64,000 bases of DNA, taken from positions 224,001 to 288,000 of the forward strand of contig OZ241986.1 of assembly GCA_965204375.1 (NCBI GenBank). Direction: 5' to 3'. The notes below the pieces were generated by a model, which ran no database searches, had not been told where the DNA came from, and saw nothing but the letters and a program-made list of their open reading frames with translations. The translations under genes were made by a program, and so were the position numbers. Origin of the DNA: Candidatus Latescibacterota bacterium. Lineage in GTDB: Bacteria; Latescibacterota; UBA2968. Below, one piece after another: positions 1-64,000 of this stretch (positions are counted from its first letter, which is position 1; each line of letters starts with the position of its first letter).

Positions 1-742
1 CCTGACTGCGCCGCACACGCCGATTGTTCCAATAGATGAATTTAAGGGTATGAGCGAGGCGGGTGAGTACGGAGATTTTGTGTGTGAAGTGGATTGGACT
101 GTGGGCGAGGTGATGGCGGCTCTTGATCGAAGAGGGATTGCCGAGAATACGCTGATTATTTTTACCAGCGATAATGGGCCGGAAAATTTCGCGTATAGAC
201 GGATCCAGGAATACGGGCATTACAGTATGGATGGCTTGCGAGGGTTGAAACGCGATGTGTGGGAAGGTGGGCACCGGGTTCCGTTTATTGCCAGGTGGCC
301 CGGTCAGATTGAGGGGGACCGGGTTTGCGATGAGGTGATTTGTATGTCCGATTTTATGGCTACGGTGGCGGCGATAACCGGCGTGTCTTTGTCGGAAGAT
401 ATGGGTGAAGATAGTTATAATATATTGCCCGCGCTTTTGGATGAGGCTTTTGATACGCCTATTCGGGAGGCAACTGTGCATCACAGTATTCGAGGGAAGT
501 TTGCCATTCGGAAGGGGCGCTGGGTGTTGATTGATGCACCCAATGGGGATGATAATAAAGAACCGGATTGGTTTGTGGATGAACGCGGATATGTGCCCCA
601 CGATCATCCGGGCGAACTTTTTGATCTCGAACGCGATCGGATTGAGCGATTTAACCGTTATGGAGAATATCCCGAGGTCGTTGAAGAACTCAAAACTTTG
701 CTCGAAAAGTATAAGCGAGAGGGCCGAAGTGTTTCGCGCTGA
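1..742 (+). CDS. Arylsulfatase/sulfatase family protein, C-terminal part (begins left of window)
   Basis: Motifs 'NTLIIFTSDNG', 'LRGLKRDVWEGGHRVPFIARWPG', 'ELFDL...E..N'; frame is open to the window edge (HTPIVP just upstream of the track start). Confidence 0.9.
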   Translation, partial: LTAPHTPIVPIDEFKGMSEAGEYGDFVCEVDWTVGEVMAALDRRGIAENTLIIFTSDNGPENFAYRRIQEYGHYSMDGLRGLKRDVWEGGHRVPFIARWPGQIEGDRVCDEVICMSDFMATVAAITGVSLSEDMGEDSYNILPALLDEAFDTPIREATVHHSIRGKFAIRKGRWVLIDAPNGDDNKEPDWFVDERGYVPHDHPGELFDLERDRIERFNRYGEYPEVVEELKTLLEKYKREGRSVSR

Positions 743-753
743 GCGGTAGAGGA

Positions 754-1695
754 ATGAATTTTATGAGATGTATTTTTTGCATCCTGATTGTATTTGCTTG
801 TATTGGCACGGCCAGAGCAGAGATACAGGTCGCGTTTCGCTTTGAGGCTGTTTTTGGCGAAGTAGGGGGTGGCGATGGGCAGTTTCTCGATCCCGAGGGA
901 TTGACTCTGGATACGTCGGGCAATGTGTTTGTGGTGGATACCGGGAATGATCGCGTCCAAAAATTGTCTCCAACTGGCACCTTTTTGAGGGCAGTGGGAG
1001 GACCGGGCTGGGAAGATGGGCAATTTAATAAACCGGGTGGTATTGCCGCGAGCAAGGGGCTGGAGATTTATGTAGCCGATGGTCGAAATCGTCGCATTCA
1101 GGTGTTTAATCTCAATTTGCGTCTTCTATCGGTGATTGGCGGGGCGGATGCTGGTGGTTCTATGGATCTGGGTACGCTCAGTGGTATTGCCGTGTCGGAT
1201 GCAGATGAGATTTTGGTGAGCGATATCGATGCGGATCAACTGGTGCAGATCGATACGTATAGCCGCGTTGATCGCAGTTTTGGTGGGTTTGGGTATGGGG
1301 CTGGCAATTTGCGGCGGCCTTTGGGGATCGCAATAGAGGGGCGTGAGGTGGTTTATGTTTGCGATAGCGAGAATGATCGGATTGCGGTATTCGACAGGTT
1401 TGGCAATTTTCAAAAGACGATGGGTAAAGATATTTTATTGCAGCCCTCGGCGCTGTGCGTGGGGCCTGAGCGGACGTTGATTGTAGCGGATACGGGCCAC
1501 CATCGCATTGTGGTTTTTGATCTCGATTCTGGCGGGGTTGCAGGGTTGTTGGGCGGTCCCGATCCGGGAAAGGGTGCGATGGCGTTCCAATTTCCCCGGG
1601 GTGTCGTGCTTGGACGCGCTGGCAGGTTGTTCGTTCTGGATTCGGGTAATGGGCGCATTCAGAAGTTGCAAATACAAGTTTCAAGGATGAAGTAG
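754..1695 (+). CDS. Secreted NHL-repeat beta-propeller protein
   Basis: Signal peptide ending in ARA; about six NHL repeats (F..P.G+A+...++V+D+GN.R+Q). Confidence 0.85.
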   Translation: MNFMRCIFCILIVFACIGTARAEIQVAFRFEAVFGEVGGGDGQFLDPEGLTLDTSGNVFVVDTGNDRVQKLSPTGTFLRAVGGPGWEDGQFNKPGGIAASKGLEIYVADGRNRRIQVFNLNLRLLSVIGGADAGGSMDLGTLSGIAVSDADEILVSDIDADQLVQIDTYSRVDRSFGGFGYGAGNLRRPLGIAIEGREVVYVCDSENDRIAVFDRFGNFQKTMGKDILLQPSALCVGPERTLIVADTGHHRIVVFDLDSGGVAGLLGGPDPGKGAMAFQFPRGVVLGRAGRLFVLDSGNGRIQKLQIQVSRMK

Positions 1696-1800
1696 AAAGT
1701 GTGAAGTGTGAAGTAGGAAGTGTGAAAGGTGAGATGAAACACCAGCCTTTGGGCGGTTGGGTGGGGTTTCTCACTTCTCCCTTCTTCCTTCTTACTTTCT
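1690..1800. repeat. Inverted pair of degenerate heptamer tandem arrays (AAGTGTG/AAGTAGG then TTCTCAC/TTCTTAC)
   Basis: aagtaga aagtgtg aagtgtg aagtagg aagtgtg aaaggtg at 1690-1731; ttctcac ttctccc ttcttcc ttcttac at 1768-1795. Confidence 0.7.
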
Positions 1801-1855
1801 TGGATGTTCCGCAGGGGCGGGATGTCCTATTTTTTTTAGACACGAGACGCGAGAG

Positions 1856-4800
1856 ATGAGTTTTGACACCCTTCGTATTGCTCAGAGTATTGCATTTTTT
1901 TTCTTGTGCGTTGTGACGGTACACGCACAGGTTCCCGTGCCAGAGCAGTTTACGTTGTTCGATGGGGAGAAGGTGTTTCAATCGGATGGGAGCCGCGGGC
2001 CTTTTGCGATTTCTGACCGTGCGATTGAGGCGGCGAGCGAACGGGTTTGGGTAGATGGGGTGTTGCGCATTCGGGATCGAGATTATGTGGTGGATGCCGA
2101 TCGCGCGTTGCTGACGCTTTTGCGAGATGTTGCGCGGGGTGTGGAGATTGTGGTGCGTTTTAGACAGCGTCCTCTGGTGACCGCGCCTGTGGTTCAGCGT
2201 CGCCAGTTTCAACCGGGGGAAGGTGGTGAGGATCAACCGATTGTGCGCGTGTTTTCTCCGCCTGTTGTGCGAGATAGGGATGAAGAGCAGAAGTTGACGA
2301 TTGGCGGTCATAAGAGTATTTCTGTAACTGCGGGATCTCAACACGCGGTTCATCAGGCTTTGCAGTTGCGTATTTCGGGCGAGGTTGCCGAGGGGGTCAA
2401 TTTATTGACTGTGCTGTCCGATCGCAATTTGCCAATAGGCGAGCAGGGGGGATCAAAGCGGTTGCAGGAATTGGATCGCGTGTTTTTTCAGGTTGACGCC
2501 GATCAGGTATCGGCTACGCTCGGCGATCTCGATGTGGCGTTTGACGGGACTGTGTTTGGGCGCTATCGGAGGCAGTTGCAGGGCGCGCGCGTGTTGGCCC
2601 ATCGGGAGAAGGGGCAGGTTGCGGTTTTTGGGGCGGTATCGCGGGGGCGTTGGGAAACGCGGCGGCTGGTGACGGTTGAGGGGTTTCAGGGACCTTATTC
2701 ATTGTCCGGTGGTGGCTTGAGAGGACAAATTGTGCCGGAGTCTGAGCGCGTGTATCTCAATGGGCGATTGCTCATCCGCGGGGATGGGGCAGATTATACG
2801 ATTGATTACGAGCGCGGGCATGTGGCGTTTATGCCTGAGATACCGATTGGGGTCGAGAGCCGCGTTACAGTGGAGTATCAGGTGATTGATGCCGGTATGA
2901 GAAGCCGGCTGATGGGTATGGAGTCCCGCGTGTCGCTCGGTGAGGGAATGTCTGTGGGGACGACGCTGATTCGAGAGTCTGATCGTCCCTCATTGTCGCC
3001 CGGAATAGCTTCAGTGCAGCGTCAGTTGGGGGTGGTGTATGCGACGTACACGCCGTGGTCAAATGCGTGCGTTTCTGGGGAGGTTGCCCTGAGTGATCGA
3101 GATTCGGGAAGCGGGCGGGGGGTTCGCATGGATGGCGCGTTTGCTGGGCGCAATTTTGAAGTCACGGGTCGGTTTCGTCAGGTTGGGGCCGATTTTGAAG
3201 CATTTGAGCGATTGGACAGAGGGCGGGCTGCCGGGCGATGGGGGTGGCAAGCCGATACTGCGCGAACCGCCCAACGCGAGGGCGAGGTGGCTGTGCGTTG
3301 GGATTTGGGCAAGGTGCTTTCTGTTACCGGGGAATACGGTCAGCATGTGGGTGTTGTGCGAACAGATCGGAAGAGTGTGGGGATCCGTTCGCCCGTGGGA
3401 ATGTACCGCTATGAGTCGCTCGGGCGCGATAGTGGTGGGATGCGCCGGCACGAGGGGCAGGTTGAAGTGTCGATGGGGGAGATTGTGCCGGGATTCCGCT
3501 TTTCGCTGGAAAATGGAGTGGGCGATGGTGTGAGTAGCAGTTCGCTTTTTTATGCGGCGCGTCCGCGTGTTTTGCCCCAGGGCATTGACAAACAGGAGTT
3601 GGTGTGGCACATGGGCATTGGCGAAGGACGAAATTGGTCGTGGGTATCGGAGTTGAAATATCGGAAGTTCAGGCAGAGAGAAACGGTGTGGCAGGATAGT
3701 TTGCGCGGTTGGTTGCATACCCACAGGGCACAGGTGACAAATTGGAAGGGCTGGATTTTTTCTGGTTCTTATACGCACGGCGAAATCCAGATCGGGCGCG
3801 AACGTCAGCAGACGACGACGCATCTGGGGCGCGTGCGATTGGGGCATAATCGTCCCGGCTCGTCACATCAGATAACGTATCGCGTTTCGAGTACGCGGGT
3901 CAGTCAGCCCATTTTTGTCGAGGTAGCGTCCGGGCTGGGAGAATATATTTGGGAGGATGCCAATGGCGATGGTTTGCGCGATGTGGAAGAGTTTGTGCCC
4001 GATGTCGATGGCGATTATGTGCGGGTTTATGATTACGGGCAGTTTGCCCCTGCTCGCGATGGTGCGCTGGGCATGCGCGTGGAAATTGATTTTCGGCGTT
4101 TGATTGGAGATGAGCACTTTTTATCCGTTGTTGCGCTGGATGCATCGCTGCGTACAGAGCGGCAGATTGCGATTGGGACAAAGCACGCGGCTCCTTGGAA
4201 TCTGTTTGGTTTTGATGCGGGTGCTGGGATTTTGGGTGCTCGCAGGGATGGGCTGGTGCGTCTTTATTTGTTTCGGTATCACAGGCGGGGATCGCTGCGT
4301 TTGACTGCGCGCGTGCGCGATCAGGTCAATCGGGCGTTTTACGGAGGTGCTGCCGAATTTTTTGTGCAGGGTGGCGCGTTGGGAAAATTGAGGCCTGTCG
4401 ATCGCCTTGAACTGGAGACGGAATTTGATTTGGGGCACAGAGCACGCGAAGGCGCAGGTGCTTTTGCCTATCGCATTGATGGGGCGAGTGGTGCGCTGCG
4501 CTGCGCGTTCAGGTCTGCGCATAAATGGTATTTGCGTTTGGGCGTTTTGAGTGGGCGAGATTGGGAACGCGTCCGGGCGTTGCGTGCGTGGCATATCGGC
4601 GTTCAGCCAGAGGTGATTTACGCTTTGCCCGGTCGCGGGCGATTGCGCGGGCGATTGGATTGGACGCGGGTTTGGGCGACGGATACAGCACCCTTATTTT
4701 TGGGGTTGGCAAGGGGAAATCGCCAGGGACAGAACTGGGCGTGGCGATTGGGGATGGATTACCGTTTTGGCAAATATGTATCGGCGCGGGTGATGTACGA

Positions 4801-4867
4801 TGGGCGCGTAAGACCTGCTCGTCAGACCATACATCTCGGGCGCGTGGAGATGCGGGCGGTGTTTTGA
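1856..4867 (+). CDS. Large (~1000 aa) secreted/outer-membrane beta-rich protein of unknown function
   Basis: Probable ATG at 1856 followed by a signal peptide (..VTVHA|Q); two 'SERV++.G....RG/D.DY.+D...' modules; amphipathic beta-strands; C-terminal Phe (EMRAVF). Confidence 0.7.
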   Translation: MSFDTLRIAQSIAFFFLCVVTVHAQVPVPEQFTLFDGEKVFQSDGSRGPFAISDRAIEAASERVWVDGVLRIRDRDYVVDADRALLTLLRDVARGVEIVVRFRQRPLVTAPVVQRRQFQPGEGGEDQPIVRVFSPPVVRDRDEEQKLTIGGHKSISVTAGSQHAVHQALQLRISGEVAEGVNLLTVLSDRNLPIGEQGGSKRLQELDRVFFQVDADQVSATLGDLDVAFDGTVFGRYRRQLQGARVLAHREKGQVAVFGAVSRGRWETRRLVTVEGFQGPYSLSGGGLRGQIVPESERVYLNGRLLIRGDGADYTIDYERGHVAFMPEIPIGVESRVTVEYQVIDAGMRSRLMGMESRVSLGEGMSVGTTLIRESDRPSLSPGIASVQRQLGVVYATYTPWSNACVSGEVALSDRDSGSGRGVRMDGAFAGRNFEVTGRFRQVGADFEAFERLDRGRAAGRWGWQADTARTAQREGEVAVRWDLGKVLSVTGEYGQHVGVVRTDRKSVGIRSPVGMYRYESLGRDSGGMRRHEGQVEVSMGEIVPGFRFSLENGVGDGVSSSSLFYAARPRVLPQGIDKQELVWHMGIGEGRNWSWVSELKYRKFRQRETVWQDSLRGWLHTHRAQVTNWKGWIFSGSYTHGEIQIGRERQQTTTHLGRVRLGHNRPGSSHQITYRVSSTRVSQPIFVEVASGLGEYIWEDANGDGLRDVEEFVPDVDGDYVRVYDYGQFAPARDGALGMRVEIDFRRLIGDEHFLSVVALDASLRTERQIAIGTKHAAPWNLFGFDAGAGILGARRDGLVRLYLFRYHRRGSLRLTARVRDQVNRAFYGGAAEFFVQGGALGKLRPVDRLELETEFDLGHRAREGAGAFAYRIDGASGALRCAFRSAHKWYLRLGVLSGRDWERVRALRAWHIGVQPEVIYALPGRGRLRGRLDWTRVWATDTAPLFLGLARGNRQGQNWAWRLGMDYRFGKYVSARVMYDGRVRPARQTIHLGRVEMRAVF

Positions 4868-4976
4868 TCCGCAGAAAAAAACGCGAGTAATTTGAGCGTT
4901 TTTCGCAGATGAACGCAGATGGAAAATCAAATGCAGGAGCGGCATCCCTGCCGCGATTGGGGCTGAGAATAGGTAG

Positions 4977-6647
4977 ATGAATACAGATAAATACATAAAG
5001 GTATGGCGATACTTTCTGCTTGCGATGTGGATGGTCTGTGTCGCGTCCAGCGCGGGGGGAGAGGTGCGTGCGATTGTGAAGCGCGTGCAGGTTGAAGGTG
5101 CGCGGTCTGTAAGTGTGCGCGATGTGCGGGGATGGTTGGTTACGCGGTCAGGGGTTGCGGTGGATTCGGCGTTGTTGCGAAAGGATGTTTCCCGCATTTT
5201 GAAGGGGTATCAGGCGCGTGGATTCTGGCATGTGGCGGTGGCTTTTCCCAGGGTTGCAATGCGCGGTGGCGATGTGGCGGTGGCTTTTGAGATTACTGAG
5301 GGGGTGCGTACACGGGTTGCGTCTGTGGCGTTACACGGTGATTTGATCTTTGAGCAATCGGATGTGCTTATGGCTTTTGGTCTGGCGCAGGGTATGGTGT
5401 TGCTCGAAAGCGATTTGAACCAGCGGTTGGATCATCTGTTGCGTTTTTATGAAGATCGGGGCTACCCGTTTTGTGCGTTGCGTCCAGATGTGCAATTTGA
5501 TGGCGATGGCGCGTGCGTGCAGGTGGTGGTGTCGCCCGGTCCTCTGGTGCATGTCGATGCGGTGCGTTTTGAGGGCAATCAAACGACTCGAGAAGATGTT
5601 TTGTTGCGGCATATTTCGTTTGTGGCAGGCGAGGTCTATGACCAGCGTCGCGTGGATGCTTTTGTGAGGCGGTTGCAGATTTTGCCGTTTATTGACCGGG
5701 TTTATACGCCTGAATTCGTATCTACCAATGATGAGATGACTCTTGTGATCAGTGTGGAAGAGTCGCGACATACGCGCATTGAAGGGGCGCTCGGTGTGGG
5801 ATCTGGACAGGGTTTGACCGGGGAGATTGCGCTCGATGTTCTGAATTTTTCCGGTGGGGGGCGAGAGGGTTATGCGCTTTGGTCTCGGCAGGGGGTGGGG
5901 TTGTCGAATTTGCGCGTGTCGTATCGCGAACCCTATGTGTTAAAAAGTCCGCTTTCTGGTTGGGGGGTGGTGGAGATGGTTGCGCGCCCGGGGTATGTGA
6001 CGCATAAGTTTGGAGGGGGTGTAGATGTTTCTGTGGGTGATGGCGCGCGCTTTTTTGGTGGTGTTGCACACAGGCGCGTTTTGCCCGATTCCACGGGGTT
6101 GGAATTTTACGGGGCTGAAAGGATGTGGTCTCTCGAGTCGGGTGTTCGATTTGATCGGCGAGGGCATTCTATGAGCGGCTGGCTGGCGGAGATCAGGGGA
6201 GAGGTCGGCGAGGTTTCAGGTGGGATCAGGCGGGTGCAGTGGGGGGTTGATGGTCAGGTGTTTTTGCCTGTGGACAGGCAGTCTGTTATTGCGGGACGGG
6301 CGCGCGCTATGTGGGTGGGACAAAAGGGGGATGTGCCGCAGTCTGCCGGTATCTGGCTGGGGGGCGCACAATCGCTGCGGGGCTATCGGGAGGAGATGTT
6401 CTGGGGGACAAATGCGGGGTGGGTCAATGTGGAGTGGCGGTGGTTGTTGGGGCCGAAAGCGCGGCTTTTTGCATTTGTCGATGTGGGCAGGATTGAAGGG
6501 GCAGGGACGCGTTCATGGCCCGTGTCCTATGGTGTAGGTCTTTTGGCAAATGGACGTATGGGTGCAGTTGGGATAGATTATGGTTTGCCACGGGGTGAGA
6601 GTTTGGGGCAGGGTATGGTGCATGTGCGGATGGTCAGTGCGTTTTAG
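4977..6647 (+). CDS. Omp85 (BamA/TamA) family outer membrane protein with POTRA domains
   Basis: Signal peptide; POTRA-like repeats ('V..V.FEGN..TRE.VL'); 'LGGAQSLRGYRE' L6 motif; C-terminal Phe. Confidence 0.85.
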   Translation: MNTDKYIKVWRYFLLAMWMVCVASSAGGEVRAIVKRVQVEGARSVSVRDVRGWLVTRSGVAVDSALLRKDVSRILKGYQARGFWHVAVAFPRVAMRGGDVAVAFEITEGVRTRVASVALHGDLIFEQSDVLMAFGLAQGMVLLESDLNQRLDHLLRFYEDRGYPFCALRPDVQFDGDGACVQVVVSPGPLVHVDAVRFEGNQTTREDVLLRHISFVAGEVYDQRRVDAFVRRLQILPFIDRVYTPEFVSTNDEMTLVISVEESRHTRIEGALGVGSGQGLTGEIALDVLNFSGGGREGYALWSRQGVGLSNLRVSYREPYVLKSPLSGWGVVEMVARPGYVTHKFGGGVDVSVGDGARFFGGVAHRRVLPDSTGLEFYGAERMWSLESGVRFDRRGHSMSGWLAEIRGEVGEVSGGIRRVQWGVDGQVFLPVDRQSVIAGRARAMWVGQKGDVPQSAGIWLGGAQSLRGYREEMFWGTNAGWVNVEWRWLLGPKARLFAFVDVGRIEGAGTRSWPVSYGVGLLANGRMGAVGIDYGLPRGESLGQGMVHVRMVSAF

Positions 6648-6757
6648 TTTGTGATAAAAAGCGCGAATAGACGGAGCGGTGTACAACTGACCGCCTCTCA
6701 GGCCAGTTCATAGACGAACCCCGCCCCGAACCCAAAACCATTGCGATTTTTGGCGCT

Positions 6758-6800
6758 GATTCGTAGATTTGTAGATTCGTAGATTCGTAGATTCGTAGAT
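6758..6800 (+). repeat. Tandem 8-bp repeat (GATTCGTA) x5
   Basis: gattcgta gatttgta gattcgta gattcgta gattcgta gat, ending 46 bp upstream of the next ATG. Confidence 0.9.
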
Positions 6801-6846
6801 GAACTGCTGGCGCAGTTGTACCCCGTTCCGTAGAAAGGAGAGTTTT

Positions 6847-8772
6847 ATGTTGAGCAGGATTCGCAGTATCATGCTGGTAACACTTGCCGCGGGTCTCATG
6901 TGGGGCTGTGGCGGCGAGCGCGGGATGGAGCCTTCCGGAGTAGATGAGCAGATTGGACGTCCGCTGAGTAAAATGGCTGTAGCGGGTGGTGGTATGTCTC
7001 AAGCGACGGTAGTGGCGACTGTGTCGCAAGATGATGCGCTTGTGGCAGGTGTGATGGTCGAGTTTGCGCGTTCTATTGCCGGGCAGGCGCCCGATTATCA
7101 GTGGTCGGGTATGACTGATGAGATGGGTCGCGTCACGGTGGAGATATCCGGCCAGGCGAGTGGATATTATCAGGCGCGTGCGTCTCGGGATGGCTCTGTG
7201 ATGGGGCGTTGGTCGAGTATTCCGATCAATGGAGGCTATACGTCAACAGTTGCGTTGCCCATTGGTGGGATGGCACGAGTGATAGGTTCGTCTCGACCCA
7301 TATCAGTTGGCCTTGTCGTGTCCCAAACGGGGCGGCTATCCGCGGTAGGACAGGCGTTTATCAGTGGCTTTGAAATGGCTCGTGAAGAGGTGGAATCGCA
7401 GCCGGGCGGTGCGAGTTTGAGGTTTATTATCGAGGATGATCAGAGTACAATAGAAGGGGGTAAGGCTGCGTATAATAAACTCATTCATGAAGATGGCGTG
7501 CCGGCTATTCTCGGTGTTTTTTCTTCTACCATCGTGCGCGAGGTGTTTCCCATTGCGCAGGAAAATGGGGTTGTGGCGATTAGTCCCACTTCGGCTGCGC
7601 GCGGCCTCAGCGCAATTGGCGATTTTGTTTTTCGCGTCAGTCTTACCGTTGATGCGTTGATTCCGAGCAGTGTAAAACTGACTCGAGAAAAATTGGGCTA
7701 TGAGCGCGTGGCTACGATGTTTGAAAGCGGAGATGTTTTTTCGCAGAGTAGCGACGAAGTGTTGAAAAGTGCCTTTAGTGAGAATGGCGTCGAGGTTCTC
7801 ACTACTGAGACTTTTGAAACCGGCGATATGGATTTTTCCGCACAGTTTTCCCGGATTGTGGCGTTGAATCCAGATGCGATTTTTGTTTCGGCTTTGCCAG
7901 CAGGGAGGATACAGGCTCTGATCGATGGGAGACAACACGGCATTCCTATTCTGATTCCCGGGCTCACTATAGACGAGGTAGATCGCGCTGGGGAGGCGGC
8001 CGAGGGGGCAATTAGTTTTACGTCGTGGAGCAGCACGGGCAATATACCGGCCAATCGCGCCTTTATTGAGAATTACATGGCGAAATACGGCACCGAACCG
8101 AACCGATACGCCGCTACGGCCTACGCGACGGTTCATATTTTTGCAAAGGCGATTGCAGATGCCCCGTCCTCCGATCCGCGCGCAATTCGGGATGCGCTGG
8201 CTCAAATCGAGAATTTGGATACGGTTTTGGGCGCGTTCTCATTTGACGCCAATGGAGATGCGATTTTCAATCCGGCTGTTGTGGTTGTTAAGGATGGGAA
8301 ATTTGAGAATTTTGGGTCGTCACTGCCAACGGCAACTGCGATTATTAACGAGACGAATGAAAGCGGCTTAACCGGAAAAGCGGTTTTCACACAGAACGGC
8401 GATAATATCAAGTTCGTCATCTCAGTCGCTAATGCGTCTCCAGGCGAACACGCTGTCCATATCCACGAAACTGGCGATTGCAGTGCATCGGACGGAACTT
8501 CGGCTGGCGGGCATTGGAATCCCACTGGCGTGGCACACGGAAAATGGGGCGAAGGTGAATTTCATCTGGGTGACATCGGCAATTTGACAGCCAATGCACA
8601 GGGCATGGGAAAACTTGAACTGACGACAAATCTTTGGGAGATGAACACTGGCTCAGATATAGATTTTGTCGGAAAAGCGATTATCGTCCATGCGGATGCT
8701 GATGATTTTGTCTCACAACCTTCGGGGAATGCTGGCCCGCGAATTGGTTGCGGCGTGATTAAAATGGATTGA
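6847..8772 (+). CDS. Lipoprotein: N-terminal beta domain + branched-chain amino acid (LivJ/Peripla_BP_6) binding domain + Cu/Zn superoxide dismutase domain
   Basis: RBS AAGGAG before ATG 6847; lipobox LMWG|C; SBP motifs 'IIEDDQS', 'GDMDFSAQ', 'GAFSFDANGD'; SOD motifs HAVHIHE, GDCS, SAGGHWNP, HLGDIGN, IIVHA, GNAGPRIGCGVI. Confidence 0.85.
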   Translation: MLSRIRSIMLVTLAAGLMWGCGGERGMEPSGVDEQIGRPLSKMAVAGGGMSQATVVATVSQDDALVAGVMVEFARSIAGQAPDYQWSGMTDEMGRVTVEISGQASGYYQARASRDGSVMGRWSSIPINGGYTSTVALPIGGMARVIGSSRPISVGLVVSQTGRLSAVGQAFISGFEMAREEVESQPGGASLRFIIEDDQSTIEGGKAAYNKLIHEDGVPAILGVFSSTIVREVFPIAQENGVVAISPTSAARGLSAIGDFVFRVSLTVDALIPSSVKLTREKLGYERVATMFESGDVFSQSSDEVLKSAFSENGVEVLTTETFETGDMDFSAQFSRIVALNPDAIFVSALPAGRIQALIDGRQHGIPILIPGLTIDEVDRAGEAAEGAISFTSWSSTGNIPANRAFIENYMAKYGTEPNRYAATAYATVHIFAKAIADAPSSDPRAIRDALAQIENLDTVLGAFSFDANGDAIFNPAVVVVKDGKFENFGSSLPTATAIINETNESGLTGKAVFTQNGDNIKFVISVANASPGEHAVHIHETGDCSASDGTSAGGHWNPTGVAHGKWGEGEFHLGDIGNLTANAQGMGKLELTTNLWEMNTGSDIDFVGKAIIVHADADDFVSQPSGNAGPRIGCGVIKMD

Positions 8773-8818
8773 TCTATCGCGTTCCCTATGGGCGACGCTT
8801 AGTGTAGAGGACAAGTAG

Positions 8819-8852
8819 AGGGCGAGTTTTTTACTCGCCCTTTTTATTTTTT
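8819..8852 (+). terminator. Intrinsic terminator between convergent genes
   Basis: agggcgagt-N5-actcgccct followed by a T-rich tract. Confidence 0.75.
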
Positions 8853-8863
8853 GCCAGTGGATT

Positions 8864-9682
8864 TTAGAAAAAGGGGAAAAGTTTTGGGATGTTGGCATTT
8901 GTGAGCGCGCTGCCGTATTCGCAGCCTTCATAAGCTTCGGCATATTGGATTTTTGAGCCGCGTTCTGCACCGTAGTATTTGATCAATAGGTCGCGATAGC
9001 GATCCGCTATGACGCGAAATTGATTGAGGCGATGCCGCAACCATTCGCGGCGGCTCTGTGGGGATTCGGGTACCTGGTCGAGGTGGCCCGCGTTGAAGGG
9101 CAACCATTCGTACATTTGCGATGTGTGGCAGTGGAGCATGTCGAGTTTTTTTTCAATGACATCGTCTATGGCTATGACGACATCGGGAGAGAAAGGTTGC
9201 GGTTTCTGGAAGTTGTCGCTCAGGTACGCGATGACGGGATTGTACGACAGGGCGGGGGTGTCTGTGCAGATGTTGGGCACGGTGACCATGTATGCCGAGT
9301 CTTGCACGAGGATGGATGTGTAGCGGTGATCGGGATGGTAGTCGTTGGGGCGATGGGTCAGGATGAGGTCTGGCGTATAGTTGCGAATCAGGCGAATGAT
9401 TTTTTTGCGGTTTTCGAGGGTGGGTTCAAGTTCGCCATCGTGATTGTCGATTACGTGGTATTCGATGCCCGCGACCGCACCTGCTGCCTGGGCTTCGGCG
9501 CGGCGGCGGCGGGCGAGTTCAACGCCACCAATTTCGTGATGGCCCGCGTCGCCGTTGGTGACAGAGACAAATTTTACCTCGTGTCCGAGGTTTGCGTATT
9601 TGATGGCGATGCCGCCCGCTTTGATATCGCAATCGTCGGGATGAGCGCCAAAGACAATGATTTTCAGGGCATGGTTGTTCAT
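8864..9682 (-). CDS. PIG-L/LmbE family N-acetylhexosamine deacetylase
   Basis: 'GAHPDD', 'VTNGDAGH', 'DYHPDH' metal-binding motifs. Confidence 0.9.
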   Translation of the reverse strand: MNNHALKIIVFGAHPDDCDIKAGGIAIKYANLGHEVKFVSVTNGDAGHHEIGGVELARRRRAEAQAAGAVAGIEYHVIDNHDGELEPTLENRKKIIRLIRNYTPDLILTHRPNDYHPDHRYTSILVQDSAYMVTVPNICTDTPALSYNPVIAYLSDNFQKPQPFSPDVVIAIDDVIEKKLDMLHCHTSQMYEWLPFNAGHLDQVPESPQSRREWLRHRLNQFRVIADRYRDLLIKYYGAERGSKIQYAEAYEGCEYGSALTNANIPKLFPFF

Positions 9683-9691
9683 AGTAGTTCC

Positions 9692-10876
9692 TCAATTTAA
9701 TGGGTTTTCTTGTTTTCCATATAGGCGATAGAGGCCCACACCGCAGGCGAGTGCGCCGAGGCAAAATAAGACGGAGATGCCAAAGGGCCAGATAGGCCCC
9801 TTGTCGATGAGTTTTCCGCCGCCGAGGCTGCCGGAGAGCATGCCCAGGCTCCAGGCGAGGTGGGCTGCGCCAACGACGCGGCCTTTTTCGTCTTCGCGGG
9901 CGATCAATTGTATGAGGCCCGGCATGGTGGTCGATAGAGACCAGGCCGAGGCGGTTGCGAGAATGCCAAAGGCATAAATGCCAGTAAGGGTGTGCGCGGT
10001 GAGGGCGAGACCGAGGGCGCTGATGGCGACGAGCGATGCGGAGACGAGGATGGGACGCCAGCGCCCAATGCGGTCGCAAAGCCGGCCAGTGAGTACTTGA
10101 AAACAGGCTGCAATGATCAGGCTGATGGCACTGTAATTCGTGGCTGCGGTGCTGGTGCCCGCAATGCGAAAGATGAGTAGGGGTAAGAGCAAGGTGACGG
10201 CACCCCAATAGCTGGTGGGCAGGTAGCGGATGCCCAACAGGAGGCATACGTCGAGACGGCGGAGCAGTTGAATGAATTCGGAGAGATTGCGACTATTGTC
10301 GGCAGATTTTGGCGAGGGGATCGCGGGGAGGATCAGGATGCTCATCAGGACGAGCACTACCCCTGCGAGTGTGATGCAAAAACCGAGGGTTTGAAATCCA
10401 AATGTATCCGCGATGGGACCAGAGAGAAAATTTCCCGAAGCCGAGCCGAGGGTGTTGCCGAGAAAATAACCAGCCGATGCGATGCCGATGACAGAGGATG
10501 GGGCTGCGCTGATGAGATAGCTTTGTCCTCCGGCGCTGTTAAAGCCAGAGGAGATGCCAATACCGGTACACAGAGCAGTCAGGAGGAGAGGATCGCCGCT
10601 GTAAAAAATAACTCCGGCGAGAATAGGTCCCAAAGTGCCGAGGACGTAAACGGGTTTGACACCCCAGGTATCGGCAAGGCGGCCCGCAGGTACGGCAAAG
10701 ACACCGCCTAAAATGAGAAATGCTGCACGCAATCCCCCGGAAAAGAGGGGTGTGCCGAGCAAGTCTGCTTCGACATATACGGGGAGGAGGGTGTTGAGGG
10801 GTGCAGAGACAAAGCTGCTAAAAAAAGAGACGATGAGCAGGGCGATGAAACGGCGATTGAGGAGTTCGGAATACAT
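9692..10876 (-). CDS. MFS transporter
   Basis: About 12 hydrophobic segments; motif A 'GRLADTWGVK' and repeat 'GRLCDRIGRW'. Confidence 0.9.
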   Translation of the reverse strand: MYSELLNRRFIALLIVSFFSSFVSAPLNTLLPVYVEADLLGTPLFSGGLRAAFLILGGVFAVPAGRLADTWGVKPVYVLGTLGPILAGVIFYSGDPLLLTALCTGIGISSGFNSAGGQSYLISAAPSSVIGIASAGYFLGNTLGSASGNFLSGPIADTFGFQTLGFCITLAGVVLVLMSILILPAIPSPKSADNSRNLSEFIQLLRRLDVCLLLGIRYLPTSYWGAVTLLLPLLIFRIAGTSTAATNYSAISLIIAACFQVLTGRLCDRIGRWRPILVSASLVAISALGLALTAHTLTGIYAFGILATASAWSLSTTMPGLIQLIAREDEKGRVVGAAHLAWSLGMLSGSLGGGKLIDKGPIWPFGISVLFCLGALACGVGLYRLYGKQENPLN

Positions 10877-10901
10877 TTTTTAATTTTTTTTATTTTCGGC
10901 C

Positions 10902-10932
10902 TTGACTCTCCAGTTACTGGAAGGTGTATATT
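10902..10932 (+). promoter_or_regulatory. MerR-type promoter: -35 TTGACT, 19-bp spacer containing dyad TCCAGT-T-ACTGGA, -10 TATATT
   Basis: Direct reading; an elongated 19-bp spacer with an internal palindrome is the hallmark of MerR-family operators; located 45 bp upstream of a MerR gene. Confidence 0.85.
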
Positions 10933-10977
10933 GTCCTTTGAAGGCCTTCAAACACCCGTATCACATGGAGAGAATCC

Positions 10978-11781
10978 ATGCTCAAAATTGGAGAATTTTC
11001 CAGGCTTGTCGATGTGCCGGTCAAGACGTTGCGCTACTACGACGAGATCGGTTTGTTCAAATCCGATTACATCGATGAGCAAACCGGCTACCGCTTTTAC
11101 TCATTCGAGCAACTCCCGCGGCTCAATCGCCTGCTGGCTCTCAAAGATCTGGGTATGTCGCTGAGCCAGATTGATCAAATGTTGAAAGAAGACCTTTCGG
11201 CTGATCAACTTCGCGATATGTTTTTGGTGAAACAGGCCGAACTCGAAGATCTTGCCAGAGATATCCGAGAACGCATTGCCCGAGTGGAAGCTCGACTGAT
11301 TCTTATCGAAAAGGAGGATAAAATGTCAGATTATGAAGTTGTTATCAAGACAGTTGAACCGGCTCTGGTCGCTTCCAAACAGGGGACCGTTCCACACTTT
11401 GCAGCCATCGGTTCTGTGATGGACCGCCTGTACAATGGGGTTGTCGCCCATATTGTGAAACACAAAGGACAGTTTGCGGGACCGGGCATTACAGTATGGC
11501 ATGAAAATTTCAAACCCGAAGCAAACATACCGATTAAAAAAACCATACCAGAAGGTGATGATGTCAAGATCCGCGAGTTGCCGGGTGATCAAATGGCGTG
11601 TCTGGTGCATCACGGAGGCTTTGAAGGCTTTCCGCAGGCTTATCAAGCGGGCGTTCAATGGATTGAGGCCAACGGCTATGAGATCACCGGACCCAATCGG
11701 GAAGTGTATTTGCAATTCAGACCCGATGGCGATCCGAAGGATTATGTGACGGAAATACAGTTTCCTGTGGCAAAAGTATAA
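10978..11781 (+). CDS. MerR family regulator with C-terminal GyrI-like effector-binding domain (BmrR-like)
   Basis: 'MLKIGEFSRL..V.VKTLRYYDEIGLF...D..TGYRFY'; C-terminal 'HHG.F...QAY....W...NGY...GP.REVY....VTEIQFPV'. Confidence 0.92.
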   Translation: MLKIGEFSRLVDVPVKTLRYYDEIGLFKSDYIDEQTGYRFYSFEQLPRLNRLLALKDLGMSLSQIDQMLKEDLSADQLRDMFLVKQAELEDLARDIRERIARVEARLILIEKEDKMSDYEVVIKTVEPALVASKQGTVPHFAAIGSVMDRLYNGVVAHIVKHKGQFAGPGITVWHENFKPEANIPIKKTIPEGDDVKIRELPGDQMACLVHHGGFEGFPQAYQAGVQWIEANGYEITGPNREVYLQFRPDGDPKDYVTEIQFPVAKV

Positions 11782-11857
11782 GCAGGGGCAGGTTTTGAGC
11801 GACGTACAACTGCGATAGCAGTTCAACCCGCCCGTACATCAGCGTTCGGCATTAGAG

Positions 11858-11893
11858 AAATACCGGGATGATTTTGTGTCCCGGTATTTTTTT
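11858..11893. terminator. Bidirectional intrinsic terminator
   Basis: aaataccgggat...gtcccggtattttttt between convergent genes. Confidence 0.7.
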
Positions 11894-12620
11894 AATATAT
11901 GAAGTCCGATTTGTATTGTTCGATGCAGTCGTGGCGCGTGCCTTCAAAGAGGTAGATTTTGCCGCGTATAGTCGCGGTTTCTCCGGGCGCGAGGGCACCT
12001 GCGCGAATGGACTGGTGCATACAGCGCCAGGGGTTGTGACCCTGAACGGATATAAAGTCTGCCCAGGCTATGCCCGCAATCCATGTGCGCTCTGTGGATT
12101 CGCGCATCAGAATGCCGCCCGTGGCATTGGTGGGTGATGTGGGCCATTTGTCAGACCAGACGGTTTCAGTGTCTATTGCGCTGCGATAGGTGTGGTTGTA
12201 GTGAATGTCGCGGTGGATGAGGGGGACCAGGCCTTCTTCGGCGAGGAACCATGTCCGCTCGTGGTCGTCGTCAAAAAATGCCCGGGTTTCGGAAACTTCG
12301 GGCTGTTTGCCGGGGTTAAAGCAGGGGATGATTGCGGCAATTTCGGGCCAGGTACGGTCGGTTTTGTTGGTGATAGAGAGTTGCAGGTCAGCCCCATTTT
12401 CACGTCCTGCGACGTTGAGACGCAGACCGAGGTCGGGGTGTTCGAGAATACCCTCATTGTCATTTAGTGTTTTTTGCGGTACATGCGCACCACCCGTGTG
12501 CTGGCCCGGGTGTACGGCTTCAAACATGTTCCACTCGTAGAACCAGAGGTACATGGTTAAGTCATCTCGCCCATCGGGCGTGAATGAAAATCCGCGTCGC
12601 CATTTATTTAATGTGATCAT
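11892..12620 (-). CDS. Hypothetical protein (beta-rich, Trp/His-rich)
   Basis: 242-aa ORF with protein-like composition; no family recognised. Confidence 0.65.
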   Translation of the reverse strand: MITLNKWRRGFSFTPDGRDDLTMYLWFYEWNMFEAVHPGQHTGGAHVPQKTLNDNEGILEHPDLGLRLNVAGRENGADLQLSITNKTDRTWPEIAAIIPCFNPGKQPEVSETRAFFDDDHERTWFLAEEGLVPLIHRDIHYNHTYRSAIDTETVWSDKWPTSPTNATGGILMRESTERTWIAGIAWADFISVQGHNPWRCMHQSIRAGALAPGETATIRGKIYLFEGTRHDCIEQYKSDFIY

Positions 12621-12698
12621 TTTTTAGCTTTCAGCGGTCATTCCCAGCCCAATTCCTCCATCCTACAGGTTTTTATCACTCTCCAGTGCAGGCTCTGC

Positions 12699-13502
12699 TT
12701 ATCCTTCAATCCTGCTTATCCTGATTGATCCTGATTTAGATATTTTTGCCATGCCATTGGGCATGAAAATTTCGTGGCGCTCGGGGTCGGAGTAGCCTTC
12801 GATTTCCATGTGGGTGACGCCGGGGCTTTCGATAGCGGCTTTAACAATGTGTTTGTTAAATGTGCTGACAATTTCACTGGAGAGATACTCTGAGACGGGC
12901 AACCAGAGGCATTCTTCGATTTCTTCAGCCTGTATGGAAATATTTTCGCTCAAGGGAGAGAGGCGGCAGACAAAGTAGATGTCCGATTTGTCGTAGCGGT
13001 AGCCGTGCCAGTGCCGGAAGCAGACCAGTTTTTCAAATTTTGTACGCACGCCGGTTTCTTCGAAGACTTCGCGCTGGACGCAGTCGGCAATGTGTTCGCC
13101 CGGGTGCAGAGCACCTCCGGGTAGTTTGTAGTAGGGCGATTCAGAGCGGCGGTGCAATTCGCTGACGACCAGGAGTTCTGCGCGCTCGTTGATGACGACT
13201 CCACCAGCGCCGATGTAATGCGTGGCGTATTCGGGTATGAGAGCGTTGGGTTCGAGGCGTTTGGTGAGTAAAAGATAGTCTGTTCCCGAGTGGTGAAATG
13301 TGAATCCCGATTGTGTTGCCACTGGAATGAGCGCGGCCCGTTCAATGGGGATGTTGATCCAGACGACCTTAAATGCCTCGCGTTTCCACTCCTGGAGGGA
13401 TGCTGAAAGGCGCGTGCGAAATTCCTCGGGGTCAGGCGGCAGTGCTGTTGGATCCAGTTCAATGCCCTGAAAGCGGTTTGGCGTGGCTTCGAGTATTTGC
13501 AT
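12699..13502 (-). CDS. Nudix hydrolase, NUDT6-like with N-terminal extension
   Basis: Nudix box 'LPGGALHPGEHIADCVQREVFEETGV'; 'GFTFHH', 'IPEYATHYIGAGG', 'FRHWH....KSDIYFVC' typical of NUDT6-like proteins. Confidence 0.88.
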   Translation of the reverse strand: MQILEATPNRFQGIELDPTALPPDPEEFRTRLSASLQEWKREAFKVVWINIPIERAALIPVATQSGFTFHHSGTDYLLLTKRLEPNALIPEYATHYIGAGGVVINERAELLVVSELHRRSESPYYKLPGGALHPGEHIADCVQREVFEETGVRTKFEKLVCFRHWHGYRYDKSDIYFVCRLSPLSENISIQAEEIEECLWLPVSEYLSSEIVSTFNKHIVKAAIESPGVTHMEIEGYSDPERHEIFMPNGMAKISKSGSIRISRIEG

Positions 13503-13695
13503 GGATTACCTCGTTCATAGGATGGTTGTGACCGGCACATGGTAAGGAACATCACAAAATCGGGCAAGGGATTTGCGGTGGGCAGTTCTACTTGACAGCG
13601 GTCATGAGGACAATCATATTGAATAAAGAAAAAAAATGATGTACGAGGTTGAAACAGTTGATGGGTTGGAGGCGTTAAATTGAGGGAGGGGTAAC

Positions 13696-14892
13696 ATGGT
13701 GTCTATTTTTGATCAGTTGGGTGTACGCACGATTATCAATGCTGCCGGGCCAGTTACGCGTTTGAGCGGGGCGCGCATGGATGAGGATGTGATCGATGCT
13801 ATGCGCGAGGCTTCGCAGGTGTGCGTAGATATCGCAGAGCTACAGGCAGGGGCAGGGCAGTTGATTGCCGAAGTGACAGGTGCCGAAGCCGGATATGTGA
13901 CATCGGGTGCTGCAGCAGGTCTGGTGCTCGCAACGGCGGCATGTGTTACGGGTATGGATCCGGGAAAGATGAACCGATTGCCCGATGCTTCGGGGATGAA
14001 AAATGAGGTGATTATGCCCCGGTCACATCGCAATTTTTACGATCACGCGGTGCGTTCGGTGGGTGTGACGCTCATTGAGGTGGGTATTCCAGATCGGTTT
14101 AGCGGCGCGGGGGTGCGCGATACAGAAGCTTGGGAAATTGCCGATGCGATAACCGATCAGACCGCGGCGATTGTTTACGTGGCGCAGTCTTTCGCGCAGC
14201 CTCCTTTGCCACAGGTGACGGCTGTGGCGCACAAATGCGGTGTGCCCGTCATTGTCGATGCTGCAGGACAGTTGCCGCCAGCGGCAAATTTGAAGCGGTT
14301 TATCAGCGAGGGTGCCGATGCTGTTTGTTTTAGCGGCGGAAAAACTATTGGCGGGCCTCAAGGGGCGGGCATTTTGTGCGGTCGCCGCGATCTGATTTCC
14401 TCGGCGGCATTGCAGCATCTGGATCTGGATGTGCATTATGACCTTTGGAACCCACCTCCTGAATTGATCGATAAATCCGCACTGCCAGGTGCGCCACAGC
14501 ACGGGATTGGGCGACCGTGCAAGGTGGGGAAAGAGCAGATTGCCGGGCTGATGGTTGCGTTGCAAAAGTTTGTCGCAGAAAGCGACGAGGCGCGGCAGGC
14601 TCGCTGGTCGCAGTGCCTTCAAAATTTGGCAGGCGAGATAAGTGATTTGCCGGGGTGCGATATTAGCATGGATGCCTACCGCACAATACCCATTTTGCGG
14701 CTCGTGCTTTCTCCGGCGGAAAGAGGTGTGGAAGTGGCGCGGCAGTTAATGGAAGGTGATCCGAGTATTCATGTTGGGACATCAGGCGTTTACGATGGCG
14801 TGTTGGTTTTTAATCCCATGTGTTTGTCAGGAGATATGATCAAACCGATTGCCGATCGGTTAAAAGAGTTAATTACGAGTTGCGATTCGTGA
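13696..14892 (+). CDS. SelA-like PLP-dependent enzyme (DgaE/SelA-related)
   Basis: 'IINAAGPVTRLSG', 'VTSGAAAGL', 'VDAAGQ', 'FSGGK' (PLP Lys), 'GRPCKVGKE'. Confidence 0.85.
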   Translation: MVSIFDQLGVRTIINAAGPVTRLSGARMDEDVIDAMREASQVCVDIAELQAGAGQLIAEVTGAEAGYVTSGAAAGLVLATAACVTGMDPGKMNRLPDASGMKNEVIMPRSHRNFYDHAVRSVGVTLIEVGIPDRFSGAGVRDTEAWEIADAITDQTAAIVYVAQSFAQPPLPQVTAVAHKCGVPVIVDAAGQLPPAANLKRFISEGADAVCFSGGKTIGGPQGAGILCGRRDLISSAALQHLDLDVHYDLWNPPPELIDKSALPGAPQHGIGRPCKVGKEQIAGLMVALQKFVAESDEARQARWSQCLQNLAGEISDLPGCDISMDAYRTIPILRLVLSPAERGVEVARQLMEGDPSIHVGTSGVYDGVLVFNPMCLSGDMIKPIADRLKELITSCDS

Positions 14893-14960
14893 GATTCCCA
14901 ACCATTGTACGCAGGCTTTGCCTGAACACTAATTCCCCCATTTTACAAAGGAGGCGTGCC

Positions 14961-15647
14961 ATGGGTGTTATCACTATTTCAAGGGAATACGGCAGTGATG
15001 GCCGTACTGTTGCCCGGAAGGTTGCCGAGACACTGTCTTATCACAATATAGACAAAGATTTGCTCGTTGAGGTGGCGCAAAAAGCCAAAGTGCCCGTATC
15101 AGAAGTCGAACGCTATGACGAACTACCCGAACATCCCGCACTGAGAATTTTGCGAAAATTTCTCACGCCCGGATATGCAGATACCCTGACGGGGTTGTCG
15201 GAATACGAGTGGTGGGCAGCGGCGACTGTGCCCGAGTTGTCGGACCACAGAGATCAGGCACTGATAACCATGGATGAAGAGGTGTATGCGAAGTTGACCG
15301 CGGAGGTGGAGATGCAGATGGCCGATCAGGGCGATGTGGTTATATTGGGCAGAGGCGGGCAGGCTGTGTTAAAAGACCGCGAAGATACGTTGCATGTGCG
15401 CGTGGTGGCGACGCAAAATTTTAAACTGGATGTGGTGAAAGACCGCGATCAACTGACTAACGACGAGGATGCAATAAGGCGAATGAGAGGGGTGGATGAA
15501 CGCCGCAGGACGTACATCAAACGCCATTATAAGGTGAATTGGGATAATCCACATCTATACTCTGTCATAGTGAATACCGGCTTTCTCGGCGTTGATGGAG
15601 CCGTAGATGCGATTGTTTGTGCTGCACAGAAGGTGATCCGCAGATGA
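14961..15647 (+). CDS. Cytidylate kinase-like family protein
   Basis: RBS AAGGAGG, ATG 14961; 'VITISREYGSDGR.VA', 'VILGRGG', 'D..R..Y....Y...W.NP.LY'. Confidence 0.85.
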   Translation: MGVITISREYGSDGRTVARKVAETLSYHNIDKDLLVEVAQKAKVPVSEVERYDELPEHPALRILRKFLTPGYADTLTGLSEYEWWAAATVPELSDHRDQALITMDEEVYAKLTAEVEMQMADQGDVVILGRGGQAVLKDREDTLHVRVVATQNFKLDVVKDRDQLTNDEDAIRRMRGVDERRRTYIKRHYKVNWDNPHLYSVIVNTGFLGVDGAVDAIVCAAQKVIRR

Positions 15648-15665
15648 ACGCAGATGAACACAGAT
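15634..15665 (+). repeat. Dispersed 10-bp-period repeat TGATCCGCAGATGAACGCAGATGAACACAGAT (related copies at 4865-4922 and 20739-20772)
   Basis: The same TGATCCGCAG start and CGCAGATGAA units are seen at three gene 3' ends. Confidence 0.75.
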
Positions 15666-15666
15666 T

Positions 15667-15700
15667 GTAGGGACGAGGCATGCCTCGCCCCTCTTTTTTT
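15667..15700 (+). repeat. GTAG-type REP-like palindrome / terminator
   Basis: gtagggacgaggcatgcctcgcccct followed by a T tract; a related degenerate element is at 11782-11837. Confidence 0.55.
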
Positions 15701-17111
15701 AAAGTCCCATCTCGATATACGCCCGTGCGATTTTTTCTATGGCGATGACAAATGCAGCGGTGCGTAAATCCGGCACGTTGTCGCGCGAATTGCGGATTTC
15801 ACTCATGGTTTGATAGGCGAGGCTCATGGTGTCTTCGAGGCCAGAGCGCACGAGATCCAGTTCATCCGAGCCGTAAGAGAGTCTTGCTTTGAGATGGTCT
15901 GGAACGGGTTTGCCAACCATTTCTTCCAGGGCGGTGATGATTTGCGCGCCGCGATGTGCTTCGTGGCGTCTGTCGAGGCGTCCAAAGCGGATGTGCGAGA
16001 GGTTCTTGATCCATTCAAAATAAGAAACTGTGACGCCGCCCGCATTGAGGTAGGCGTCGGGGATGATGGTTTTTCCCGCTTTGCACAATACGTTGTCTGC
16101 CATGTAAGTGACGGGTCCATTGGCCGCTTCTGCAATTACGGGTGCTTTGATGCGTCTGGCATTTTCAAGTGTGATCTGACCTTCAATGGCGGCTGGTATG
16201 AGTACATCGCATTCTGCTTCGAGCAGGCTTTTGCCATTTGCAATATAGGTAGCTCCCGGAAAGTGTTTTAATGAACCGTGTTCCGCGCGGTAAGCAGCGA
16301 CTTCTTCAATTGAAAATCCCTTATCTGATAGGATTGCTCCTTCGCGTTCAATAATGCCGATGATGCGCGCGCCACCTTCTTCTTCGAGGAATTTGGTCGC
16401 GTGAAAGCCCACATTGCCCAATCCCTGCACGATAATGCGTTTGCCTTCCAAATTGCCTTCCATTCCCGCGTTTTTGACGTCTTCCGAGTTATTAAAAAAT
16501 TCTTTGATGCCGTAAAATACACCCCGTCCGGTTGCTTCGACGCGTCCCTGAATACCCCCCTGGGAAAAGGGTTTGCCCGTTGTACAGGCAATGGCATTGA
16601 TGTCTTCCGGGTGCAGGCTGCGATACGTGTCTGCGATCCAGGCCATTTCTCGTTCTCCAGTTCCCATGTCGGGTGCTGGGACGTTGAGGGCTGGATTGAT
16701 ATATCCCTTTTTGATCAATTCCTGTGCAAAACGTCGGGTAATGAGCTCGAGTTCATGTTCGTTGTATTCGCGGGGATCAATGCATAGCCCACCTTTGGCA
16801 CCGCCAAAGGGCACATCGACGATCGCGCATTTGTACGTCATGAGTGCGGCGAGTGCTTCTACGTCATCCTGGCTGACTGTGGGGGCGTAGCGGATGCCTC
16901 CTTTGACGGGCAAGCGATGCTCGCTGTGTACAGAGCGCCATCCCGTGAAGATGCGATAGCTGTCGCGGAGTTTTACAAAAAAGCGCACCAGGTAAATGTT
17001 GTTGTTGATTTTGATCTGGTCGGCCAGTCCCGGAGGCAAATCGAGCGTTGCTACTGCGCGGTCAAACATGAGGTCAACGCTTTCTTTGAAGCTGGGTTCA
17101 TGTGAGGACAT
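15699..17111 (-). CDS. gdhA: Glutamate dehydrogenase (Glu/Leu/Phe/Val dehydrogenase family)
   Basis: 'KGGIRY', 'MTYKCA..DVPFGGAKGG', 'VPAPDMGT', 'GRVEATGRG', 'QGLGNVG', 'NAGGVTVSYFEW'. Confidence 0.93.
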   Translation of the reverse strand: MSSHEPSFKESVDLMFDRAVATLDLPPGLADQIKINNNIYLVRFFVKLRDSYRIFTGWRSVHSEHRLPVKGGIRYAPTVSQDDVEALAALMTYKCAIVDVPFGGAKGGLCIDPREYNEHELELITRRFAQELIKKGYINPALNVPAPDMGTGEREMAWIADTYRSLHPEDINAIACTTGKPFSQGGIQGRVEATGRGVFYGIKEFFNNSEDVKNAGMEGNLEGKRIIVQGLGNVGFHATKFLEEEGGARIIGIIEREGAILSDKGFSIEEVAAYRAEHGSLKHFPGATYIANGKSLLEAECDVLIPAAIEGQITLENARRIKAPVIAEAANGPVTYMADNVLCKAGKTIIPDAYLNAGGVTVSYFEWIKNLSHIRFGRLDRRHEAHRGAQIITALEEMVGKPVPDHLKARLSYGSDELDLVRSGLEDTMSLAYQTMSEIRNSRDNVPDLRTAAFVIAIEKIARAYIEMGL

Positions 17112-17143
17112 AAGTGTTTCTCCGGAAATGGTGTGAAGTGCTC

Positions 17144-18052
17144 TTACCCCGTTTTTAACAGATGACGCAAGGCTGGCTCAAGGTGGGGATGGGCAAAGGA
17201 GAAGTTGGTGTTTTCGAGGCGCGAGGAGATAACGCGGGTGCTTGCGAGCAGGAGGGCATCGGCCATTTCGCCCAGTGCGAGTTTGGCGGCAAATGCGGGT
17301 AGCGGAAAAATTGTCGGGCGAGATAAGACGCGTCCGAGGGTTTTGGTAAATTCGCGATTGGTGACAGGTGTTGGAGATACGGCGTTGATTGCACCACTGA
17401 TGGATTCGCGGTCTATCGCAAAGAGGAATAGAGAGATCAGGTCGTCAAGGGTGATCCAGCTCATGTACTGATTGCCCGACCCGATGATGCCGCCCAATCC
17501 CAATTTGAAGGGCAAGAGCATTTTGCCGAGTGCCCCGCCTGCGGGGGATAGGACAAGGCCGATGCGTGGGTGAACGGTTCGTATGCCAGCTTCTGTGGCG
17601 GGTTTGGCGGCGTTTTCCCAGGCGATTGATACGTCGGGGAGAAAGCCTGCTCCGGGCTGGCTGTCTTCGGTGAGGATTTCGTTGTGGCGGTTGCCGTAGT
17701 AACCGATGGCAGAAGCGGAGATGAAGACTTTTGGCGGCGGAGATATAGATGCGAGTGTTTGGGCGAGCAATGTGGTGCCCTTTACGCGGCTGTCGCGGAT
17801 GCGTGCCTTTTGCGCTGCTGTCCATCGTCGGGAGGCGATGTTTTCTCCAGCGAGGTGTATGACGCCATCTATGTTGGTGAGGCGCGAGGGATCGAGGGTA
17901 TCAGAAGATGGATCCCAGGTGATTTCATCGTTGTTGCGAGCAGTGCGTCGGGTGAGAGACAAGACGCGGTCACCTCGCGCGCTCAGTGCGGTTTTGAGTG
18001 CTGAGCCAATGAGGCCAGAAGCACCGGATATCAGGATTTTCATGACGGTCAA
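17144..18052 (-). CDS. TIGR01777/YfcH family NAD-dependent epimerase
   Basis: 'ISGASGLIG', 'HLAGENIA..RWT', 'SASAIGYYG', 'GSGNQYMSWI'. Confidence 0.9.
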   Translation of the reverse strand: MTVMKILISGASGLIGSALKTALSARGDRVLSLTRRTARNNDEITWDPSSDTLDPSRLTNIDGVIHLAGENIASRRWTAAQKARIRDSRVKGTTLLAQTLASISPPPKVFISASAIGYYGNRHNEILTEDSQPGAGFLPDVSIAWENAAKPATEAGIRTVHPRIGLVLSPAGGALGKMLLPFKLGLGGIIGSGNQYMSWITLDDLISLFLFAIDRESISGAINAVSPTPVTNREFTKTLGRVLSRPTIFPLPAFAAKLALGEMADALLLASTRVISSRLENTNFSFAHPHLEPALRHLLKTG

Positions 18053-18064
18053 CTTTCGGGATGA

Positions 18065-18478
18065 CTACTGTTTATAGAGCATCAGATAGATGATGACACC
18101 GGTAATTGAGACAAATATCCAACTGGGCCAGACCCATTGAGCAAGCCTGCGGTGGCGATCAAATTCGCCTTTGTAGGCTCGCCAGACAAGCGCGATGATG
18201 AAGGGCACATTGACGGCGGCGAGGATGATGTGCGGGATGAGTATGGCAAAGTAGATCGGGCGCGTCCAATCGCGGTGTGGATAGGGCACAGAGCCGACCT
18301 GGCTATGATAGATGAGGTATGAGGTCAAAAAGAGAGCCGATAAGATCAACGCTGTGACCATGCATTTTTGGTGCGTTTTGATGTCGCCGCGTTTGATATA
18401 GATGAATCCCAACAGAAGAAATATGGTGCAAAGTCCGTTGAGAAAGGCGTTTGTCGCGGGCAAGTCTGTGATGGACAT
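18065..18478 (-). CDS. DUF420 family membrane protein
   Basis: 'LPATNAFLNG', 'H...M..A...S.LFL.SYL.YH', 'H.R.A...WP.W..VS.TGV..Y'. Confidence 0.88.
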   Translation of the reverse strand: MSITDLPATNAFLNGLCTIFLLLGFIYIKRGDIKTHQKCMVTALILSALFLTSYLIYHSQVGSVPYPHRDWTRPIYFAILIPHIILAAVNVPFIIALVWRAYKGEFDRHRRLAQWVWPSWIFVSITGVIIYLMLYKQ

Positions 18479-18704
18479 ATTTTGGTCTCAGGTTTCGGCG
18501 TATGACTTTAAAAACGGCGTCCGTCAAGTCAGTCATCATATCGACCAATGTGTATTCATTGCTTTGACTTACTCCCAAAGCTAAAGCATTGGGATGGAAT
18601 TTTCAAGTGTTGTATGGGCTATATGAGCTATCAATTGACTTTATGTTTTTTTTTCTTATCTTTTTCGTTCCATTTTTTGAAGGATTAGATCACTAACGCG
18701 AGGT

Positions 18705-18905
18705 ATGAAAATGGCAGAGGCGGGAAGCGCGTGGTTGACGCCTAAGGAGATCGCGGATCGGTTGAGTAGTCGAAAAGCGAGAGAAGTGCAGGAAGATTTG
18801 CTCTATGGGCGCCGAACACGGCGTGAGATATTGGACCTGGTGATGGAAGCTGTGGGTTGCAATGAATATTCGGCAGAAGATTTTTTGCGTGAAATTGTAA
18901 AATAA
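18705..18905 (+). CDS. Small hypothetical protein (66 aa)
   Basis: RBS GAGGT before the ATGs; fills the intergenic gap; helical, charged composition. Confidence 0.6.
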   Translation: MKMAEAGSAWLTPKEIADRLSSRKAREVQEDLLYGRRTRREILDLVMEAVGCNEYSAEDFLREIVK

Positions 18906-19071
18906 AAAAAGCAACCAGCGATTAGCTGTCAGCGATCAGCCCGCCCCATCCCCTCCGAAGTCAAAATCGCCGCTTGTTTTGCTGGTTGCTGAAAGCAGAC
19001 CGCTATTTATGTTTGCCGCGTATGGGATTTTCAATACGCGGCTCAATATTTTTTGACCTGTAGGGTACGCC

Positions 19072-20808
19072 ATGTCTGAGGTTTCTAAATCTGATTATCT
19101 GGTCATTGGCAGTGGTATTGCGGGTCTCTCGTTTGCGCTTAAAGCGGCAGAGACCGGGTCTGTCACCCTGATTACAAAAAAAGAGTTTCAGGAATCCAAT
19201 ACCAATTACGCACAGGGCGGTATTGCTTCTGTTTTGCATCCCGACGATTCGTTTGATCTGCATCGGGAAGATACGATTCAGGCTGGCGCGGGTTTGTGTC
19301 GTGAAGATGTGGTGGATCTGGTGGTGCGAGCAGGTCCCGATATGGTTAAGGCACTCATTGCCTGGGGGGCTGAGTTTACGCGGGCGAGTGATTCGCAACT
19401 GCCGTTGTACTCCGATTCAGAAGTTCAAAATCTCGCGCTCGGGCGCGAGGGCGGGCATTCAAAAAGTCGCATTGTATATGCCGCGGACCTGACCGGGCGG
19501 GAGATTGAGCGGGCGTTGACCGAAGCAGCGTCAGCACATCCCAATATCGCGTTGTACGAGCATCACATGGCGATTGATTTGATCACGGAACACCATGTGT
19601 ATGGTTCAAAAATTTCAACGCCGGGGAAGATTCAGTGTTGGGGCGTTTACGCACTGGATGCCATGCAGGGGCAGGTGAAGACGTTTTTGGCAAAGTTTAC
19701 GTTGTTGTGTAGCGGTGGGTGTGGTCAGATTTATTTGCATTCGACCAATCCGGCTATTGCTACGGGTGACGGTATTGCCATGGCGTATCGCGCGGGTGCA
19801 AGTGTGGGCAATTTGGAGTTTATGCAGTTTCATCCCACGACGCTTTATCACCGGGATGCAGATTCATTTTTGATTTCTGAAGCGGTGCGCGGGCATGGCG
19901 GGATTCTGGTAGATCGGGCGGGGCGGGCGTTTATGGCCGATTATCACGAGATGGGACCGCTTGCTCCTCGGGATGTGGTCGCGCGGGCAATTGATAGCGA
20001 GTTAAAAAAGAGCGGTGATCCCTGTGTGTTTCTCGATATTACGCATTGTCCGGGCGCAGAGCTTCAGGAACGTTTTCCCACGATTTATGACCGGTGTTTG
20101 CAATTTGACATTGATATAACGCAGCAGCCCATTCCGGTTGTGCCCGCTGCACACTATATGTGTGGTGGGGTGTTCACGGATACGCGGGGGCGCACGGATA
20201 TCGAAAGGCTTTACGCTTCGGGTGAGGTCGCCTGCACGGGGTTGCACGGGGCAAATCGCCTGGCGAGCAATTCGCTGTTAGAAGCTCTGGTTTTTTCCGA
20301 TCGCGCGTTTTCCGATATCCGACAGCACATAGATGCGCGGCTCGATTTTCCCGATGTGCCGGCATGGCAAGACGATGATGTGTTTAATACAGAAGAATGG
20401 GTGTTGCTATCACACGACCGGCAAGAGGTACAGCGTTTGATGTGGGATTATGTGGGGGTTGTGCGGTCGGATTTTCGCTTGAAGCGCGCAGCCCGTCGCA
20501 TTGGCGTGATTGTGCAGGAGGTCGAAGAATTCTATAAGCGCACACAAGTTACCGAGGCATTGCTGGAGTTGCGCAATATGACGACTGTTGCCGCGCTGAC
20601 TGTGCGCTGTGCATTGTCTCGGCGCGAGAGTCGGGGGTTGCACTACACACTCGATTGTCCTGCGCCATTCAAGTCTGCAGATGATACGGTGGTGTCGCCT
20701 GGGAGACGTGGGGTGCGGGATTGCCGGTTATTGAAGTGTGATCCGCAGATGACGCAGATGAACGCAGATGAAGAAGAGGGCTGGTGGGTTGGGCAGGCTG
20801 ACCGCTGA
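19072..20808 (+). CDS. nadB: L-aspartate oxidase
   Basis: 'GSGIAG', 'TNYAQGGIA', 'REGGHS..RI', 'EFMQFHPT', 'PAAHY.CGGV', 'GLHGANRLASNSLLE', 'ESRGLHY'. Confidence 0.95.
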   Translation: MSEVSKSDYLVIGSGIAGLSFALKAAETGSVTLITKKEFQESNTNYAQGGIASVLHPDDSFDLHREDTIQAGAGLCREDVVDLVVRAGPDMVKALIAWGAEFTRASDSQLPLYSDSEVQNLALGREGGHSKSRIVYAADLTGREIERALTEAASAHPNIALYEHHMAIDLITEHHVYGSKISTPGKIQCWGVYALDAMQGQVKTFLAKFTLLCSGGCGQIYLHSTNPAIATGDGIAMAYRAGASVGNLEFMQFHPTTLYHRDADSFLISEAVRGHGGILVDRAGRAFMADYHEMGPLAPRDVVARAIDSELKKSGDPCVFLDITHCPGAELQERFPTIYDRCLQFDIDITQQPIPVVPAAHYMCGGVFTDTRGRTDIERLYASGEVACTGLHGANRLASNSLLEALVFSDRAFSDIRQHIDARLDFPDVPAWQDDDVFNTEEWVLLSHDRQEVQRLMWDYVGVVRSDFRLKRAARRIGVIVQEVEEFYKRTQVTEALLELRNMTTVAALTVRCALSRRESRGLHYTLDCPAPFKSADDTVVSPGRRGVRDCRLLKCDPQMTQMNADEEEGWWVGQADR

Positions 20809-20834
20809 CTACTGACAACTTTTCAGGAGTTTTT

Positions 20835-22652
20835 ATGCGCGACGGCATTGCCGTGATTGATTTTGGCGGGCAATATGCCCATTTGATTGCCAATCGGATT
20901 CGCAGGTTGCGGGTTTATTCTGAGATTTTTCCGCCGGATGTTGATCCTGCGGCATTGCAGGGCGTGTCGGGCATGATTTTTTCGGGTGGTCCATCCAGTG
21001 TATATGATCCCGATCCGCCCGCGTTTAATCCTGGATTGCTCGATACTGATTTGCCCGTGCTCGGGCTGTGTTATGGACATCAGTTGTTGTGCATGCATCT
21101 GGGGGGCGAGGTTGTTGCTGGTGAGGTGCGCGAATACGGTTCTGCCAGGTTGAATATTGCATGTGGGTCGGATTTGTTTGCCGGGCTTGGGGATTCCCAG
21201 GTGGTGTGGATGAGTCACGGCGATGTGGTCGCAACGCTGCCCAGGGGTTTTGAAATTTTGGGGGCGACCGAGGATTGTCCTTCGGCAGCGGTTGGCGATG
21301 TTAAACGCCGAATCTACGGCTTGCAATTTCATCCCGAGGTGGCACATACGCCGCGTGGATTGGATATTCTCGATAATTTTTTGACGATATGCGATGCACC
21401 TCGAACCTGGACTATGGGCAATTATGCCGAGGTGGTTATGGAGGAGATGCGGGAGAAGGTGGGGGATCGCAATGTGTTTTTGCTGGTGTCGGGTGGAGTT
21501 GATTCTTCAGTGGCTTTTGTGCTGTTTAACAGGGCGCTGGGCGCAGACCGGGTGTTGGGGTTGCATATTGACAATGGTTTTATGCGAAAGGGCGAGACGG
21601 CTGCGGTGGAGGTTTTTCTGAAAGAAGAGGGGTTTGACAATCTGATTGTCAAGGATGCCAGTGACGATTTTTTGTTGGGTGTGGAGGGTCTGGTTGATCC
21701 AGAAGCAAAGCGCGAGGCGATTGGACACACATTTTTAGAGGTGAAGGACGAGGTGATGGCGCACTTGCATTTGGATGCAGATCAGTGGGTGTTAGGGCAG
21801 GGTACGCTTTATCCCGATACCATAGAGTCGGGAGGGACAGAGCACGCTGCGTTGATTAAGACGCACCACAATCGCATTGATTTGATCGATGAGTTGATTG
21901 CACAGGGCAAGGTTGTCGAACCTCTGGCTCAGTTGTACAAGGATGAGGTGCGCGAGTTGGGAAGCGCGTTGGGGTTGCCCGATCATCTGGTGTGGCGACA
22001 TCCGTTTCCCGGTCCCGGTCTGGCTGTGCGCTGTTTGTGTTCCGATGGCGAGGTGGATGGGGGTGATATTGTAGCGGCAGAACGTGCGGCTTCTGAGATT
22101 GCTTCTGAGGTAGGTTTGCAGTTGCAGGTTTTGCCCGTTAGAAGTGTGGGGGTTCAGGGTGATTTTCGCACGTATTCGCATCCCGCGATTGTTTCGGGTT
22201 TTGATCTGGATACGCCCGACAGCGATTGGCGCGTGCTCGAAGATATGTCAACGCGGATTACCAATAGCGTGCCGGGTGTTAATCGCGTGGTTTGTCTTAT
22301 CGCGCCAGATGTGTTGCCCGGGTTGCGTCCCAAACGCGCATTTTTGACCTATCAGAGGCTCGATGTTTTGCGGGAGGCCGATGCCATTGCCATGCGAATA
22401 CTCGATCGCGCAGGTCTTATGCCCGCTGTATCCCAGATGCCGACTGTTCTGGTGCCGTTGACGACAGATGGACAGGATGAAATTGTGATTTTGCGTCCGA
22501 TTACGACTCCGGATTTTATGACCGCACGATTTGCCGAGTTGCCCCACAATCTGGTGCGCGATATGGCAGACGAGATACTGAATCTACCGGGTGTCGCTGC
22601 CGTGGGTTACGATATCACTCACAAACCGCCAGGGACTGTGGAATGGGAATGA
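20835..22652 (+). CDS. guaA: GMP synthase (glutamine-hydrolysing)
   Basis: 'DFGGQYAHLIA', 'GLCYGHQ', 'QFHPEV', 'SGGVDS', 'IKTHHN', 'RHPFPGPGL', 'KPPGTVEWE'. Confidence 0.95.
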   Translation: MRDGIAVIDFGGQYAHLIANRIRRLRVYSEIFPPDVDPAALQGVSGMIFSGGPSSVYDPDPPAFNPGLLDTDLPVLGLCYGHQLLCMHLGGEVVAGEVREYGSARLNIACGSDLFAGLGDSQVVWMSHGDVVATLPRGFEILGATEDCPSAAVGDVKRRIYGLQFHPEVAHTPRGLDILDNFLTICDAPRTWTMGNYAEVVMEEMREKVGDRNVFLLVSGGVDSSVAFVLFNRALGADRVLGLHIDNGFMRKGETAAVEVFLKEEGFDNLIVKDASDDFLLGVEGLVDPEAKREAIGHTFLEVKDEVMAHLHLDADQWVLGQGTLYPDTIESGGTEHAALIKTHHNRIDLIDELIAQGKVVEPLAQLYKDEVRELGSALGLPDHLVWRHPFPGPGLAVRCLCSDGEVDGGDIVAAERAASEIASEVGLQLQVLPVRSVGVQGDFRTYSHPAIVSGFDLDTPDSDWRVLEDMSTRITNSVPGVNRVVCLIAPDVLPGLRPKRAFLTYQRLDVLREADAIAMRILDRAGLMPAVSQMPTVLVPLTTDGQDEIVILRPITTPDFMTARFAELPHNLVRDMADEILNLPGVAAVGYDITHKPPGTVEWE

Positions 22653-22862
22653 AAGGCAAAAGCGGAGAAAATATAGCCTATTACGAGACCATAACGCCTA
22701 TAACGGTCTTGTCCGTGCTGTCAGAAAAAGGCGTTCCCGTTCAATCGCGATGGAGAGCAAAATAAATGGGCAGAACGGGGTTGTGATTTTGCGTCTGATA
22801 GGGTTGTTTTTTTCACTTTTTTGAATTGAAATGGAATAAAATGTACACTTTTTTTGTGAATA

Positions 22863-22886
22863 GTTAGCAAGTGCGGGTCTGCTAAC
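22863..22886. promoter_or_regulatory. Palindrome GTTAGCA-N10-TGCTAAC, candidate enhancer/activator site
   Basis: Perfect 7-bp inverted repeat 70-95 bp upstream of a sigma-54 -24 element. Confidence 0.45.
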
Positions 22887-22957
22887 AAAAATTATATACC
22901 CTTGTTTTTTAGTGTCTTAGAATATTCTGAGGCACTTTTTTTTGTTTTTTTGAAAAT

Positions 22958-22973
22958 AGGCACGGCATTTGCA
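22958..22973 (+). promoter_or_regulatory. Sigma-54 (RpoN) -24/-12 promoter AGGCACGGCATTTGCA
   Basis: Matches TGGCACG-N4-TTGCW at all positions except the first; GG-N10-GC spacing is exact; correctly oriented 73 bp before the first gene of the cluster. Confidence 0.7.
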
Positions 22974-23046
22974 GATATGCTGTGCGTAAATCGCGTGAAT
23001 AGGATTGAGGCGGACGGGATGTCCGCGATGATAGAGGGTTGAAGCT

Positions 23047-24300
23047 TTGAAAAATACTACAGTTGCATTTTATAGCCAGCATCTCATTGGCGTTGGGCAC
23101 CACTTTCGCAATCGACAGATTGTCAATGAACTGGTCAAGACCTGCGATGTGTTTTTCATCGATGGCGGGCGACCAATTCCCGAGGCTGATCTCGATAAAC
23201 GGGTGGTGCGTATTCTCCTGCCGCCCCTTCGCTCGGGCGCACAGGGCATTGAGTCTGTTGATACGGAGAGAGATTTGCAGACTGTGATGCACGAGCGTCA
23301 GGTCAGGCTTTCCGAAGCTATGGAACAGATTTGTCCGGATGTGTTTTGTGTTGAATTTTTCCCTTTTTCCAGATGGTCGCTCAAGAGCGAAATCCTCAAT
23401 ACAATAGTCAGGCTCAATGAGGTCAATCCCGACGCGCAGGTGTTGTGTTCTCTGCGCGATATTCCAACGCGGGCAAAAAGCAATGTGTTGCAACCGACTG
23501 CCGCGCTTGTCCAGAGGCGGGATGGGGACGCGATGCGGTTTTATTCGGTGCCTTTTGGCGGGATACATCACGAGTATTTAGCTTTTAATCGGCGGTATTA
23601 CGAGGAGGTCGTGCCCGTGTTGAATCAGTATTTCGATGCGGTATTGGTGCATGGCGATTCTCAACTATCCCGGCTGGAAGATCACTTTCCCTGGACTGCT
23701 GATATCAGTATTCCCGTGGTTTATACGGGGTTTGTTTCTGAGAAACTCGAGAACGCATCTCGGCCCAATAGTGCGCCGAATCGGTATGTGCTGGTCAGTG
23801 CTGGCGGTGGAACTGAGGGGCTTGCGCTTGTTGCGCCATGTATTGAAGCGTGGAAACAATTGGATCAGGGCGATGCGCACGATGGACGCGAGATGGTGAT
23901 TTTTACTGGTGCGTTTATCGATGAAACGCATTTTGACGCTTTGCATGCGTTGTGCGGTGATGGTCCGTTTCGCATTGAGCGTTTTACGTCCAATTTTTTG
24001 GCCTGGATGAAACACGCGGATTTGTCGATTAGCCGGGCGGGCTACAATACGTGTATGAATGTACTTGAGACAGGTGTTCCATCGATTCTGGTGCCGAGTA
24101 TTGCGATGGATGATCAGGAATTTCGCGCGCAGGAACTGATGGGGTTGGGTATTGCAGGGGTGATACACCCCGATCAACTCGGTGCGGAAAAGATAGCAAA
24201 AGCTATTGCCGAAATGCTCGAAAGTTCTGTGCCCAAACACCATCTATCCCTGGACGGTGCCGAGCAAACGCGAAAATTTATAGACAGCGGTGCAAGGTAA
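23047..24300 (+). CDS. GT-B glycosyltransferase (COG4671-like, GT28 C-terminal-type domain)
   Basis: 'FYSQHLIGVGH', 'VEFFPF', 'CSLRDI', 'VLVHGD', 'LVSAGGG', 'SISRAGYNT', 'LVP....DQ..RA', 'LDGA'; TTG start. Confidence 0.85.
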   Translation: MKNTTVAFYSQHLIGVGHHFRNRQIVNELVKTCDVFFIDGGRPIPEADLDKRVVRILLPPLRSGAQGIESVDTERDLQTVMHERQVRLSEAMEQICPDVFCVEFFPFSRWSLKSEILNTIVRLNEVNPDAQVLCSLRDIPTRAKSNVLQPTAALVQRRDGDAMRFYSVPFGGIHHEYLAFNRRYYEEVVPVLNQYFDAVLVHGDSQLSRLEDHFPWTADISIPVVYTGFVSEKLENASRPNSAPNRYVLVSAGGGTEGLALVAPCIEAWKQLDQGDAHDGREMVIFTGAFIDETHFDALHALCGDGPFRIERFTSNFLAWMKHADLSISRAGYNTCMNVLETGVPSILVPSIAMDDQEFRAQELMGLGIAGVIHPDQLGAEKIAKAIAEMLESSVPKHHLSLDGAEQTRKFIDSGAR

Positions 24301-24315
24301 AAAACGAGGTGAAAG

Positions 24316-25719
24316 ATGAAAATTTATGTGTCACATCCGTATCACGACCGCGAGAAAGTGATGGCGTCGAATAGCGGGGCGTCCCTTTCGGGTTTTAACC
24401 ATGTGCAGGCGTTATCGAAGTATTGCGATGTGTATATGCCAGCGTCTGAAGCGGTGGATTATGGTCCGAATTTGCACGGTATTCAACCCGCATTTGAGAC
24501 GATTGATTCATCTCGCCAGTGGTTTGCGCGGCAGGATTTTGATGGTCTGTTGATGTTTGAACCCAGGGCAGATGACCTGGCGTTTTTTCGCCATGTGTGT
24601 CCCGCACCCATTGTGCTTCGGCTGTCGTGTTCTTTTGGACACAATCGGGATTTTGTCGATAAGGTGCTGAATTGTTATTCGCTGTTGCGGCCTTATGATG
24701 CCCTGTCGCCCAAGTCGGTGTATGTCGCTGACGAAGTGGGCAAGTTGGTGTTTGACAGATCGTATTTGCACGCGATTACCAATGGGGTAGATGCCGAGGT
24801 GTTTGTGCCAATGGATAAGTTGCACGCGCGCAAAGAGGTCGCGGATAAGACGGGTGATCAACGTTTCTTAGAGATGCCTGTGGTGGGTTTTTGCGGACGG
24901 TTTGAGCCGGGCAAGGGCGCGTATCCGTTTTTGCGGATGGCCGATTTGAATCCCAATGTGTTGTTTGCTGTGATTGGCAAGCAGTTCGCACCCGTGACGC
25001 ATCCTCCCAATGTGATCTTTTTGGGTGCGCAACCCTATACGCAGATGTCGCTGTATTACAATATGCTCGATGTGTTGTGCGCGCTGTCGGTGTATTCGTA
25101 TGAGTCTTGTCCCTCAACTGTGATAGAGGGCATGGCGTGTGGTCTTCCGGTTGTTGCGACAAATTTTGCGGGCGCGCCAGAGTTGTTGGGCAGTTGTGGG
25201 CGGTTGATTGAGATTGAGCGATTTGAAGATGAGCCATTGAATGTGACGGGGTATATCGCCCCTGAGGTGATTTCAGATGCTGTGCGCGATTTGTTGAATA
25301 GCAAAACGGAGCGTGTAGATATGGGGGAGCGTGCTCGCAAACGCGTGCTCGATTTTTCCTGGGATCATACGGCGCAGCAGCATATGACACTATTTAAAAA
25401 TCTGCGGATCAAACGCGATGCATCCGCCTGCCCGATACCAATAACCGTGAGTTTTACACAGGGTTGTGATGTATCTGGCGTGCCGAAAAGCATGTCTAAG
25501 GGATTTAACTATTTGGGAAGCGTGCAAGGTCCTTTGCCGCGCATTTCGTTTTTTGGGCAAGACCTGCCCCTTCTTGAAGGCTTGGTCCTTCACTTGATGC
25601 AACATTTACATCCAAACGAAGTCGAGGCTGTTCTGATGGGTTTATGCGAGACGCGCGCAATGGCCCACAAAACGCTTCGCAAAATCCGACACTTCAGCGA
25701 TATGCTCACGGCTCCCTGA
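24316..25719 (+). CDS. GT4 family glycosyltransferase with ~95-aa extra C-terminal domain
   Basis: 'ITNGVD...F', 'GRFEPGKG', 'ESCPSTVIEGMACGLPVVAT...GAPE' (EX7E), 'FSWD..A'; sequence continues ~95 aa past the usual GT4 end. Confidence 0.85.
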   Translation: MKIYVSHPYHDREKVMASNSGASLSGFNHVQALSKYCDVYMPASEAVDYGPNLHGIQPAFETIDSSRQWFARQDFDGLLMFEPRADDLAFFRHVCPAPIVLRLSCSFGHNRDFVDKVLNCYSLLRPYDALSPKSVYVADEVGKLVFDRSYLHAITNGVDAEVFVPMDKLHARKEVADKTGDQRFLEMPVVGFCGRFEPGKGAYPFLRMADLNPNVLFAVIGKQFAPVTHPPNVIFLGAQPYTQMSLYYNMLDVLCALSVYSYESCPSTVIEGMACGLPVVATNFAGAPELLGSCGRLIEIERFEDEPLNVTGYIAPEVISDAVRDLLNSKTERVDMGERARKRVLDFSWDHTAQQHMTLFKNLRIKRDASACPIPITVSFTQGCDVSGVPKSMSKGFNYLGSVQGPLPRISFFGQDLPLLEGLVLHLMQHLHPNEVEAVLMGLCETRAMAHKTLRKIRHFSDMLTAP

Positions 25720-25774
25720 TTGGTCCTATAGGGATACGGTTTATGTTGAGGTGGTAAAGAAAGGAGGTGGAGAA

Positions 25775-25999
25775 ATGACTGAGCGCATTACATCAAGGCC
25801 AGCACAATTTTTTGTGACCTGTGTTCAGCTTCCCGGTCAAGAAAGCGAACTGGCACATGGTGAGATGGCGAATACTGCAGGAGGATGCATTTTGCCAGGA
25901 GAAGATCCACTTGAGCATCTTGAAGATATTATTGATTATGTCGAAGATGCGGTGGATTATATCGGAGATGCGGTGAGTGAATGGTGGGCTTCTTGGTAG
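25775..25999 (+). CDS. Putative double-glycine-leader precursor peptide A (74 aa; 37-aa acidic core)
   Basis: Strong RBS AAGGAGGT; leader ends ELAHGEMANTAGG; directly upstream of a C39-peptidase ABC transporter; paralogous to the next ORF. Confidence 0.75.
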   Translation: MTERITSRPAQFFVTCVQLPGQESELAHGEMANTAGGCILPGEDPLEHLEDIIDYVEDAVDYIGDAVSEWWASW

Positions 26000-26098
26000 C
26001 AATCGCACCACGCCCCGTAAGACGCTATTTCTGTTGTTCAGGTACTGGACGAAAATCATTTTTTCTGAATATTACAATTCATTTACCTGGAGGATATC

Positions 26099-26470
26099 AT
26101 GTATAATCGCGTGACTACAGATTCAGACGCCGCTTTTGCCTCTTGCACAACACTGCCTATCTATCAAAAAACGCTTAATGCTGAAGAGATGGCGGATATT
26201 GATGGCCTGGGAAGTGTGACAGATGCTATTGATGCAGCGGTAGATTATGTTTCTGATGTTGTTGATAAAATAGGAGATAGTGTTTCTGATTTTGTTGATT
26301 CGTTGTATTTTTACCCTCAGGATGCTGAGCCCATATATCTGCCTGATCCAACTACTATCCCAGCACCACCTGATACAATGAGGATGGTTACTAATGTAAT
26401 GTATTCCTGCGATGTGACGATCGCGGAGTTAGCTTCTGGTGCGATTTGTCCGTGTATGCCGCCGCCGTAG
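26099..26470 (+). CDS. Putative precursor peptide B (123 aa), same leader family
   Basis: RBS GGAGG; leader ends TLNAEEMADIDG(LG); 12 of the first 37 residues are identical to peptide A without gaps. Confidence 0.72.
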   Translation: MYNRVTTDSDAAFASCTTLPIYQKTLNAEEMADIDGLGSVTDAIDAAVDYVSDVVDKIGDSVSDFVDSLYFYPQDAEPIYLPDPTTIPAPPDTMRMVTNVMYSCDVTIAELASGAICPCMPPP

Positions 26471-26487
26471 GTCCGATGTGCATCAAC

Positions 26488-26531
26488 CCGTCATTCCCGC
26501 GCATGCCCCACGGCGTGTGTAGGAGTGACGG
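26488..26531 (+). repeat. Stem-loop (REP-like GTCATTCCCGCG) after the precursor genes
   Basis: ccgtcattcc (26488-26497) pairs with ggagtgacgg (26522-26531). Confidence 0.45.
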
Positions 26532-26662
26532 TGTTATATGAGGTAGGACTTACGTCACTCAGTACTGGAGAGTAGATAGCTTGCCTGACAGAGATTCTCA
26601 GAGCATTTTAGAAATCAGCATTGTAGTTGAGTTATAGACATGTTGCAGGACGGTTGGAGAAA

Positions 26663-29600
26663 ATGAATCTTTCGCACTTTTTCACCAAAAACTCGGTGCG
26701 TTCACAATCTGTTCACTTTCCCTTTGGAGGTGTTGTTTTTCAACAGGGTCAGGCGGGTGAGGCGTTTTACATTGTGCAGTCTGGACGGTTGCGGGTGATT
26801 AAGGAGGATGCGAATGGCAATTCGACAACTGTGGGCTATTTGTATGCGGGCGATCATTTTGGCGAAGGGGCATTGTTGAGTGGGCAAGGGCATCGGGCAT
26901 CGGTGCGTGTGGTTGAGGATGCGGATGTGTTGCAGGTGCCGAAGGATGAGTTTTTTAAGACTGTGAGAAAAAATTCTGACGTACGAGGTTATCTCGAAGA
27001 ACAGGTCGCCTGTATTGCGTATCGGGATTTTACGCGTTTTTTGAAAGGGGATGTTCCAGGCGAGGTGATGCGGGTGTTGTTCGCGCGGTTGAAGCGCGAG
27101 GTGGTTGAGCAGGGAATGACGGTTGTTGACCGAGGTCAGTTGGGTCATCGGTTTTATTTGATTGGCAGCGGTCAGTTGGAGGCTGTGTCAGAAAATGGGG
27201 ATACGGTGGTTTTAAACGCGGGTGATTATTTTGGTAATGAGAATTTGTCAGGTGATAAAAGAGTGATTCGCAGTCGGCGTGATAGTGTGCTTTTTTATAT
27301 AGATAAAAGCAATTTTAATAAGTTAAAAGCTATGATGCCGGGGTTTGAAGAAAGACTGGAGAGAGGACGTATATCGCGTGGAGAACAGCGATCGAATGAG
27401 TCATTGTTTCGACACGAACGACAAGTGCCCGAACCACCCGTTGACCGGTCTGATGAAAAACTGGCATCCAATATAGCATCCAATGTGGTTAATATCAGAA
27501 TAGACGGTGCAAAACCACAGGTGCCTACATTATTTCGCTTTCCATTTTTGAAGCAACACGATCAATCGGATTGTGGTGCGGCGTGTTTGGGCATGATTTG
27601 TAAGTATTACAATATGCCTATTGGGTTGAACAGGCTGCGCGATATGTCCAATGTGTCGCGGTATGGCACGTCGATGGCGGCATTGGCTGAGGCTGCGGAA
27701 ACCCTGGGTTTTATCACGCGCGGCGTGCGCACGGGATATGAGGCTCTGATAAAAACAGAATTGCCAGCCATTCTCCACTGGGAGGGCAATCATTTTGTGG
27801 TCTTGTATCAGATCAATAAAAAGGAGGTGAAGATAGCAGACCCCGGCGTGGGTATTCGCAAGCTGTCGCGGGCAGAGTTTGAGAAGGGGTGGACAAACAG
27901 GGCACTGTTGTTGGAATACACGGATCAGGTGGCGGAGAATGAACCGTCTCAGTCTTCTTTTAAGCGATTTTTTCCGTTAATCAGGCCCTATACAGGCATT
28001 TTGATTGAGGTATTGCTGGCGTCTCTGGTGCTCAGTTTGTTTGGTCTGGCATCGCCCATTTTTATGCAGACGATTGTCGATCAGGTCTTAGTGCATCACG
28101 ATAAGGATTTGTTGAACTTGATGCTGGTGGGTATGGTCGTGGTTGCGTTGTTCCAGATGGGCACATCAACGTTGCGCGTCTATTTAATCGGGTATATGAG
28201 TGCGCGGTTGAGCATTGCGATGTTGTCGCGTTTTTATCGGCATTTGCTGGCGCTGTCCATGCAGTTTTTTGCTCTCAGGCGCACGGGCGATTTGACCACG
28301 CGATTTAAAGAGAATGCAACGATTCGGCGATTGTTGACAGGTACGACGGTTTCTGCAGTTCTGGATTTTATCATGCTTTTTGTCTATCTGGGCTTGATGT
28401 TTTATTACAACACTGAACTGACGCTGGTCATGCTGATTTTTGTGCCGCTCCCTGTAGGGCTTACGCTGATTTACACGCCCATTTTGAAGGCTTTCAGCCA
28501 GCGCGCTTTTTTGGCGCGTGCCGAACAATCATCGGTTTTAATCGATTCGCTTCATGGCATTGATGTGGTCAAAGCCTCGGCGGTTGAGCGCGCGACGCGG
28601 TGGCATTGGGAAGGTAAGTTTACAAAGGAAATTCAGATTGGCTTTCAACGGTTAAAAATGCAGATGTTGTTTGGAGGGATAGGAAGTGTGATCAATTTGT
28701 TGAGCAGTACGGTGATTTTGTGGTATGGCGCCTCATTGGTGATTGAAGGGAACCTGTCGGTTGGACAGTTGATGGCGTTTAATGCGCTGATTGGCAATGT
28801 GATGGGCCCCATTATGGGCTTGATTGGGATATGGCCGCAGGTGCAAGAAGCGCGTATTGCTCTGGATCGGTTAAATGATGTGTATGATACGCAGATGGAG
28901 GATGCGCGACAACAGGGTCAGGGTTTGGTCTTAAAGCCTTTGGAAGGGCGTGTGGTTTTTGAGCGGGTGTTTTTCAGATACGGTATCGGTTCTGATGAAC
29001 CTTATGTGTTGAATAATATAGACTTGACACTTGAACCGGGTCAAAAAGTTGCAATTGTGGGACGCAGCGGCGCGGGTAAGACGACGTTGGTGAAACTGGT
29101 GCCTCGTTTATTTGATCCGTCAGAAGGTCGCGTGACGCTCGATGGGATGGATGTGCAGGATCTGGACCCTCATTGGTTGCGGCGACAGGTGGGTATGGTG
29201 ATGCAGGAACCGTTTTTGTTTTCTGGCACGATTGCAGAAAATATCGCCATTGGTCAGACAGACGCGGACATGGACCGCATTTTGGAAGTGGCAAAGCTAT
29301 CGTGTGTACACGATTTCGTAAGCGATATGCCTTTGGGGTATGAGACAAAGGTGGGCGAGCGGGGTGTGGGATTATCGGGTGGACAACGACAGCGGATCGC
29401 GATTGCACGGGCGCTGTATTGCGATCCCAAGATTTTGATTTTTGATGAGGCGACCAATGCCTTAGATACGGATTCAGAACAGGCGATTCAGGCGAATTTA
29501 GATCTGTTTTTGGATGATCGCACGGCGTTGATTATTGCGCATCGGTTGAGTACTGTGCGCGATGCGGATGCAATTGTGGTCCTGGACAAGGGGCACATTG

Positions 29601-29683
29601 TGGAGATGGGCACACACGATGAGTTGATGGTGCAACAAGGTTTGTACTATCACATGTGTAGTCAACAGTTGCAAGTAGTATGA
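26663..29683 (+). CDS. Peptidase-containing ABC transporter (PCAT/HlyB type): 2x cNMP-binding domains + C39 peptidase + TMD + NBD
   Basis: cNMP 'GEAFYIVQSG', 'GDHFGEGALL'; C39 'QHDQSDCGAACL', 'HWEGNHFVV', 'IADP'; Walker A GRSGAGKT, LSGGQ, DEAT, IAHRL; start uncertain (26627 TTG or 26663 ATG). Confidence 0.92.
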   Translation: MNLSHFFTKNSVRSQSVHFPFGGVVFQQGQAGEAFYIVQSGRLRVIKEDANGNSTTVGYLYAGDHFGEGALLSGQGHRASVRVVEDADVLQVPKDEFFKTVRKNSDVRGYLEEQVACIAYRDFTRFLKGDVPGEVMRVLFARLKREVVEQGMTVVDRGQLGHRFYLIGSGQLEAVSENGDTVVLNAGDYFGNENLSGDKRVIRSRRDSVLFYIDKSNFNKLKAMMPGFEERLERGRISRGEQRSNESLFRHERQVPEPPVDRSDEKLASNIASNVVNIRIDGAKPQVPTLFRFPFLKQHDQSDCGAACLGMICKYYNMPIGLNRLRDMSNVSRYGTSMAALAEAAETLGFITRGVRTGYEALIKTELPAILHWEGNHFVVLYQINKKEVKIADPGVGIRKLSRAEFEKGWTNRALLLEYTDQVAENEPSQSSFKRFFPLIRPYTGILIEVLLASLVLSLFGLASPIFMQTIVDQVLVHHDKDLLNLMLVGMVVVALFQMGTSTLRVYLIGYMSARLSIAMLSRFYRHLLALSMQFFALRRTGDLTTRFKENATIRRLLTGTTVSAVLDFIMLFVYLGLMFYYNTELTLVMLIFVPLPVGLTLIYTPILKAFSQRAFLARAEQSSVLIDSLHGIDVVKASAVERATRWHWEGKFTKEIQIGFQRLKMQMLFGGIGSVINLLSSTVILWYGASLVIEGNLSVGQLMAFNALIGNVMGPIMGLIGIWPQVQEARIALDRLNDVYDTQMEDARQQGQGLVLKPLEGRVVFERVFFRYGIGSDEPYVLNNIDLTLEPGQKVAIVGRSGAGKTTLVKLVPRLFDPSEGRVTLDGMDVQDLDPHWLRRQVGMVMQEPFLFSGTIAENIAIGQTDADMDRILEVAKLSCVHDFVSDMPLGYETKVGERGVGLSGGQRQRIAIARALYCDPKILIFDEATNALDTDSEQAIQANLDLFLDDRTALIIAHRLSTVRDADAIVVLDKGHIVEMGTHDELMVQQGLYYHMCSQQLQVV

Positions 29684-29771
29684 GGGGCTGGAGACTGAGG
29701 GCTGGGGACTGGTGAGCAGGTGGTCGTCTCACGTTTTACTTCTTACGTCTTACCGCTTTTAAGGAGCCTAA

Positions 29772-31154
29772 ATGGCAGAACGGCTTTTGGAGACATCGCC
29801 CGAGACAATGTCTCCCGGTATAATCCAGGGACAAGATGACGCGGCAGAAGAGGTGCATGCGTTTATGGGGTCTTTGCGGCCCTTTTGGGGGCGTGCATTG
29901 CTCTATATTGTCCTGCTGTTTGTGATTGTTGCCATTATCTGGGCGTGGTGGAGTAAGGTAGATGTGGTGGCATCAGCACCTTTTCGATTGGTGCCTTTGG
30001 GACAGGTGAAGACGATGCAGGCGCAGCGAGGTGGTGAAATTGAGTTGATTGGTGTTAAAGAAGGGGATCATGTCGAGAAAGGTGAGGTGTTGTTTAAGCT
30101 GAAATCGTGGGAGACGTGGGGAGAGTTGCGGGAATGGGAACAGGCAAAGATGGCTTTTCAAAAGGCGCAGTACGATCTCAAGGCGGTGTTGCCACAAAGA
30201 ACGAGATTAAATCGAGAGACGATAGGATCATTGGAACAACGTCTTTCTGTTTTGCAGCGGTTTATGGAGGCACATCAGAATGCGCTGGAAGATTATCAAA
30301 GCGATGTGGGCGGTGTTGAGGGATCGAAAACCAAAATATCTGACGCGGGGTTGCAAGCGCAGATCGGTTTTCGACAGGCTGAGATTGATCTTATGAAACA
30401 GGAATTTTTGCAGCAAAAAACGCTGTTTGAGCGCGCATTGATCAGCCGGGCGGATATGAATCGCGCGCGTGTGCAGTATTTGAGTGCATTGTCCGCGCTT
30501 CCGGGACGCATGTCGGAGATATACAAGAATGAAATGGCTGTGCAGGATCTCAAGCGTCAAATCACAGAAGCGCGGATTGCACACGAGCGCGAGGCTTCGC
30601 AGATGCGATACGCTTATGAAATCGCACAATTGCGATTGGAGCAGGCGCGCAAACGCATTGATCGCACCCTCGAAGCCGAGTCGGATTTGATTCTGGCGCC
30701 TGAATCAGGGATTGTCACACAGGTGATGGTGAATGCAGTTGGACAGGTGATCAGTAAGGGGCAACCTTTGGTTGCACTGGCACCGGCCTCAGCGCCGGTG
30801 GTTGCAGAAGTGATGGTGTTGAATAAAGATGTGGGCTTGCTCAAACCCGGGCAGTTGGTTAAGCTGAAATACGATGCGTATGCCTTTCAGGATTTTGGTA
30901 TCAAACGCGGATGGCTTACATCCATCTCGCCCGATGCGGTGATCAATGAAAGTATTGGACCGATATTTAAGTGCGTTGTCGAATTAGAAGAAAATACGAT
31001 GCGCGTGAAAGGATATGACAAGCCTCTGATGTTTGGTATGAAGGGCACGGCTGAGATGATGACAGATCGCCAATCGGTCTTGCTGATGTTGCTGAGTCCT
31101 TTGCGACAGCTTTACGAGTCGGCAAGGTACGATGTTCAGGAGGGCGCATTGTGA
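29772..31154 (+). CDS. HlyD family membrane fusion (periplasmic adaptor) protein
   Basis: One N-terminal TM helix; 'VKEGDHVEKGEVL' lipoyl half; long coiled coil; 'APESGIV'; 'NKDVG....GQ.VKLK.DAY.FQ.FG', 'ISPDA'. Confidence 0.92.
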   Translation: MAERLLETSPETMSPGIIQGQDDAAEEVHAFMGSLRPFWGRALLYIVLLFVIVAIIWAWWSKVDVVASAPFRLVPLGQVKTMQAQRGGEIELIGVKEGDHVEKGEVLFKLKSWETWGELREWEQAKMAFQKAQYDLKAVLPQRTRLNRETIGSLEQRLSVLQRFMEAHQNALEDYQSDVGGVEGSKTKISDAGLQAQIGFRQAEIDLMKQEFLQQKTLFERALISRADMNRARVQYLSALSALPGRMSEIYKNEMAVQDLKRQITEARIAHEREASQMRYAYEIAQLRLEQARKRIDRTLEAESDLILAPESGIVTQVMVNAVGQVISKGQPLVALAPASAPVVAEVMVLNKDVGLLKPGQLVKLKYDAYAFQDFGIKRGWLTSISPDAVINESIGPIFKCVVELEENTMRVKGYDKPLMFGMKGTAEMMTDRQSVLLMLLSPLRQLYESARYDVQEGAL

Positions 31155-31924
31155 TGTCAGAGGATGCTATACTGGTTCAGGTCAATGATGTCGAGGTGTC
31201 GTTGCGCCAGGTCGTGCGACAATTGGGTGTTGCTGATAATCTGCATTTTTTTAATGGGTTTGCGTGCGGGGAATTGATACGGCAACTCGCCCGGCGCGAG
31301 GGTGTTTGTGCAGCGCGTGAAGATATTCAGCGGAAGGTAGATGAATGGCGGTATCAACATCGCCTGGAGCGGGTGGAAGATACAGAGGCCTATCTCGCAA
31401 AGCGAGGTATTACGCTTCAGGATGTGACAGAAGATGCCGAGGTGAGACAACTGGAGTATTTGCTGTCTGAGAAGATTGCCAAAGGACAGGTCGAATCCTA
31501 TTTCGCTCAACACACACTGGCGTTTGATGAGGCGGAGATTTGCTGGATTTTTCACACGGATAAGGGTGTGATTGACGAGATTGATTTGCAGATTCGAGAC
31601 GATGGTGCAGACTTTTACGCGATGGCGCGTCGATTTTCTCAAGATGCACGCACGCGATCAGGGAGTGGCTTTTTGGGCCGCGTGCGGCGCAAGCAGTTGC
31701 CAAAGGGGATTGCTGCGCGCGTTTTTGCCGTGTCACCAGGTGAAATTTTGGGTCCGGAAAAAGTATCGAAAGGCTTTGCGCTGTACCTGGTGCAAGAACG
31801 CTACCCGGCAACACTAAATGAACGAACAAAAAAGGAGATCCGCAAGCACCTGTTTAATCAGTGGTTGCAACGCGAAGTACAGAAGGCAGATATACGGTAT
31901 CCGATTTGGCAGGCGGAAAGTTAA
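31151..31924 (+). CDS. Parvulin/PpiC-type peptidyl-prolyl isomerase-like protein
   Basis: 'DFYAMARRFSQD......GFLG...R..L......VF....GEI.GP' rotamase pattern; helical N-terminus; overlaps the hlyD stop (GTGA). Confidence 0.8.
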   Translation: MMSEDAILVQVNDVEVSLRQVVRQLGVADNLHFFNGFACGELIRQLARREGVCAAREDIQRKVDEWRYQHRLERVEDTEAYLAKRGITLQDVTEDAEVRQLEYLLSEKIAKGQVESYFAQHTLAFDEAEICWIFHTDKGVIDEIDLQIRDDGADFYAMARRFSQDARTRSGSGFLGRVRRKQLPKGIAARVFAVSPGEILGPEKVSKGFALYLVQERYPATLNERTKKEIRKHLFNQWLQREVQKADIRYPIWQAES

Positions 31925-31947
31925 AAAATCAAAAGGACAGGTCCGCA

Positions 31948-32799
31948 CTAAGGCATCACAGCTTCTTTGCCCTGATATTCTCGGATCCAGCCTTTTAATG
32001 GCACATCTTCTTCTGTTGGGGATGTGTAGCCGTGAATGCCCGAGGGAGAATACCGACACATCTGCTTTCGGATTGGACTTAGTTCATCCCAGAAATTTTC
32101 CACATTGCATTCACCGCGGGCTTGAAGCCAGCGATAAGCGTAGCCGTAGAAGAGCACCTTGCGGGGTTGCGTCCAGTAATTTGCACTCGCCGAATGCCAC
32201 AATCGGCGGTCAAAGATAACGGCTGCCCCTCGGGGTGCAAGGATGGGTACGGCGCCTTTTACCATCTGATTGCGATTTCCGTTCGGCCAATTCATCTTAT
32301 TTTTTAACTGGCTTCCCGGTATGACGTGAAAGTTGCCGCGCCCCGGTTCGCTTGTATCCGATAGAAAGTAGGCCACTTTGACCGATAAGCGCGGCCTTGG
32401 ACTTGTCTCCATCTCTTGATTCACGCGCCCGGTATCCTGATGCCAGCCGATTCCCAAACCGCGTTTGCTATCTGGTGGTTCGGGAGGCGTCACGTTCAGG
32501 TGGGCCAGATAGATTTGAATATTCCATCCCAAAATCCCCCAAACTTTTGGAAATGTCGTGTAGTGATCGATCAGGTCAATAAATGCACGATCCCGCCCCA
32601 GAAAGTCGCGTTCGTGAACCCGCTTATGTGGTTCGATTTTTTGCTTTTCGCGTTCTTCGGCATTGATGCGGTCAACTGCTTTGGTCAGTTGTCTTCTTTT
32701 GGCATCGCTCAGTGCGTTTTCGATGATCAGATAACCCCGATCTTCAAATTCGAGCCGTTCGTCTTCGGTCAGGCAATGGTTTAGCCAGCGTCTGTTCAT
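31948..32799 (-). CDS. Phytanoyl-CoA dioxygenase (PhyH) family Fe(II)/2OG enzyme
   Basis: 'FEDRGYLIIENAL', 'WHQD', 'VIPGS', 'FDRRLWH'. Confidence 0.88.
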   Translation of the reverse strand: MNRRWLNHCLTEDERLEFEDRGYLIIENALSDAKRRQLTKAVDRINAEEREKQKIEPHKRVHERDFLGRDRAFIDLIDHYTTFPKVWGILGWNIQIYLAHLNVTPPEPPDSKRGLGIGWHQDTGRVNQEMETSPRPRLSVKVAYFLSDTSEPGRGNFHVIPGSQLKNKMNWPNGNRNQMVKGAVPILAPRGAAVIFDRRLWHSASANYWTQPRKVLFYGYAYRWLQARGECNVENFWDELSPIRKQMCRYSPSGIHGYTSPTEEDVPLKGWIREYQGKEAVMP

Positions 32800-32813
32800 G
32801 GCGTATCTCCTGT

Positions 32814-33281
32814 TTAAGAAAAGAGGTTGGCCTTCCTTTTTTTTCGATCCAGAATATAGAATTTGATAAGCCCTATCCCGCCGATCAGACCACAGGGGAT
32901 TACAATGAAGCGGTACATTGATACTTCGTCATATCGCAGCGATGCACCGGTCGCGCCCATTGTCGCAACGACAAATGACAGGTGAATGAGTTTTTGAGAT
33001 AGGTTTTTATTCGTAAAGGTAGAGAGCAAAATCAATATAAGTGCGGTGTGGAAAATGACAAATCCCGCATAACCATTTCGCACGGCGAGATCGAGTTGCC
33101 AATCGTAGCGATAAATCCACACCATGAGCACATGTGCCAGAATGACCAGCGCGACAACGCGCCACAGCGCGATCGGATGTTGTTCTCGCAGGGTGAGCAC
33201 AACTACAGTGGTTAAGCCCACATATCCCGTGATAGCCAATAAAAAAGTGATGAATATTTCCGTTGTTCCCGTTTCTACCAT
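32814..33281 (-). CDS. Hypothetical membrane protein (about 5 TM)
   Basis: RBS AAGGAG; several hydrophobic helices, three containing His. Confidence 0.7.
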   Translation of the reverse strand: MVETGTTEIFITFLLAITGYVGLTTVVVLTLREQHPIALWRVVALVILAHVLMVWIYRYDWQLDLAVRNGYAGFVIFHTALILILLSTFTNKNLSQKLIHLSFVVATMGATGASLRYDEVSMYRFIVIPCGLIGGIGLIKFYILDRKKRKANLFS

Positions 33282-33373
33282 TGAAACGATTCTCCTTCTT
33301 TATGCTATGCAATATATGGCATGATATTCTGAGAACAAGAGCGTTTCACCGGGGCAGGGATTCTGTATCATGC

Positions 33374-33410
33374 AAAACGGGTTACGACGTATTGTCATAA
33401 CCCGTTGTTT
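33374..33410 (-). terminator. Intrinsic terminator downstream of tRNA-Thr
   Basis: aacgggtta...taacccgtt stem flanked by A and T tracts. Confidence 0.7.
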
Positions 33411-33414
33411 TTTG

Positions 33415-33490
33415 TGGAGCCGCCCAGCGGACTCGAACCGCTGACCGCCTGATTACAAATCAGGTGCTCTACCAGCTGAGCTAGGGCGGC
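33415..33490 (-). tRNA. tRNA-Thr (anticodon UGU)
   Basis: Reverse complement GCCGCCCTAGCTCAGCTGGTAGAGCACCTGATTTGTAATCAGGCGGTCAGCGGTTCGAGTCCGCTGGGCGGCTCCA: 76 nt cloverleaf, TTCGA T-loop, encoded CCA. Confidence 0.97.
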
Positions 33491-33570
33491 GTGTCGGTCA
33501 AAGATATAAAAGCGGACTATTTTTGGCAACCTCAAACCTGCTGAGAGAGTGGATAGCTAACTGCTGATAG

Positions 33571-34653
33571 CTAAAAAAACGATGTTTTGTGTTTTTGCTC
33601 GCGTTCGTAGCGTTCAATGCCCAGTTGAATGAGGCGATCAATTAATTCAGTATAAGAAATGCCACTGGCTTCCCATAGCTTGGGATACATGCTGATCCGC
33701 GTAAAGCCGGGAATGGTATTGATTTCATTTACAACAAAGGTGCCGTCATTTTTTAAAAAGAAATCCGCGCGTGCCATGCCCTCACAGCACAGGACTTGAA
33801 ATGTGCGAATGGCAAGGGCCTGTACCCGTTTTACAGCTTCTTCGGATAAATTAGCGGGGATGTGCAAGATCGCGCCTTTTTCATCCAGGTATTTTGCTTC
33901 GTAGGAATAAAACTCGTGCTGGGGTAAGATTTCGCCAGGAATTGAGACAATGGGTGTTTCATTGCCCAATACCGAACATTCGATTTCTCGACCTTCGACA
34001 AAAGCCTCGATCAGGACCTTTTTGTCGTAGCGGAATGCCTCTTTCAACGCGGGGATTAGTGCGCTTTTGTCGTGTACTTTACTCACGCCAACCGATGAAC
34101 CCAAATTTGCTGGCTTTACAAATAGAGGCAATCCCAGTTCTGAAATCACATCATTCACGTCCAGATTGTCCAATTGGAACTGAAGGACTGTTCGCCACGC
34201 GGCAACGGGAATACTGGCATCGCGCAGCAGGCGTTTCATCACGTCTTTGTCCATTCCCACAGCAGAGCCGAGTACATCGGCACCTACATAGGGGACATCG
34301 GCCAATCTCAAAAATCCCTGTACTGTGCCGTCTTCTCCCAGTGGCCCGTGCAAGACGGGAAAAACCACATCGACCGAGTCGGATGCAGACTGCCCTACGA
34401 GTTCACCGCGCCCTTCTGGCATCAACGTAATCAGCGCATTTTGATCTGCGTCAGAAAGCCCTTCTGTATTCGCTTCGGGCAATAGTTGTTCGGCTTCGTT
34501 TAAGAACCATTGACCCGATTTGTCGATTCCTATTGGCACGATTTCGTATTTGGTCTTGTCAATCGCGTCAATGATGTTGCGCGCAGATTGAAGTGACACT
34601 TCGTGCTCTGCCGATTTTCCACCAAATAATATCCCTACGCGGATCTTTTTCAT
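33571..34653 (-). CDS. ddl: D-alanine--D-alanine ligase
   Basis: 'FGGKSAEHEVSLQSA', 'HGPLGEDG', 'KPANLGSSVG', 'FYSYEAKY', 'NEINTIPGFT'. Confidence 0.95.
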   Translation of the reverse strand: MKKIRVGILFGGKSAEHEVSLQSARNIIDAIDKTKYEIVPIGIDKSGQWFLNEAEQLLPEANTEGLSDADQNALITLMPEGRGELVGQSASDSVDVVFPVLHGPLGEDGTVQGFLRLADVPYVGADVLGSAVGMDKDVMKRLLRDASIPVAAWRTVLQFQLDNLDVNDVISELGLPLFVKPANLGSSVGVSKVHDKSALIPALKEAFRYDKKVLIEAFVEGREIECSVLGNETPIVSIPGEILPQHEFYSYEAKYLDEKGAILHIPANLSEEAVKRVQALAIRTFQVLCCEGMARADFFLKNDGTFVVNEINTIPGFTRISMYPKLWEASGISYTELIDRLIQLGIERYEREQKHKTSFF

Positions 34654-35342
34654 TTTTTTCTCTGCTTTTTTTTTCGTCGCCACCACCAGAATCCAAGTAT
34701 CCCCACAACCATTAAAATTATCAGTATGCGATTATAAGTTTTCAGTACAGCGACTACAATTTGCCAGTTTTCGCCGACCGTAAAGCCAAAGTAGATCAGC
34801 AGACTATTCCACAATAATGTGCCAAATAATACGTAAAGCGTCATGCGTAGCGGATGCATCTGGCTGATGCCGGCCGCAATGCCGACAAATATCCGCACGG
34901 CGGGCAAAAAGCGGTTGAAAATGACGATTTTGTCGCCATAGCGATTGAACCATGTTTCGGTGCGGTGCAGATTTTCTTCATTCAAGAACTTTATATTCAA
35001 CCGCAAGAAGAACGATCGCCCCTTTACAAAAGCGATGGCATAAAGGAGCAAACAACCCACTGCGCTGCCTATCCACATTGCAAAATACGCAGGCCAGACG
35101 GCGATTATCCCAATGCCAGCCAAATACGCGCCGAATACAATCAGGGTATCACCTGGAATGACAGGTACCACGTTCTCTAAAAAAGCACCCAAAAATAAAA
35201 AGAAGTAAATCCACCCTGGCGGTTGGTCTCTCAAATAGGTGAGAAAAGAGTCCCAGAGTTCAGTAAAGTAGGCGAGGAAAGAGTCCCAGAGTTCAGTAAA
35301 GTAGGCGAGGAAAGAATCCAGGAATTCAGTAAAGTACTCCAA
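34650..35342 (-). CDS. DedA family membrane protein with N-terminal 11-aa repeats
   Basis: 'FLENVVPVIPGD', 'WFNRYG', 'RFLPAVR', 'AGISQM'. Confidence 0.88.
   Translation of the reverse strand: MEYFTEFLDSFLAYFTELWDSFLAYFTELWDSFLTYLRDQPPGWIYFFLFLGAFLENVVPVIPGDTLIVFGAYLAGIGIIAVWPAYFAMWIGSAVGCLLLYAIAFVKGRSFFLRLNIKFLNEENLHRTETWFNRYGDKIVIFNRFLPAVRIFVGIAAGISQMHPLRMTLYVLFGTLLWNSLLIYFGFTVGENWQIVVAVLKTYNRILIILMVVGILGFWWWRRKKKQRKK
35245..35336 (-). repeat. 33-bp in-frame tandem repeat (2 perfect copies + 1 degenerate)
   Basis: aaagagtcccagagttcagtaaagtaggcgagg at 35245-35277 and 35278-35310; variant at 35311-35336. Confidence 0.9.
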
Positions 35343-35403
35343 TTTGTATCCTTTGGATGTGATACCCGAGGCGGTTACATTTTTGAATAAACTGCGTAAT
35401 AAG

Positions 35404-36570
35404 TCAATACTTTTTTATTAACGCGACCGCCTGTGCTGCTATGCCTTCTTCGCGTCCGACAAAACCCATGTATTCGGTTGTGGTTGCTTTTACCGATATG
35501 AGATCAACCGACACTTCCAATGCGCGTGCCATGTTTTCGCGCATTTGTTCAATATACGGCGATAACTTTGGGCGTTGCGCCATCACGGTTGCATCCACAT
35601 TGAGTACCTGTGAGGACGATTCTTTCAGAATGTGGGCCACGCGTACCAGCAATGTGAGACTCGAAATATCTTTGTACGCGGCGTCTGTATCGGGAAAGAG
35701 CTGACCAATGTCGCCAGCACCCAGCGCGCCCAATAGGGCATCGATGACGACATGGGTCAATACATCTGCATCCGAGTGACCCTGTAGCCCTTTTTCGTGG
35801 GGAATGTGTACGCCACCCAAAATCAGCGCACGGTTCTTCACAAGTTGATGCGCGTCATAGCCCTGACCAATTCGCAATGTCGGTGTCACTTCGCCTCGTT
35901 GTTCTAAAATGTGCAAACCCATGTCGAGGTCTTCTATCGATGTAATTTTGATATTGTCCGCTCGCCCGGGCACAAGGGTTACAGCCTCGCCCAAACGCTC
36001 TACCAGAACCGTATCATCTGTGCCCAGATATCCCGATTCGCGCGCGGCACGATGGGCGCGAAAGATCACATCGCGGCGAAACGCCTGGGGCGTTTGCACG
36101 GCTCGCAATGTCGATCTGTCCAGGGTTTTTGCGACCTGGTCATCCTGCACGCGTTTTATCGTATCTGTTACTGGTGTGCCCAAAACAGCGGCACCGCGTT
36201 CAGCGGCTGCCAGAACTACGGCATTGATCTCTTCGGGCGTTACATAAGCTCGTGCGCCATCGTGGATAGCAACTACGTCGGCATCTTGCGGTATTGCTTG
36301 TAGCCCACAAGCCACGGAATCCTGCCGTTCTGCACCGCCAGCGATCACTTCGACGACTTTGGAAAATTTTTTCTTTCCGAATTGTTCTCGACAAGTGTTG
36401 ATGTCTTCACGCCCCACGACCAGCACAACGCGGTCAATGCGGTCTGCGCGTTCAAATGCGGTCAATGTCCAGGCCAATACGGGACGTCCGGCAAGGTCGA
36501 GAAATTGCTTTGGGATATGCGTGCCCATGCGCTTTCCCGACCCAGCGGCGAGAATGATGGCGTAGTTCAT
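35404..36570 (-). CDS. ispDF: Bifunctional IspD/IspF (MEP pathway)
   Basis: 'LAAGSGKRM....PKQF', 'GGAERQDSV', 'IHDGAR', 'VQTPQ', then 'RIGQGYDAH', 'GHSDADV', 'GDIG..FPD', 'KATTTE'. Confidence 0.95.
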   Translation of the reverse strand: MNYAIILAAGSGKRMGTHIPKQFLDLAGRPVLAWTLTAFERADRIDRVVLVVGREDINTCREQFGKKKFSKVVEVIAGGAERQDSVACGLQAIPQDADVVAIHDGARAYVTPEEINAVVLAAAERGAAVLGTPVTDTIKRVQDDQVAKTLDRSTLRAVQTPQAFRRDVIFRAHRAARESGYLGTDDTVLVERLGEAVTLVPGRADNIKITSIEDLDMGLHILEQRGEVTPTLRIGQGYDAHQLVKNRALILGGVHIPHEKGLQGHSDADVLTHVVIDALLGALGAGDIGQLFPDTDAAYKDISSLTLLVRVAHILKESSSQVLNVDATVMAQRPKLSPYIEQMRENMARALEVSVDLISVKATTTEYMGFVGREEGIAAQAVALIKKY

Positions 36571-36579
36571 GGTTTGCGC

Positions 36580-37761
36580 TTATGTGTTATACTGATCCTG
36601 TTCCCGTTTGGCCCAGTCGGCATTGACAAACATGTTCAGGCCGGGATCGGCGTATATGCCGTCTATTTTGTCGCCGTCGTGCTGTCGCAAGAAATCGATG
36701 TCGATCTCTACACCCCAGCCCGGGCCTCCGGGCAATTCGAAATGACCATCTACGACTTCGGGGTATGGCGTTCCCGCGCGTTTGACGTGCTCATCTGCAA
36801 AGTCATTAAAATGTTCGAGCACTTTGCCATTGCGGAGGGTTGCCATCAGGTGAAGGGTCGCAACGGTGGTGATGATACCGCCGACATTGTGCGGCGCGAC
36901 CATCACGTTATAGGTTTCAGCCGTTGAGGCAATTTTCTTGGTTTCCAATAGGCCGCCACACTGGTTTAAATCCGGCTGGATAATATCCACGACCCGCATG
37001 GGGAACAGGTCTCTAAATTCCGCGGCTTTGTAAAGCCGTTCTCCGGTCGCAATTGGGATGGGTGTATGTTGCGCCACTTTGGTCAATGCGCCCAAATCTT
37101 CCGGACGCGTCGGTTCTTCAATCCATCCCGGGCGCAGGTGTTCAATTGCTTTGGCGATTTCGATGGCTTGATGGGACGCGAACCGACCGTGCATTTCCAC
37201 AAATATTTGTACGCGATCACCCACGACGGAATGTACGGCTTCGATCAATTCAACAGATTTAAAAAATTCGTCGCGCGTCAGTTCCAGGTTGCCATTGCCA
37301 AACGGATCGAATTTAAGACCGATATATCCGCGGTCGATTACTTTTTGAGCTGCTCTGGCAAATTCTTCTGGCGAACGCTCCACTGTGTACCAACCATTTG
37401 CATAAGCGGGCACGCGTTCAATGGTTTTGCCGCCGATCAGATTGTACACGGGCTGATTGGTCAATTTGCCAATGCAATCCCAGCACGCCATCTCTACGAG
37501 TGCCAGCCCCGTCATTACAACTTCACCGGGCACACCGAAATCGTGGAGTGTGAATCGGCAATACAGGTCCTCTATATCGTACACACTGTGCCCGATGAAA
37601 TGACGCCTGGTATCTTTCAGAAATTCCAGCACGGTATGTGTTTTGCCCAGGACGCGCGCTTCGCCAACCCCGCGCGTGCCGTCTTCCAATTCGATAAATA
37701 CATACGTCAAATTGCGCCAGGGCGTTCCCAGCACATAAGTTTCGTAATTTTTGATTTTCAA
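36580..37761 (-). CDS. Mandelate racemase/muconate lactonising family enzyme (galactonate dehydratase-like)
   Basis: 'WDC.GK...QPVY.L.GG', 'YANGW', 'KFDPFG', 'EMHGR', 'WIEEP', 'ATGER', 'IQPD', 'APHN'. Confidence 0.88.
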   Translation of the reverse strand: MKIKNYETYVLGTPWRNLTYVFIELEDGTRGVGEARVLGKTHTVLEFLKDTRRHFIGHSVYDIEDLYCRFTLHDFGVPGEVVMTGLALVEMACWDCIGKLTNQPVYNLIGGKTIERVPAYANGWYTVERSPEEFARAAQKVIDRGYIGLKFDPFGNGNLELTRDEFFKSVELIEAVHSVVGDRVQIFVEMHGRFASHQAIEIAKAIEHLRPGWIEEPTRPEDLGALTKVAQHTPIPIATGERLYKAAEFRDLFPMRVVDIIQPDLNQCGGLLETKKIASTAETYNVMVAPHNVGGIITTVATLHLMATLRNGKVLEHFNDFADEHVKRAGTPYPEVVDGHFELPGGPGWGVEIDIDFLRQHDGDKIDGIYADPGLNMFVNADWAKREQDQYNT

Positions 37762-37778
37762 GGGGTGCTCCTTTTTCG

Positions 37779-38816
37779 CTATAATATCATCATTGCATCG
37801 CCATAACTGTAGAACCGATAGGCTTGGCGCACGGCTTCCCGATATGCTCGCATCGCAAAATCGCGCCCCATGAATGCGGCGACAAGCATGAGCAAAGTGG
37901 ATTCTGGCAGATGGAAATTGGTGATTAGACCATCTACCAATCGAAAATTGTAGGGCGGATAGATAAATCTATGTGTCCAGTCCGAGCCGGATTTTAGTTG
38001 CCAATTCGATCCGATTTTCACTGCTGCGGACTCAAGTGTTCGCACCGATGTCGTTCCCACTGCTATGATGCGCCCGCCATTTGCCCGGCATCGATTGACG
38101 GTTTCTGCGGCGCTTTCATCGATTTTCCAAAATTCCGCACCCATTTTGTGATCGCGTATATCGTCTGCTTTCACTGGTTTGAATGTGCCGGGTCCTACAT
38201 GTAGCAGGATTCGCGCTAAACCTATGCCCAATGCTTCAATTTTTGTCAACAGGTCGGGGGTAAAATGAAGCCCTGCGGTGGGAGCGGCGACCGATCCGCG
38301 CACGCGCGCATAGACTGTCTGATACCGCTCTTTGTCAGAGGCGCGATCTTCCCGCCGAATATAGGGCGGCAATGGCACATGGCCATGCGTTTTCAGCAGT
38401 TCATCCAGCGATCCTTTGCCTTCAAATCGCACGCGGCGGTTGCCCGAATCCAGTACATCCTCGACAATGGCAATGAGGTCTGATCCTTCAAAAGCAATTT
38501 GAGCACCAATTCGCAATCGCCGTCCGGGCCGTGCCATTGCTTCCCAGCTATTGCCATTGGGATGCAGGAGCAAAAGTTCTACTGCGCCTCTGGTGATTGG
38601 CCGGTATCCTTTTAACCGCGCGGGAAATACCCGCGTTTCGTTTAATACCAGACAATCGCCTGTGCTCAAAAAGTTGGGCAATTCTCGAAATGTTCGATGT
38701 GCAATCTCGCGGTGCGTGCGATTTGCCACCATCAAGCGCGACTCATCGCGCTCAGCCGTTGGGTATTGTGCGATCAGGTGATTGGGTAATTCGTAATAAA
38801 AATCGGAACGCTTCAC
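37779..38816 (-). CDS. queA: S-adenosylmethionine:tRNA ribosyltransferase-isomerase
   Basis: 'DFYYELP..LIAQYP', 'PLPPYI', 'YQTVYA', 'AAPTAGLHF', 'HVGPGTF', 'TNFHLP', 'YRFYSYGDAM'; GTG start at 38816 assumed. Confidence 0.95.
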   Translation of the reverse strand: MKRSDFYYELPNHLIAQYPTAERDESRLMVANRTHREIAHRTFRELPNFLSTGDCLVLNETRVFPARLKGYRPITRGAVELLLLHPNGNSWEAMARPGRRLRIGAQIAFEGSDLIAIVEDVLDSGNRRVRFEGKGSLDELLKTHGHVPLPPYIRREDRASDKERYQTVYARVRGSVAAPTAGLHFTPDLLTKIEALGIGLARILLHVGPGTFKPVKADDIRDHKMGAEFWKIDESAAETVNRCRANGGRIIAVGTTSVRTLESAAVKIGSNWQLKSGSDWTHRFIYPPYNFRLVDGLITNFHLPESTLLMLVAAFMGRDFAMRAYREAVRQAYRFYSYGDAMMIL

Positions 38817-38854
38817 TGGACGAGTTTTTAAAAAGTGAGAATGTGGCAATCGTA

Positions 38855-39634
38855 TCATTCAAAGAGCGATGGGAAGTGACGATGGGGTTCTGCTGGCTCT
38901 CTGAAGAGAATCTGCTGACGCGGTGTCAGTTCTGTGTTGGTTGGCGGTTGTACACGATTGGGTCTCCAGGCTGTGTGCGCTACGCAGTATTTGTAGAGGA
39001 GAGAGCGGCGTTCGTGTTTGCCGTACCAGGCCGATGTCCCGTGCGTTAGCGCTTCGGTAAATAAAATAGCGGAGCCAGCAGGTGCATGTGGAATGATTAT
39101 AAGGGGCGATTTTTCGGGGGCATCGAATATCTTTTTGGGCAATCGGTAGTTGCTTTTGTGGCTACCGGGAATGCAGCAGAATCCCCCGTGGTCTGGCCCT
39201 GCGTCTGTGAGGCTCCACGCGACAACCATAAAGCCATCGGTGATCTCGTGTTTTGGAAAATTAAAGTATTTGCCCGGCACCGATCCAGAAATGGGCGACA
39301 TGGCGCCGTAGTCTGCGTGCAGACGCCCTCTTCCCATGCCCGCTTTCATGTACATGCCATAGAGGCGATCAAGGCGAAAGCAGTCGCCCAGTCGGAAGCG
39401 CAATATGGACATAATTTGAGGGTGATCGAGGAGGTCGCAAAAGGGTTTTCCCCATTGCAGAAAGCCCGGTCCGTCTGGCGCGCTTCCAAATCGCTGCGTT
39501 TTGCCCGGTGAGGGCAGTTTTTGTCGGTCAAATAGTTCATTGAGTGTTGCTACTTCGTCCGGGCTTAAGACATTTTCAACGACGAGATAGCCCTGCAAGT
39601 CGAGCAGGTACTGTTGTATTTCAAGGTCTTCCAT
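38855..39634 (-). CDS. Phytanoyl-CoA dioxygenase (PhyH) family protein
   Basis: 'DLQGYLVVENVL', 'LHAD', 'PGSHK', 'FTEALTHG', 'RRSLLYKY'. Confidence 0.85.
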   Translation of the reverse strand: MEDLEIQQYLLDLQGYLVVENVLSPDEVATLNELFDRQKLPSPGKTQRFGSAPDGPGFLQWGKPFCDLLDHPQIMSILRFRLGDCFRLDRLYGMYMKAGMGRGRLHADYGAMSPISGSVPGKYFNFPKHEITDGFMVVAWSLTDAGPDHGGFCCIPGSHKSNYRLPKKIFDAPEKSPLIIIPHAPAGSAILFTEALTHGTSAWYGKHERRSLLYKYCVAHTAWRPNRVQPPTNTELTPRQQILFREPAEPHRHFPSLFE

Positions 39635-39893
39635 AATGTTCTCCTGTTGTTTTTAGATGATATGATGTATTAAAATCCCGTGTGGATTGCTCGTCAAAGT
39701 GTCCTGCCGTATTTATTGGGTTTCGACTTTGGACTATATTAGATTTCGACTTTGGGCGCAAGGAGAAAGACCAGCAAATGGTCAGTTGCAAAATCAGGTC
39801 GGTGGTATTATATTTTGCCGTGCCTTATTATTTTACGCAAAGAAACGGTGTGTATCACGCCGTTTCTTTTTTTCCAAATAACAGGAGTGTGCT

Positions 39894-40934
39894 ATGGCAG
39901 TTAAAACGTGTCTTATGGTGGGCGGTGGTGGTATGGCAGGGGGCTGGATCAATCGCATGACGCAAAAATTTGGCGATCGCATCAAAATTATCGGTCTCGT
40001 CGATGTCAATCGGGATGTGCTGGATCGTCAGGCGCAGGCACTCGGTCTGTCTAATGATCAACTTTTTACCTCGTATGAAGATGCTGTGTCCGCTGTCAAA
40101 GCCGATTTTTGTGGTGTGGCAACACCGCCGCCGTTTCACGCGCCGGCAACTGTTGCCGCGCTTGAGGCGGGCATGCCTGTGATATCTGAGAAGCCAATTG
40201 CAGATACTCTCGATGCAGCTAAAGACATGGTTCGCGCTGCTCAAAAGACGGGTTTACCTTGCGCCATTATTCAAAATTATCGCTATGCCCGCAACAAACA
40301 GGAACTCGTTCGCATCCGCAATGAGGGCCGCCTCGGTCGGCTGCAGCATATTGTTGGGTGCTATGCCTGCGATTATCGGGAATTTGAATCTTGGGGCAAA
40401 GCCTGGCGGCATACGATGGAGTTTGGTCTTCTCTTTGAAGGTTCGGTGCATCATTTTGACATGTTGCGCTTTCTTTCGGGTGGCGATCCCGATACGCTTA
40501 TGGGATTTGGCTGGAATCCCGAATGGTCGAGCTTTGATCACCATTCGAGCGGGATGTATCTCGTGAATATGGACAATGGCACGCATACGTTTTACGAGGG
40601 TAACAGCTCGGCGGCGGGTATTACCAACTGCTGGCATCGGGAACACTATCGCGCTGAATTTGAAGAGGGGACGGTCGAAATTTCTGAAGGTGCTACCGTG
40701 ACGATTCACCGCGTTGGACAAGAGCCAGAAGTTTATGAAGCACCTGAAATTGAATGGGAAGGTCACGATCATCTTTTCGATGAGTTTCTCAATTGGCTCG
40801 ACGGGGGACCGCCTTCAGAGACGCGCATTGAAAAAAATATTATCTCGTATGCGATGGTCATCGCCGCAATGGAGACGACGCTGGATGGGCAGCCGAAGAA
40901 AATCGCAGATTATGTTGCAGATCTCGATTTGTAA
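39894..40934 (+). CDS. Gfo/Idh/MocA family oxidoreductase
   Basis: 'GGGGMA', 'TPP..H', 'EKP', 'QNYRY', 'HHFD'. Confidence 0.9.
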   Translation: MAVKTCLMVGGGGMAGGWINRMTQKFGDRIKIIGLVDVNRDVLDRQAQALGLSNDQLFTSYEDAVSAVKADFCGVATPPPFHAPATVAALEAGMPVISEKPIADTLDAAKDMVRAAQKTGLPCAIIQNYRYARNKQELVRIRNEGRLGRLQHIVGCYACDYREFESWGKAWRHTMEFGLLFEGSVHHFDMLRFLSGGDPDTLMGFGWNPEWSSFDHHSSGMYLVNMDNGTHTFYEGNSSAAGITNCWHREHYRAEFEEGTVEISEGATVTIHRVGQEPEVYEAPEIEWEGHDHLFDEFLNWLDGGPPSETRIEKNIISYAMVIAAMETTLDGQPKKIADYVADLDL

Positions 40935-40950
40935 CCTGATTACCAAATTT

Positions 40951-40986
40951 AAAAAAGCCCTCCGTAGCACTGCTGCGGGGGGCTTT
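40951..40986. terminator. Intrinsic terminator between convergent genes
   Basis: aaaaaagccctccgtagca/tgctgcggggggcttt hairpin. Confidence 0.7.
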
Positions 40987-41006
40987 GAGTTGGTCGTTTC
41001 CACCTA

Positions 41007-41819
41007 TTAGCAACACCCTATGCTCGACAGGATTCCCCTGATATATCCCAGTGTGAATGCGAGGTCGCGGTCGATACCCTCAGGCGTTTTAGAGCCGACG
41101 CATTCTACGTAGAGAGGACCTGCGAATCCCCCGCCGGTTAGTCCGGATAAGATGCGGTGAAAATCAACTTCGCCATCTCCTGCTGTGGTTTGCACATTGG
41201 GGTTGTTATCGGAGTCCAATGCACAATCTTTTATAATCGCTGTTGAGGTGTATTTTGCAATATCATCCACTTCCTGCTCTGGGCGCACTTCGCCGCGCGT
41301 GTAGTGAATGATGTTGCCCGGGTCATAGCTTACCGCAAATGCGGGGTGATTGATCTGGTGATACAGATCGATCAATTCCTTTGCTGTCAGGCTGATGCCC
41401 CCATGAGGCTTGAGGGAAATTCCCAGGTCTAAGGTTGCCGCGTGTTCAGAGGCACGGCGCATGACTTCGGGATAGATGCCGTAATATTCTTTTTTGCCCG
41501 TTCCCAATTCCAATATCCACTTTGCGCCGAGTTCGGCGGCGTTGTCCAGCAATTTTTTATATGCATCCGCTGCGCCATCCACGCCGAGTTCCAACAGTGC
41601 TCTGCCGAGCAACATGGATGGATTGACGCCTGCCTGAGCAGCGGCTTTTTTGGTGGCTGCGATTTGCGCGGCACTGCTTTCTGTATTTACGGGTATAACC
41701 CCATCGTGTGCAAATACAGCTACGTCTGTGTATCCCGCGCTTGCGATGTGTTCACACGCCTCTGCAAATGACAGGGCGTTGAGAGGCCGCGTTGTGCTGC
41801 CAATGACCAGTTCCATCAT
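41007..41819 (-). CDS. Sugar phosphate isomerase/epimerase (xylose isomerase-like TIM barrel)
   Basis: 'LKPHGG', 'YDPGN', 'IKD', 'GDGEVDF', 'G...VE'. Confidence 0.8.
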   Translation of the reverse strand: MMELVIGSTTRPLNALSFAEACEHIASAGYTDVAVFAHDGVIPVNTESSAAQIAATKKAAAQAGVNPSMLLGRALLELGVDGAADAYKKLLDNAAELGAKWILELGTGKKEYYGIYPEVMRRASEHAATLDLGISLKPHGGISLTAKELIDLYHQINHPAFAVSYDPGNIIHYTRGEVRPEQEVDDIAKYTSTAIIKDCALDSDNNPNVQTTAGDGEVDFHRILSGLTGGGFAGPLYVECVGSKTPEGIDRDLAFTLGYIRGILSSIGCC

Positions 41820-41848
41820 TTACTCCTTCCTTATTTTATCTGGATTGT

Positions 41849-42649
41849 TTACCCGTGGTTGTTAAGGTCTTTCCCGCAATGCGGGCATTTATTGTCGCGA
41901 TGAGATTCCTGCATGGCTTCGACAAATCCAGAACTCAAGATGCCAGCGGGTAAGGCAAACATCCCGACGCCGAGTACGGCAATTATTGCCCCTAAAAATT
42001 TGCCCAATGGCGTTATGGGAAAGACATCGCCGTAGCCCACGGTTGTCAGCGTTACAATTCCCCACCACATGGTTGTTGGAATGCTTGCAAATGCTTCGGG
42101 TTGTGCATGGTGTTCGACAAAATACATCAAGCTGGATACAATGACCAATAAAAGTGTTAGTGCAAATGCCACGATATAGAGTTCTCGGCGTTTTTGCCAT
42201 ATTACCCGGCCAAACATTTGCATTGAATGCGAATAGCGGCCCACTTTGAGCAGGCGAAATAACCGCAACAAGCGCAGGGGTAGCGTGTAATCGGGCGGTA
42301 TTGTGACGAGCAAGAAGACGTAATAGGGAAAAATGGCGATGAAATCAATTAGTGCCAGAGGGGTCAGCATAAACGCCAACCGCCCCGTCAGGGGACGCGC
42401 GAATTTTGTATCTGCGGTGCAACACCAGATACGCAGCATGTATTCAACGGTGAAGATCAGTACGCATACAGTTTCAAAAAGCCCGATAAATTTGCCATAA
42501 GCCTCATTAATTCCCTCGACGGTTTCGAGTATGACCATTGTCACATTCAGGACGATGAGGGTGATTATAAAAAGATCTACGACGCGGCTCAGCCGATCCC
42601 CTTCTTCGGCTTTTTCCAGGATTGCGTACAAGTGTGTTTTTGCGGTCAT
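41849..42649 (-). CDS. 6-TM voltage-gated-type potassium channel
   Basis: S4 'LRLLRLFRLLKVGRY'; selectivity filter TTVGYGD; C-terminal CPHCG. Confidence 0.92.
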   Translation of the reverse strand: MTAKTHLYAILEKAEEGDRLSRVVDLFIITLIVLNVTMVILETVEGINEAYGKFIGLFETVCVLIFTVEYMLRIWCCTADTKFARPLTGRLAFMLTPLALIDFIAIFPYYVFLLVTIPPDYTLPLRLLRLFRLLKVGRYSHSMQMFGRVIWQKRRELYIVAFALTLLLVIVSSLMYFVEHHAQPEAFASIPTTMWWGIVTLTTVGYGDVFPITPLGKFLGAIIAVLGVGMFALPAGILSSGFVEAMQESHRDNKCPHCGKDLNNHG

Positions 42650-42773
42650 CGCGTTTACCTCCCGCTTGAAAATAGAATTGTTTTGTGCTCTTTACAAGCG
42701 AATATTAAAGGAAAGGGAGAGAAAAAAGAAGACAGCGAATAATTTGAGTTGTCTCTCAGCACAGGAGGTTTAT

Positions 42774-44717
42774 TTGTTCGATCTTTTTAAAAATCCAATT
42801 GTCCGAGTTATTTTTTCGCTTATTCTTGCGGTGATTCTGGTGGGTGTTTTGCCGGGGAATCGGGACCGCGTTTTATACGAGCAACTGTTGAGCGCGATTC
42901 CCAAATTGGCAGAACAGTTTGGCGATTATCCGTGGATGCTATCGCCAGATGCGGATCGCGTGTTGCAAAAGGCTTTTTCCGAAGCGCAAAGCCGCCGGCC
43001 TGATGCGGCTTCTGAGGGCGAAGGAATTGTATTTCGCGGCGCGGCAACTTCCACGGGTTATCATCTCGTTGCTGGGTGGGGTTCTAATGAACGGGGAGAA
43101 ATTTTGTCGCCTGTTACGGCGTGGAGTCTTTTCCCACCTGTTGCTGCGATTCTGGTGGCTATTATTAGCGGGCGTCTTATTCTGGGGCTTTCGCTTTCTA
43201 TTCTCGCGGGGGGATTTCTCGCGTCGCTGGGTGAACCGCTTTATTATTTGCCGGTTGTTGCGCTGCAAAAATCCCTGATTGGCTATGTTTGGACGCCTTT
43301 GGAAAGTTCGTTTCAGCTCTATATTCTCGCGTTTACTGCAGGGCTTATTGGTATGGTGCGCGTTACCACGCTTTCGGGTGGCAATCGCGGTATTGCCAAT
43401 GTGCTTTCCCGACGTGCCGAAGGCGCGCGCTCAACGCGGCTGGCGGCATTTTTTATGGGGCTTGCCATTTTTTTTGATGACTATGCCAATTCTATTGTGG
43501 TTGGCTCTACGTTGCGCCCGATAGCGGATCGGTTCAGGGTATCGCGGGAAAAACTCGCGTATATTGTCGATTCAACTGCCGCTCCTATTGCGGGTATTGC
43601 GATTATCAGTACGTGGATTGGATACGAAGTTAGCCTTTTTCAGGATTTAATGACGGATCTCAAGACCGGGTTGTCGGGATACCAGCTTTTTTTTAATGCT
43701 CTGCCTTTGCGTTTCTATTGTTTGCTTACGCTTACTTTTGTGTTGCTTTCTGCTTATCTGCGCCGCGATTACGGGCCTATGCTCGCCGCAGAACGCCGCG
43801 CACAAACAACGGGTCAGGTGATGCGCCCTGGCGCGACGCCAATGACGGGTCGCGCACAGGACGAAATTGGTCCTGTTGAGGGCGTCCGTCCCGTGTGGTG
43901 GGCGGCTGTTTTTCCCGTGCTTCTCGTTATTGTGTGCGTCATTGGGGGGATGGCTTTTGATACGTGGAATCACGAGAGGGTGCTGGCTGCGCGGCGGGAT
44001 TATGGCTTGATGAGTAGCGCGTTTTGGAGTGCGTGTTTTTCAAATGCCAATACCGCCCAGGTACTTTTTGTGGCGGCGATGCTCGGTTCCGCACTCGCGA
44101 TTGCGATAGCTATTACGCGCAGGCATGTTGAGACGGGTGCACGAGTTATTTCTGTGGGGAATGCTGTCTCGACATGGGCGCGCGGTATTGTCGGGGTGTG
44201 GTATGCGATTGTTATTCTGATTCTCGCATGGGCGATTAAAGAGGTCTGCGCAGATGCAGGTACGTCAACTTATCTCACCGCTGCACTGTCTCCGCTTATA
44301 TCTCCGGGGCTGCTGCCTTTGCTGATTTTTCTGCTCGCTGCTCTTGTTGCTTTTTCAATTGGCACGTCCTGGACGACTATGGCGATTCTCATTCCTACGG
44401 TTGTTCCGCTCGCACATGCGTTGGGGGGGCTGCCGCTGACGATCCTGGCAGCCGCGGCTGTGCTCGATGGAGCGATTTTTGGCGACCATTGCTCGCCTAT
44501 TAGCGATACTACGGTGATGGCGAGTATTGCATCGTCTTGTGACCACCTGGATCACGTTAAAACACAACTTCCCTACGCGCTGACGACGATGAGTGTCGCG
44601 GGCATTTTTGGCTATCTGGGGACGGCGCTGGTTTATCCGGGTTGGGTTGGTCTTATCTTTGGATTGATCACTATTCCAATAATTCTTCTCGCCATAGGTA
44701 AAAATCCGGATGAATAG
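42774..44717 (+). CDS. Na+/H+ antiporter NhaC family protein
   Basis: RBS AGGAGG then TTG 42774; 'FFDDYAN', 'SREKLAYIVDSTAAP', 'GTSW', 'FGDHCSPISDTT', 'HVKTQLPYA'. Confidence 0.88.
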   Translation: MFDLFKNPIVRVIFSLILAVILVGVLPGNRDRVLYEQLLSAIPKLAEQFGDYPWMLSPDADRVLQKAFSEAQSRRPDAASEGEGIVFRGAATSTGYHLVAGWGSNERGEILSPVTAWSLFPPVAAILVAIISGRLILGLSLSILAGGFLASLGEPLYYLPVVALQKSLIGYVWTPLESSFQLYILAFTAGLIGMVRVTTLSGGNRGIANVLSRRAEGARSTRLAAFFMGLAIFFDDYANSIVVGSTLRPIADRFRVSREKLAYIVDSTAAPIAGIAIISTWIGYEVSLFQDLMTDLKTGLSGYQLFFNALPLRFYCLLTLTFVLLSAYLRRDYGPMLAAERRAQTTGQVMRPGATPMTGRAQDEIGPVEGVRPVWWAAVFPVLLVIVCVIGGMAFDTWNHERVLAARRDYGLMSSAFWSACFSNANTAQVLFVAAMLGSALAIAIAITRRHVETGARVISVGNAVSTWARGIVGVWYAIVILILAWAIKEVCADAGTSTYLTAALSPLISPGLLPLLIFLLAALVAFSIGTSWTTMAILIPTVVPLAHALGGLPLTILAAAAVLDGAIFGDHCSPISDTTVMASIASSCDHLDHVKTQLPYALTTMSVAGIFGYLGTALVYPGWVGLIFGLITIPIILLAIGKNPDE

Positions 44718-44887
44718 TGGTTAGTAGTAAAAGGCGATAAGCACCAAGGTACGGGTAAAAAAGAAAAAAGATATCCGATTGGTCACACGACAGGGCGACG
44801 GTTTGAAAATATCCGATTGATTTTTCATAACAAATTCGTTTCTTTGTTCAAGAATTTAGTTTTGTGTACGGGCACGCCGAACGAGGA

Positions 44888-46132
44888 ATGGGTATGCTAT
44901 TTAATAGACTAAAGTTTTCGGGGCTTTTGTCCTTTGGGCCACAGGGGGTCGATTTGCCGATGGAACCGCTAAACGTCCTGATCGGCCCGAATGGTTCGGG
45001 CAAGTCCAACTTTCTGGAGGCAATTTCGTTGTTCCACGCCGCTCCACGCGGTATTGGAGAACCCATATCACGCATGGGCGGCGTCCGCGAATGGTTGTGG
45101 AAGGGTCCGGATGCATCGGATTCGATTACTTTGGAAGCTCTGGTTGACTTTCCGCTAAAGGGCCTGTTGCAGCATTCTCTGACTCTCACCGATCAGGGTG
45201 GGACCCCCGTGGTGGCTGACGAACGAGTCGAACCCACTGAAGTGCATTCCGACGAGCGCGATGGGCGGTCCTACTACCGCCCGCCTAAAGACAAACAGGC
45301 GGCGTTAGAGATGGCAAATGCCAACGCAGAGGCAATGTCGAAGCCTAAAAATGTAAATGTCGGTGAGTGGTCAGAACCTCTCTTGTTTGCTCGGTACCGC
45401 CCAGGTGCTATCGAGTTCGCGAGTGAGTTTGAACCGGGGCAGTCTTTACTGTCTCATTCTGCCCTACCGGATTATCGGGCACTTTGGCATCTAAAAGAGC
45501 AGTACACGCGCATTCGTCTTTACCGGAACTGGTCATTCGGACCTGGCGCGAATTTACGCCTACCCTGCAACGCACACGCCCGTAGCGATTTTTTGGATGA
45601 AGGTGCTGAGAACTTACCACTCGTGCTATCTCAACTACCTGGACAGCAGAAGAGGAGACTTCTGAGTGAGTTGGGCAAGCTATTTGATGGCATTGTCGAT
45701 GTGAGTTGTCCAGTAACGGGCGGCACGGTGGCGTTATTTCTCGAAGAAGAGGACGGACGCTATATTCCTGCCACTCGCCTCTCGGATGGGACGCTACGTT
45801 ACTTGAGTTTGTTGGCTGTCTTATTGCATCCCGAACCGCCGCCTCTGATTTGTATTGAGGAACCGGAATTGGGGTTGCACCCTGATCTGTTGCCCACGTT
45901 GAGCGACTTGATGTGCGAAGCGTCAAAGCGCAGTCAAGTGATCGTTACGACTCATTCTGATGTGCTTGTGGATGCGCTGACGGATAAACCAGAGAGCGTC
46001 GTAGTCTGCGAGAAACACAGTGGACAGACGGAGATGCGCCGTCTCGATAAGGAAGATTTGGCAAAGTGGTTAGAGAAATACAGACTGGGCGATCTTTGGA
46101 CTTCGGGTGAGTTGGGCGGAAATCGATGGTGA
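44888..46132 (+). CDS. AAA_21/ABC-type predicted ATPase
   Basis: Walker A 'GPNGSGKSN'; signature 'LSDGT'; Walker B 'IEEPELGLHP'; 'TTHS'; C-terminal 'LGDLW..GELGG'. Confidence 0.88.
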   Translation: MGMLFNRLKFSGLLSFGPQGVDLPMEPLNVLIGPNGSGKSNFLEAISLFHAAPRGIGEPISRMGGVREWLWKGPDASDSITLEALVDFPLKGLLQHSLTLTDQGGTPVVADERVEPTEVHSDERDGRSYYRPPKDKQAALEMANANAEAMSKPKNVNVGEWSEPLLFARYRPGAIEFASEFEPGQSLLSHSALPDYRALWHLKEQYTRIRLYRNWSFGPGANLRLPCNAHARSDFLDEGAENLPLVLSQLPGQQKRRLLSELGKLFDGIVDVSCPVTGGTVALFLEEEDGRYIPATRLSDGTLRYLSLLAVLLHPEPPPLICIEEPELGLHPDLLPTLSDLMCEASKRSQVIVTTHSDVLVDALTDKPESVVVCEKHSGQTEMRRLDKEDLAKWLEKYRLGDLWTSGELGGNRW

Positions 46133-46473
46133 CGGCGACGCTATATATTGAAGGTGGTGGAGAAGGTAGAGAACTCGGTGCGCATTTCCGCGAGGGTTGG
46201 AACAAATTTTTCGAGTCCGCTGGTGTTGGCAGCAAGACAAAGATTGTACGAGGAGGCTCACGGCAACAGACCTTTGAGCGATTTGCCACAGCCGTTGAGG
46301 TAGGTCGTCCCGGCACGGTCCCTCTCTTGCTCGTCGATAGTGAGGCTCCTGTTGCAGCGGGGAATACAGTGTGGCAGCACTTGTCTCTCAACGACAAAAA
46401 TTGGATTCGTCCCATCGGTGCTGGCGTTGATCAAGCATTTCTAATGGTTCAGATTATGGAGACCTGGTTCTTA
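46126..46473 (+). pseudogene. DUF4276-like (TOPRIM-like) partner protein, 3'-truncated by IS
   Basis: 'LYIEGG', 'LLVDSE', 'LMVQIMETWFL' and then the IS terminal repeat; the remainder is not found in the window. Confidence 0.75.
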
Positions 46474-47402
46474 GAAGCTGTTTTAAAACCCTGGCGTTTA
46501 AGCAAGTCTGTTAATTAAGAGATAAATCATACCGATGTGAATAAAGGCTTCACTGTTGTCCGTTAAGCGTTCATAATCCTTTGACAGTCGGCGGAAATTG
46601 AATAACCAAGCAAAGGTGCGTTCAATGACCCAACGGCGTTTGACTATTTGAAAGCCTTCCCCTTTTGGGGTAACGACCTCAAGATCAATCTTATGTGTTT
46701 GTTTTCTATCAGCGACCCATTCCTTGAGGTCTTCGCCGCGATATCCGCCATCAACCCACAGCTTGCGTAAGCGTGTCACGCCTGTTTCAAAATACTGATT
46801 GAGCACCTTTTTGAGGCCATCACGATCTTGGAGATTAGCCGGTGAGACATAGGTGCTGATGACCAGTCCGAGGGTATCGACAAGCAGATGGCGTTTTCGT
46901 CCATTGATCTTCTTTCCCGCATCGTAACCCTTTGAGTCTGCTTGTGTTGCTGTCTTAACACTTTGGCTGTCAATACAGCCTGCTGATGCGTCAGGCTTGC
47001 GCCCTTGCCGTTTGCGCTCCCTACGTGAGAGTGCTTGTTGCACCTGCTGAAAGATGTCTTGCTCGCGCCATTTGTTGAAATAGCCATACACGGTTTGCCA
47101 ACAGCCAAAGGTATGAGGCAGCATGCGCCATTGGCAGCCCGTCTTCGTCAGATACAGGATGCCATCAAACACGCGTCGCAAATTGGCAGGTGGACGTCCG
47201 GGACCTCCTTTTTGCCATTTGCGTTTGGGCAACAAGGGGATCAGCAGTTGCCATTGCGCTTGGGTGACATTTGTCGGATATTGTCTTGGCGTATTCATCG
47301 CATGTCCTTTCTTTTTAAGGTTTTTGGATACCCTAAATTTGGACTGATGAATACGCTTTTTCAACTCTTTTTTTTATTTCTCCATAATTTTAAAACAGCT
47401 TC
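46474..47402 (-). mobile_element. IS5-family insertion sequence (IS1031-like), ~930 bp
   Basis: Perfect terminal inverted repeat (tt)agaagctgttttaaaa at 46471-46488 and ttttaaaacagcttct(aa) at 47388-47405. Confidence 0.9.
46498..47298 (-). CDS. IS5 family transposase
   Basis: 'YP..+T..QW', 'Y..KTGCQWR.LP', 'IDSQSVK', 'GYDAGKKINGRKRHLLVDT.G', 'DGGY', 'RWVIERTFAW...RRL.KDYE'. Confidence 0.93.
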   Translation of the reverse strand: MNTPRQYPTNVTQAQWQLLIPLLPKRKWQKGGPGRPPANLRRVFDGILYLTKTGCQWRMLPHTFGCWQTVYGYFNKWREQDIFQQVQQALSRRERKRQGRKPDASAGCIDSQSVKTATQADSKGYDAGKKINGRKRHLLVDTLGLVISTYVSPANLQDRDGLKKVLNQYFETGVTRLRKLWVDGGYRGEDLKEWVADRKQTHKIDLEVVTPKGEGFQIVKRRWVIERTFAWLFNFRRLSKDYERLTDNSEAFIHIGMIYLLINRLA

Positions 47403-47405
47403 TAA

Positions 47406-49126
47406 CCCGACTAATTCATGAAAGTTTTTGAATAGTCTATTTATGTCATCATTTCGATGTTGTAAGCCCTCTGTCCGTGTTTTTCTGTTTTTGTTGCTCC
47501 CGATTGTGTTTTTACCGGGTTCTGACAGGTCAATGTCATTGGTAGAGCGTGCCTGTGGTAGTCAAAAAGGGCAGAGGTTCCCCCTTGCCCTTGCCTGCCG
47601 AGTCTTTGCCCAGCACAAGGCGGTGTGCGCCAGTGATGTTGTCTGCCTTCTGCTTGCCATCTCTGCCCTCCTGCGTTTTGGGTTAAGGTCCTGCCCTTTT
47701 CAGATTGTGTAGGATTTTATGATACAGATGTTGCAAAGGATAGGACACAGGCAGATGGAAGGTGATCCTTGTTTTCAACTCACAGACGCGTCCTGCGACT
47801 TTGAGGAAGCGATTTTGAATGGTATTGACCTGCGCGTTTATCCACCTTGTGCCATTGAATCCTATTTGCGCCAATGTCTGTATCAAGACATAGGCGGCAG
47901 AATGGAGAAAGAGGCGGAACTGATTGGCAGTAAAGCTGTGACAGGATGTGCGGTCAGAGTGGAGAAAGGTTTTGTGATTTTTAATGAAGTTTTCCATCTG
48001 TCCGCGCGCACAATAGACGCTTTGATAGATAAAGGACGCCATTGAACTTTTCAGGTTGGTCACGACAAAGCGTGTGTTTTGGCCTCGGTCACTGATTTCG
48101 ACCTTGCATACGATGCGTTGTGCCTTGTTCCAACTCTTTGCCTGATAGGAAAACGAGGTAAAAAGACGCACGGCCTCCTTTGTATGTGCATAAAGCCTTT
48201 TGGCCTGCGCGATAAGGGGTTGTGCCGCCTCACAAAGCTTGGCATTGCTGGTCTGTCCTAAGATAAAATACAGGTCACTATCGGCACACAACTGATGGAC
48301 TTGTGGACAAGAAAAGTGGGCATCACCCCGCAAGATGATCGCCACATCAGGCCAAGCCTGACGCAGATAGGCCACCAAACGCTTGACTATGGCGACTATC
48401 TGTTGGCCGGTCGGACGGATACCGGGACGCAATATCGTAGTGATCAACTTACCGGTTTGTCCCTCATAAATATGCAAGGGCTGATAGGTGTAGGCATTGT
48501 AATAGCCATTGAATAGGGACAACTGCTGGGTCCCATAAACCGTATCCTGTGTATCATCAATATCTAAGATGATCGCCTCGGGCGGCTTTTTATACGAAGC
48601 GATAAAACAATCGAGGAAGGCACGGGCAATCCGATACAAGTCGCTTCGCCTGATCTGGTTCTCAAACCGGCTCATCGTGGGTTGACTGCCCAAGTCTTTA
48701 CCTGAAAGCGGCAAGACACCACAGGCGGCCTTGATACCCGGATCGCTGCGTAAGGCATCACAATCATTGCCATCTTCATACCCACAGGCTATCTGGAACA
48801 CCCGTTGCTTGACCAACTCTGCGACGGAGTGCCTCACATAACTCTTATGCCGACGATCCGTGATCGCAGCACTCATGCGTGTTAAAATGCCAGATTTTGC
48901 CTCTACTTCTCGAAGCAATAACGCGCCGCTATCGCTGGTGAGAATGCCCCCATCAAAGGCGATATTGACACGTTTGCCGAAAATGCTTGCCAAAGGAACC
49001 TTGCGATGTTTATCTTGTGACCCCATGGTAGTTTCCTCCAAGTCTATTGTTTAATGGTTATGGTGATAACCTATAATAATACAATGACTTGAATAAGGAA
49101 ACTACCTTTTTTATGAATTTTTCAGG
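47406..49126 (-). mobile_element. IS1380-family insertion sequence, ~1.72 kb
   Basis: Imperfect terminal IRs cccgactaattcatgaaag (47406) and reverse complement cctgaaaaattcataaaaa (49126); long hairpin covering the transposase start (49028-49105). Confidence 0.85.
47683..49026 (-). CDS. IS1380 family transposase
   Basis: 'FDGG.LTSDSG.LLL', 'GYEDGND...LR.DP', 'SQPT.SRFEN', 'LDIDDT', 'RGDAHF', 'Y..RGQMENFIK', 'RTSCHSF.ANQFRL'. Confidence 0.93.
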   Translation of the reverse strand: MGSQDKHRKVPLASIFGKRVNIAFDGGILTSDSGALLLREVEAKSGILTRMSAAITDRRHKSYVRHSVAELVKQRVFQIACGYEDGNDCDALRSDPGIKAACGVLPLSGKDLGSQPTMSRFENQIRRSDLYRIARAFLDCFIASYKKPPEAIILDIDDTQDTVYGTQQLSLFNGYYNAYTYQPLHIYEGQTGKLITTILRPGIRPTGQQIVAIVKRLVAYLRQAWPDVAIILRGDAHFSCPQVHQLCADSDLYFILGQTSNAKLCEAAQPLIAQAKRLYAHTKEAVRLFTSFSYQAKSWNKAQRIVCKVEISDRGQNTRFVVTNLKSSMASFIYQSVYCARGQMENFIKNHKTFLHSDRTSCHSFTANQFRLFLHSAAYVLIQTLAQIGFNGTRWINAQVNTIQNRFLKVAGRVCELKTRITFHLPVSYPLQHLYHKILHNLKRAGP

Positions 49127-49130
49127 TTAG

Positions 49131-49682
49131 GTCTCTTCAGTATCATTTTCACCCGATGGGACAATGCTTGCTTCTGGGACATGGCTTAGGGTCAAGTTGT
49201 GGGATGTTTCAACGAGGGACAGTATCTTCACGCTTGAGGGGTATAGTACTCCTGTCTCTTCAGTATCATTTTCACCTGATGGTACACTGCTTGCCTCAGG
49301 GTCATTCGGTGGCACGGTCAGGTTGTGGGATGTTTCAACGAGGCGTAATATCGCCACGCTTGAGGGGCATACGTCAATAGTTAATTCAGTATCATTTTCA
49401 CCTGATGGTACACTGCTTGCTTCTGGATCACAAGACGGCACGAGTCTGCTGTGGGATATGTCGCCGTATATCACACCTTCAACGCCTACGACAGCCCCTA
49501 CCCCCGACTTTGATGGCGATGGAAGGGTTGGTATTTCCGATTTTTTGCTGTTTGGGGAACAGTTTGGGTTCAGTCGGAGTGACGAGGGATATGACGCGCG
49601 GTTTGATCTGGATAGCAATGGTGTGATTGGGGTTAGTGATTTTCTGATTTTTGTCAATGCCTTTGGTAAGAAAGTGTCATGA
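49131..49682 (+). pseudogene. 5'-truncated WD40-repeat protein with C-terminal EF-hand/dockerin-like domain
   Basis: Repeats 'VSSVSFSPDGTLLASGS...TV.LWDV'; Pro/Thr linker; 'DFDGDGRVGISDF...F...FG' x2; the frame begins mid-repeat right at the IS1380 end. Confidence 0.8.
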
Positions 49683-49713
49683 CTTGCGCGGGCTAATTGC
49701 AATGGAGGTACTA

Positions 49714-50022
49714 ATGACAGAGATTCTCGAGAGCAAGCGCGACGCCATCGCGAAAGCCTGCAAGCGCCATGGCGTAACCCGGTTGGACGCCTTTGGTTCA
49801 GCTCTAAACGATGACTTCCATCCCGGTCAGAGCGACGTGGATCTATTGGTCGAACTTGGTCCGATGGGACCCTATGCTCGAGTCGATGCCTATTTCGGTC
49901 TGCTGAAAGACCTGAGAACGATACTGGGTGATCAAGTCGATCTGGTCGTTTCAGGAGCTGTGAAGAACCGCTATATCGCCCGCGACATTGAGGAGACGAA
50001 GGAGTTGCTGTATGCCGCGTGA
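49714..50022 (+). CDS. Minimal nucleotidyltransferase (MNT/MntA-type antitoxin)
   Basis: RBS GGAGGT; 'FGSA...DF....SDVDLLV', 'VDLV'. Confidence 0.85.
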   Translation: MTEILESKRDAIAKACKRHGVTRLDAFGSALNDDFHPGQSDVDLLVELGPMGPYARVDAYFGLLKDLRTILGDQVDLVVSGAVKNRYIARDIEETKELLYAA

Positions 50023-50090
50023 CGCAAGAGCCTACCTGACTGACTCATCAGTATCCAACCGTGGATGACGCTATCGTTTGGGCGATGTAG
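50012..50090 (+). pseudogene. Internally deleted HEPN/DUF86 toxin remnant
   Basis: Overlapping ATG gives 'MPRDARAYLTD'; a shifted frame immediately gives 'THQYPTVDDAIVWA', i.e. an N-terminal and a C-terminal-region signature of DUF86 joined. Confidence 0.65.
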
Positions 50091-50128
50091 CAGTGTTTGA
50101 TTGCATAAGACCTTTAAGGAGAAAAACC

Positions 50129-50393
50129 ATGCCCTATACTAATTATACATCTCAGGAAGTCGAATCGCGCGGTGAAGCAATTTATGTACAACAGATCCGC
50201 GACAATGTGATCTCCAAACCAAAGGCGAGTTCTTAGTTATCGATATTGAAACAGGTGAATACGAGATCAATGCTGACCTACAAAACAGCTACTTGCCAAA
50301 CATCCCAATGCTGTCATTTACGGTTTGCGAATTGGATTCCTAACTACCTACCGCATCGGTAGTAGTTTTTCGGTGAACACACGTAATGGTTGA
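50129..50393 (+). pseudogene. Frameshifted small hypothetical protein (DUF5678-like)
   Basis: RBS AAGGAG; pieces 'MPYTNYTSQEVESRGEAIYVQQIR', 'KGEFLVIDIETGEYEI', 'LLAKHPNAVIYGLRIG' are separated by frameshifts. Confidence 0.55.
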
Positions 50394-50492
50394 CAAACTG
50401 CAATCTCAGAGATCTGGGACTTTGAGGCAGAACGGAGACGACAAGATTGGAGTTTGCGATTCTCTGATCTTTACTAATAACTTCGACAGAAA

Positions 50493-50813
50493 ATGACAGT
50501 AGAAATCTATCAAAATAAGCAGGAATATCGGCCTTTTGAAGCATGGGTTAATAGACTTAGAGATCAACGGGCACAAGCGGCTATTGATAATCGGATCAGA
50601 CGAATTTCTCTCGGAAATTTGGGAGATTACAAGTCTATAGGCGAGGGAATATGTGAGCTAATAATAGACATAGGGCCTGGATATCGCGTATATTTTAGAC
50701 GTATTGGACAAACGATCATTCTCTTGTTATGCGGGGGCGACAAGCGATCACAACGCAGGGATATCTCGAGAGCAAAACAATTTTGGAATGACTATCAGGA
50801 GCGCGTGTCATGA
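50493..50813 (+). CDS. Type II TA toxin, RelE/HigB-like (addiction module killer, DUF891-type)
   Basis: 'F..W...LRD..A...I..RI.R...GNLGD.K..GEG..EL.ID.GPGYRVY....G...ILLLCGGDK..Q..DI..A'. Confidence 0.9.
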   Translation: MTVEIYQNKQEYRPFEAWVNRLRDQRAQAAIDNRIRRISLGNLGDYKSIGEGICELIIDIGPGYRVYFRRIGQTIILLLCGGDKRSQRRDISRAKQFWNDYQERVS

Positions 50814-51139
50814 AACCATCTATTCCTTTTGAAAATTATCTTATGGCAAAATTAGAAGATCCCGATTATGCGAAGCTATATCTTGAAACCGCATTGGAAG
50901 AATACAGCAAAGACCGCGATGCGGATGCCTTTTTATTGGCCTTGAGGGATATTGCCATTGCACAAGGCGGATTGAGTAAATTGGCGAGCGAGACAAATCT
51001 CAATCGAGCAGGGATTTACCGGGCACTTGGCACGGGAGGCAATCCGCATTTGGATACGCTGGAGAAGATTTTGCGTTGTCTTGGATTCCGGCTATCCGTC
51101 GAGCCTCTGGTCTCAAAGGAAGTCGCCGATACAGTGTAG
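50810..51139 (+). CDS. Type II TA antitoxin, HTH (addiction module antidote, HI1420-type)
   Basis: 'YL..ALE', 'FL.ALRD.A.AQGG...LA..T.LNR...YRAL...GNP.L.T...IL..LG'; ATGA overlap with the toxin gene. Confidence 0.9.
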   Translation: MKPSIPFENYLMAKLEDPDYAKLYLETALEEYSKDRDADAFLLALRDIAIAQGGLSKLASETNLNRAGIYRALGTGGNPHLDTLEKILRCLGFRLSVEPLVSKEVADTV

Positions 51140-51168
51140 TTTTTATTTTATTGAATAGGAGAATGGTC

Positions 51169-51738
51169 ATGGCTAAGTCAATAAACGTCAGTTGCGAAGA
51201 CCGTTTGGCGATGGACGAGCGGCATATTTACCCCCGGTATATGGGGTTTCGCCCGGCGGATGGTCAGGTGTGCGATGTGAATCCGCCCAGGTTTAGCTGG
51301 CCGTTTGATCCGGCGATTATTCCGCAGGGGCCGCTGCCAATAGAGCGGAGGTTCAGGCTGCGGATTGGGAGTACACCCGATTTGAAGGATCCGGTGGTTG
51401 ATGTCAGACAGACGCCGTATAATTTTTACAATGCACTTCCGGTTTTGAAGGGTGGCCGCAAGTGGTTCTGGCAGGTGACGTACGATGCGGGGACGCCTTC
51501 TGAGCGCGAGAGCGAGGTGAGGCGTTTTGAGCTTGCGCCCGATGCGGTTGCATGGGATCGCACGGCGATTGAGCATAAGGTGAGCGGACATCCGAGGATT
51601 ATTTTTACGCCTGAGAATTTGCAGGATCTGAGAGAGCTTCAGGATAAGGATTTGGAGTGTGGGGAGATTGCGCGGCAGGCGATTCGTCTGGCGGATGAGA
51701 CGTTGAAGGCGGACTGGTTTGTGAATTTTCCGGACTAG
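51169..51738 (+). pseudogene. N-terminal fragment of a DUF4962/heparinase II-III-like polysaccharide lyase
   Basis: 'P.DG......NPPRFSWP', 'YNFY', 'WFWQV', 'HPRI.F'; stops after ~190 aa whereas such proteins are usually much longer. Confidence 0.55.
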
Positions 51739-51906
51739 GGAAGGCTAGCAGTTTAAGACCATAATTTTAGTTAGTTTTCGCCAACCGACCCCCAACCGGC
51801 TTTTGCCGGTTTTTTTGCGGTCTATTGTTTTCTTGACTTCTATTTTTGAGTGATTTATGCATGCCTTGTCGGATATTGAGGATTTGAGATTTTAACGGAG
51901 GTTGCT

Positions 51907-52857
51907 ATGACCATTCAGGAGCAGTTGCACTACGAGCAGGTCAATGACGAGTCGCTGAGTTTTCTCAAAGCGATTGGCGTTGACTATCTCACGATCAATC
52001 CTTCGATGGATATGCGCGATGGTAAAGATCGCCGCGCGTACTGGGCAGAGGTGCGAGATAGAGCTGCTGATCACGGCCTGATTTTGCGAAATGCTGCCAG
52101 CTATGGTTGGGATGAGTTTACTCTGGGTTTGGAAGATCGAGATGAAAAAATAGATGCCTGGTGTATGTTTATCCGCAATTTGGGTGAGGCAGGGATACCC
52201 ACTCTGGGATACAATTTTAAGCCGATTGGCAATTTTCGCACAGAGTCGGCGACGGGGCGCGGCGGTGTCAAATACAGTACGTTTGATTACGACGAATGGG
52301 CGCGCGAGCGCGTGTATGTGCCCGAAAAAGCAATTTCAGAAGCTGGCATGTGGGAAAATATCGAATACTTTTTGAAGCGCGTGATACCCGTGGCCGAAGA
52401 ATACGGCGTGAGGATGGCATTGCATCCGGATGATCCGCCCATTCCCGAACCGATGGGTGGGGCCGCGCGTATTGTATCGACGTTGGAGCAATATCACCGT
52501 ATCTTTGACCTTGCTCCCAGCCCGTGCAATGCCATGCTATTTTGCCAGGGCTGCGTGGCTGAAATGGGTGAAGATGTTTGCGAAGCGATCCGCGATATTG
52601 GCGGTCGGGACAAAATTGTGTATGTGCATTTTCGAGATATTCAGGGTTCGCCGAGAAGTTTTCGAGAGGTGTTTATTGATGAAGGGCAAAACGATATGCA
52701 CAAGGCGATGCAAACCTATAAGGACGTGGGGTTTAATGGTCCGTTTATGATGGACCACACCCCCAGGTTCTGGCAATCGGGTACTGAGTGGGCAGGGCGG
52801 GCGTTTGCCGTGGGGTACATGCGCGCGTTGATTCAGGCGGTTTATCAGGAAAGGTGA
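51907..52857 (+). CDS. uxuA: Mannonate dehydratase
   Basis: 'IRNLG.AGI....YNF', 'WEN..YFL..V.PVAEE.GVRMALHPDDPP', 'FCQG', 'YVHFR', 'DHTP', 'A.AVGY'. Confidence 0.88.
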   Translation: MTIQEQLHYEQVNDESLSFLKAIGVDYLTINPSMDMRDGKDRRAYWAEVRDRAADHGLILRNAASYGWDEFTLGLEDRDEKIDAWCMFIRNLGEAGIPTLGYNFKPIGNFRTESATGRGGVKYSTFDYDEWARERVYVPEKAISEAGMWENIEYFLKRVIPVAEEYGVRMALHPDDPPIPEPMGGAARIVSTLEQYHRIFDLAPSPCNAMLFCQGCVAEMGEDVCEAIRDIGGRDKIVYVHFRDIQGSPRSFREVFIDEGQNDMHKAMQTYKDVGFNGPFMMDHTPRFWQSGTEWAGRAFAVGYMRALIQAVYQER

Positions 52858-52869
52858 AAGGAGGACAAT

Positions 52870-53862
52870 ATGGAAAAGAAGACGGTAAGTTCTCAGAAGG
52901 TCGTCAAGGTTGCCATGATCGGTGCAGGGGGGCGGTCGCGCAGTGTACACTATCCCTCGCTGAACGATATGGACGATGTCAAAATGGTGGCCGTGTGTGA
53001 GTTGAATGAAGTGCGTATGATCGAGGTGGCGGGGGAGTACGATATTCCAGCGCGATACACCAATTATGTGACGATGATCGAACGGGAGAAACCCGATGTG
53101 GTTTATGCGATTATGCCACCGCATCACATATACGATCTGGCGGCGAATATTATGGATATGGGCGTTAATATCATCATTGAAAAACCACCTTCAGTAACGA
53201 CCGAACAGGCCAAACAGATGGCGTTGTTGGCGAAAAAGAACAATGTGATTACGGGTGTGACATTCCAGAGGCGGTTTGCGCCGGTGATCCGCACGGGAAA
53301 AGAAATATGTGAAAAAAATGGGCCCGTACACAGCGCAGCGTCGTATTTTTTGAAAAACGAAGTGGGCGGGCAACCCATTTACAAGGGTGCGATGGAAAAA
53401 CTGACTTGCGATGGTATTCACGCAGTGGATACGCTGCGATATTTGTGCGGTGGAGAAGTAGAAGCCGTGGCGAGCGATGTGCGGCGATTGGATGCCACGT
53501 TTAGAAATATGCATACAGCGCTGGTGAAGTTTTCGTCTGGCGCGACAGGTGTGCTACAAAATTGTTATATGATGGGACGTCGGATGTTCACGGTGGAAGT
53601 GCATTCGACGGGTATTTCGATGTTTGGCGATCCCGAAGAGGGCGGGCAGGTATTTGCCGATGGCAAAGTTGAACCCGTGCGCTCGCTTGATCCATGGATA
53701 CTGAGCGAAAGCGAGAAGCCACATGTCGCTTTTGGAGCTTATGCCATCAATCGCCATTTTATCGATTGCGTAAAAACGGGCCAACAACCCGAAACAAATT
53801 TTGAAGATGCGGCAAAATCTATGGAATTGGTCGATGCGATTTACGATTCGCAAATCGGATGA
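52870..53862 (+). CDS. Gfo/Idh/MocA family oxidoreductase
   Basis: 'IGAGG', 'IEKPP', 'FQRRF', 'DGIHAVD'. Confidence 0.9.
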   Translation: MEKKTVSSQKVVKVAMIGAGGRSRSVHYPSLNDMDDVKMVAVCELNEVRMIEVAGEYDIPARYTNYVTMIEREKPDVVYAIMPPHHIYDLAANIMDMGVNIIIEKPPSVTTEQAKQMALLAKKNNVITGVTFQRRFAPVIRTGKEICEKNGPVHSAASYFLKNEVGGQPIYKGAMEKLTCDGIHAVDTLRYLCGGEVEAVASDVRRLDATFRNMHTALVKFSSGATGVLQNCYMMGRRMFTVEVHSTGISMFGDPEEGGQVFADGKVEPVRSLDPWILSESEKPHVAFGAYAINRHFIDCVKTGQQPETNFEDAAKSMELVDAIYDSQIG

Positions 53863-53890
53863 GACGCGACAGGCAGTGGTCGGCAGAAAT

Positions 53891-53920
53891 AAGGCGGGAT
53901 GTGATAGATCCCGCCTTTTT
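53891..53920. terminator. Intrinsic terminator between convergent genes
   Basis: aaggcgggat-N7-atcccgcctt followed by a T tract. Confidence 0.75.
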
Positions 53921-53931
53921 GTTATTGGGTT

Positions 53932-54531
53932 TTACAACAGGTGTCCATTTCCGCGTGTTCGGCGCTTTACTTCGCGCAGGGTGGCGAGTGACTTTTCGAG
54001 CGCATTAGACACGGTTTTGAGGCGTTCATTGGGTGAGGTGCTTTCCAGAAGTGCTTGCTGTTCATCGAGAGATAAGGTGAGGTTTGATGCGAGGATGTAT
54101 GAGAGTGCACCCAGTTCCAGGGCGGGTATTTGGGGCGATATCCACCCCGATGAGAGCTTCATGGCTTCAGAATAGAGTTTTTTGGCGCGGTTCCCCAAAG
54201 AAATGTCAAAGGCTTCGTCATCGTCTTCTACATCTTCCACAAAGCCCGATATATACGGATGGATATCGTATTGCTGGATAACGCGAAAGCGTCGCGTTCC
54301 TTCGATCAGGATGTTCATTCGGCCATCGGGAAATCGATTGAGCAGGCCGACAACACGCGCCGCGCATCCGATGTCGTTAAAATCGTCGTCTGTGCCCCAT
54401 ACAAGACCAAATTCGGTGTCGTTGTCAAGGCATTCACCAATCATTTGCTTGTATCGCTCTTCAAAGATATGCAAGGGAACACGCCGGTGTGGCAGCAGCA
54501 CCATGTCGAGGGGAAAGAGGGGAAGTTCCAT
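53932..54531 (-). CDS. LON peptidase N-terminal (substrate-binding) domain protein
   Basis: 'LPLFPL..VL.P...PLHIFEERY..M', 'DGR.NI...G..RF', 'Q.LLE'. Confidence 0.88.
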   Translation of the reverse strand: MELPLFPLDMVLLPHRRVPLHIFEERYKQMIGECLDNDTEFGLVWGTDDDFNDIGCAARVVGLLNRFPDGRMNILIEGTRRFRVIQQYDIHPYISGFVEDVEDDDEAFDISLGNRAKKLYSEAMKLSSGWISPQIPALELGALSYILASNLTLSLDEQQALLESTSPNERLKTVSNALEKSLATLREVKRRTRGNGHLL

Positions 54532-54535
54532 TGGA

Positions 54536-55435
54536 TCAGGAGGCGAGTTTTTGATCGCTGTTTAAGAGAATATCGAGCAATTTTTGGGTGGCGATTGACA
54601 AACTGCGTCCTTTGCGAAAGAGGATGCCCAATGGCCGGTCAAAATCTCGATCTACAAAGTGCAGATATGCAAGGGTTTTGCGAGCGATTTCTTGCTCAAT
54701 GGAATTGAGTGGTAAAATAGAGATGCCAATATCGACTTCTACGGCGTGTTTGATGGGGGCTATGTGGTCGAGTTCCATGACGATATTGGGGCGTATTTTA
54801 TATTTTTTTAAGAACTGATCAATGGCGCGCCGAGTTGGGGTTTCGGGGGTAAAGAGAACCAGCGGAAATTTGTTGAGTTCTCGTGGTAAGAATGCGTTGC
54901 GAGAAGCCAATTCATGATCGGGATGCATGGCCACGACCATTTTGTCCTGTGAAAAGGGCATCACATCTACATTGCGTTGGGTGCGTGGATATGGCACAAT
55001 GCCCAAATCGACTTCGCCATTGGCAACATCGTCATAAATTTTATTTACCTGATCGTATTGGAGACGGAAATTAACCCGGGGATAGGCTTTGAGGTAGGTT
55101 TTGAGAAAGGGGGTGAGTTCGAGCATCCCCACGCTGTAAATAGATGACAGACGAACAGTTCCCGAAACCACCCCTCCCAGAGCCTGAATGCGGTGTTCCA
55201 TTTCTTCGTAGCGTCGGACAATTTCTCGGGCATAAGAGTAAAAAATTTCGCCTTCTGCAGTGAGTGTCAGGCGTCTTTTTTCAACTCGTTCTATGAGTTG
55301 TTTTCCCTGACGTTTTTCGATGCTTTTGAGTTGCTGGCTTACCGCGGATTGAGTAACGGAATTGAGGACAGCGGTTTTGGAAAAACTCTGAGTTTCAATC
55401 AGGTCACAGAAGACTTTCAGACTTGTAATCAGCAA
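54536..55435 (-). CDS. LysR family transcriptional regulator
   Basis: 'SFSKTA....TQSAVSQQ...+E', 'LT..GE..Y'; substrate-binding domain; TTG start. Confidence 0.92.
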   Translation of the reverse strand: MLITSLKVFCDLIETQSFSKTAVLNSVTQSAVSQQLKSIEKRQGKQLIERVEKRRLTLTAEGEIFYSYAREIVRRYEEMEHRIQALGGVVSGTVRLSSIYSVGMLELTPFLKTYLKAYPRVNFRLQYDQVNKIYDDVANGEVDLGIVPYPRTQRNVDVMPFSQDKMVVAMHPDHELASRNAFLPRELNKFPLVLFTPETPTRRAIDQFLKKYKIRPNIVMELDHIAPIKHAVEVDIGISILPLNSIEQEIARKTLAYLHFVDRDFDRPLGILFRKGRSLSIATQKLLDILLNSDQKLAS

Positions 55436-55688
55436 GGGCTTTCTCCGTCGTTAAAAGTATAAGAGGATATGAAATTGTGAGAGGGTGTAAATTAGAACAG
55501 CAAATCTATAAGAAACTCGAAACTATGTCAATAGAAAAACTGGATTTGAAAAATATTGGCCGTACTGAATAGGGTGTAGAAACAATGAATAGGGAACCGC
55601 GGCTAAAATGTCAATTTTGGATTTGCCCTTGTAAAAAACGCCAGAACATCTTATACTTCAATTTGTTATCGCTATATGGAGATTGTTT

Positions 55689-56558
55689 ATGAACTGGTTT
55701 AACAAGCTCAAATCTGGTATTCGAACGCTCGTGAGAAAGCGTATGCCCGAAAATATTTGGGTTCAGTGCGAGCGATGTGAGCAAATAGTTTACCGAAAGA
55801 AACTCGAGCAAAATACAGGTATTTGCCCGCATTGCAAACATCACTTTCGCATATCCAGTGACGAATATGTCGCCGCTGTGCTCGATGAAGATTCGTTTGA
55901 AGAAATAGGTCAGGAGGTCAAATCAACCGATCCGCTCACATTTGTCGATCTACAGCCCTATCCCGACCGGCTCAAGGAGTATCGCAAACGCACCAATATG
56001 GATGCCGCTGTGCTGGCTGGCGTGGGGAAGATCGATGGTGTGCCTGTGGGCATTGCCGTGCACGAATTTGGTTTTATGGGTGGGTCACTCGGTTCGGCTG
56101 AGGGAGAGCGAATTTGTCGGGTGATTGATCGATGTATGCGCGATCAATTGCCGCTGATTATTGTGTGTCGGTCCGGCGGCGCGCGCATGCAAGAGAGCAT
56201 TTTTTCTCTGATGCAAATGGCGAAAGTCAATGCCAAGTTGTCGCAATTTTCAGATGCGGGACTGCTGTTTATTTCCGTTCTGATAGATCCCACAACAGCC
56301 GGTGTAAATGCCAGTTATGCATCAATTGGCGATATCAATATCGCCGAGCCAAATGCGCTGATCGGATTTACGGGGTCGCGTATTACAGGGTCTTCTGTGA
56401 GTGCCTCCGAGATGGAAGCTCTGCGGCAAGCACAGCGCGCAGAGCAAGTGCTCGAACACGGTTTTGTCGATATGATTGTTTCTCGAGATAAAATGAGAGT
56501 TACCCTGTCTCAGTTGATAGAAATGTTGAGTAAAGAGCCACCTGAGGTTACTTCATGA
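55689..56558 (+). CDS. accD: Acetyl-CoA carboxylase carboxyltransferase beta subunit
   Basis: Zn finger 'WVQCERC...CPHC', 'FMGGSLG', 'SGGARMQE...SLMQMAK', 'AEP.ALIGF', 'EHG.VD'. Confidence 0.9.
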   Translation: MNWFNKLKSGIRTLVRKRMPENIWVQCERCEQIVYRKKLEQNTGICPHCKHHFRISSDEYVAAVLDEDSFEEIGQEVKSTDPLTFVDLQPYPDRLKEYRKRTNMDAAVLAGVGKIDGVPVGIAVHEFGFMGGSLGSAEGERICRVIDRCMRDQLPLIIVCRSGGARMQESIFSLMQMAKVNAKLSQFSDAGLLFISVLIDPTTAGVNASYASIGDINIAEPNALIGFTGSRITGSSVSASEMEALRQAQRAEQVLEHGFVDMIVSRDKMRVTLSQLIEMLSKEPPEVTS

Positions 56559-56995
56559 AGATTCTCGTTTTACAAGGTCCCAATATCAATATGCTGGGGC
56601 GGCGCAAAGCAGAGCACTACGGTACTGTGACAATGGACGAGGTTCACGCACATCTCGAACAAAAGGCGGATGAACTGGATTGCGAGATTGCGTGTTTTCA
56701 TTCGAATTACGAGGGGGCACTCGTTGAAAAAGTGCAGGAGATGCGCGATTCTGTAGATGGTATTCTTATGAATCCCGCAGGGCTGACCACAACAAGCGTA
56801 TCGTTGCGGGACGCGCTTGAAGACGCGGGTTTACCACTGGTCGAAATTCATCTGTCCAATATCCACGCGCGAGAAGCATGGCGGCGGCATTCTCTGTTTT
56901 CTGAAATTGCAGTGGGCATTATTGCCGGGTTCAGATGGCGAGGCTATGTGTCGGCGCTTGAGATGCTGGTTGGCATGTTGCGAGATGAAGTGTGA
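56555..56995 (+). CDS. aroQ: Type II 3-dehydroquinate dehydratase
   Basis: 'GPNINMLGRR...YG', 'SNYEG', 'NPAG.T', 'RDAL', 'EIHLSNIHARE..R'. Confidence 0.93.
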   Translation: MKILVLQGPNINMLGRRKAEHYGTVTMDEVHAHLEQKADELDCEIACFHSNYEGALVEKVQEMRDSVDGILMNPAGLTTTSVSLRDALEDAGLPLVEIHLSNIHAREAWRRHSLFSEIAVGIIAGFRWRGYVSALEMLVGMLRDEV

Positions 56996-57088
56996 AGTGA
57001 GCACAGGCGAAGCCTACAACGCAGCGCAGCAAGTAACTCCACCCCGCTCCACCCCAAAACTGGTATATCATCCTACCTTTTGCTTCAT

Positions 57089-57123
57089 CTTCACCCTTCC
57101 TACTTCACCCTTCCTACTTCAAC
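57089..57123. repeat. Heptamer array (CTTCACC/CTTCCTA), same family as 1690-1731
   Basis: cttcacc cttccta cttcacc cttccta cttcaac; partner gaagtgtgaagtga at 56987-57000. Confidence 0.65.
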
Positions 57124-57162
57124 GTGAACTGGTCTGCGACCAGTTGTACCCCGTTTCCCACT

Positions 57163-57888
57163 TCATTTGTAAAGGTCAAATGTTTCTATAAATTGGGCGA
57201 TAGATTCTGGCACGAGATCTGTGATGGGATCTCCTGCGCGGATGCGTTTGCGTACTTCGGTAGAGGAAATATTGCCAAAAGATGGGGGTAATTGAAGGGG
57301 GTGTACGCGATTTGCAAAAGGCGTGCATTCGGGGCGTGACATAAATCTGTAAAAAACTTCTCGCGAAGGATTTTCGCGATTGGCAGATACAATGTGACAC
57401 AGTGAAAATAGCACTTTGAGTTCGGCGGGCATGTCGGTGTAATAGTGCGGATCAAAGATGCGTATCAGGGTGTCGTGGCCGATGAGAAAGTAGATTTGGG
57501 CGTTGGATAAAAAATGTGCTCTGAGTGCGTGTGCTTTGTCGATAAAGCGGGCATGGCTACATCCAGCAATTGACAGGCAGGCGTCCAATTGGGTATCAGA
57601 ATCCGCGTAATTGACCATCATGGCGAGGCGTTGGCTCAGGTCTGCACCAAAGAGGACTTTATCGACATTGGTTTTGGCGAGGAGGAGGACGATTTCGTCA
57701 AAGTTAAAAGCATTTTGTGCATGGTGTACAAGTGCTTCGTGGGCAAGAGTGAGCGGGTTGAAGGATGCGTCGAGTATCCCGATATGTCTGGGCTGCCGAG
57801 GTGTGGCTCGATGTACAAATTGCACCACAGGGGTATTTTGGGGATCGAGGCTATCCATGAGGATGCGGTAGTTTTCAAGGGTGTTCAT
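57163..57888 (-). CDS. Nicotinate/nicotinamide-nucleotide adenylyltransferase-like (cytidylyltransferase fold)
   Basis: 'SFNPLTLAH' (TxxH), 'NVDK', 'RF+DK', 'IGHDT..RIFDPHYY', 'ISST.VR'. Confidence 0.8.
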   Translation of the reverse strand: MNTLENYRILMDSLDPQNTPVVQFVHRATPRQPRHIGILDASFNPLTLAHEALVHHAQNAFNFDEIVLLLAKTNVDKVLFGADLSQRLAMMVNYADSDTQLDACLSIAGCSHARFIDKAHALRAHFLSNAQIYFLIGHDTLIRIFDPHYYTDMPAELKVLFSLCHIVSANRENPSREVFYRFMSRPECTPFANRVHPLQLPPSFGNISSTEVRKRIRAGDPITDLVPESIAQFIETFDLYK

Positions 57889-57980
57889 GGTGAAGAAAAT
57901 TTATGTTAGAGACTGGTGTGGAGCAAGGAAAAATAACGATTAGCCCAACCACCTCTATCGAAGTGCGTGAGGATATTAAA

Positions 57981-58733
57981 ATGATTTACCGATTGTTTTT
58001 AATGGCATTTGTCCTCTTGTTTGCCTACCCCGTTGTATCGTTGGCATCTGAGCAGGATGTGGAATCTATTGTGAAAAAAATTGACGCGCTCTATCGCAGC
58101 AATACCAGCGTGGCTGATATGGAGATGCAGATTGTTACGCCGCACTGGGAACGCACGCTGTTGTTGAGGGTGTGGACAAAGGGGATGAATAAGACTTTCA
58201 TCCGCATTGACGCGCCCAAAAAGGAAAAGGGCGTTACAACGCTGCGCATCGACAACGAGATGTGGAACTATCTTCCAAAGACTAACAAGGTGATAAAGGT
58301 GCCGCCTTCGATGATGATGGGGTCGTGGATGGGATCGGATTTTACGAATGACGACCTTGTCAAAGAGTCGTCAATGCTCAACGATTATAGCTACGATCTG
58401 ATTGTGCCGGATGACGCGCAACCGGGTCATCTTTACATCCGGTTCATTCCGAAGGAAGATTCTCCAATTGTTTGGGGCAAGCTCATCACGGCTGTGCGGG
58501 TAGATGATCTGATTCCGGTATGGCAACATTTCTACGATGAGAAGGACAATTTGATGCGGGTCTTGAATTTCAAAGAGATTGTGTCGTTCGGCAGCAAGAC
58601 GATTCCATCCGTGATGGAGATGGTGCCGCAGAACAAGGACAGGCATAAAACCGTTATGCGTTATCTCAAGGCCGAGTTTGATGTGCAGATAGATGACGAT
58701 GTATTCACGAGGCGCAATCTTCAGAGGAAGTGA
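57981..58733 (+). CDS. Outer membrane lipoprotein-sorting (LolA-like) protein
   Basis: Signal peptide; 'P..EKG..TL', 'MWNYLP', 'SWMGSDFT.DDL', 'F..RNL'. Confidence 0.82.
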   Translation: MIYRLFLMAFVLLFAYPVVSLASEQDVESIVKKIDALYRSNTSVADMEMQIVTPHWERTLLLRVWTKGMNKTFIRIDAPKKEKGVTTLRIDNEMWNYLPKTNKVIKVPPSMMMGSWMGSDFTNDDLVKESSMLNDYSYDLIVPDDAQPGHLYIRFIPKEDSPIVWGKLITAVRVDDLIPVWQHFYDEKDNLMRVLNFKEIVSFGSKTIPSVMEMVPQNKDRHKTVMRYLKAEFDVQIDDDVFTRRNLQRK

Positions 58734-59947
58734 AGATGCTCAAAATCGCATTTCGCAATATCTTTCGCCAGAGGCGGCGCACTGTGTTGACTGCGCTTGC
58801 AATGATCGTGGGGTTCACGCTTTCGTCGGTTTTTATTGGCTGGTCAGACGGCGCGTATTCGGACATTATTTCAATGTTCACGCGGAATCGCATCGGGCAT
58901 ATTCAGGTGCATCGGGCGGGTTATCTCGACAAGCCTTCACTTTACGATGTGATCGACAGTTATGAATTCATTGGCGAGAAGATTGTCCGGGTTGAGGGCG
59001 TTGAGGCGTGGACGCCGCGCATCTATTCGGCTGGACTCGGTTCGGTAGGCGATAAGACGATGGGGGTGCAAATCATCGGCGTAGATGTGGAGCGCGAGGT
59101 GAAAGCCACACGGTTTGATCGGAAGATCACCAGTGGGGCGATATTTTCAGATGCCGCCTCGCGCGAAGCGATTCTCGGCGTTGGGTTGGCGCGCATTCTG
59201 AAGGCGGATATTGGTCGCGAAATTGTGCTCGTCACACAGGGTACAGATGGTGCTATCGCCAATGATTTGTACAAGATTATCGGTATTGCAGAAAGTGGCG
59301 ATAAAGCGACTGATCGGATGTCGTGCTATCTCCACATCGATGATGCGCAGGACTTGCTCGTGCTCGACGGGCGCGTTCACGAAATCGCCGTGATCGCTGA
59401 AGCATTGGATCGCGTCCCCAAAATCACCGCGGCGATTGAGGCACAGATCAACGATACAACGCTCGAGGTGTCGCCGTGGCAGGTCGTCGCCAAATCATTT
59501 TATCGCGCGATGCAGGCCGATAGACAGGGCGATCTTATCGGACGCATGATTATCATGCTGATTGTCGCTATTGGCGTGCTGAATACGGTGCTGATGTCGG
59601 TGTTAGAGCGCACGCGAGAGTACGGCGTGTTGAAAGCGATGGGGACAAAACCGAGGCAGATATTTGGCGTGGTGGTGGCTGAAGTGGCGTTTATCGCGCT
59701 TGGCAGCATTGTCATTGGCGCGATATTCGGTGCGAGTCTCAATTACTTGCTGTCGATCTACGGCATCTCACTGCCGCAAGAGTTTTCCTATGGCGGTATT
59801 GTGTTTCAGACGATGTACGCCGCGGTCACTGTGCGAAGCCTTGCAATTCCCGCGGTTACGGTTCTTGTCTCGGCAATTTTTGTCAGCCTGTTTCCCGCAC
59901 TGAGAGCAGCGCGAATTGCCCCAGCCAGCGCAATGAGAACGCATTAG
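58730..59947 (+). CDS. ABC transporter permease (LolE/MacB-FtsX type)
   Basis: 'A.RN+.R..RRT.LT', periplasmic domain, 'NT.LMSV.ER.RE.GVLKA.G', 'PA.RAA'. Confidence 0.9.
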   Translation: MKMLKIAFRNIFRQRRRTVLTALAMIVGFTLSSVFIGWSDGAYSDIISMFTRNRIGHIQVHRAGYLDKPSLYDVIDSYEFIGEKIVRVEGVEAWTPRIYSAGLGSVGDKTMGVQIIGVDVEREVKATRFDRKITSGAIFSDAASREAILGVGLARILKADIGREIVLVTQGTDGAIANDLYKIIGIAESGDKATDRMSCYLHIDDAQDLLVLDGRVHEIAVIAEALDRVPKITAAIEAQINDTTLEVSPWQVVAKSFYRAMQADRQGDLIGRMIIMLIVAIGVLNTVLMSVLERTREYGVLKAMGTKPRQIFGVVVAEVAFIALGSIVIGAIFGASLNYLLSIYGISLPQEFSYGGIVFQTMYAAVTVRSLAIPAVTVLVSAIFVSLFPALRAARIAPASAMRTH

Positions 59948-59952
59948 GAACT

Positions 59953-61182
59953 ATGTCCTGGATACTAATAAAGCTCGCGTGGAAGAATCTCTTTCGGCAT
60001 AAACGCCGCTCCATCATTGCTGCAACAGCAATGGGAATTGGACTTGCGGCTCTTATCTTTGCCGATGCGCTCTGGTTGGGGATGGAGCGGAACATGGTCA
60101 AAACGGCGACGGCGTCATTTCTGGGAGATGGACAGATTCATCGAGAGGGGTTTTCCGATGAGCAAGCAGTTGAGTTGACGATTAATCAGCTCGATGCGGT
60201 GGTCGCCAATCTTCGACGGGAAGGTATCGTGGCGCACTTCACCTTGCGGACGTTCGCCTTTGGTATGATAACTTCACCTGCAACTGTCGCGGCGGTCAAT
60301 CTCGTGGGCGTCGAACCATCTACCGAACAGTATCTGTCTCTAATTGACGATGCGATTATTGAAGGCGCGTATTTTGAGGGGGCAAATCCGCGGGACATTG
60401 TTATTGGTGAGGAACTTGGAGAACGCCTTGAGGTGGGGTTAGGCAACAGGGTTGTCGTGACGGTGGCGCAAGCCGGGAGCGGCGATCTCTCGCAAGAGAT
60501 GTTTCGCGTTTCTGGAATTTATCGTTTTGCCGACGAAGGGATGAACAGCGGCATGGCGTTTATTCGATTGGGGAAGGCGCAGCAGATGCTCGCACTCGGC
60601 GCAGGGGCGCACGAGATCGCGCTGAAGTTCATCGATTCGATATCCGCCGAGGATCAGAATCTGCTGTTTTGGAAAACTTATTCTCAAGGGGGAAACAAAG
60701 CGCGTAGTTGGACAGAGGTTTTGCCAGAGGTGCAAGCGATGTTCGAGATGTCGAAGTTCAGCAAGTACATTATGGGCTTTGTGCTGTTTGGCGTGGTTGT
60801 TTTTGGCATTGTCAATACGCTGTTTATGTCGCTTTACGAACGGATGTTTGAATTTGGCGTGTTGCGAGCAATTGGCACGCGTCCATTTGGCATGGCGCGG
60901 CTGATTCTGTTTGAGGCAGGAGCATTGGCAGTTCTGGGTATTATTTTGGGTACGATTTTTGGGTTCTGTGTCACTTTAATTTTTTCAACGATTGGCATTG
61001 ACTACACGGGGATCGAGATGATGGGCATCACCATGCAGGAGTTGATCTATCCGGAGATGCGTATTCAACCGTTTATTTTTTATTCGATCTGGATCTTTGT
61101 CTTTACAATTATCGCAGGGCTATATCCGGCGCGGTATGCGGCGAATATGTCTGCGGCAACTGCGATGCGAAGGAGTTTCTGA
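59953..61182 (+). CDS. ABC transporter permease (LolE/MacB-FtsX type)
   Basis: Paralogue of the preceding gene; 'NTLFMS.YER..EFGVLRAIG'. Confidence 0.9.
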   Translation: MSWILIKLAWKNLFRHKRRSIIAATAMGIGLAALIFADALWLGMERNMVKTATASFLGDGQIHREGFSDEQAVELTINQLDAVVANLRREGIVAHFTLRTFAFGMITSPATVAAVNLVGVEPSTEQYLSLIDDAIIEGAYFEGANPRDIVIGEELGERLEVGLGNRVVVTVAQAGSGDLSQEMFRVSGIYRFADEGMNSGMAFIRLGKAQQMLALGAGAHEIALKFIDSISAEDQNLLFWKTYSQGGNKARSWTEVLPEVQAMFEMSKFSKYIMGFVLFGVVVFGIVNTLFMSLYERMFEFGVLRAIGTRPFGMARLILFEAGALAVLGIILGTIFGFCVTLIFSTIGIDYTGIEMMGITMQELIYPEMRIQPFIFYSIWIFVFTIIAGLYPARYAANMSAATAMRRSF

Positions 61183-61196
61183 AGGAGATATCCACG

Positions 61197-61886
61197 GTGC
61201 CTGTAATTGTGACAGAAGGAGTGACCAGAGTTTATTCGGGCGATGGCGTGCCCGTTCACGCCTTGCGCGGGATTGATCTGTCCATTGAATGCGGCGAATT
61301 TGCAGCGTTGGTCGGGCCGTCTGGGTCGGGGAAAACGACTTTTCTCAATATCATCTCCGGGCTGGATACACCAACAGATGGAAGGGTATGGCTCAATGGC
61401 AAACTTTTGTCGCGTATGAGTGGTAATGCGCTTTCGGATTTTCGGCGGGATAATATCGGATTTATTTTTCAAGCGTACAATTTGATTCCGGTGCTGACTG
61501 TCGAGGAAAATATTGAGTATATTATGCTCTTGCAAAAGGTGCCCAAATCTGAGCGGCACGAGCGCGTGCTGGCGATACTGGATGAGGTGGGATTGGGTGG
61601 GATGGAGAGTCGCAAGCCGACACAACTTTCGGGTGGACAGCAGCAGCGGGTCGCGATTGCGCGGGCTATGGTGTCTCAGCCCGCGATTATTCTGGCGGAT
61701 GAACCGACAGCGAATCTCGATTCAAAGATCGGTGCGGAGTTGCTCGATATGATGTATCGGCTCAATAAGCAGACTGGAATGACATTCATCTTTTCCACGC
61801 ACGATCCGATGGTGATGGCGCACGCGAGGCGGCTGATTACGCTGAAAGACGGAGGGATTGAGTGCGATGAGGTGAGGTCGCCATGA
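61197..61886 (+). CDS. ABC transporter ATP-binding protein (LolD/MacB-type)
   Basis: GPSGSGKT; IGFIFQ; LSGGQQQRVAIARA; ADEPTANLD; STHD. Confidence 0.93.
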   Translation: MPVIVTEGVTRVYSGDGVPVHALRGIDLSIECGEFAALVGPSGSGKTTFLNIISGLDTPTDGRVWLNGKLLSRMSGNALSDFRRDNIGFIFQAYNLIPVLTVEENIEYIMLLQKVPKSERHERVLAILDEVGLGGMESRKPTQLSGGQQQRVAIARAMVSQPAIILADEPTANLDSKIGAELLDMMYRLNKQTGMTFIFSTHDPMVMAHARRLITLKDGGIECDEVRSP

Positions 61887-63058
61887 GATGGCTTGTGGGG
61901 GCAATGATCGCGCTTTTGCCACAAGCTGTCACGGCTGTACAACTGGGCGGTTTTTACAAGGGTTTTGCCATCGCTTTTGATTCGCCACAAGCGGGTGTTC
62001 CCGTGAAGGGTATGGTGAGTAATCGGCTACGGATTAATCTCGCCAATTCGTTCAGCGATCACCTGTCGTTTGATCTCGCCTACGATTTTATCCTGCGTAT
62101 TCAGAATGAGAACCAGGCGGAGGTCCTTACTATTGATCCGCTCGATTATCGCGTTGCCGATCTGGATTCGCCTATTTATTCCGGTGAAAATGATTCCATC
62201 GGTAGCGTTGGCGTGTTTCAAAACCTCGACCGGGTCAATGTGACAGTGCGTTTGTCATTTGCAGATGCGATTGTCGGGCGCCAGGCGATTGCGTGGGGAA
62301 GTGCACGGGGCGTCAATCCGACGGATGTGATCGCGCCGTTTGCCTATAGCGAATTGGATACGGAAGCCCGCTCTGGTGTCGATGCCGTGCGCGTGCGCGT
62401 CCCGATTGGTGCACTGAGCGAAGTCGATGCAGGGTATGTGTTTGGGCGAGACTTCGCGGTTGATCGGGGTGCGTTTTTTGCTCGCGGTCAATTCAATGTG
62501 TCGGAAACCGATGTGTCGCCGCTACTCGTCCATTTCCGCGAGCAGTTGCTCGTTGGTATTGATGTCGCGCGTGGTATTGGAAGTGTTGGGGCGTGGATAG
62601 AGGGTGTCCGCGTTTTCACGATGGGACGAGATGCCGGGATTAGCGACTATTTTCGCGTATCTACAGGCATGGATTACAGCTTTGGCGGCGAGACTTATGG
62701 GTTCATCGAATACCACTTCAACGGAGCGGGGGTGCGCGACCCTGAAGATTATCTTGTCAATTTAAATCGCCCGACATATCGCGATGCTGCTGTCTATCTT
62801 ATGGGGATCCACTACTTCGCGCTCGGCACTACCCATCAACTCACGCCGCTGGTCGCGTTGAGCGGACAGTTTCTCGCCAATTTTGCAGACCCATCGTTCT
62901 TTTTTGCACCTGCTATCGAATACAATATCGAGCAGGATTTCTACCTTTCTGCAGGTGCGTTTATCGGCATTGGCGATCGTCCACAAGGTGAGCATTTCCA
63001 ATCCGAGTTCGGCGGGTATTCCAATATCCTGTTTCTTTCGTTCCGGATTTACTACTGA
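61883..63058 (+). CDS. Putative outer-membrane beta-barrel protein
   Basis: Signal peptide; 'GRQAIAWG....NPTD...PF', 'D.E...GVDA.R'; C-terminal 'SFRIYY'. Confidence 0.72.
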   Translation: MRWLVGAMIALLPQAVTAVQLGGFYKGFAIAFDSPQAGVPVKGMVSNRLRINLANSFSDHLSFDLAYDFILRIQNENQAEVLTIDPLDYRVADLDSPIYSGENDSIGSVGVFQNLDRVNVTVRLSFADAIVGRQAIAWGSARGVNPTDVIAPFAYSELDTEARSGVDAVRVRVPIGALSEVDAGYVFGRDFAVDRGAFFARGQFNVSETDVSPLLVHFREQLLVGIDVARGIGSVGAWIEGVRVFTMGRDAGISDYFRVSTGMDYSFGGETYGFIEYHFNGAGVRDPEDYLVNLNRPTYRDAAVYLMGIHYFALGTTHQLTPLVALSGQFLANFADPSFFFAPAIEYNIEQDFYLSAGAFIGIGDRPQGEHFQSEFGGYSNILFLSFRIYY

Positions 63059-63163
63059 CGCAATTCAGACTTTGATCATTTTTCTTGACTTCACCTTCAC
63101 TACGCGTTTTCATATCAGCGCAATGGAGATAACTGATAACAGTTTTTTTTAGGAGGTAACGCG

Positions 63164-64000
63164 ATGCATGTGGGTATGCGAATCCCGCCGATGGGGCGGG
63201 AAATGGGGTTGGATGGCATTATTCAGTGGGCAGCAGAAAATGGTTTGGGGTCGATTGATCTGCCAGAAGTAGATGCTGAAATTCGCAAGTTGTGTGACAG
63301 TGCTGGGATTGGGATCGGCACTGTGGATTGGGGTGCAGGCGGTGGGTTGTTGAGCAAAGATGAAGGTGCGCGAGAAGAAGCTGTAGCCGCGATGAAAGCG
63401 CGCATTCAGGCGGTTGGAGAATACGGTTCAGGGGTGATTTTTTTATGTTTGGCTCCCGATGACCGATTGCAGGCACGGGCTGAGACATTTGAGGTGTTCA
63501 AGCAGGTTTATCCAGAGGTTGTGAAAGAGGCAGAAGCACACGGGGTTTTTCTCGCCATTGAACCCTGGCCTGGCCCGGCACCTGCATACCCGAATTTGGG
63601 TTGTACACCCGAGACCTTGCGGGCGGTGTTTGAGGTTGTTCCATCCCCCAATTTGGGTATGTGTTACGATCCGTCGCATTTTGCGCGTATCGGCGTCGAT
63701 TACAAGCGGGTGTTGGGAGAGTTTGGCGATCGGGTGCGGCATGTGCATGCAAAGGATACCGAGTTGTTGGCGGATGGACTGTACGAGTTTGGCTGTCTGG
63801 GCCAATCGTTTGGTCAGCGCTACGGTTATGGCGAGGGGTGGTGGCGTTACTGCATTCCCGGATGGGGTGTGGTGGATTGGAAATGGGTGATTGCGCGTCT
63901 GGAAGAATTGGGCTATGACGGGCCGCTGGCCATTGAATTGGAAGATCATCGCTACAGCGGCAGTGCCGAAAAGAATGCAGCGGGTATTTTGGCAGCGAAA
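63164..64000 (+). CDS. Sugar phosphate isomerase/epimerase (TIM barrel), runs off the right edge
   Basis: RBS AGGAGG, ATG 63164; open frame MHVGMRIPP...AIEPWPG...YDPSH...HVHAKD...PGWG.VDW...GYDG...IELED; absent from the ORF track because there is no stop in the window. Confidence 0.85.
   Translation, partial: MHVGMRIPPMGREMGLDGIIQWAAENGLGSIDLPEVDAEIRKLCDSAGIGIGTVDWGAGGGLLSKDEGAREEAVAAMKARIQAVGEYGSGVIFLCLAPDDRLQARAETFEVFKQVYPEVVKEAEAHGVFLAIEPWPGPAPAYPNLGCTPETLRAVFEVVPSPNLGMCYDPSHFARIGVDYKRVLGEFGDRVRHVHAKDTELLADGLYEFGCLGQSFGQRYGYGEGWWRYCIPGWGVVDWKWVIARLEELGYDGPLAIELEDHRYSGSAEKNAAGILAAK

Follow-up and report, generated by a model that had tools for sequence, protein, structure and literature searches.

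The window analysed here (the whole DNA stretch of 64 kb) contains an intact operon of seven open reading frames, which are all located on the + strand between positions 23047 and 31924. Their common orientation, already stated in a preliminary description of this DNA, is confirmed by ORF calls and profile matches. In gene order the intergenic gaps amount to 15, 55, 99, 192, 88 and -1 bases. Upstream of the first gene a sigma-54-type -24/-12 promoter site is found (22958..22973, + strand, one mismatch). Within the 64-kb window such matches do not exceed chance (64 with at most two mismatches versus 76 expected), so the promoter proposed earlier does not stand out from this region alone, but it gains weight from its recurrence: the strict pattern lies 5' of 14 out of 33 ORFs homologous to the first gene, which is of GT28 type (0.003 expected per 600 bases), and a sigma-54 gene is present in the genome. 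A scan for sigma-70 promoters gave matches at chance level. The interval between the precursor genes and the exporter gene harbors a stable RNA hairpin (26471..26549, + strand, -43.1 kcal/mol, z -4.9) that occurs as a single copy in the genome and has similar sequences at 10 of 55 related loci. One coral metatranscriptome assembly spans the operon, but its contigs cover the operon together with its flanks and hence demonstrate neither transcription nor co-transcription.

The first gene encodes a GT28_C-containing GT-B glycosyltransferase of 417 amino acids with a TTG start (23047..24300, + strand; PF04101, Glyco_tran_28_C, E 9e-15). It is followed by a GT4 glycosyltransferase of 467 amino acids (24316..25719, + strand; PF00534) with intact R-x4-K and E-x7-E motifs, whose structural model (pLDDT 89.7) shows a GT4/MshA-like fold. 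Pfam matches and fold thus support the previous assignment of a GT28-C-type and a GT4 enzyme that belong to GT-B and not to the GT2 enzymes typical for glycocins. The GT4 enzyme is under purifying selection (median dN/dS of 0.18 among 23 orthologues). The GT28 protein stands alone in the window, whereas in 17 of 32 relatives another GT4 domain is attached to it; the closest family to this additional domain is TIGR04063, which is associated with exopolysaccharide/PEP-CTERM systems.

Downstream lie two small genes for putative precursor peptides. Precursor A (25775..25999, + strand, ribosome-binding site upstream) has 74 amino acids with a predicted 37-residue leader and a core of 37 residues, and precursor B (26099..26470, + strand) has 123 amino acids with a 37-residue leader and a core of 86 residues. 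Both align with 33% over 73 residues (E 2e-10), which bears out the earlier view of two paralogous ORFs with a common leader. Their designation as two precursors of the GG type holds for A, whose leader ends with Gly-Gly, but not for B, where Gly-Leu is found in the same register. The core of A begins with its sole Cys, has a Trp-rich tail and contains 11 D/E and no K/R; the core of B contains 14 D/E and 2 K/R besides 7 Ser, 6 Thr and 3 Cys. Both are acidic, as had been noticed before, but acidity is not a general property of the family. The leader matches no family in Pfam or NCBIfam, including NHLP, Nif11 and HetP. Across 59 family precursors it is conserved, with GG (32/59) or GL (22/59) at the presumed cut site, and it is followed by hypervariable cores, many of which resemble Gly/Ala-rich hydrophobic bacteriocins. 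All 59 cut cores from loci with glycosyltransferases contain Ser or Thr, 14 of them are devoid of Cys and no conserved acceptor motif was found among them. The idea that a core is necessarily acidic or Cys-containing was rejected at the family level by this survey. A search for precursors encoded in trans (E < 0.1) retrieved two decayed paralogous loci and nothing else.

The three remaining genes encode the export machinery. The peptidase-containing ABC exporter (26663..29683, + strand) is composed of two cNMP-binding domains (PF00027), a C39 peptidase (PF03412), a membrane domain (PF00664) and an ATPase domain (PF00005); its ORF is open from 26627 and position 26663 corresponds to the likely ATG start. 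It matches TIGR01193 above the cut-off, and the Cys/His/Asp motifs of the C39 domain, reported as intact before, were all found together with Walker A, signature and Walker B. Profile matches also corroborate the HlyD-family periplasmic adaptor (29772..31154, + strand; TIGR01843 at the cut-off, and Pfam) and the parvulin-like protein of PpiC type with its rotamase domain (31154..31924, + strand; PF00639, TIGR04500 with E 7e-25 below the cut-off), the start of which overlaps the HlyD stop. TolC-type proteins are encoded elsewhere in the genome. This machinery had been considered as part of a new system, but it represents a cluster type that is already described, namely the putative bacteriocin clusters of groups I and II from cyanobacteria, which are themselves bioinformatic predictions (Wang et al. 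2011, PMC3140520). They share with the window a long-type C39 exporter with N-terminal CAP_ED/cNMP domain, adjacent genes for HlyD and a SurA-like rotamase, and arrays of double-glycine precursors, here represented by the Gly-Gly of precursor A (PMC3140520). M16 peptidases, which are a feature of group II (PMC3140520), also occur in the related loci L137 and L001. In contrast with the window these clusters are from another phylum, and the text and the readable supplements mention no glycosyltransferase (PMC3140520). Judged from gene content, the export trio is known and the pair of GT-B enzymes would be the new part; apart from this trio no description of the operon's full gene set was found in the literature searched, in agreement with the initial supposition.

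The GT4 gene is present in all 20 other genomes of the same genus and in three more. As anticipated, the glycosyltransferase genes co-occur with precursors and exporter: in 35 fetched GT4 loci a precursor with the family leader is located downstream in 34, the exporter is found in 33 and the GT28 gene in 32. For the single GT4 copy away from precursors the remainder of the cluster is situated about 40 kb off in the same genome. A related genus (15 genomes) retains precursors, exporter, HlyD and PPIase genes, but GT4 has no match there and GT28 was not found in the three genomes tested with a positive control; a search for the GT28-GT4 fusion protein in five of these GT-less genomes gave no match but was run without a positive control, so that no conclusion is drawn from it. 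The glycosyltransferases are thus dispensable, and since the leader persists in their absence, the exporter suffices to explain why the leader is conserved. A Cys within the first three residues is found in 15/15 type-A cores of GT-plus lineages versus 0/11 of GT-less ones, and in 7/9 versus 0/9 type-C cores; this contrast is not an independent test because it goes back to one lineage-level loss and the cores differ in charge as well (mean net acidity of 11 versus 2). Because the GT-less genus keeps peptides and export and its short cores have no N-terminal Cys, the two enzymes look like an optional module for peptide tailoring. The same distribution would also fit an export of unmodified peptides, like class II bacteriocins or signals, with the glycosyltransferases as co-regulated passengers that act on an envelope glycan, a lipid or a small molecule. 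The bacteriocin-like appearance of many cores, the lack of a conserved acceptor and the TIGR04063-like character of the fused domain fit such a scheme. We regard it as unlikely, since just one GT4 copy in 35 is found away from precursors and since, as shown below, the GT4 clade accompanies precursor genes in two phyla that have no relationship in their leaders or processing enzymes, one version of the GT4 carrying an RRE-like domain.

The window GT4 and the GT4 enzymes of Poribacteria form one clade (SH-aLRT 99), which is characterized by a C-terminal beta-beta-(beta)-alpha-alpha-alpha domain (about residues 370-467) that is present in 28 of 29 clade rows versus none of 32 other GT4s (hhalign 96.9%). 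In both groups the enzyme adjoins hypervariable precursors. The Poribacteria cassettes differ from the window by an N-terminal RRE-like domain on the GT4, which the window enzyme lacks, by a catalytically degenerate partner, by prepilin-type leaders, A24 peptidase and beta-propeller genes, and by the absence of a C39 exporter with HlyD. In 20 Poribacteria loci the A24 peptidase was detected 18 times and a Cys-rich peptide with pilin leader 10 times. The N-terminal 100 amino acids of the one enzyme tested (from locus L004) match the N-termini of the peptide-maturase rSAM models NF040492 (E 4e-8), TIGR03974 and TIGR03906, which we take to be RREs. The RRE-glycosyltransferase fusions named by RRE-Finder may overlap with the Poribacteria-type enzymes. 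A scan of genome contigs revealed one true clade member (L004) besides 78 generic GT4s, and a metagenome scan yielded three short contigs. An assignment of the C-terminal domain as an RRE was also considered, but none of the comparisons gave it significant support: Foldseek placed lasso B1 (6jx3) at rank 2 with E 0.31 and TM 0.32 (model pTM 0.51), the best VIA-align Z of 6.7 concerned helices only, the ESM Atlas gave a single match of 0.75, sequence searches in PDB and NCBIfam returned nothing significant and no match, respectively, and an hhalign comparison with the N-terminal domains of the Poribacteria enzymes reached probabilities of 0.9-3.5%.

This kinship bears on a further possibility, namely that the GT4 protein binds the precursor for non-glycosyl chemistry or plays a chaperone or scaffolding role, which seems to be the case for the catalytically dead partners in Poribacteria. 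A quick tree indeed groups the window family with these degenerate partners (support 87), and the family lacks the His after the fourth strand that is usual in many GT4s. Nevertheless, the donor-binding motifs R-x4-K and E-x7-E are lost in the Poribacteria partners and intact in the window family, the GT-B core of which is under purifying selection, and we consider a scaffold function quite improbable.

Among known systems the glycocins (sublancin, glycocin F, thurandacin) also have a glycosyltransferase, a leader peptide, Cys and Ser/Thr as candidate acceptors and, like the window operon, a link to a C39 exporter. Their short cores contain nested disulfides, whereas the single Cys in core A precludes such a topology and core B has 86 residues with 3 Cys. 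In the window family the cores are long, hypervariable and mostly acidic, export is of HlyD type and the operon has no gene for a thiol-disulfide oxidoreductase. Glycocin glycosyltransferases are predicted GT2 enzymes (SunS-like) in contrast with the GT4 and GT28-like enzymes found here, and glycocins have been described as the only RiPP class defined by glycosylation, a modification that is rare in RiPPs (PMC11912497). A precedent for O-glycosylation of peptides by GT4 is GtfA-GtfB, the O-GlcNAc transferase of a serine-rich-repeat protein, which acts on Ser/Thr in the cytoplasm before export and is followed by further glycosyltransferases that extend the glycan, as proposed for the window, but has a large adhesin as substrate and uses accessory Sec export (PMC12809243). 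Beyond the GT4 fold no specific sequence relationship between both was found. GT4 genes are also present in the RiPP clusters of cacaoidin (Cao24) and of the GG-Bacteroidales type (TIGR04157), but there they are secondary to lanthipeptide or radical-SAM chemistry, whereas glycosyltransferases are the only modifying enzymes in the window, where the match to TIGR04157 reaches 28.8 bits (cut-off 400) and the seven-gene operon has no radical SAM gene. Class IIb microcins (MccE492, MccH47) also combine a GT-B enzyme, a double-glycine precursor and a C39 exporter with adaptor in a diderm. Their glycosyltransferase glucosylates enterobactin, which is attached to the peptide by separate ligase proteins; genes for siderophore ligation are not among the seven genes of the operon, all of which are otherwise assigned.

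From these comparisons we infer that the two GT-B enzymes probably glycosylate the leader-bearing precursors before C39 cleavage and export, as an optional tailoring of hypervariable secreted peptides. The GT4 protein would be the peptide-directed enzyme. In the cytoplasm it would use a nucleotide-sugar donor to attach the first sugar to a Cys or Ser/Thr residue of the core, for which Cys +1 in the core of precursor A is the best candidate; genes for sugar-nucleotide biosynthesis are not found within the operon. The GT28-like enzyme, in many relatives together with its fused GT4 domain, may extend this glycan or modify other sites. Afterwards the C39 transporter with HlyD and the PpiC-like protein would cleave and export the peptides, presumably with a TolC-type protein encoded outside the operon as the channel. 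The operon is a strong lead for a glycopeptide class defined by GT-B enzymes. Only tentatively do we go further and suggest a class of RiPPs for which GT-B chemistry would be the sole defining trait. In this view a peptide-directed GT4 clade was recruited independently to C39-exported double-glycine precursors and to Poribacteria precursors processed by prepilin peptidase. Its members would recognize the leader, either via an RRE or with their C-terminal domain, and attach S- or O-linked sugars to hypervariable cores; in the window the product would be a retaining-type S-glycoside at the N-terminal Cys of the mature peptide.

The most likely function of the secreted peptides is that of bacteriocin-like agents or signals. 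A non-antibiotic role had been suggested from the missing immunity gene, and a CPBP gene is indeed absent from the window, but this argument fails at the family level and was rejected, since many relatives carry immunity-like genes: a gene for a CPBP/Abi-type membrane protease is present in 15 of 35 GT4 loci and in 10 of 11 loci of the GT-less genus. The prevalence of CPBP genes where glycosyltransferases are missing could suggest that the latter confer immunity by glycosylating the peptide or its target, comparable with macrolide-inactivating glycosyltransferases, so that the sugar would not be part of the active product. The GT28-like protein also matches the MGT and OleI models (E 3e-11 and 1e-4), but these weak hits are far below the cut-off and represent generic GT-B similarity. 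As CPBP and GT4 genes coexist in so many loci and the operon contains no glycosidase for reactivation, self-protection appears very unlikely.

If glycosylation of the precursors proves true, ribosomal glycopeptides would be formed here by a route that has not been described so far. With a GT4 clade able to act on dozens of unrelated cores that share one leader, the chemistry of peptide glycosylation would be new and the enzymes might be of use as core-tolerant biocatalysts, and the GT-plus and GT-less lineages would offer a natural control for the effect of the sugar. Since all sampled genomes of the genus contain the system, and frequently more than one copy of it, these uncultured marine bacteria probably possess it as a permanent feature. 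In one genome (G080) all three other loci with GT28 paralogues are likewise situated within ABC-export or RiPP-like clusters.

The operon at 22863..31924 (plus strand) is real and conserved, and its seven genes lie where the preliminary description had placed them, flanked by guaA on one side and by a convergent PhyH-family gene on the other. Pfam and NCBIfam models assign a Glyco_tran_28_C protein, a GT4 glycosyltransferase and a HlyD adaptor, and the ABC exporter, which carries two cNMP domains along with a C39 peptidase, exceeds the TIGR01193 cut-off. The rotamase-domain protein is closest to TIGR04500 with a score under that cut-off, and the two small ORFs (precursors A and B) match no family of either collection. 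The exporter's catalytic motifs, earlier described as intact, are present. The start of precursor A is at 25775, and its leader, like that of precursor B, has 37 residues. The two had been taken for double-glycine leaders; this holds for precursor A (Gly-Gly), but precursor B shows Gly-Leu in the same register. A strong hairpin 3' of the precursors (z -4.9) may stabilise their mRNA or attenuate read-through. The suggested sigma-54 site gains support from conservation (14 of 33 loci) but not from the window alone. Homologues with 86-90% identity carry the source labels Latescibacteria or Gemmatimonadetes, so that the host probably belongs to Latescibacterota, and a coral metagenome run contains a stretch near-identical to the window. 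At the nadB-guaA junction (20736-20785) there is a short GCAGATG-type repeat that is matched ~96 times across the genome, and this site varies between related strains.

The GT4 enzymes form a tight family of ~467 residues that was matched in 24 of 168 genomes of the phylum, namely the window's own, all 20 others of the same genus and three from two further genera. Each of the 35 non-window GT4 loci was fetched, and the co-occurrence that had been proposed for checking was found: a precursor of the leader family lies downstream in 34, the exporter is present in 33 and the GT28-like gene lies upstream in 32, contig ends accounting for most missing neighbours. The sole GT4 copy away from precursors (L123) has the remainder of its cluster ~40 kb off (L160). 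In 17 of the 32 loci the GT28-like domain shares one protein with a second GT4, these fusions using two different GT4s in opposite domain orders; the window copy consists of the GT28-like part only, without a fused GT4.

Across the family the precursor leader is conserved, with invariant Arg, Leu and Gly and a near-invariant Cys. The cores are hypervariable (30 to >110 residues) and comprise acidic Trp-tailed, Gly/Ala-rich hydrophobic, Cys-tailed and Ser/Thr/Gly-rich types. A script placed the cut in 59 of 66 precursors from loci with the GTs; the inferred leaders end in GG (32), GL (22, two of them with GG three residues later) or otherwise (5). Ser/Thr occurs in all 59 of these cores and Cys is absent from 14. 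In a related-strain contig of sequencing run X1, 114 bases of the precursor B core (26287-26402) are replaced by 123 others between aligning flanks, showing in-frame core turnover between close strains.

The GTs are an optional part of the system. The exporter was matched in 42 of 168 genomes including 15/15 of one genus, g10, where the search of the same 15 genomes gave zero GT4 matches. All 11 fetched g10 loci contain precursors and the exporter; HlyD and PPIase genes also lie within the stretch, and none of these loci has a GT gene. A search for GT28, in which G080 served as the positive control, gave no match in three g10 genomes or in another genome, G042. In L148 and L156 the first precursor is preceded by weak remnants of the GT4 C-terminal part (E 0.05 and 0.17, respectively). 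G042 retains 90 GT4 C-terminal residues at 63% in front of a precursor (L157, G042:C1:5529206-5529475), which may be either a remnant or a stand-alone domain. In a quick, midpoint-rooted tree of 49 exporters nine g10 sequences form one clade nested among clades with the GTs, which fits GT loss. The N-terminal core Cys is missing from the two short precursor types of g10: it occurs in 0/11 of type A vs 15/15 with GTs, and in 0/9 vs 7/9 of type C. With a single lineage compared, and a charge difference between the cores as well, this is a hint rather than a test.

The predicted GT4 structure is confident (pLDDT 89.7) and resembles GT4 structures such as MshA; the R-x4-K and E-x7-E motifs are intact and median dN/dS vs 23 orthologues is 0.18, in the core and the C-terminal domain alike. 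The scan of species genomes gave a sole full-length relative, from Poribacteria (L004, 32%), whose type was matched in 62 of 176 Poribacteria genomes. All 20 hand-picked Poribacteria loci show a tandem pair of an active-looking GT4 and a partner without the motifs, together with an A24 prepilin peptidase (18), beta-propeller genes (17) and a detected Cys-rich peptide with pilin leader (10). The first 100 residues of the L004 enzyme resemble the N-terminal parts of three peptide-maturase rSAM models (best E 4e-8) and are read as a putative RRE, a leader-recognition-type domain of RiPP enzymes; the same profile comparison gave no such match for its partner. By a quick method, the window-type enzymes group with those of Poribacteria in a single clade (SH-aLRT 99) that excludes 32 other GT4s, and a shared C-terminal domain is found in 28 of 29 clade members and 0/32 others. 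Its order, strands followed by three helices, is an RRE-like arrangement, for which RRE searches gave no clear assignment. This GT4 clade is peptide-associated. In the Poribacteria cassettes (L004, L171-L190) repeated Cys-rich peptides with Flp-like leader alternate with beta-propeller genes, and a single genome can have as many as 7 GT copies or more. Among the top clusters of ESM Atlas hits to the GT4 are a 566-aa family that occurs most often in Bacillota and families of 446-463 aa in Chloroflexota, possibly further clade members outside the two phyla studied.

The GT28-like family is likewise peptide-associated. In the window genome its paralogue, a fusion with a GT4, belongs to a radical-SAM RiPP-like cluster, and the three other GT28 loci of G080 comprise one radical-SAM cluster and two S8-peptidase/ABC-export clusters. 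The cluster of the window genome (L003:1128-16659, ~4.44 Mb) is of radical-SAM/SPASM type with a Cys/Asp-repeat precursor, an ABC transporter, the GT4-GT28 fusion (42% to the window GT28), a daptide-type membrane protease whose N-terminus is PqqD-like, a further GT4 and a sulfotransferase. In L170:1272-11755 and L169:1865-11109 of G080 the paralogues adjoin QhpE-like S8 peptidase/TIGR04066 fusions and ABC exporters, L170 additionally having an acyl carrier protein as well as a bacteriocin-like peptide of 84 aa.

The gene context suggests that the GTs act on peptides. In the most likely scheme, which we consider moderately probable, the precursor would receive a sugar from the GT4 in the cytoplasm, and the GT28-like enzyme would extend the glycan or add further sugars. 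During export the C39 domain would take off the leader, and the core would leave by way of HlyD and a TolC-type channel whose gene lies elsewhere in the genome. An immunity gene had been reported missing, and the window indeed has none, but many relatives have candidates: a CPBP/Abi membrane protease gene occurs in 15/35 GT4 loci and 10/11 g10 loci, and DUF3267, M16 and TPR genes in other loci. In view of the role of Abi proteins, these are read as putative immunity genes. A bacteriocin-like or signalling role would fit the hypervariable cores and variable immunity-like genes.

The preliminary description knew of no system with this gene set. The combination is apparently undescribed in the open-access literature. 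Its backbone is known: Wang et al. 2011 delimit their groups I and II by the presence of a CAP_ED-C39 exporter, HlyD and rotamase, with no glycosyltransferase mentioned in the searchable text and supplement (PMC3140520). The new part is the GT-B tailoring module. Glycosylation is stated to define no RiPP class other than the glycocins, whose GTs are predicted GT2 (PMC11912497); RRE-glycosyltransferase fusions are recorded bioinformatically in PMC7470986 and, with PF00535, i.e. GT2, in PMC12710340; and GT4 precedents are Cao24 of cacaoidin (10.1101/2020.05.20.105809) and GtfA (PMC12809243). The terms 'glycosyl' and 'C39' are absent from the accessible parts of three sponge-microbiome papers (PMC9426513, PMC11832590, 10.1101/2023.06.09.544420).

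Two further copies of the exporter, HlyD and rotamase trio occur in the window genome (L001:13783-17223 and L002:13268-16928, at ~4.02 and 5.83 Mb). Neither is accompanied by a GT, and both have a leader-related precursor; internal deletions fuse their exporter to HlyD, the window copy being the only intact one of the three. L001 contains M16 peptidase pairs and L002 a transposase-like ORF upstream. A separate paralogous trio lineage of the same genus (L161-L166), with no GT within the stretches fetched, combines long, very acidic precursors with M16 peptidases in pairs.

Follow-up and report, generated by a model that had tools for sequence, protein, structure and literature searches.

Two small open reading frames, ORF A (74 aa; positions 25775-25999) and ORF B (123 aa; 26099-26470), open with the same type of 37-residue leader, and the question they raise is what this leader is read by: a peptide exporter, peptide-modifying enzymes, or both. 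They lie in a window of 64,000 nucleotides (the whole stretch of DNA analysed, from contig OZ241986.1 of a Candidatus Latescibacterota bacterium), flanked by two glycosyltransferase (GT) genes on one side and by genes for a PCAT, an HlyD partner, and a PpiC-like protein on the other, all on the plus strand. Specifically, a GT28/GT1-like (MurG/MGT-like) enzyme of 417 aa (23047..24300; Pfam Glyco_tran_28_C, E = 9.4e-15) is followed by a 467-aa GT4 enzyme that carries an additional domain at its C terminus (24316..25719; Pfam Glycos_transf_1, E = 1.2e-18, residues 186-343), whose gene ends 55 bp ahead of ORF A. On the 3′ side, the PCAT gene (26627..29683) encodes two cNMP-binding (CNB) domains, a C39 peptidase, and ABC membrane and ATPase regions, as assigned by Pfam. 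It is followed by genes for an HlyD-type periplasmic adaptor (29772..31154; TIGR01843, 209.9 bits, exceeding the cut-off of 208.65) and a cytoplasmic PpiC/parvulin-like protein of 257 aa (31151..31924; Pfam Rotamase, E = 4.6e-13); the PpiC-like gene begins before the HlyD gene has ended. The cassette in this window holds no immunity-like gene. A promoter scan returned 11 predictions versus 11.9 in shuffles, i.e., no excess, and the sole find of a terminator scan was a weak stem-loop 3′ of A (26034-26052).

The original prediction started from 12 identities over 37 ungapped leader residues, and these are all present as listed (positions 1, 4, 6, 13, 16, 19, 20, 26, 30, 31, 32, and 36). None of 200,000 shuffles of the B leader reached 12 identities or a BLOSUM62 score of 43, and BLASTP aligned the whole proteins at E = 5e-11 (25/75 identical). 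The limit of similarity that had been set at residue 37 did not hold, since an acidic core motif, D-Y-V-x-D-x-V-D-x-I-G-D-x-V-S, is also common to both proteins; it was found again across the leader family. Both ORFs have GGAGG ribosome-binding sites (9 nt ahead of ATG in A and 6 nt in B), and neither protein matches a Pfam or NCBIfam family. They are conserved small genes, with full-length homologues in 58 clusters at E <= 0.1 for A (among 59 candidates) and in 22 clusters at E <= 0.01 for B (among 29 candidates). Leaders are better conserved than cores: in the A family (59 sequences) the mean pairwise identities are 0.78 and 0.61, and in the B family (22 sequences) 0.80 and 0.54, respectively.

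The A leader (25775..25885) ends in G-G, and G36, G37, and C38 are invariant in the 59 A-family sequences. Its 37-residue core (25886..25999, stop included) is acidic, begins with Cys, carries a D-x-V-S-E motif and a Trp-rich tail, and keeps only C38, S68, and E69 invariant. The B leader (26099..26209) ends in G-L, and 17 of the 24 invariant B-family columns fall within residues 1-37. The 86-residue B core (26210..26470, stop included) consists of an acidic stretch with an internal repeat (33-nt spacing at 26250/26283, encoding a V-S-D-x-V-D repeat), a Pro-rich middle, and three Cys near the end (C104, C117, and C119) that are invariant in the B family. Two RNA libraries from two studies yielded contigs on A and/or B: 25783-26105 plus both ends of B in library X9, and a single 201-nt contig on 26132-26330 in library X20. 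The RNA run X24 gave no contig on the locus. RNA libraries can contain DNA, so this support for A and B is weak; X9 and a DNA run made from that sample (X6) both fill all 30 bins, and thus transcription is not strictly demonstrated and depth gives no ranking of the genes.

Judged from sequence comparisons, the A/B leader represents a new family, seen so far in a single order of uncultured marine Latescibacterota; literature listings and abstracts yielded no description of the leader family or of the cassette. Among 1.84 billion proteins, the family amounts to ~96 clusters at 50% identity. Roughly 96 of 100 matches to the leader profile carry the leader, nearly always at residue 1, in proteins of 54-168 aa, and its length ranges from 37 to 44 residues. 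Of 168 genomes from the phylum, 41 carry it, all of them in two families, and the sole name returned by a cluster look-up of ten distant representatives was that of a Latescibacteria MAG hypothetical protein. If the leader were genuine, homologues were expected near related PCATs, and they do occur there: PCAT, HlyD, and PpiC-like genes adjoin leader genes in 25 of 36 tabulated loci, and the remaining loci are mostly truncated or degenerate. A scan of metagenome contigs for distant sub-families (A8) gave no relatives among 86 pattern matches. Two further loci (L070 and L071, from scan A10) were rejected as relatives: their 14-residue matches are due to chance, and neither a PCAT nor a GT gene lies alongside.

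The same leader precedes many unrelated cores (15 + 20 related loci), the break point falls exactly after G-G or G-L, and natural hybrid precursors exist (P0058). The combination of one leader with many hypervariable cores per cassette recalls the Nif11-/NHLP-type leaders of PCAT-exported RiPPs, as do a C-terminal G-G for the PCAT and, if our proposal below is correct, an N-terminal part for maturation enzymes. Nif11- and NHLP-type leaders are about twice as long as the leader described here. There is no sequence relation to them (the corresponding NCBIfam leader models matched 0 of 60 leaders even at E <= 10), and the enzymes alongside are glycosyltransferases in the present case. The N-terminal box beyond the C39 helix, first noticed in A and B alone, turned out to be a hallmark of the family in the alignment of 60 leaders and in the profile matches. 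Its Cys (C16) is frequent and not universal: V, P, A, or S takes its place in whole sub-types.

The transporter next to A and B has the sequence features of a peptide exporter. Its probable start is the ATG at 26663, an internal Met at which the orthologues begin. The protein exceeds the cut-off of NCBIfam TIGR01193 (535.8 versus 523.85 bits) and stays under that of TIGR03796 (583.8 versus 853.3 bits). Its C39 domain (Pfam Peptidase_C39, E = 7e-40) aligns with PCAT1 (4ry2; E = 4e-23) in the catalytic Cys, His, and Asp, so the triad is intact, and its two CNB domains resemble those of PKG/PKA (E = 1.8e-16). This unusual CNB + C39 + ABC architecture is shared with HetC of Nostoc, whose CNB domain binds ppGpp in vitro and is required in vivo (PMC10986499). 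HetC has no known substrate and no double-glycine gene beside it, whereas the protein described here has two CNB domains and putative substrates adjacent to its gene. As for the PpiC-like protein, no signal peptide or membrane helix was seen in its translation, and its gene adjoins the PCAT gene in GT-bearing as well as GT-less loci. Its best NCBIfam match is TIGR04500 (PpiC_rel_mature), at 88 bits versus a cut-off of 180 and over profile positions 87-336 only. MirC of rosaritide biosynthesis, a TIGR04500 protein, is likewise a PpiC/SurA-like cytoplasmic protein in a RiPP-type cluster with a PCAT (PMC13097080). In contrast with MirC, the protein of this window lacks the first ~86 profile positions, which correspond to the MirC N-domain, and the cassette has no ATP-grasp enzyme.

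The end of the leader had been read as a C39 recognition helix, and the family agrees: conservation covers L(-12), E(-8), M(-7), and G(-2), the last of which is invariant in 60 leaders, and position -4 is I in B and T in A. Comparison of leaders with and without GT genes gave 98% versus 91% for L(-12), 75% versus 65% for M(-7), and 78% versus 44% for E(-8), which is replaced by Q in 40% of the latter. The leaders thus fit a double-glycine helix in sequence, and cleavage would be expected at that site. In L(-12), E(-8), the hydrophobic -7/-4 positions, G(-2), the adjoining PCAT with its intact triad, and HlyD, they resemble the class II bacteriocin/competence double-glycine leaders (TIGR01847/PF10439; PCAT1, LahT150, and ComA). 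They differ from these in being about twice as long, with a conserved N-terminal extension of 20-25 residues, and in having no hydrophobic residue at -15. Some family members also share Gly-rich hydrophobic cores and CPBP immunity-like neighbours with class II systems. Such cores gave weak matches to Gly-zipper families and a weak PF10439 match (E = 2.6e-5, below the cut-off), one relative reaching 24.5 bits versus a cut-off of 27.1; genes 3′ of them encode Rce1-like CPBP (immunity-like) proteins (E = 1e-16 to 2e-20), along with DUF3267 genes.

The comparison with bacteriocin leader models that the original prediction had called for produced only sub-threshold matches. TIGR01847 (bacteriocin_sig) matched three of 60 leaders over their final 12-14 residues, at 12.9-14.6 bits versus a cut-off of 15.7, and none of the other 57; neither TIGR01847 nor PF10439 was reached at its curated cut-off, and A and B gave no match. 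TIGR04497 matched two of the 60 weakly (E = 0.024 and 0.13), on the double-glycine half of the leader, and says nothing on the N-terminal box. The double-glycine feature consists of Gly(-2) followed by G, A, or S as a small -1 residue, as in the G-G of A; B has G-L, flagged from the start as a non-canonical end. This G-L indeed occupies -2/-1, because one B variant (L012) has G-G at these positions and other B-type leaders have G-L. Position -1 in 96 representatives is G in 72, L in 11, E in 6, A in 3, M in 2, K in 1, and Q in 1, and Leu occurs there in a third of the leaders from GT-bearing genomes. Leu at -1 is not among the residues that C39 domains are known to accept, so B may be cut elsewhere.

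To assign the N-terminal half of the leader, we compared leaders from GT-bearing genomes with a GT-less set, i.e., 43 distinct leaders of several types from 13 PCAT-bearing loci of g10 and g8 without GT28/GT4, plus L051 (PCAT fragments only). The comparison split the F-x-x-C-x-x-L-P box, which had been proposed as a docking site for a glycosyltransferase. L19 (100% with versus 100% without GT genes), P20 (90% versus 88%), and C16 (78% versus 65%) are about equally conserved in both sets, and C-x-x-L-P is therefore not GT specific. Within the box, F13 is commoner with GT genes (49% versus 16%). Nearer the N terminus, S7 follows the same pattern (84% versus 42%), and every distinct leader of the GT-bearing set has R4 (51/51), versus 24/43 without GT genes; several g10 leader types have lost this Arg independently, with H, L, Q, P, or S in its place. 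It is also retained in divergent paralogous loci that bear GT genes, with GT4 identities of 51-67%. Two core features show the same association. Cys(+1) occurs in 24/50 cores with GT genes versus 0/43 without, and D-x-[VAILF]-S-[EDQ], the D-x-V-S-E type, in 29/50 versus 0/43, with 1.2 and 0.3 expected from shuffles; the cores of two GT-bearing loci (L055 and L058) lack Cys(+1). In a PCAT tree of 27 rows, the GT label needs only two changes, one at the g10 clade and one between L054 and L055, so that these contrasts come near a two-lineage comparison and could reflect lineage drift. L054 represents one recent GT loss, with a GT4 remnant beside transposases; its leaders still have R4 and F13, which agrees with a recent loss and adds no test. 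In the GT-less locus L050, a short sequence resembling the GT4 C-terminal tail was noted by eye just 5′ of the peptides (9525-9926); tblastn gave no GT4 match in L050 at E <= 1e-4, and the tail-like sequence, if real, would mean a secondary GT loss.

The GT4 enzyme itself offers a candidate reader for the GT-associated positions. Its PDB alignments (GlgM, MshA, and BshA) all end at residue 362, and the remaining domain of ~105 aa (25378..25716) is confined to orthologous GT4s (29 clusters, of which 28 are 467-468 aa long), with no other protein context. It occurs in 25 of 168 genomes, including 20/20 of genus g1 and 0/15 of genus g10, the g10 genomes being 92-100% complete. A leader ORF lies 3′ of this domain, on the same strand and within ~700 bp, in 38 of 39 places (35 matched by hand from coordinates and 3 from divergent paralogous loci). 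A 78-aa GT4 piece in L054 was considered as a free-standing gene for the domain and rejected as a remnant beside transposase ORFs. The companion GT28-like enzyme has distant PDB matches to MurG, OleD, CalG4, and YjiC (E ~1e-3) and is syntenic in related loci at 81-90% identity. One genome carries whole duplications of the GT28-GT4-peptides-PCAT-HlyD-PpiC cassette (L005, L013, and L017, on one contig).

An AF2 model of the GT4 C-terminal domain (pLDDT 61) has strands at 25-30, 36-40, 55-58, and 61-64 followed by helices at 65-76, 79-89, and 93-111, and the full-length GT4 model (pLDDT 58) has the same order. The RRE fold consists of three strands and then three helices (PMC12710340); the model has four strands, at low confidence. 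VIA-align ranked the RRE chains 5v1u (lasso-peptide B1 protein TbiB1), 6jx3 (also a lasso-peptide B1 protein), 3g2b (PqqD), and 5wgg (CteB) 7, 8, 11, and 12 of 48,161 chains, with Z scores of 6.4, 6.3, 5.6, and 5.4; ribosomal proteins scored highest (Z 7.6), and by the tool's own warning, values under 8 may mean a mere common arrangement. With the same model, Foldseek returned nothing from the PDB at E <= 1e-3 and the ESM Atlas no usable match, and Pfam gave no hit, PqqD-type or other, for 14 members of the domain family. The domain is possibly RRE-like, the likeness being weak. Unlike known RRE (PqqD-like) domains, it has no PqqD-family sequence match and sits at the C terminus of a GT4.

Together, these data suggest that A and B are probably bacteriocin-like ribosomal precursors, cut and exported by the adjoining PCAT/HlyD, with a leader in three parts of which the N-terminal one may be linked to the GTs. 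The components of this reading differ in strength. That A and B are precursors and substrates of the PCAT is very likely, judging from sequence and gene context. The CNB-CNB-C39 PCAT and its HlyD partner would cleave A and B after the leader and then export them. The last ~12 leader residues, L(-12) x3 E(-8) M(-7) x2 [I/T](-4) x G(-2) [G/L](-1), would serve as the usual double-glycine helix for C39. The C-x-x-L-P hinge (-22 to -18) is kept whatever else is in the locus and should therefore serve something that all loci have in common: the extra domains of the PCAT, the PpiC-like protein, or the shape of the leader itself. At the far N terminus, N-R-[IV]-T-[ST] and F13 could be what the RRE-like extra domain of GT4 recognizes; this GT-linked sub-motif is put forward tentatively. 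That the GT4 and GT28-like enzymes glycosylate the core before export, on Cys(+1), on the Ser of D-x-V-S-E, or on both, is suggested by the comparative data as a possibility of rather lower probability.

Among known systems, this one comes close to the glycocins (sublancin, glycocin F, pallidocin, and relatives), which combine a double-glycine-type leader with PCAT and GT genes in one cluster; the conserved Cys and the conserved Ser found here are candidate S- and O-glycosylation sites. Known glycocins are modified by dedicated GT2-type S/O-glycosyltransferases, another GT family, and two nested disulfides hold their helix-loop-helix. The enzymes of the present locus are PF00534 (GT4) and PF04101 (GT28 C-terminal domain) proteins, with no GT2-type enzyme. 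Core A has a single Cys (C38), which makes the paired disulfides of glycocins impossible, and core B has three, all near the C terminus, and lacks the nested-disulfide feature. At its boldest, the proposal would define a new leader-guided glycopeptide class, in which the RRE-like GT4 reads N-R-[IV]-T-[ST]...F and, with its GT28/GT1-like partner, places sugars on Cys(+1) (S-linked) and on the Ser of D-x-V-S-E; C-x-x-L-P and the double-glycine helix address a nucleotide-gated PCAT and a PpiC-like chaperone; and C39 accepts Leu(-1). The leader would then bear three separable labels, the first of which would decay together with both acceptor sites where the GT genes are lost. We regard this full version as speculative and somewhat unlikely to hold in every part.

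Among the alternatives, the one that survives best assigns the N-terminal half of the leader to export only, as a handle for the PpiC/SurA-like protein or the tandem CNB domains that keeps hydrophobic/aromatic cores export competent, with the R4, S7, and F13 differences as lineage drift. The two-CNB PCAT, HlyD, and the PpiC-like protein are the sole partners in loci both with and without GT, the contrasts rest on two GT losses only, and the chaperone-like MirC is indispensable in a PCAT-containing RiPP cluster (PMC13097080). Nevertheless, the PpiC-like protein of this locus has no counterpart of MirC's N-terminal domain, itself weakly RRE-like; the ppGpp binding by the HetC CNB domain in vitro (PMC10986499) points to a regulatory role; and R4 was lost several times in g10 and never in the 51 leaders of GT-bearing genomes. 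We consider this account unlikely. Both glycosyltransferases might instead be unrelated to peptides and make an envelope glycolipid or polysaccharide, leaving A and B as unmodified class II-type peptides. GT4 and GT28 enzymes mostly act on lipids and sugars, the best NCBIfam and PDB matches are MurG, MshA, BshA, and GlgM-like, and g10 has the peptides, PCAT, HlyD, and PpiC-like protein as a set without GT genes. The co-duplication of GT28-GT4 with the peptide-exporter cassette inside genomes, the near-constant position of a leader ORF after a GT4 domain known from no other context, and the restriction of core Cys(+1) and D-x-V-S-E to places where GT genes occur argue against this second alternative, which is decidedly improbable.

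Slightly less probable again is docking of a GT by the whole F-x-x-C-x-x-L-P box with no export role, the form in which the idea was first put. Points in its favor are that the box lies outside the canonical recognition helix for C39, that a GT4 gene encoding an RRE-like extra domain is directly 5′ of a leader ORF in nearly all places, and that F13 is commoner with GT genes. Yet GT-less loci retain L19, P20, and C16 even though the GT4 C-terminal domain is missing from all g10 genomes, and a partnerless motif should decay, as R4 partly did. Finally, that the ORFs are small cytoplasmic paralogues or untranslated, with plain paralogy behind the shared N terminus, is highly improbable: the lack of family matches for A and B and of strictly demonstrated transcription would fit, but the same N terminus heads many unrelated C-terminal parts with a break right after G-G/G-L, G(-2) is invariant, the position beside a PCAT is fixed in most loci, and both ORFs have strong ribosome-binding sites.

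Double-glycine leaders are commonly taken as short, single-purpose export tags. The ~100 precursor clusters of this one uncultured clade have a longer leader whose parts are separable by comparative genomics: one part stays with the exporter, and another relaxes where the GTs are lost, along with two candidate acceptor residues in the core. If our preferred reading is true, RiPP engineering would gain a new type of enzyme, a GT4-type peptide glycosyltransferase that depends on a leader, and the G-L site would provide a test case for a C39 protease. A CNB-bearing PCAT would also gain adjacent, testable substrates, whereas HetC, the studied example, has none known (PMC10986499). The surveys consulted list such Latescibacterota loci only as generic "RiPP-like" clusters (PMC12993501). 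The leader profile is a specific mining tool for bacteriocin-like loci in the Latescibacterota of marine host-associated samples.

ORF A (25775-25999, + strand, 74 aa) and ORF B (26099-26470, + strand, 123 aa), each with a GGAGG box upstream, align without gaps over leader residues 1 to 37; the 12 identical residues coincide precisely with those listed in the original prediction. Neither this number nor the BLOSUM62 score of 43 was reached in any of 200,000 shuffles. The likeness between the two proteins (whole-protein BLASTP, E = 5e-11) extends beyond position 37 to include an acidic repeat (D-Y-V-x-D-x-V-D-x-I-G-D-x-V-S); a shared leader on unrelated cores therefore does not quite describe this pair. 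Both ORFs are real genes. Their homologues (A, 58 clusters with E ≤ 0.1 from 59 candidates; B, 22 clusters with E ≤ 0.01 from 29 candidates) are alike in length, with mean pairwise identities in leader versus core of 0.78 versus 0.61 for A and 0.80 versus 0.54 for B. Residues 1 to 37 hold 17 of the 24 invariant columns of the B family, and V14, C16, E23, G36, G37, C38, S68, and E69 are invariant in the A family. RNA contigs from two libraries of two studies also fall on the pair, those of X9 lying at 25783-26105 and at either end of B, whose middle is replaced, and X20 supplying one 201-nt contig at 26132-26330. As the libraries may contain DNA and X9 spans the entire stretch, just as the DNA run from the same sample does, these contigs are a weak hint only. 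Natural hybrids among the A homologues (cluster P0058 and also P0075) combine a B-type front, through the C-x-x-L-P box, with an A-type double-glycine helix and an A core, a mosaic sequence that suggests recombination inside leaders.

With a cut assumed behind residue 37, A displays L(-12), E(-8), M(-7), T(-4), and G-G, and B displays L(-12), E(-8), M(-7), I(-4), and G-L. Both fit the expected C39-type helix at L(-12), E(-8), M(-7), and G(-2), and family conservation agrees: none of 60 leaders compared departs from L19 or G(-2), and at least 90% retain L(-12). The odd G-L ending of B, previously regarded as a noncanonical site, can be placed at positions -2/-1 of the predicted cut, because the related locus L012 encodes a B-type leader with G-G at this place, whose core matches that of a G-L sibling in L016, and because conservation in B-type and Gly-rich-core precursors breaks exactly after I-D-G-L. 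The -1 residue of 96 representatives is G in 72, L in 11, E in 6, A in 3, M in 2, and K and Q in 1 each.

Judged by sequence comparison, the A/B leader is a new family, not covered by the known leader models compared. Neither A nor B is hit by any Pfam or NCBIfam model, and known leader models, such as the Nif11, NHLP, and bacteriocin kinds that the original prediction proposed for comparison, do not match the 60 leaders. Nif11 and NHLP models matched none at E ≤ 10, TIGR01847 was touched by the last 12 to 14 residues of 3 leaders (12.9 to 14.6 bits; cut-off, 15.7), and TIGR04497 was touched by 2, in the same C-terminal half. Homologous leaders were indeed recovered beside PCAT (C39 peptidase-containing ABC transporter) genes by profile searches. 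A profile of the 60 leaders matched 100 of 1.84 billion representative proteins (E ≤ 1e-3); about 96 of these are 54 to 168 aa long and begin, or nearly begin, with the leader, and the remaining four are long or repetitive and apparently spurious. Of 168 genomes searched in the phylum, 41 gave a match to a profile built from 22 leaders; among taxonomic families, only two hold it (22/30 and 18/22). It is present in all genomes of genera g1 (20/20) and g10 (15/15), and a single genome may have as many as 8 copies. The 15 related loci in species-representative genomes all belong, by title, to Candidatus Latescibacterota/Latescibacteria MAGs; some A, B, and GT4 homologues carry the NCBI name "Gemmatimonadetes bacterium." A third member in the window's own genome (L003; G000:C1, about 5,824,200, outside the window) has its N-terminus cut off and adjoins a mutator-type transposase ORF, with no PCAT found in the 3 kb examined.

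The neighboring genes, all on the + strand, encode a GT28/GT1-like glycosyltransferase (23047-24300) and a GT4 glycosyltransferase (24316-25719), both assigned by Pfam/NCBIfam, a PCAT of 1,018 codons with two cNMP-binding (CNB) domains, a C39 peptidase, and ABC parts (26627-29683), an HlyD adaptor (29772-31154), and a PpiC/parvulin-like protein (31151-31924). For the C39 domain, matches to PCAT1 (4ry2; E = 4e-23), LahT150, and ComA align the catalytic Cys, His, and Asp motifs; the CNB pair is similar to the tandem CNB arrangement in PKG and PKA (E = 1.8e-16). The inspected translation of the PpiC-like protein is devoid of a signal peptide or membrane helix; its best family, TIGR04500, scores 88 bits (below the cut-off of 180) over profile positions 87 to 336 only. 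Where matched in the 15 loci, GT28, GT4, PCAT, HlyD, and PpiC-like proteins are 78 to 94% identical to those of the window, and the precursors are less alike (A, 45 to 82%; B, 48 to 78%). The GT4-to-PCAT interval is a variable cassette, one leader being joined to at least six unrelated core kinds. Some cores are Gly/Ala-rich and hydrophobic, with a weak match to PF10439 (E = 2.6e-5, below the cut-off) and to Gly-zipper families, and Rce1-like CPBP proteins (E, 1e-16 to 2e-20) and DUF3267 membrane proteins are encoded downstream. A Gly/Ala-rich peptide followed by CPBP/DUF3267-type genes is the typical picture of a bacteriocin gene accompanied by immunity genes. Some precursors (L058 and L059) end in runs of 4 to 7 Cys (C-C-C-C-C-C-C-D-D type tails), and L058 (G091:C1:4124000-4143999) carries three near-identical copies of one precursor between GT4 and PCAT, one of which adjoins a different partner. 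A second conserved element, located in the cores and consisting of (G)-D-x-[VA]-S-[ED] with aromatic residues behind it, occurs in the window (25886-25999 and 26210-26330) and in many loci (e.g., L073, 3227-3751), amounting to 35 of 96 representatives versus 1.2 expected from shuffles in cores that are otherwise unalignable. It is missing from each of the 43 cores whose genomes lack the glycosyltransferases. In a distant subfamily whose cores otherwise resist alignment, at least 90% of them retain the D and S of G-D-x-x-S.

Elsewhere in the window, a 657-aa ORF (6799-8772, +) is an unusual fusion of Peripla_BP_6 (E = 2.5e-53) and Cu/Zn superoxide dismutase (E = 6.8e-38) domains. A 1,036-aa ORF (1757-4867, +) with no Pfam match at E ≤ 1e-5 is directly followed by a POTRA/Omp85 (ShlB-type) protein (4977-6647, +), and the two may be a two-partner secretion pair. 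The + strand GC skew is very strong over 1-32000 (0.15 to 0.33 in 2-kb windows) and falls to about zero at 32 to 38 kb, where genes change to the - strand. The right half holds an AAA_21 (AbiEii-like) ATPase (44864-46132, +) and a DDE transposase (47683-49041, -), and the only Rfam match is a tRNA (33418-33490, -).

Twenty further loci were fetched and 20 kb of each was searched for GT28/GT4 at E ≤ 1e-4. In 13 PCAT-bearing loci of genera g10 and g8, leader genes lie beside PCAT, HlyD, and PpiC-like genes (48 to 81% identity), and neither glycosyltransferase (GT) was found in these 20-kb regions at this threshold; the GT4 C-terminal domain profile had no match in 15 g10 genomes (92 to 100% complete). 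We grouped leaders by whether the genome holds this domain (51 distinct with, 43 without). The first group includes L006/L067, with only GT remnants in their own locus and other copies elsewhere in the genome, and the second comprises 14 loci, i.e., 13 of g10 (L051 with PCAT fragments only) and L054 of g8 (remnant only). L19 (100% in both), P20 (90 and 88%), and C16 (78 and 65%) are similarly conserved with and without GT, so C-x-x-L-P is not GT-specific; the same holds for L(-12) (98 and 91%) and G(-2) (100% in both). Leaders without GT are relaxed in the N-R-[IV]-T-[ST] motif at the far N-terminus and at F13: R4 occurs in 51/51 versus 24/43, S7 in 84 versus 42%, and F13 in 49 versus 16%, and several g10 leader types replace Arg4 by H, L, Q, P, or S. 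The enzyme-docking idea of the original prediction agrees in spirit with these contrasts but was placed on the wrong half of the box. Two core features track GT presence as R4 does, namely, Cys at +1 (or behind D-G/G-G; 24/50 with GT versus 0/43 without) and D-x-[VAILF]-S-[EDQ] (29/50 versus 0/43; 1.2 and 0.3 expected from shuffles), and in the A family, where only C38, S68, and E69 are invariant among core residues, these three make up exactly the two features. On a PCAT tree of 27 distinct rows (built from the 28 loci, out of 36, with an ORF of 900 aa or more containing two marker strings; the 8 left out were truncated, split, or without PCAT), the GT label changes only twice, at the g10 clade and between L054 and L055, which makes these contrasts close to a two-lineage comparison. 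L054, a recent GT loss, retains R4 and F13, and L055 and L058 have GT genes and no Cys(+1) core. Remnants of the GT4 C-terminus immediately precede the peptide genes in GT-lost loci L050 (9525-9926; a short tail only, judged by eye, with none reported by tblastn at E ≤ 1e-4) and L054 (10404-10640; flanked by transposase ORFs).

Alignments of GT4 to PDB entries end at residue 362, and the last ~105 residues were found in no proteins other than its orthologues (29 clusters, of which 28 measure 467 to 468 aa). This GT4 domain was located at 39 places in the phylum, and at 38 of them a leader ORF follows in the same orientation, at most about 700 bp away (35 hand-matched by coordinates and 3 divergent leaders added after fetching four exceptions); the 39th is a lone GT4. 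The AF2 model of this domain is poor (pLDDT, 61; residues 55 to 113 at 64 to 80) and predicts strands and then three helices, an order shared by the full-length model (pLDDT, 58). Foldseek returned no match for the model at E ≤ 1e-3, and VIA-align against 48,161 chains listed four RiPP recognition elements (RREs), i.e., leader-bound TbiB1 (5v1u; Z, 6.4), a leader-bound lasso B1 protein (6jx3; Z, 6.3), PqqD (3g2b; Z, 5.6), and the CteB N-terminal domain (5wgg; Z, 5.4), at ranks 7, 8, 11, and 12, below ribosomal proteins at Z 7.6 and within a Z range that VIA-align calls common. Because ribosomal proteins rank higher, the Z range is common, and the domain matches no Pfam family, we describe it only as possibly RRE-like.

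Collectively, A and B are very probably precursors and PCAT substrates. Their new leader would consist of three parts, an N-terminal Arg motif, a C-x-x-L-P hinge, and a double-glycine helix, the last of which would address the C39 domain. The hinge would serve something that every locus has, for which the PpiC-like protein, the CNB domains, and the fold of the leader itself are candidates. MirC, a relative of the PpiC-like protein, is an essential chaperone-like partner in a RiPP cluster that includes a PCAT (PMC13097080). The Arg motif would be linked to GT4; such a GT-linked N-terminal submotif is a tentative proposal drawn from leader conservation. Via GT4, it could bring about sugar attachment at Cys(+1) and at the serine of D-x-V-S-E, and modification at one or the other is the more doubtful suggestion. 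The CNB domain of HetC binds ppGpp in vitro (PMC10986499), and by analogy nucleotide gating of the transporter is the more probable role of the CNB domains of the PCAT.
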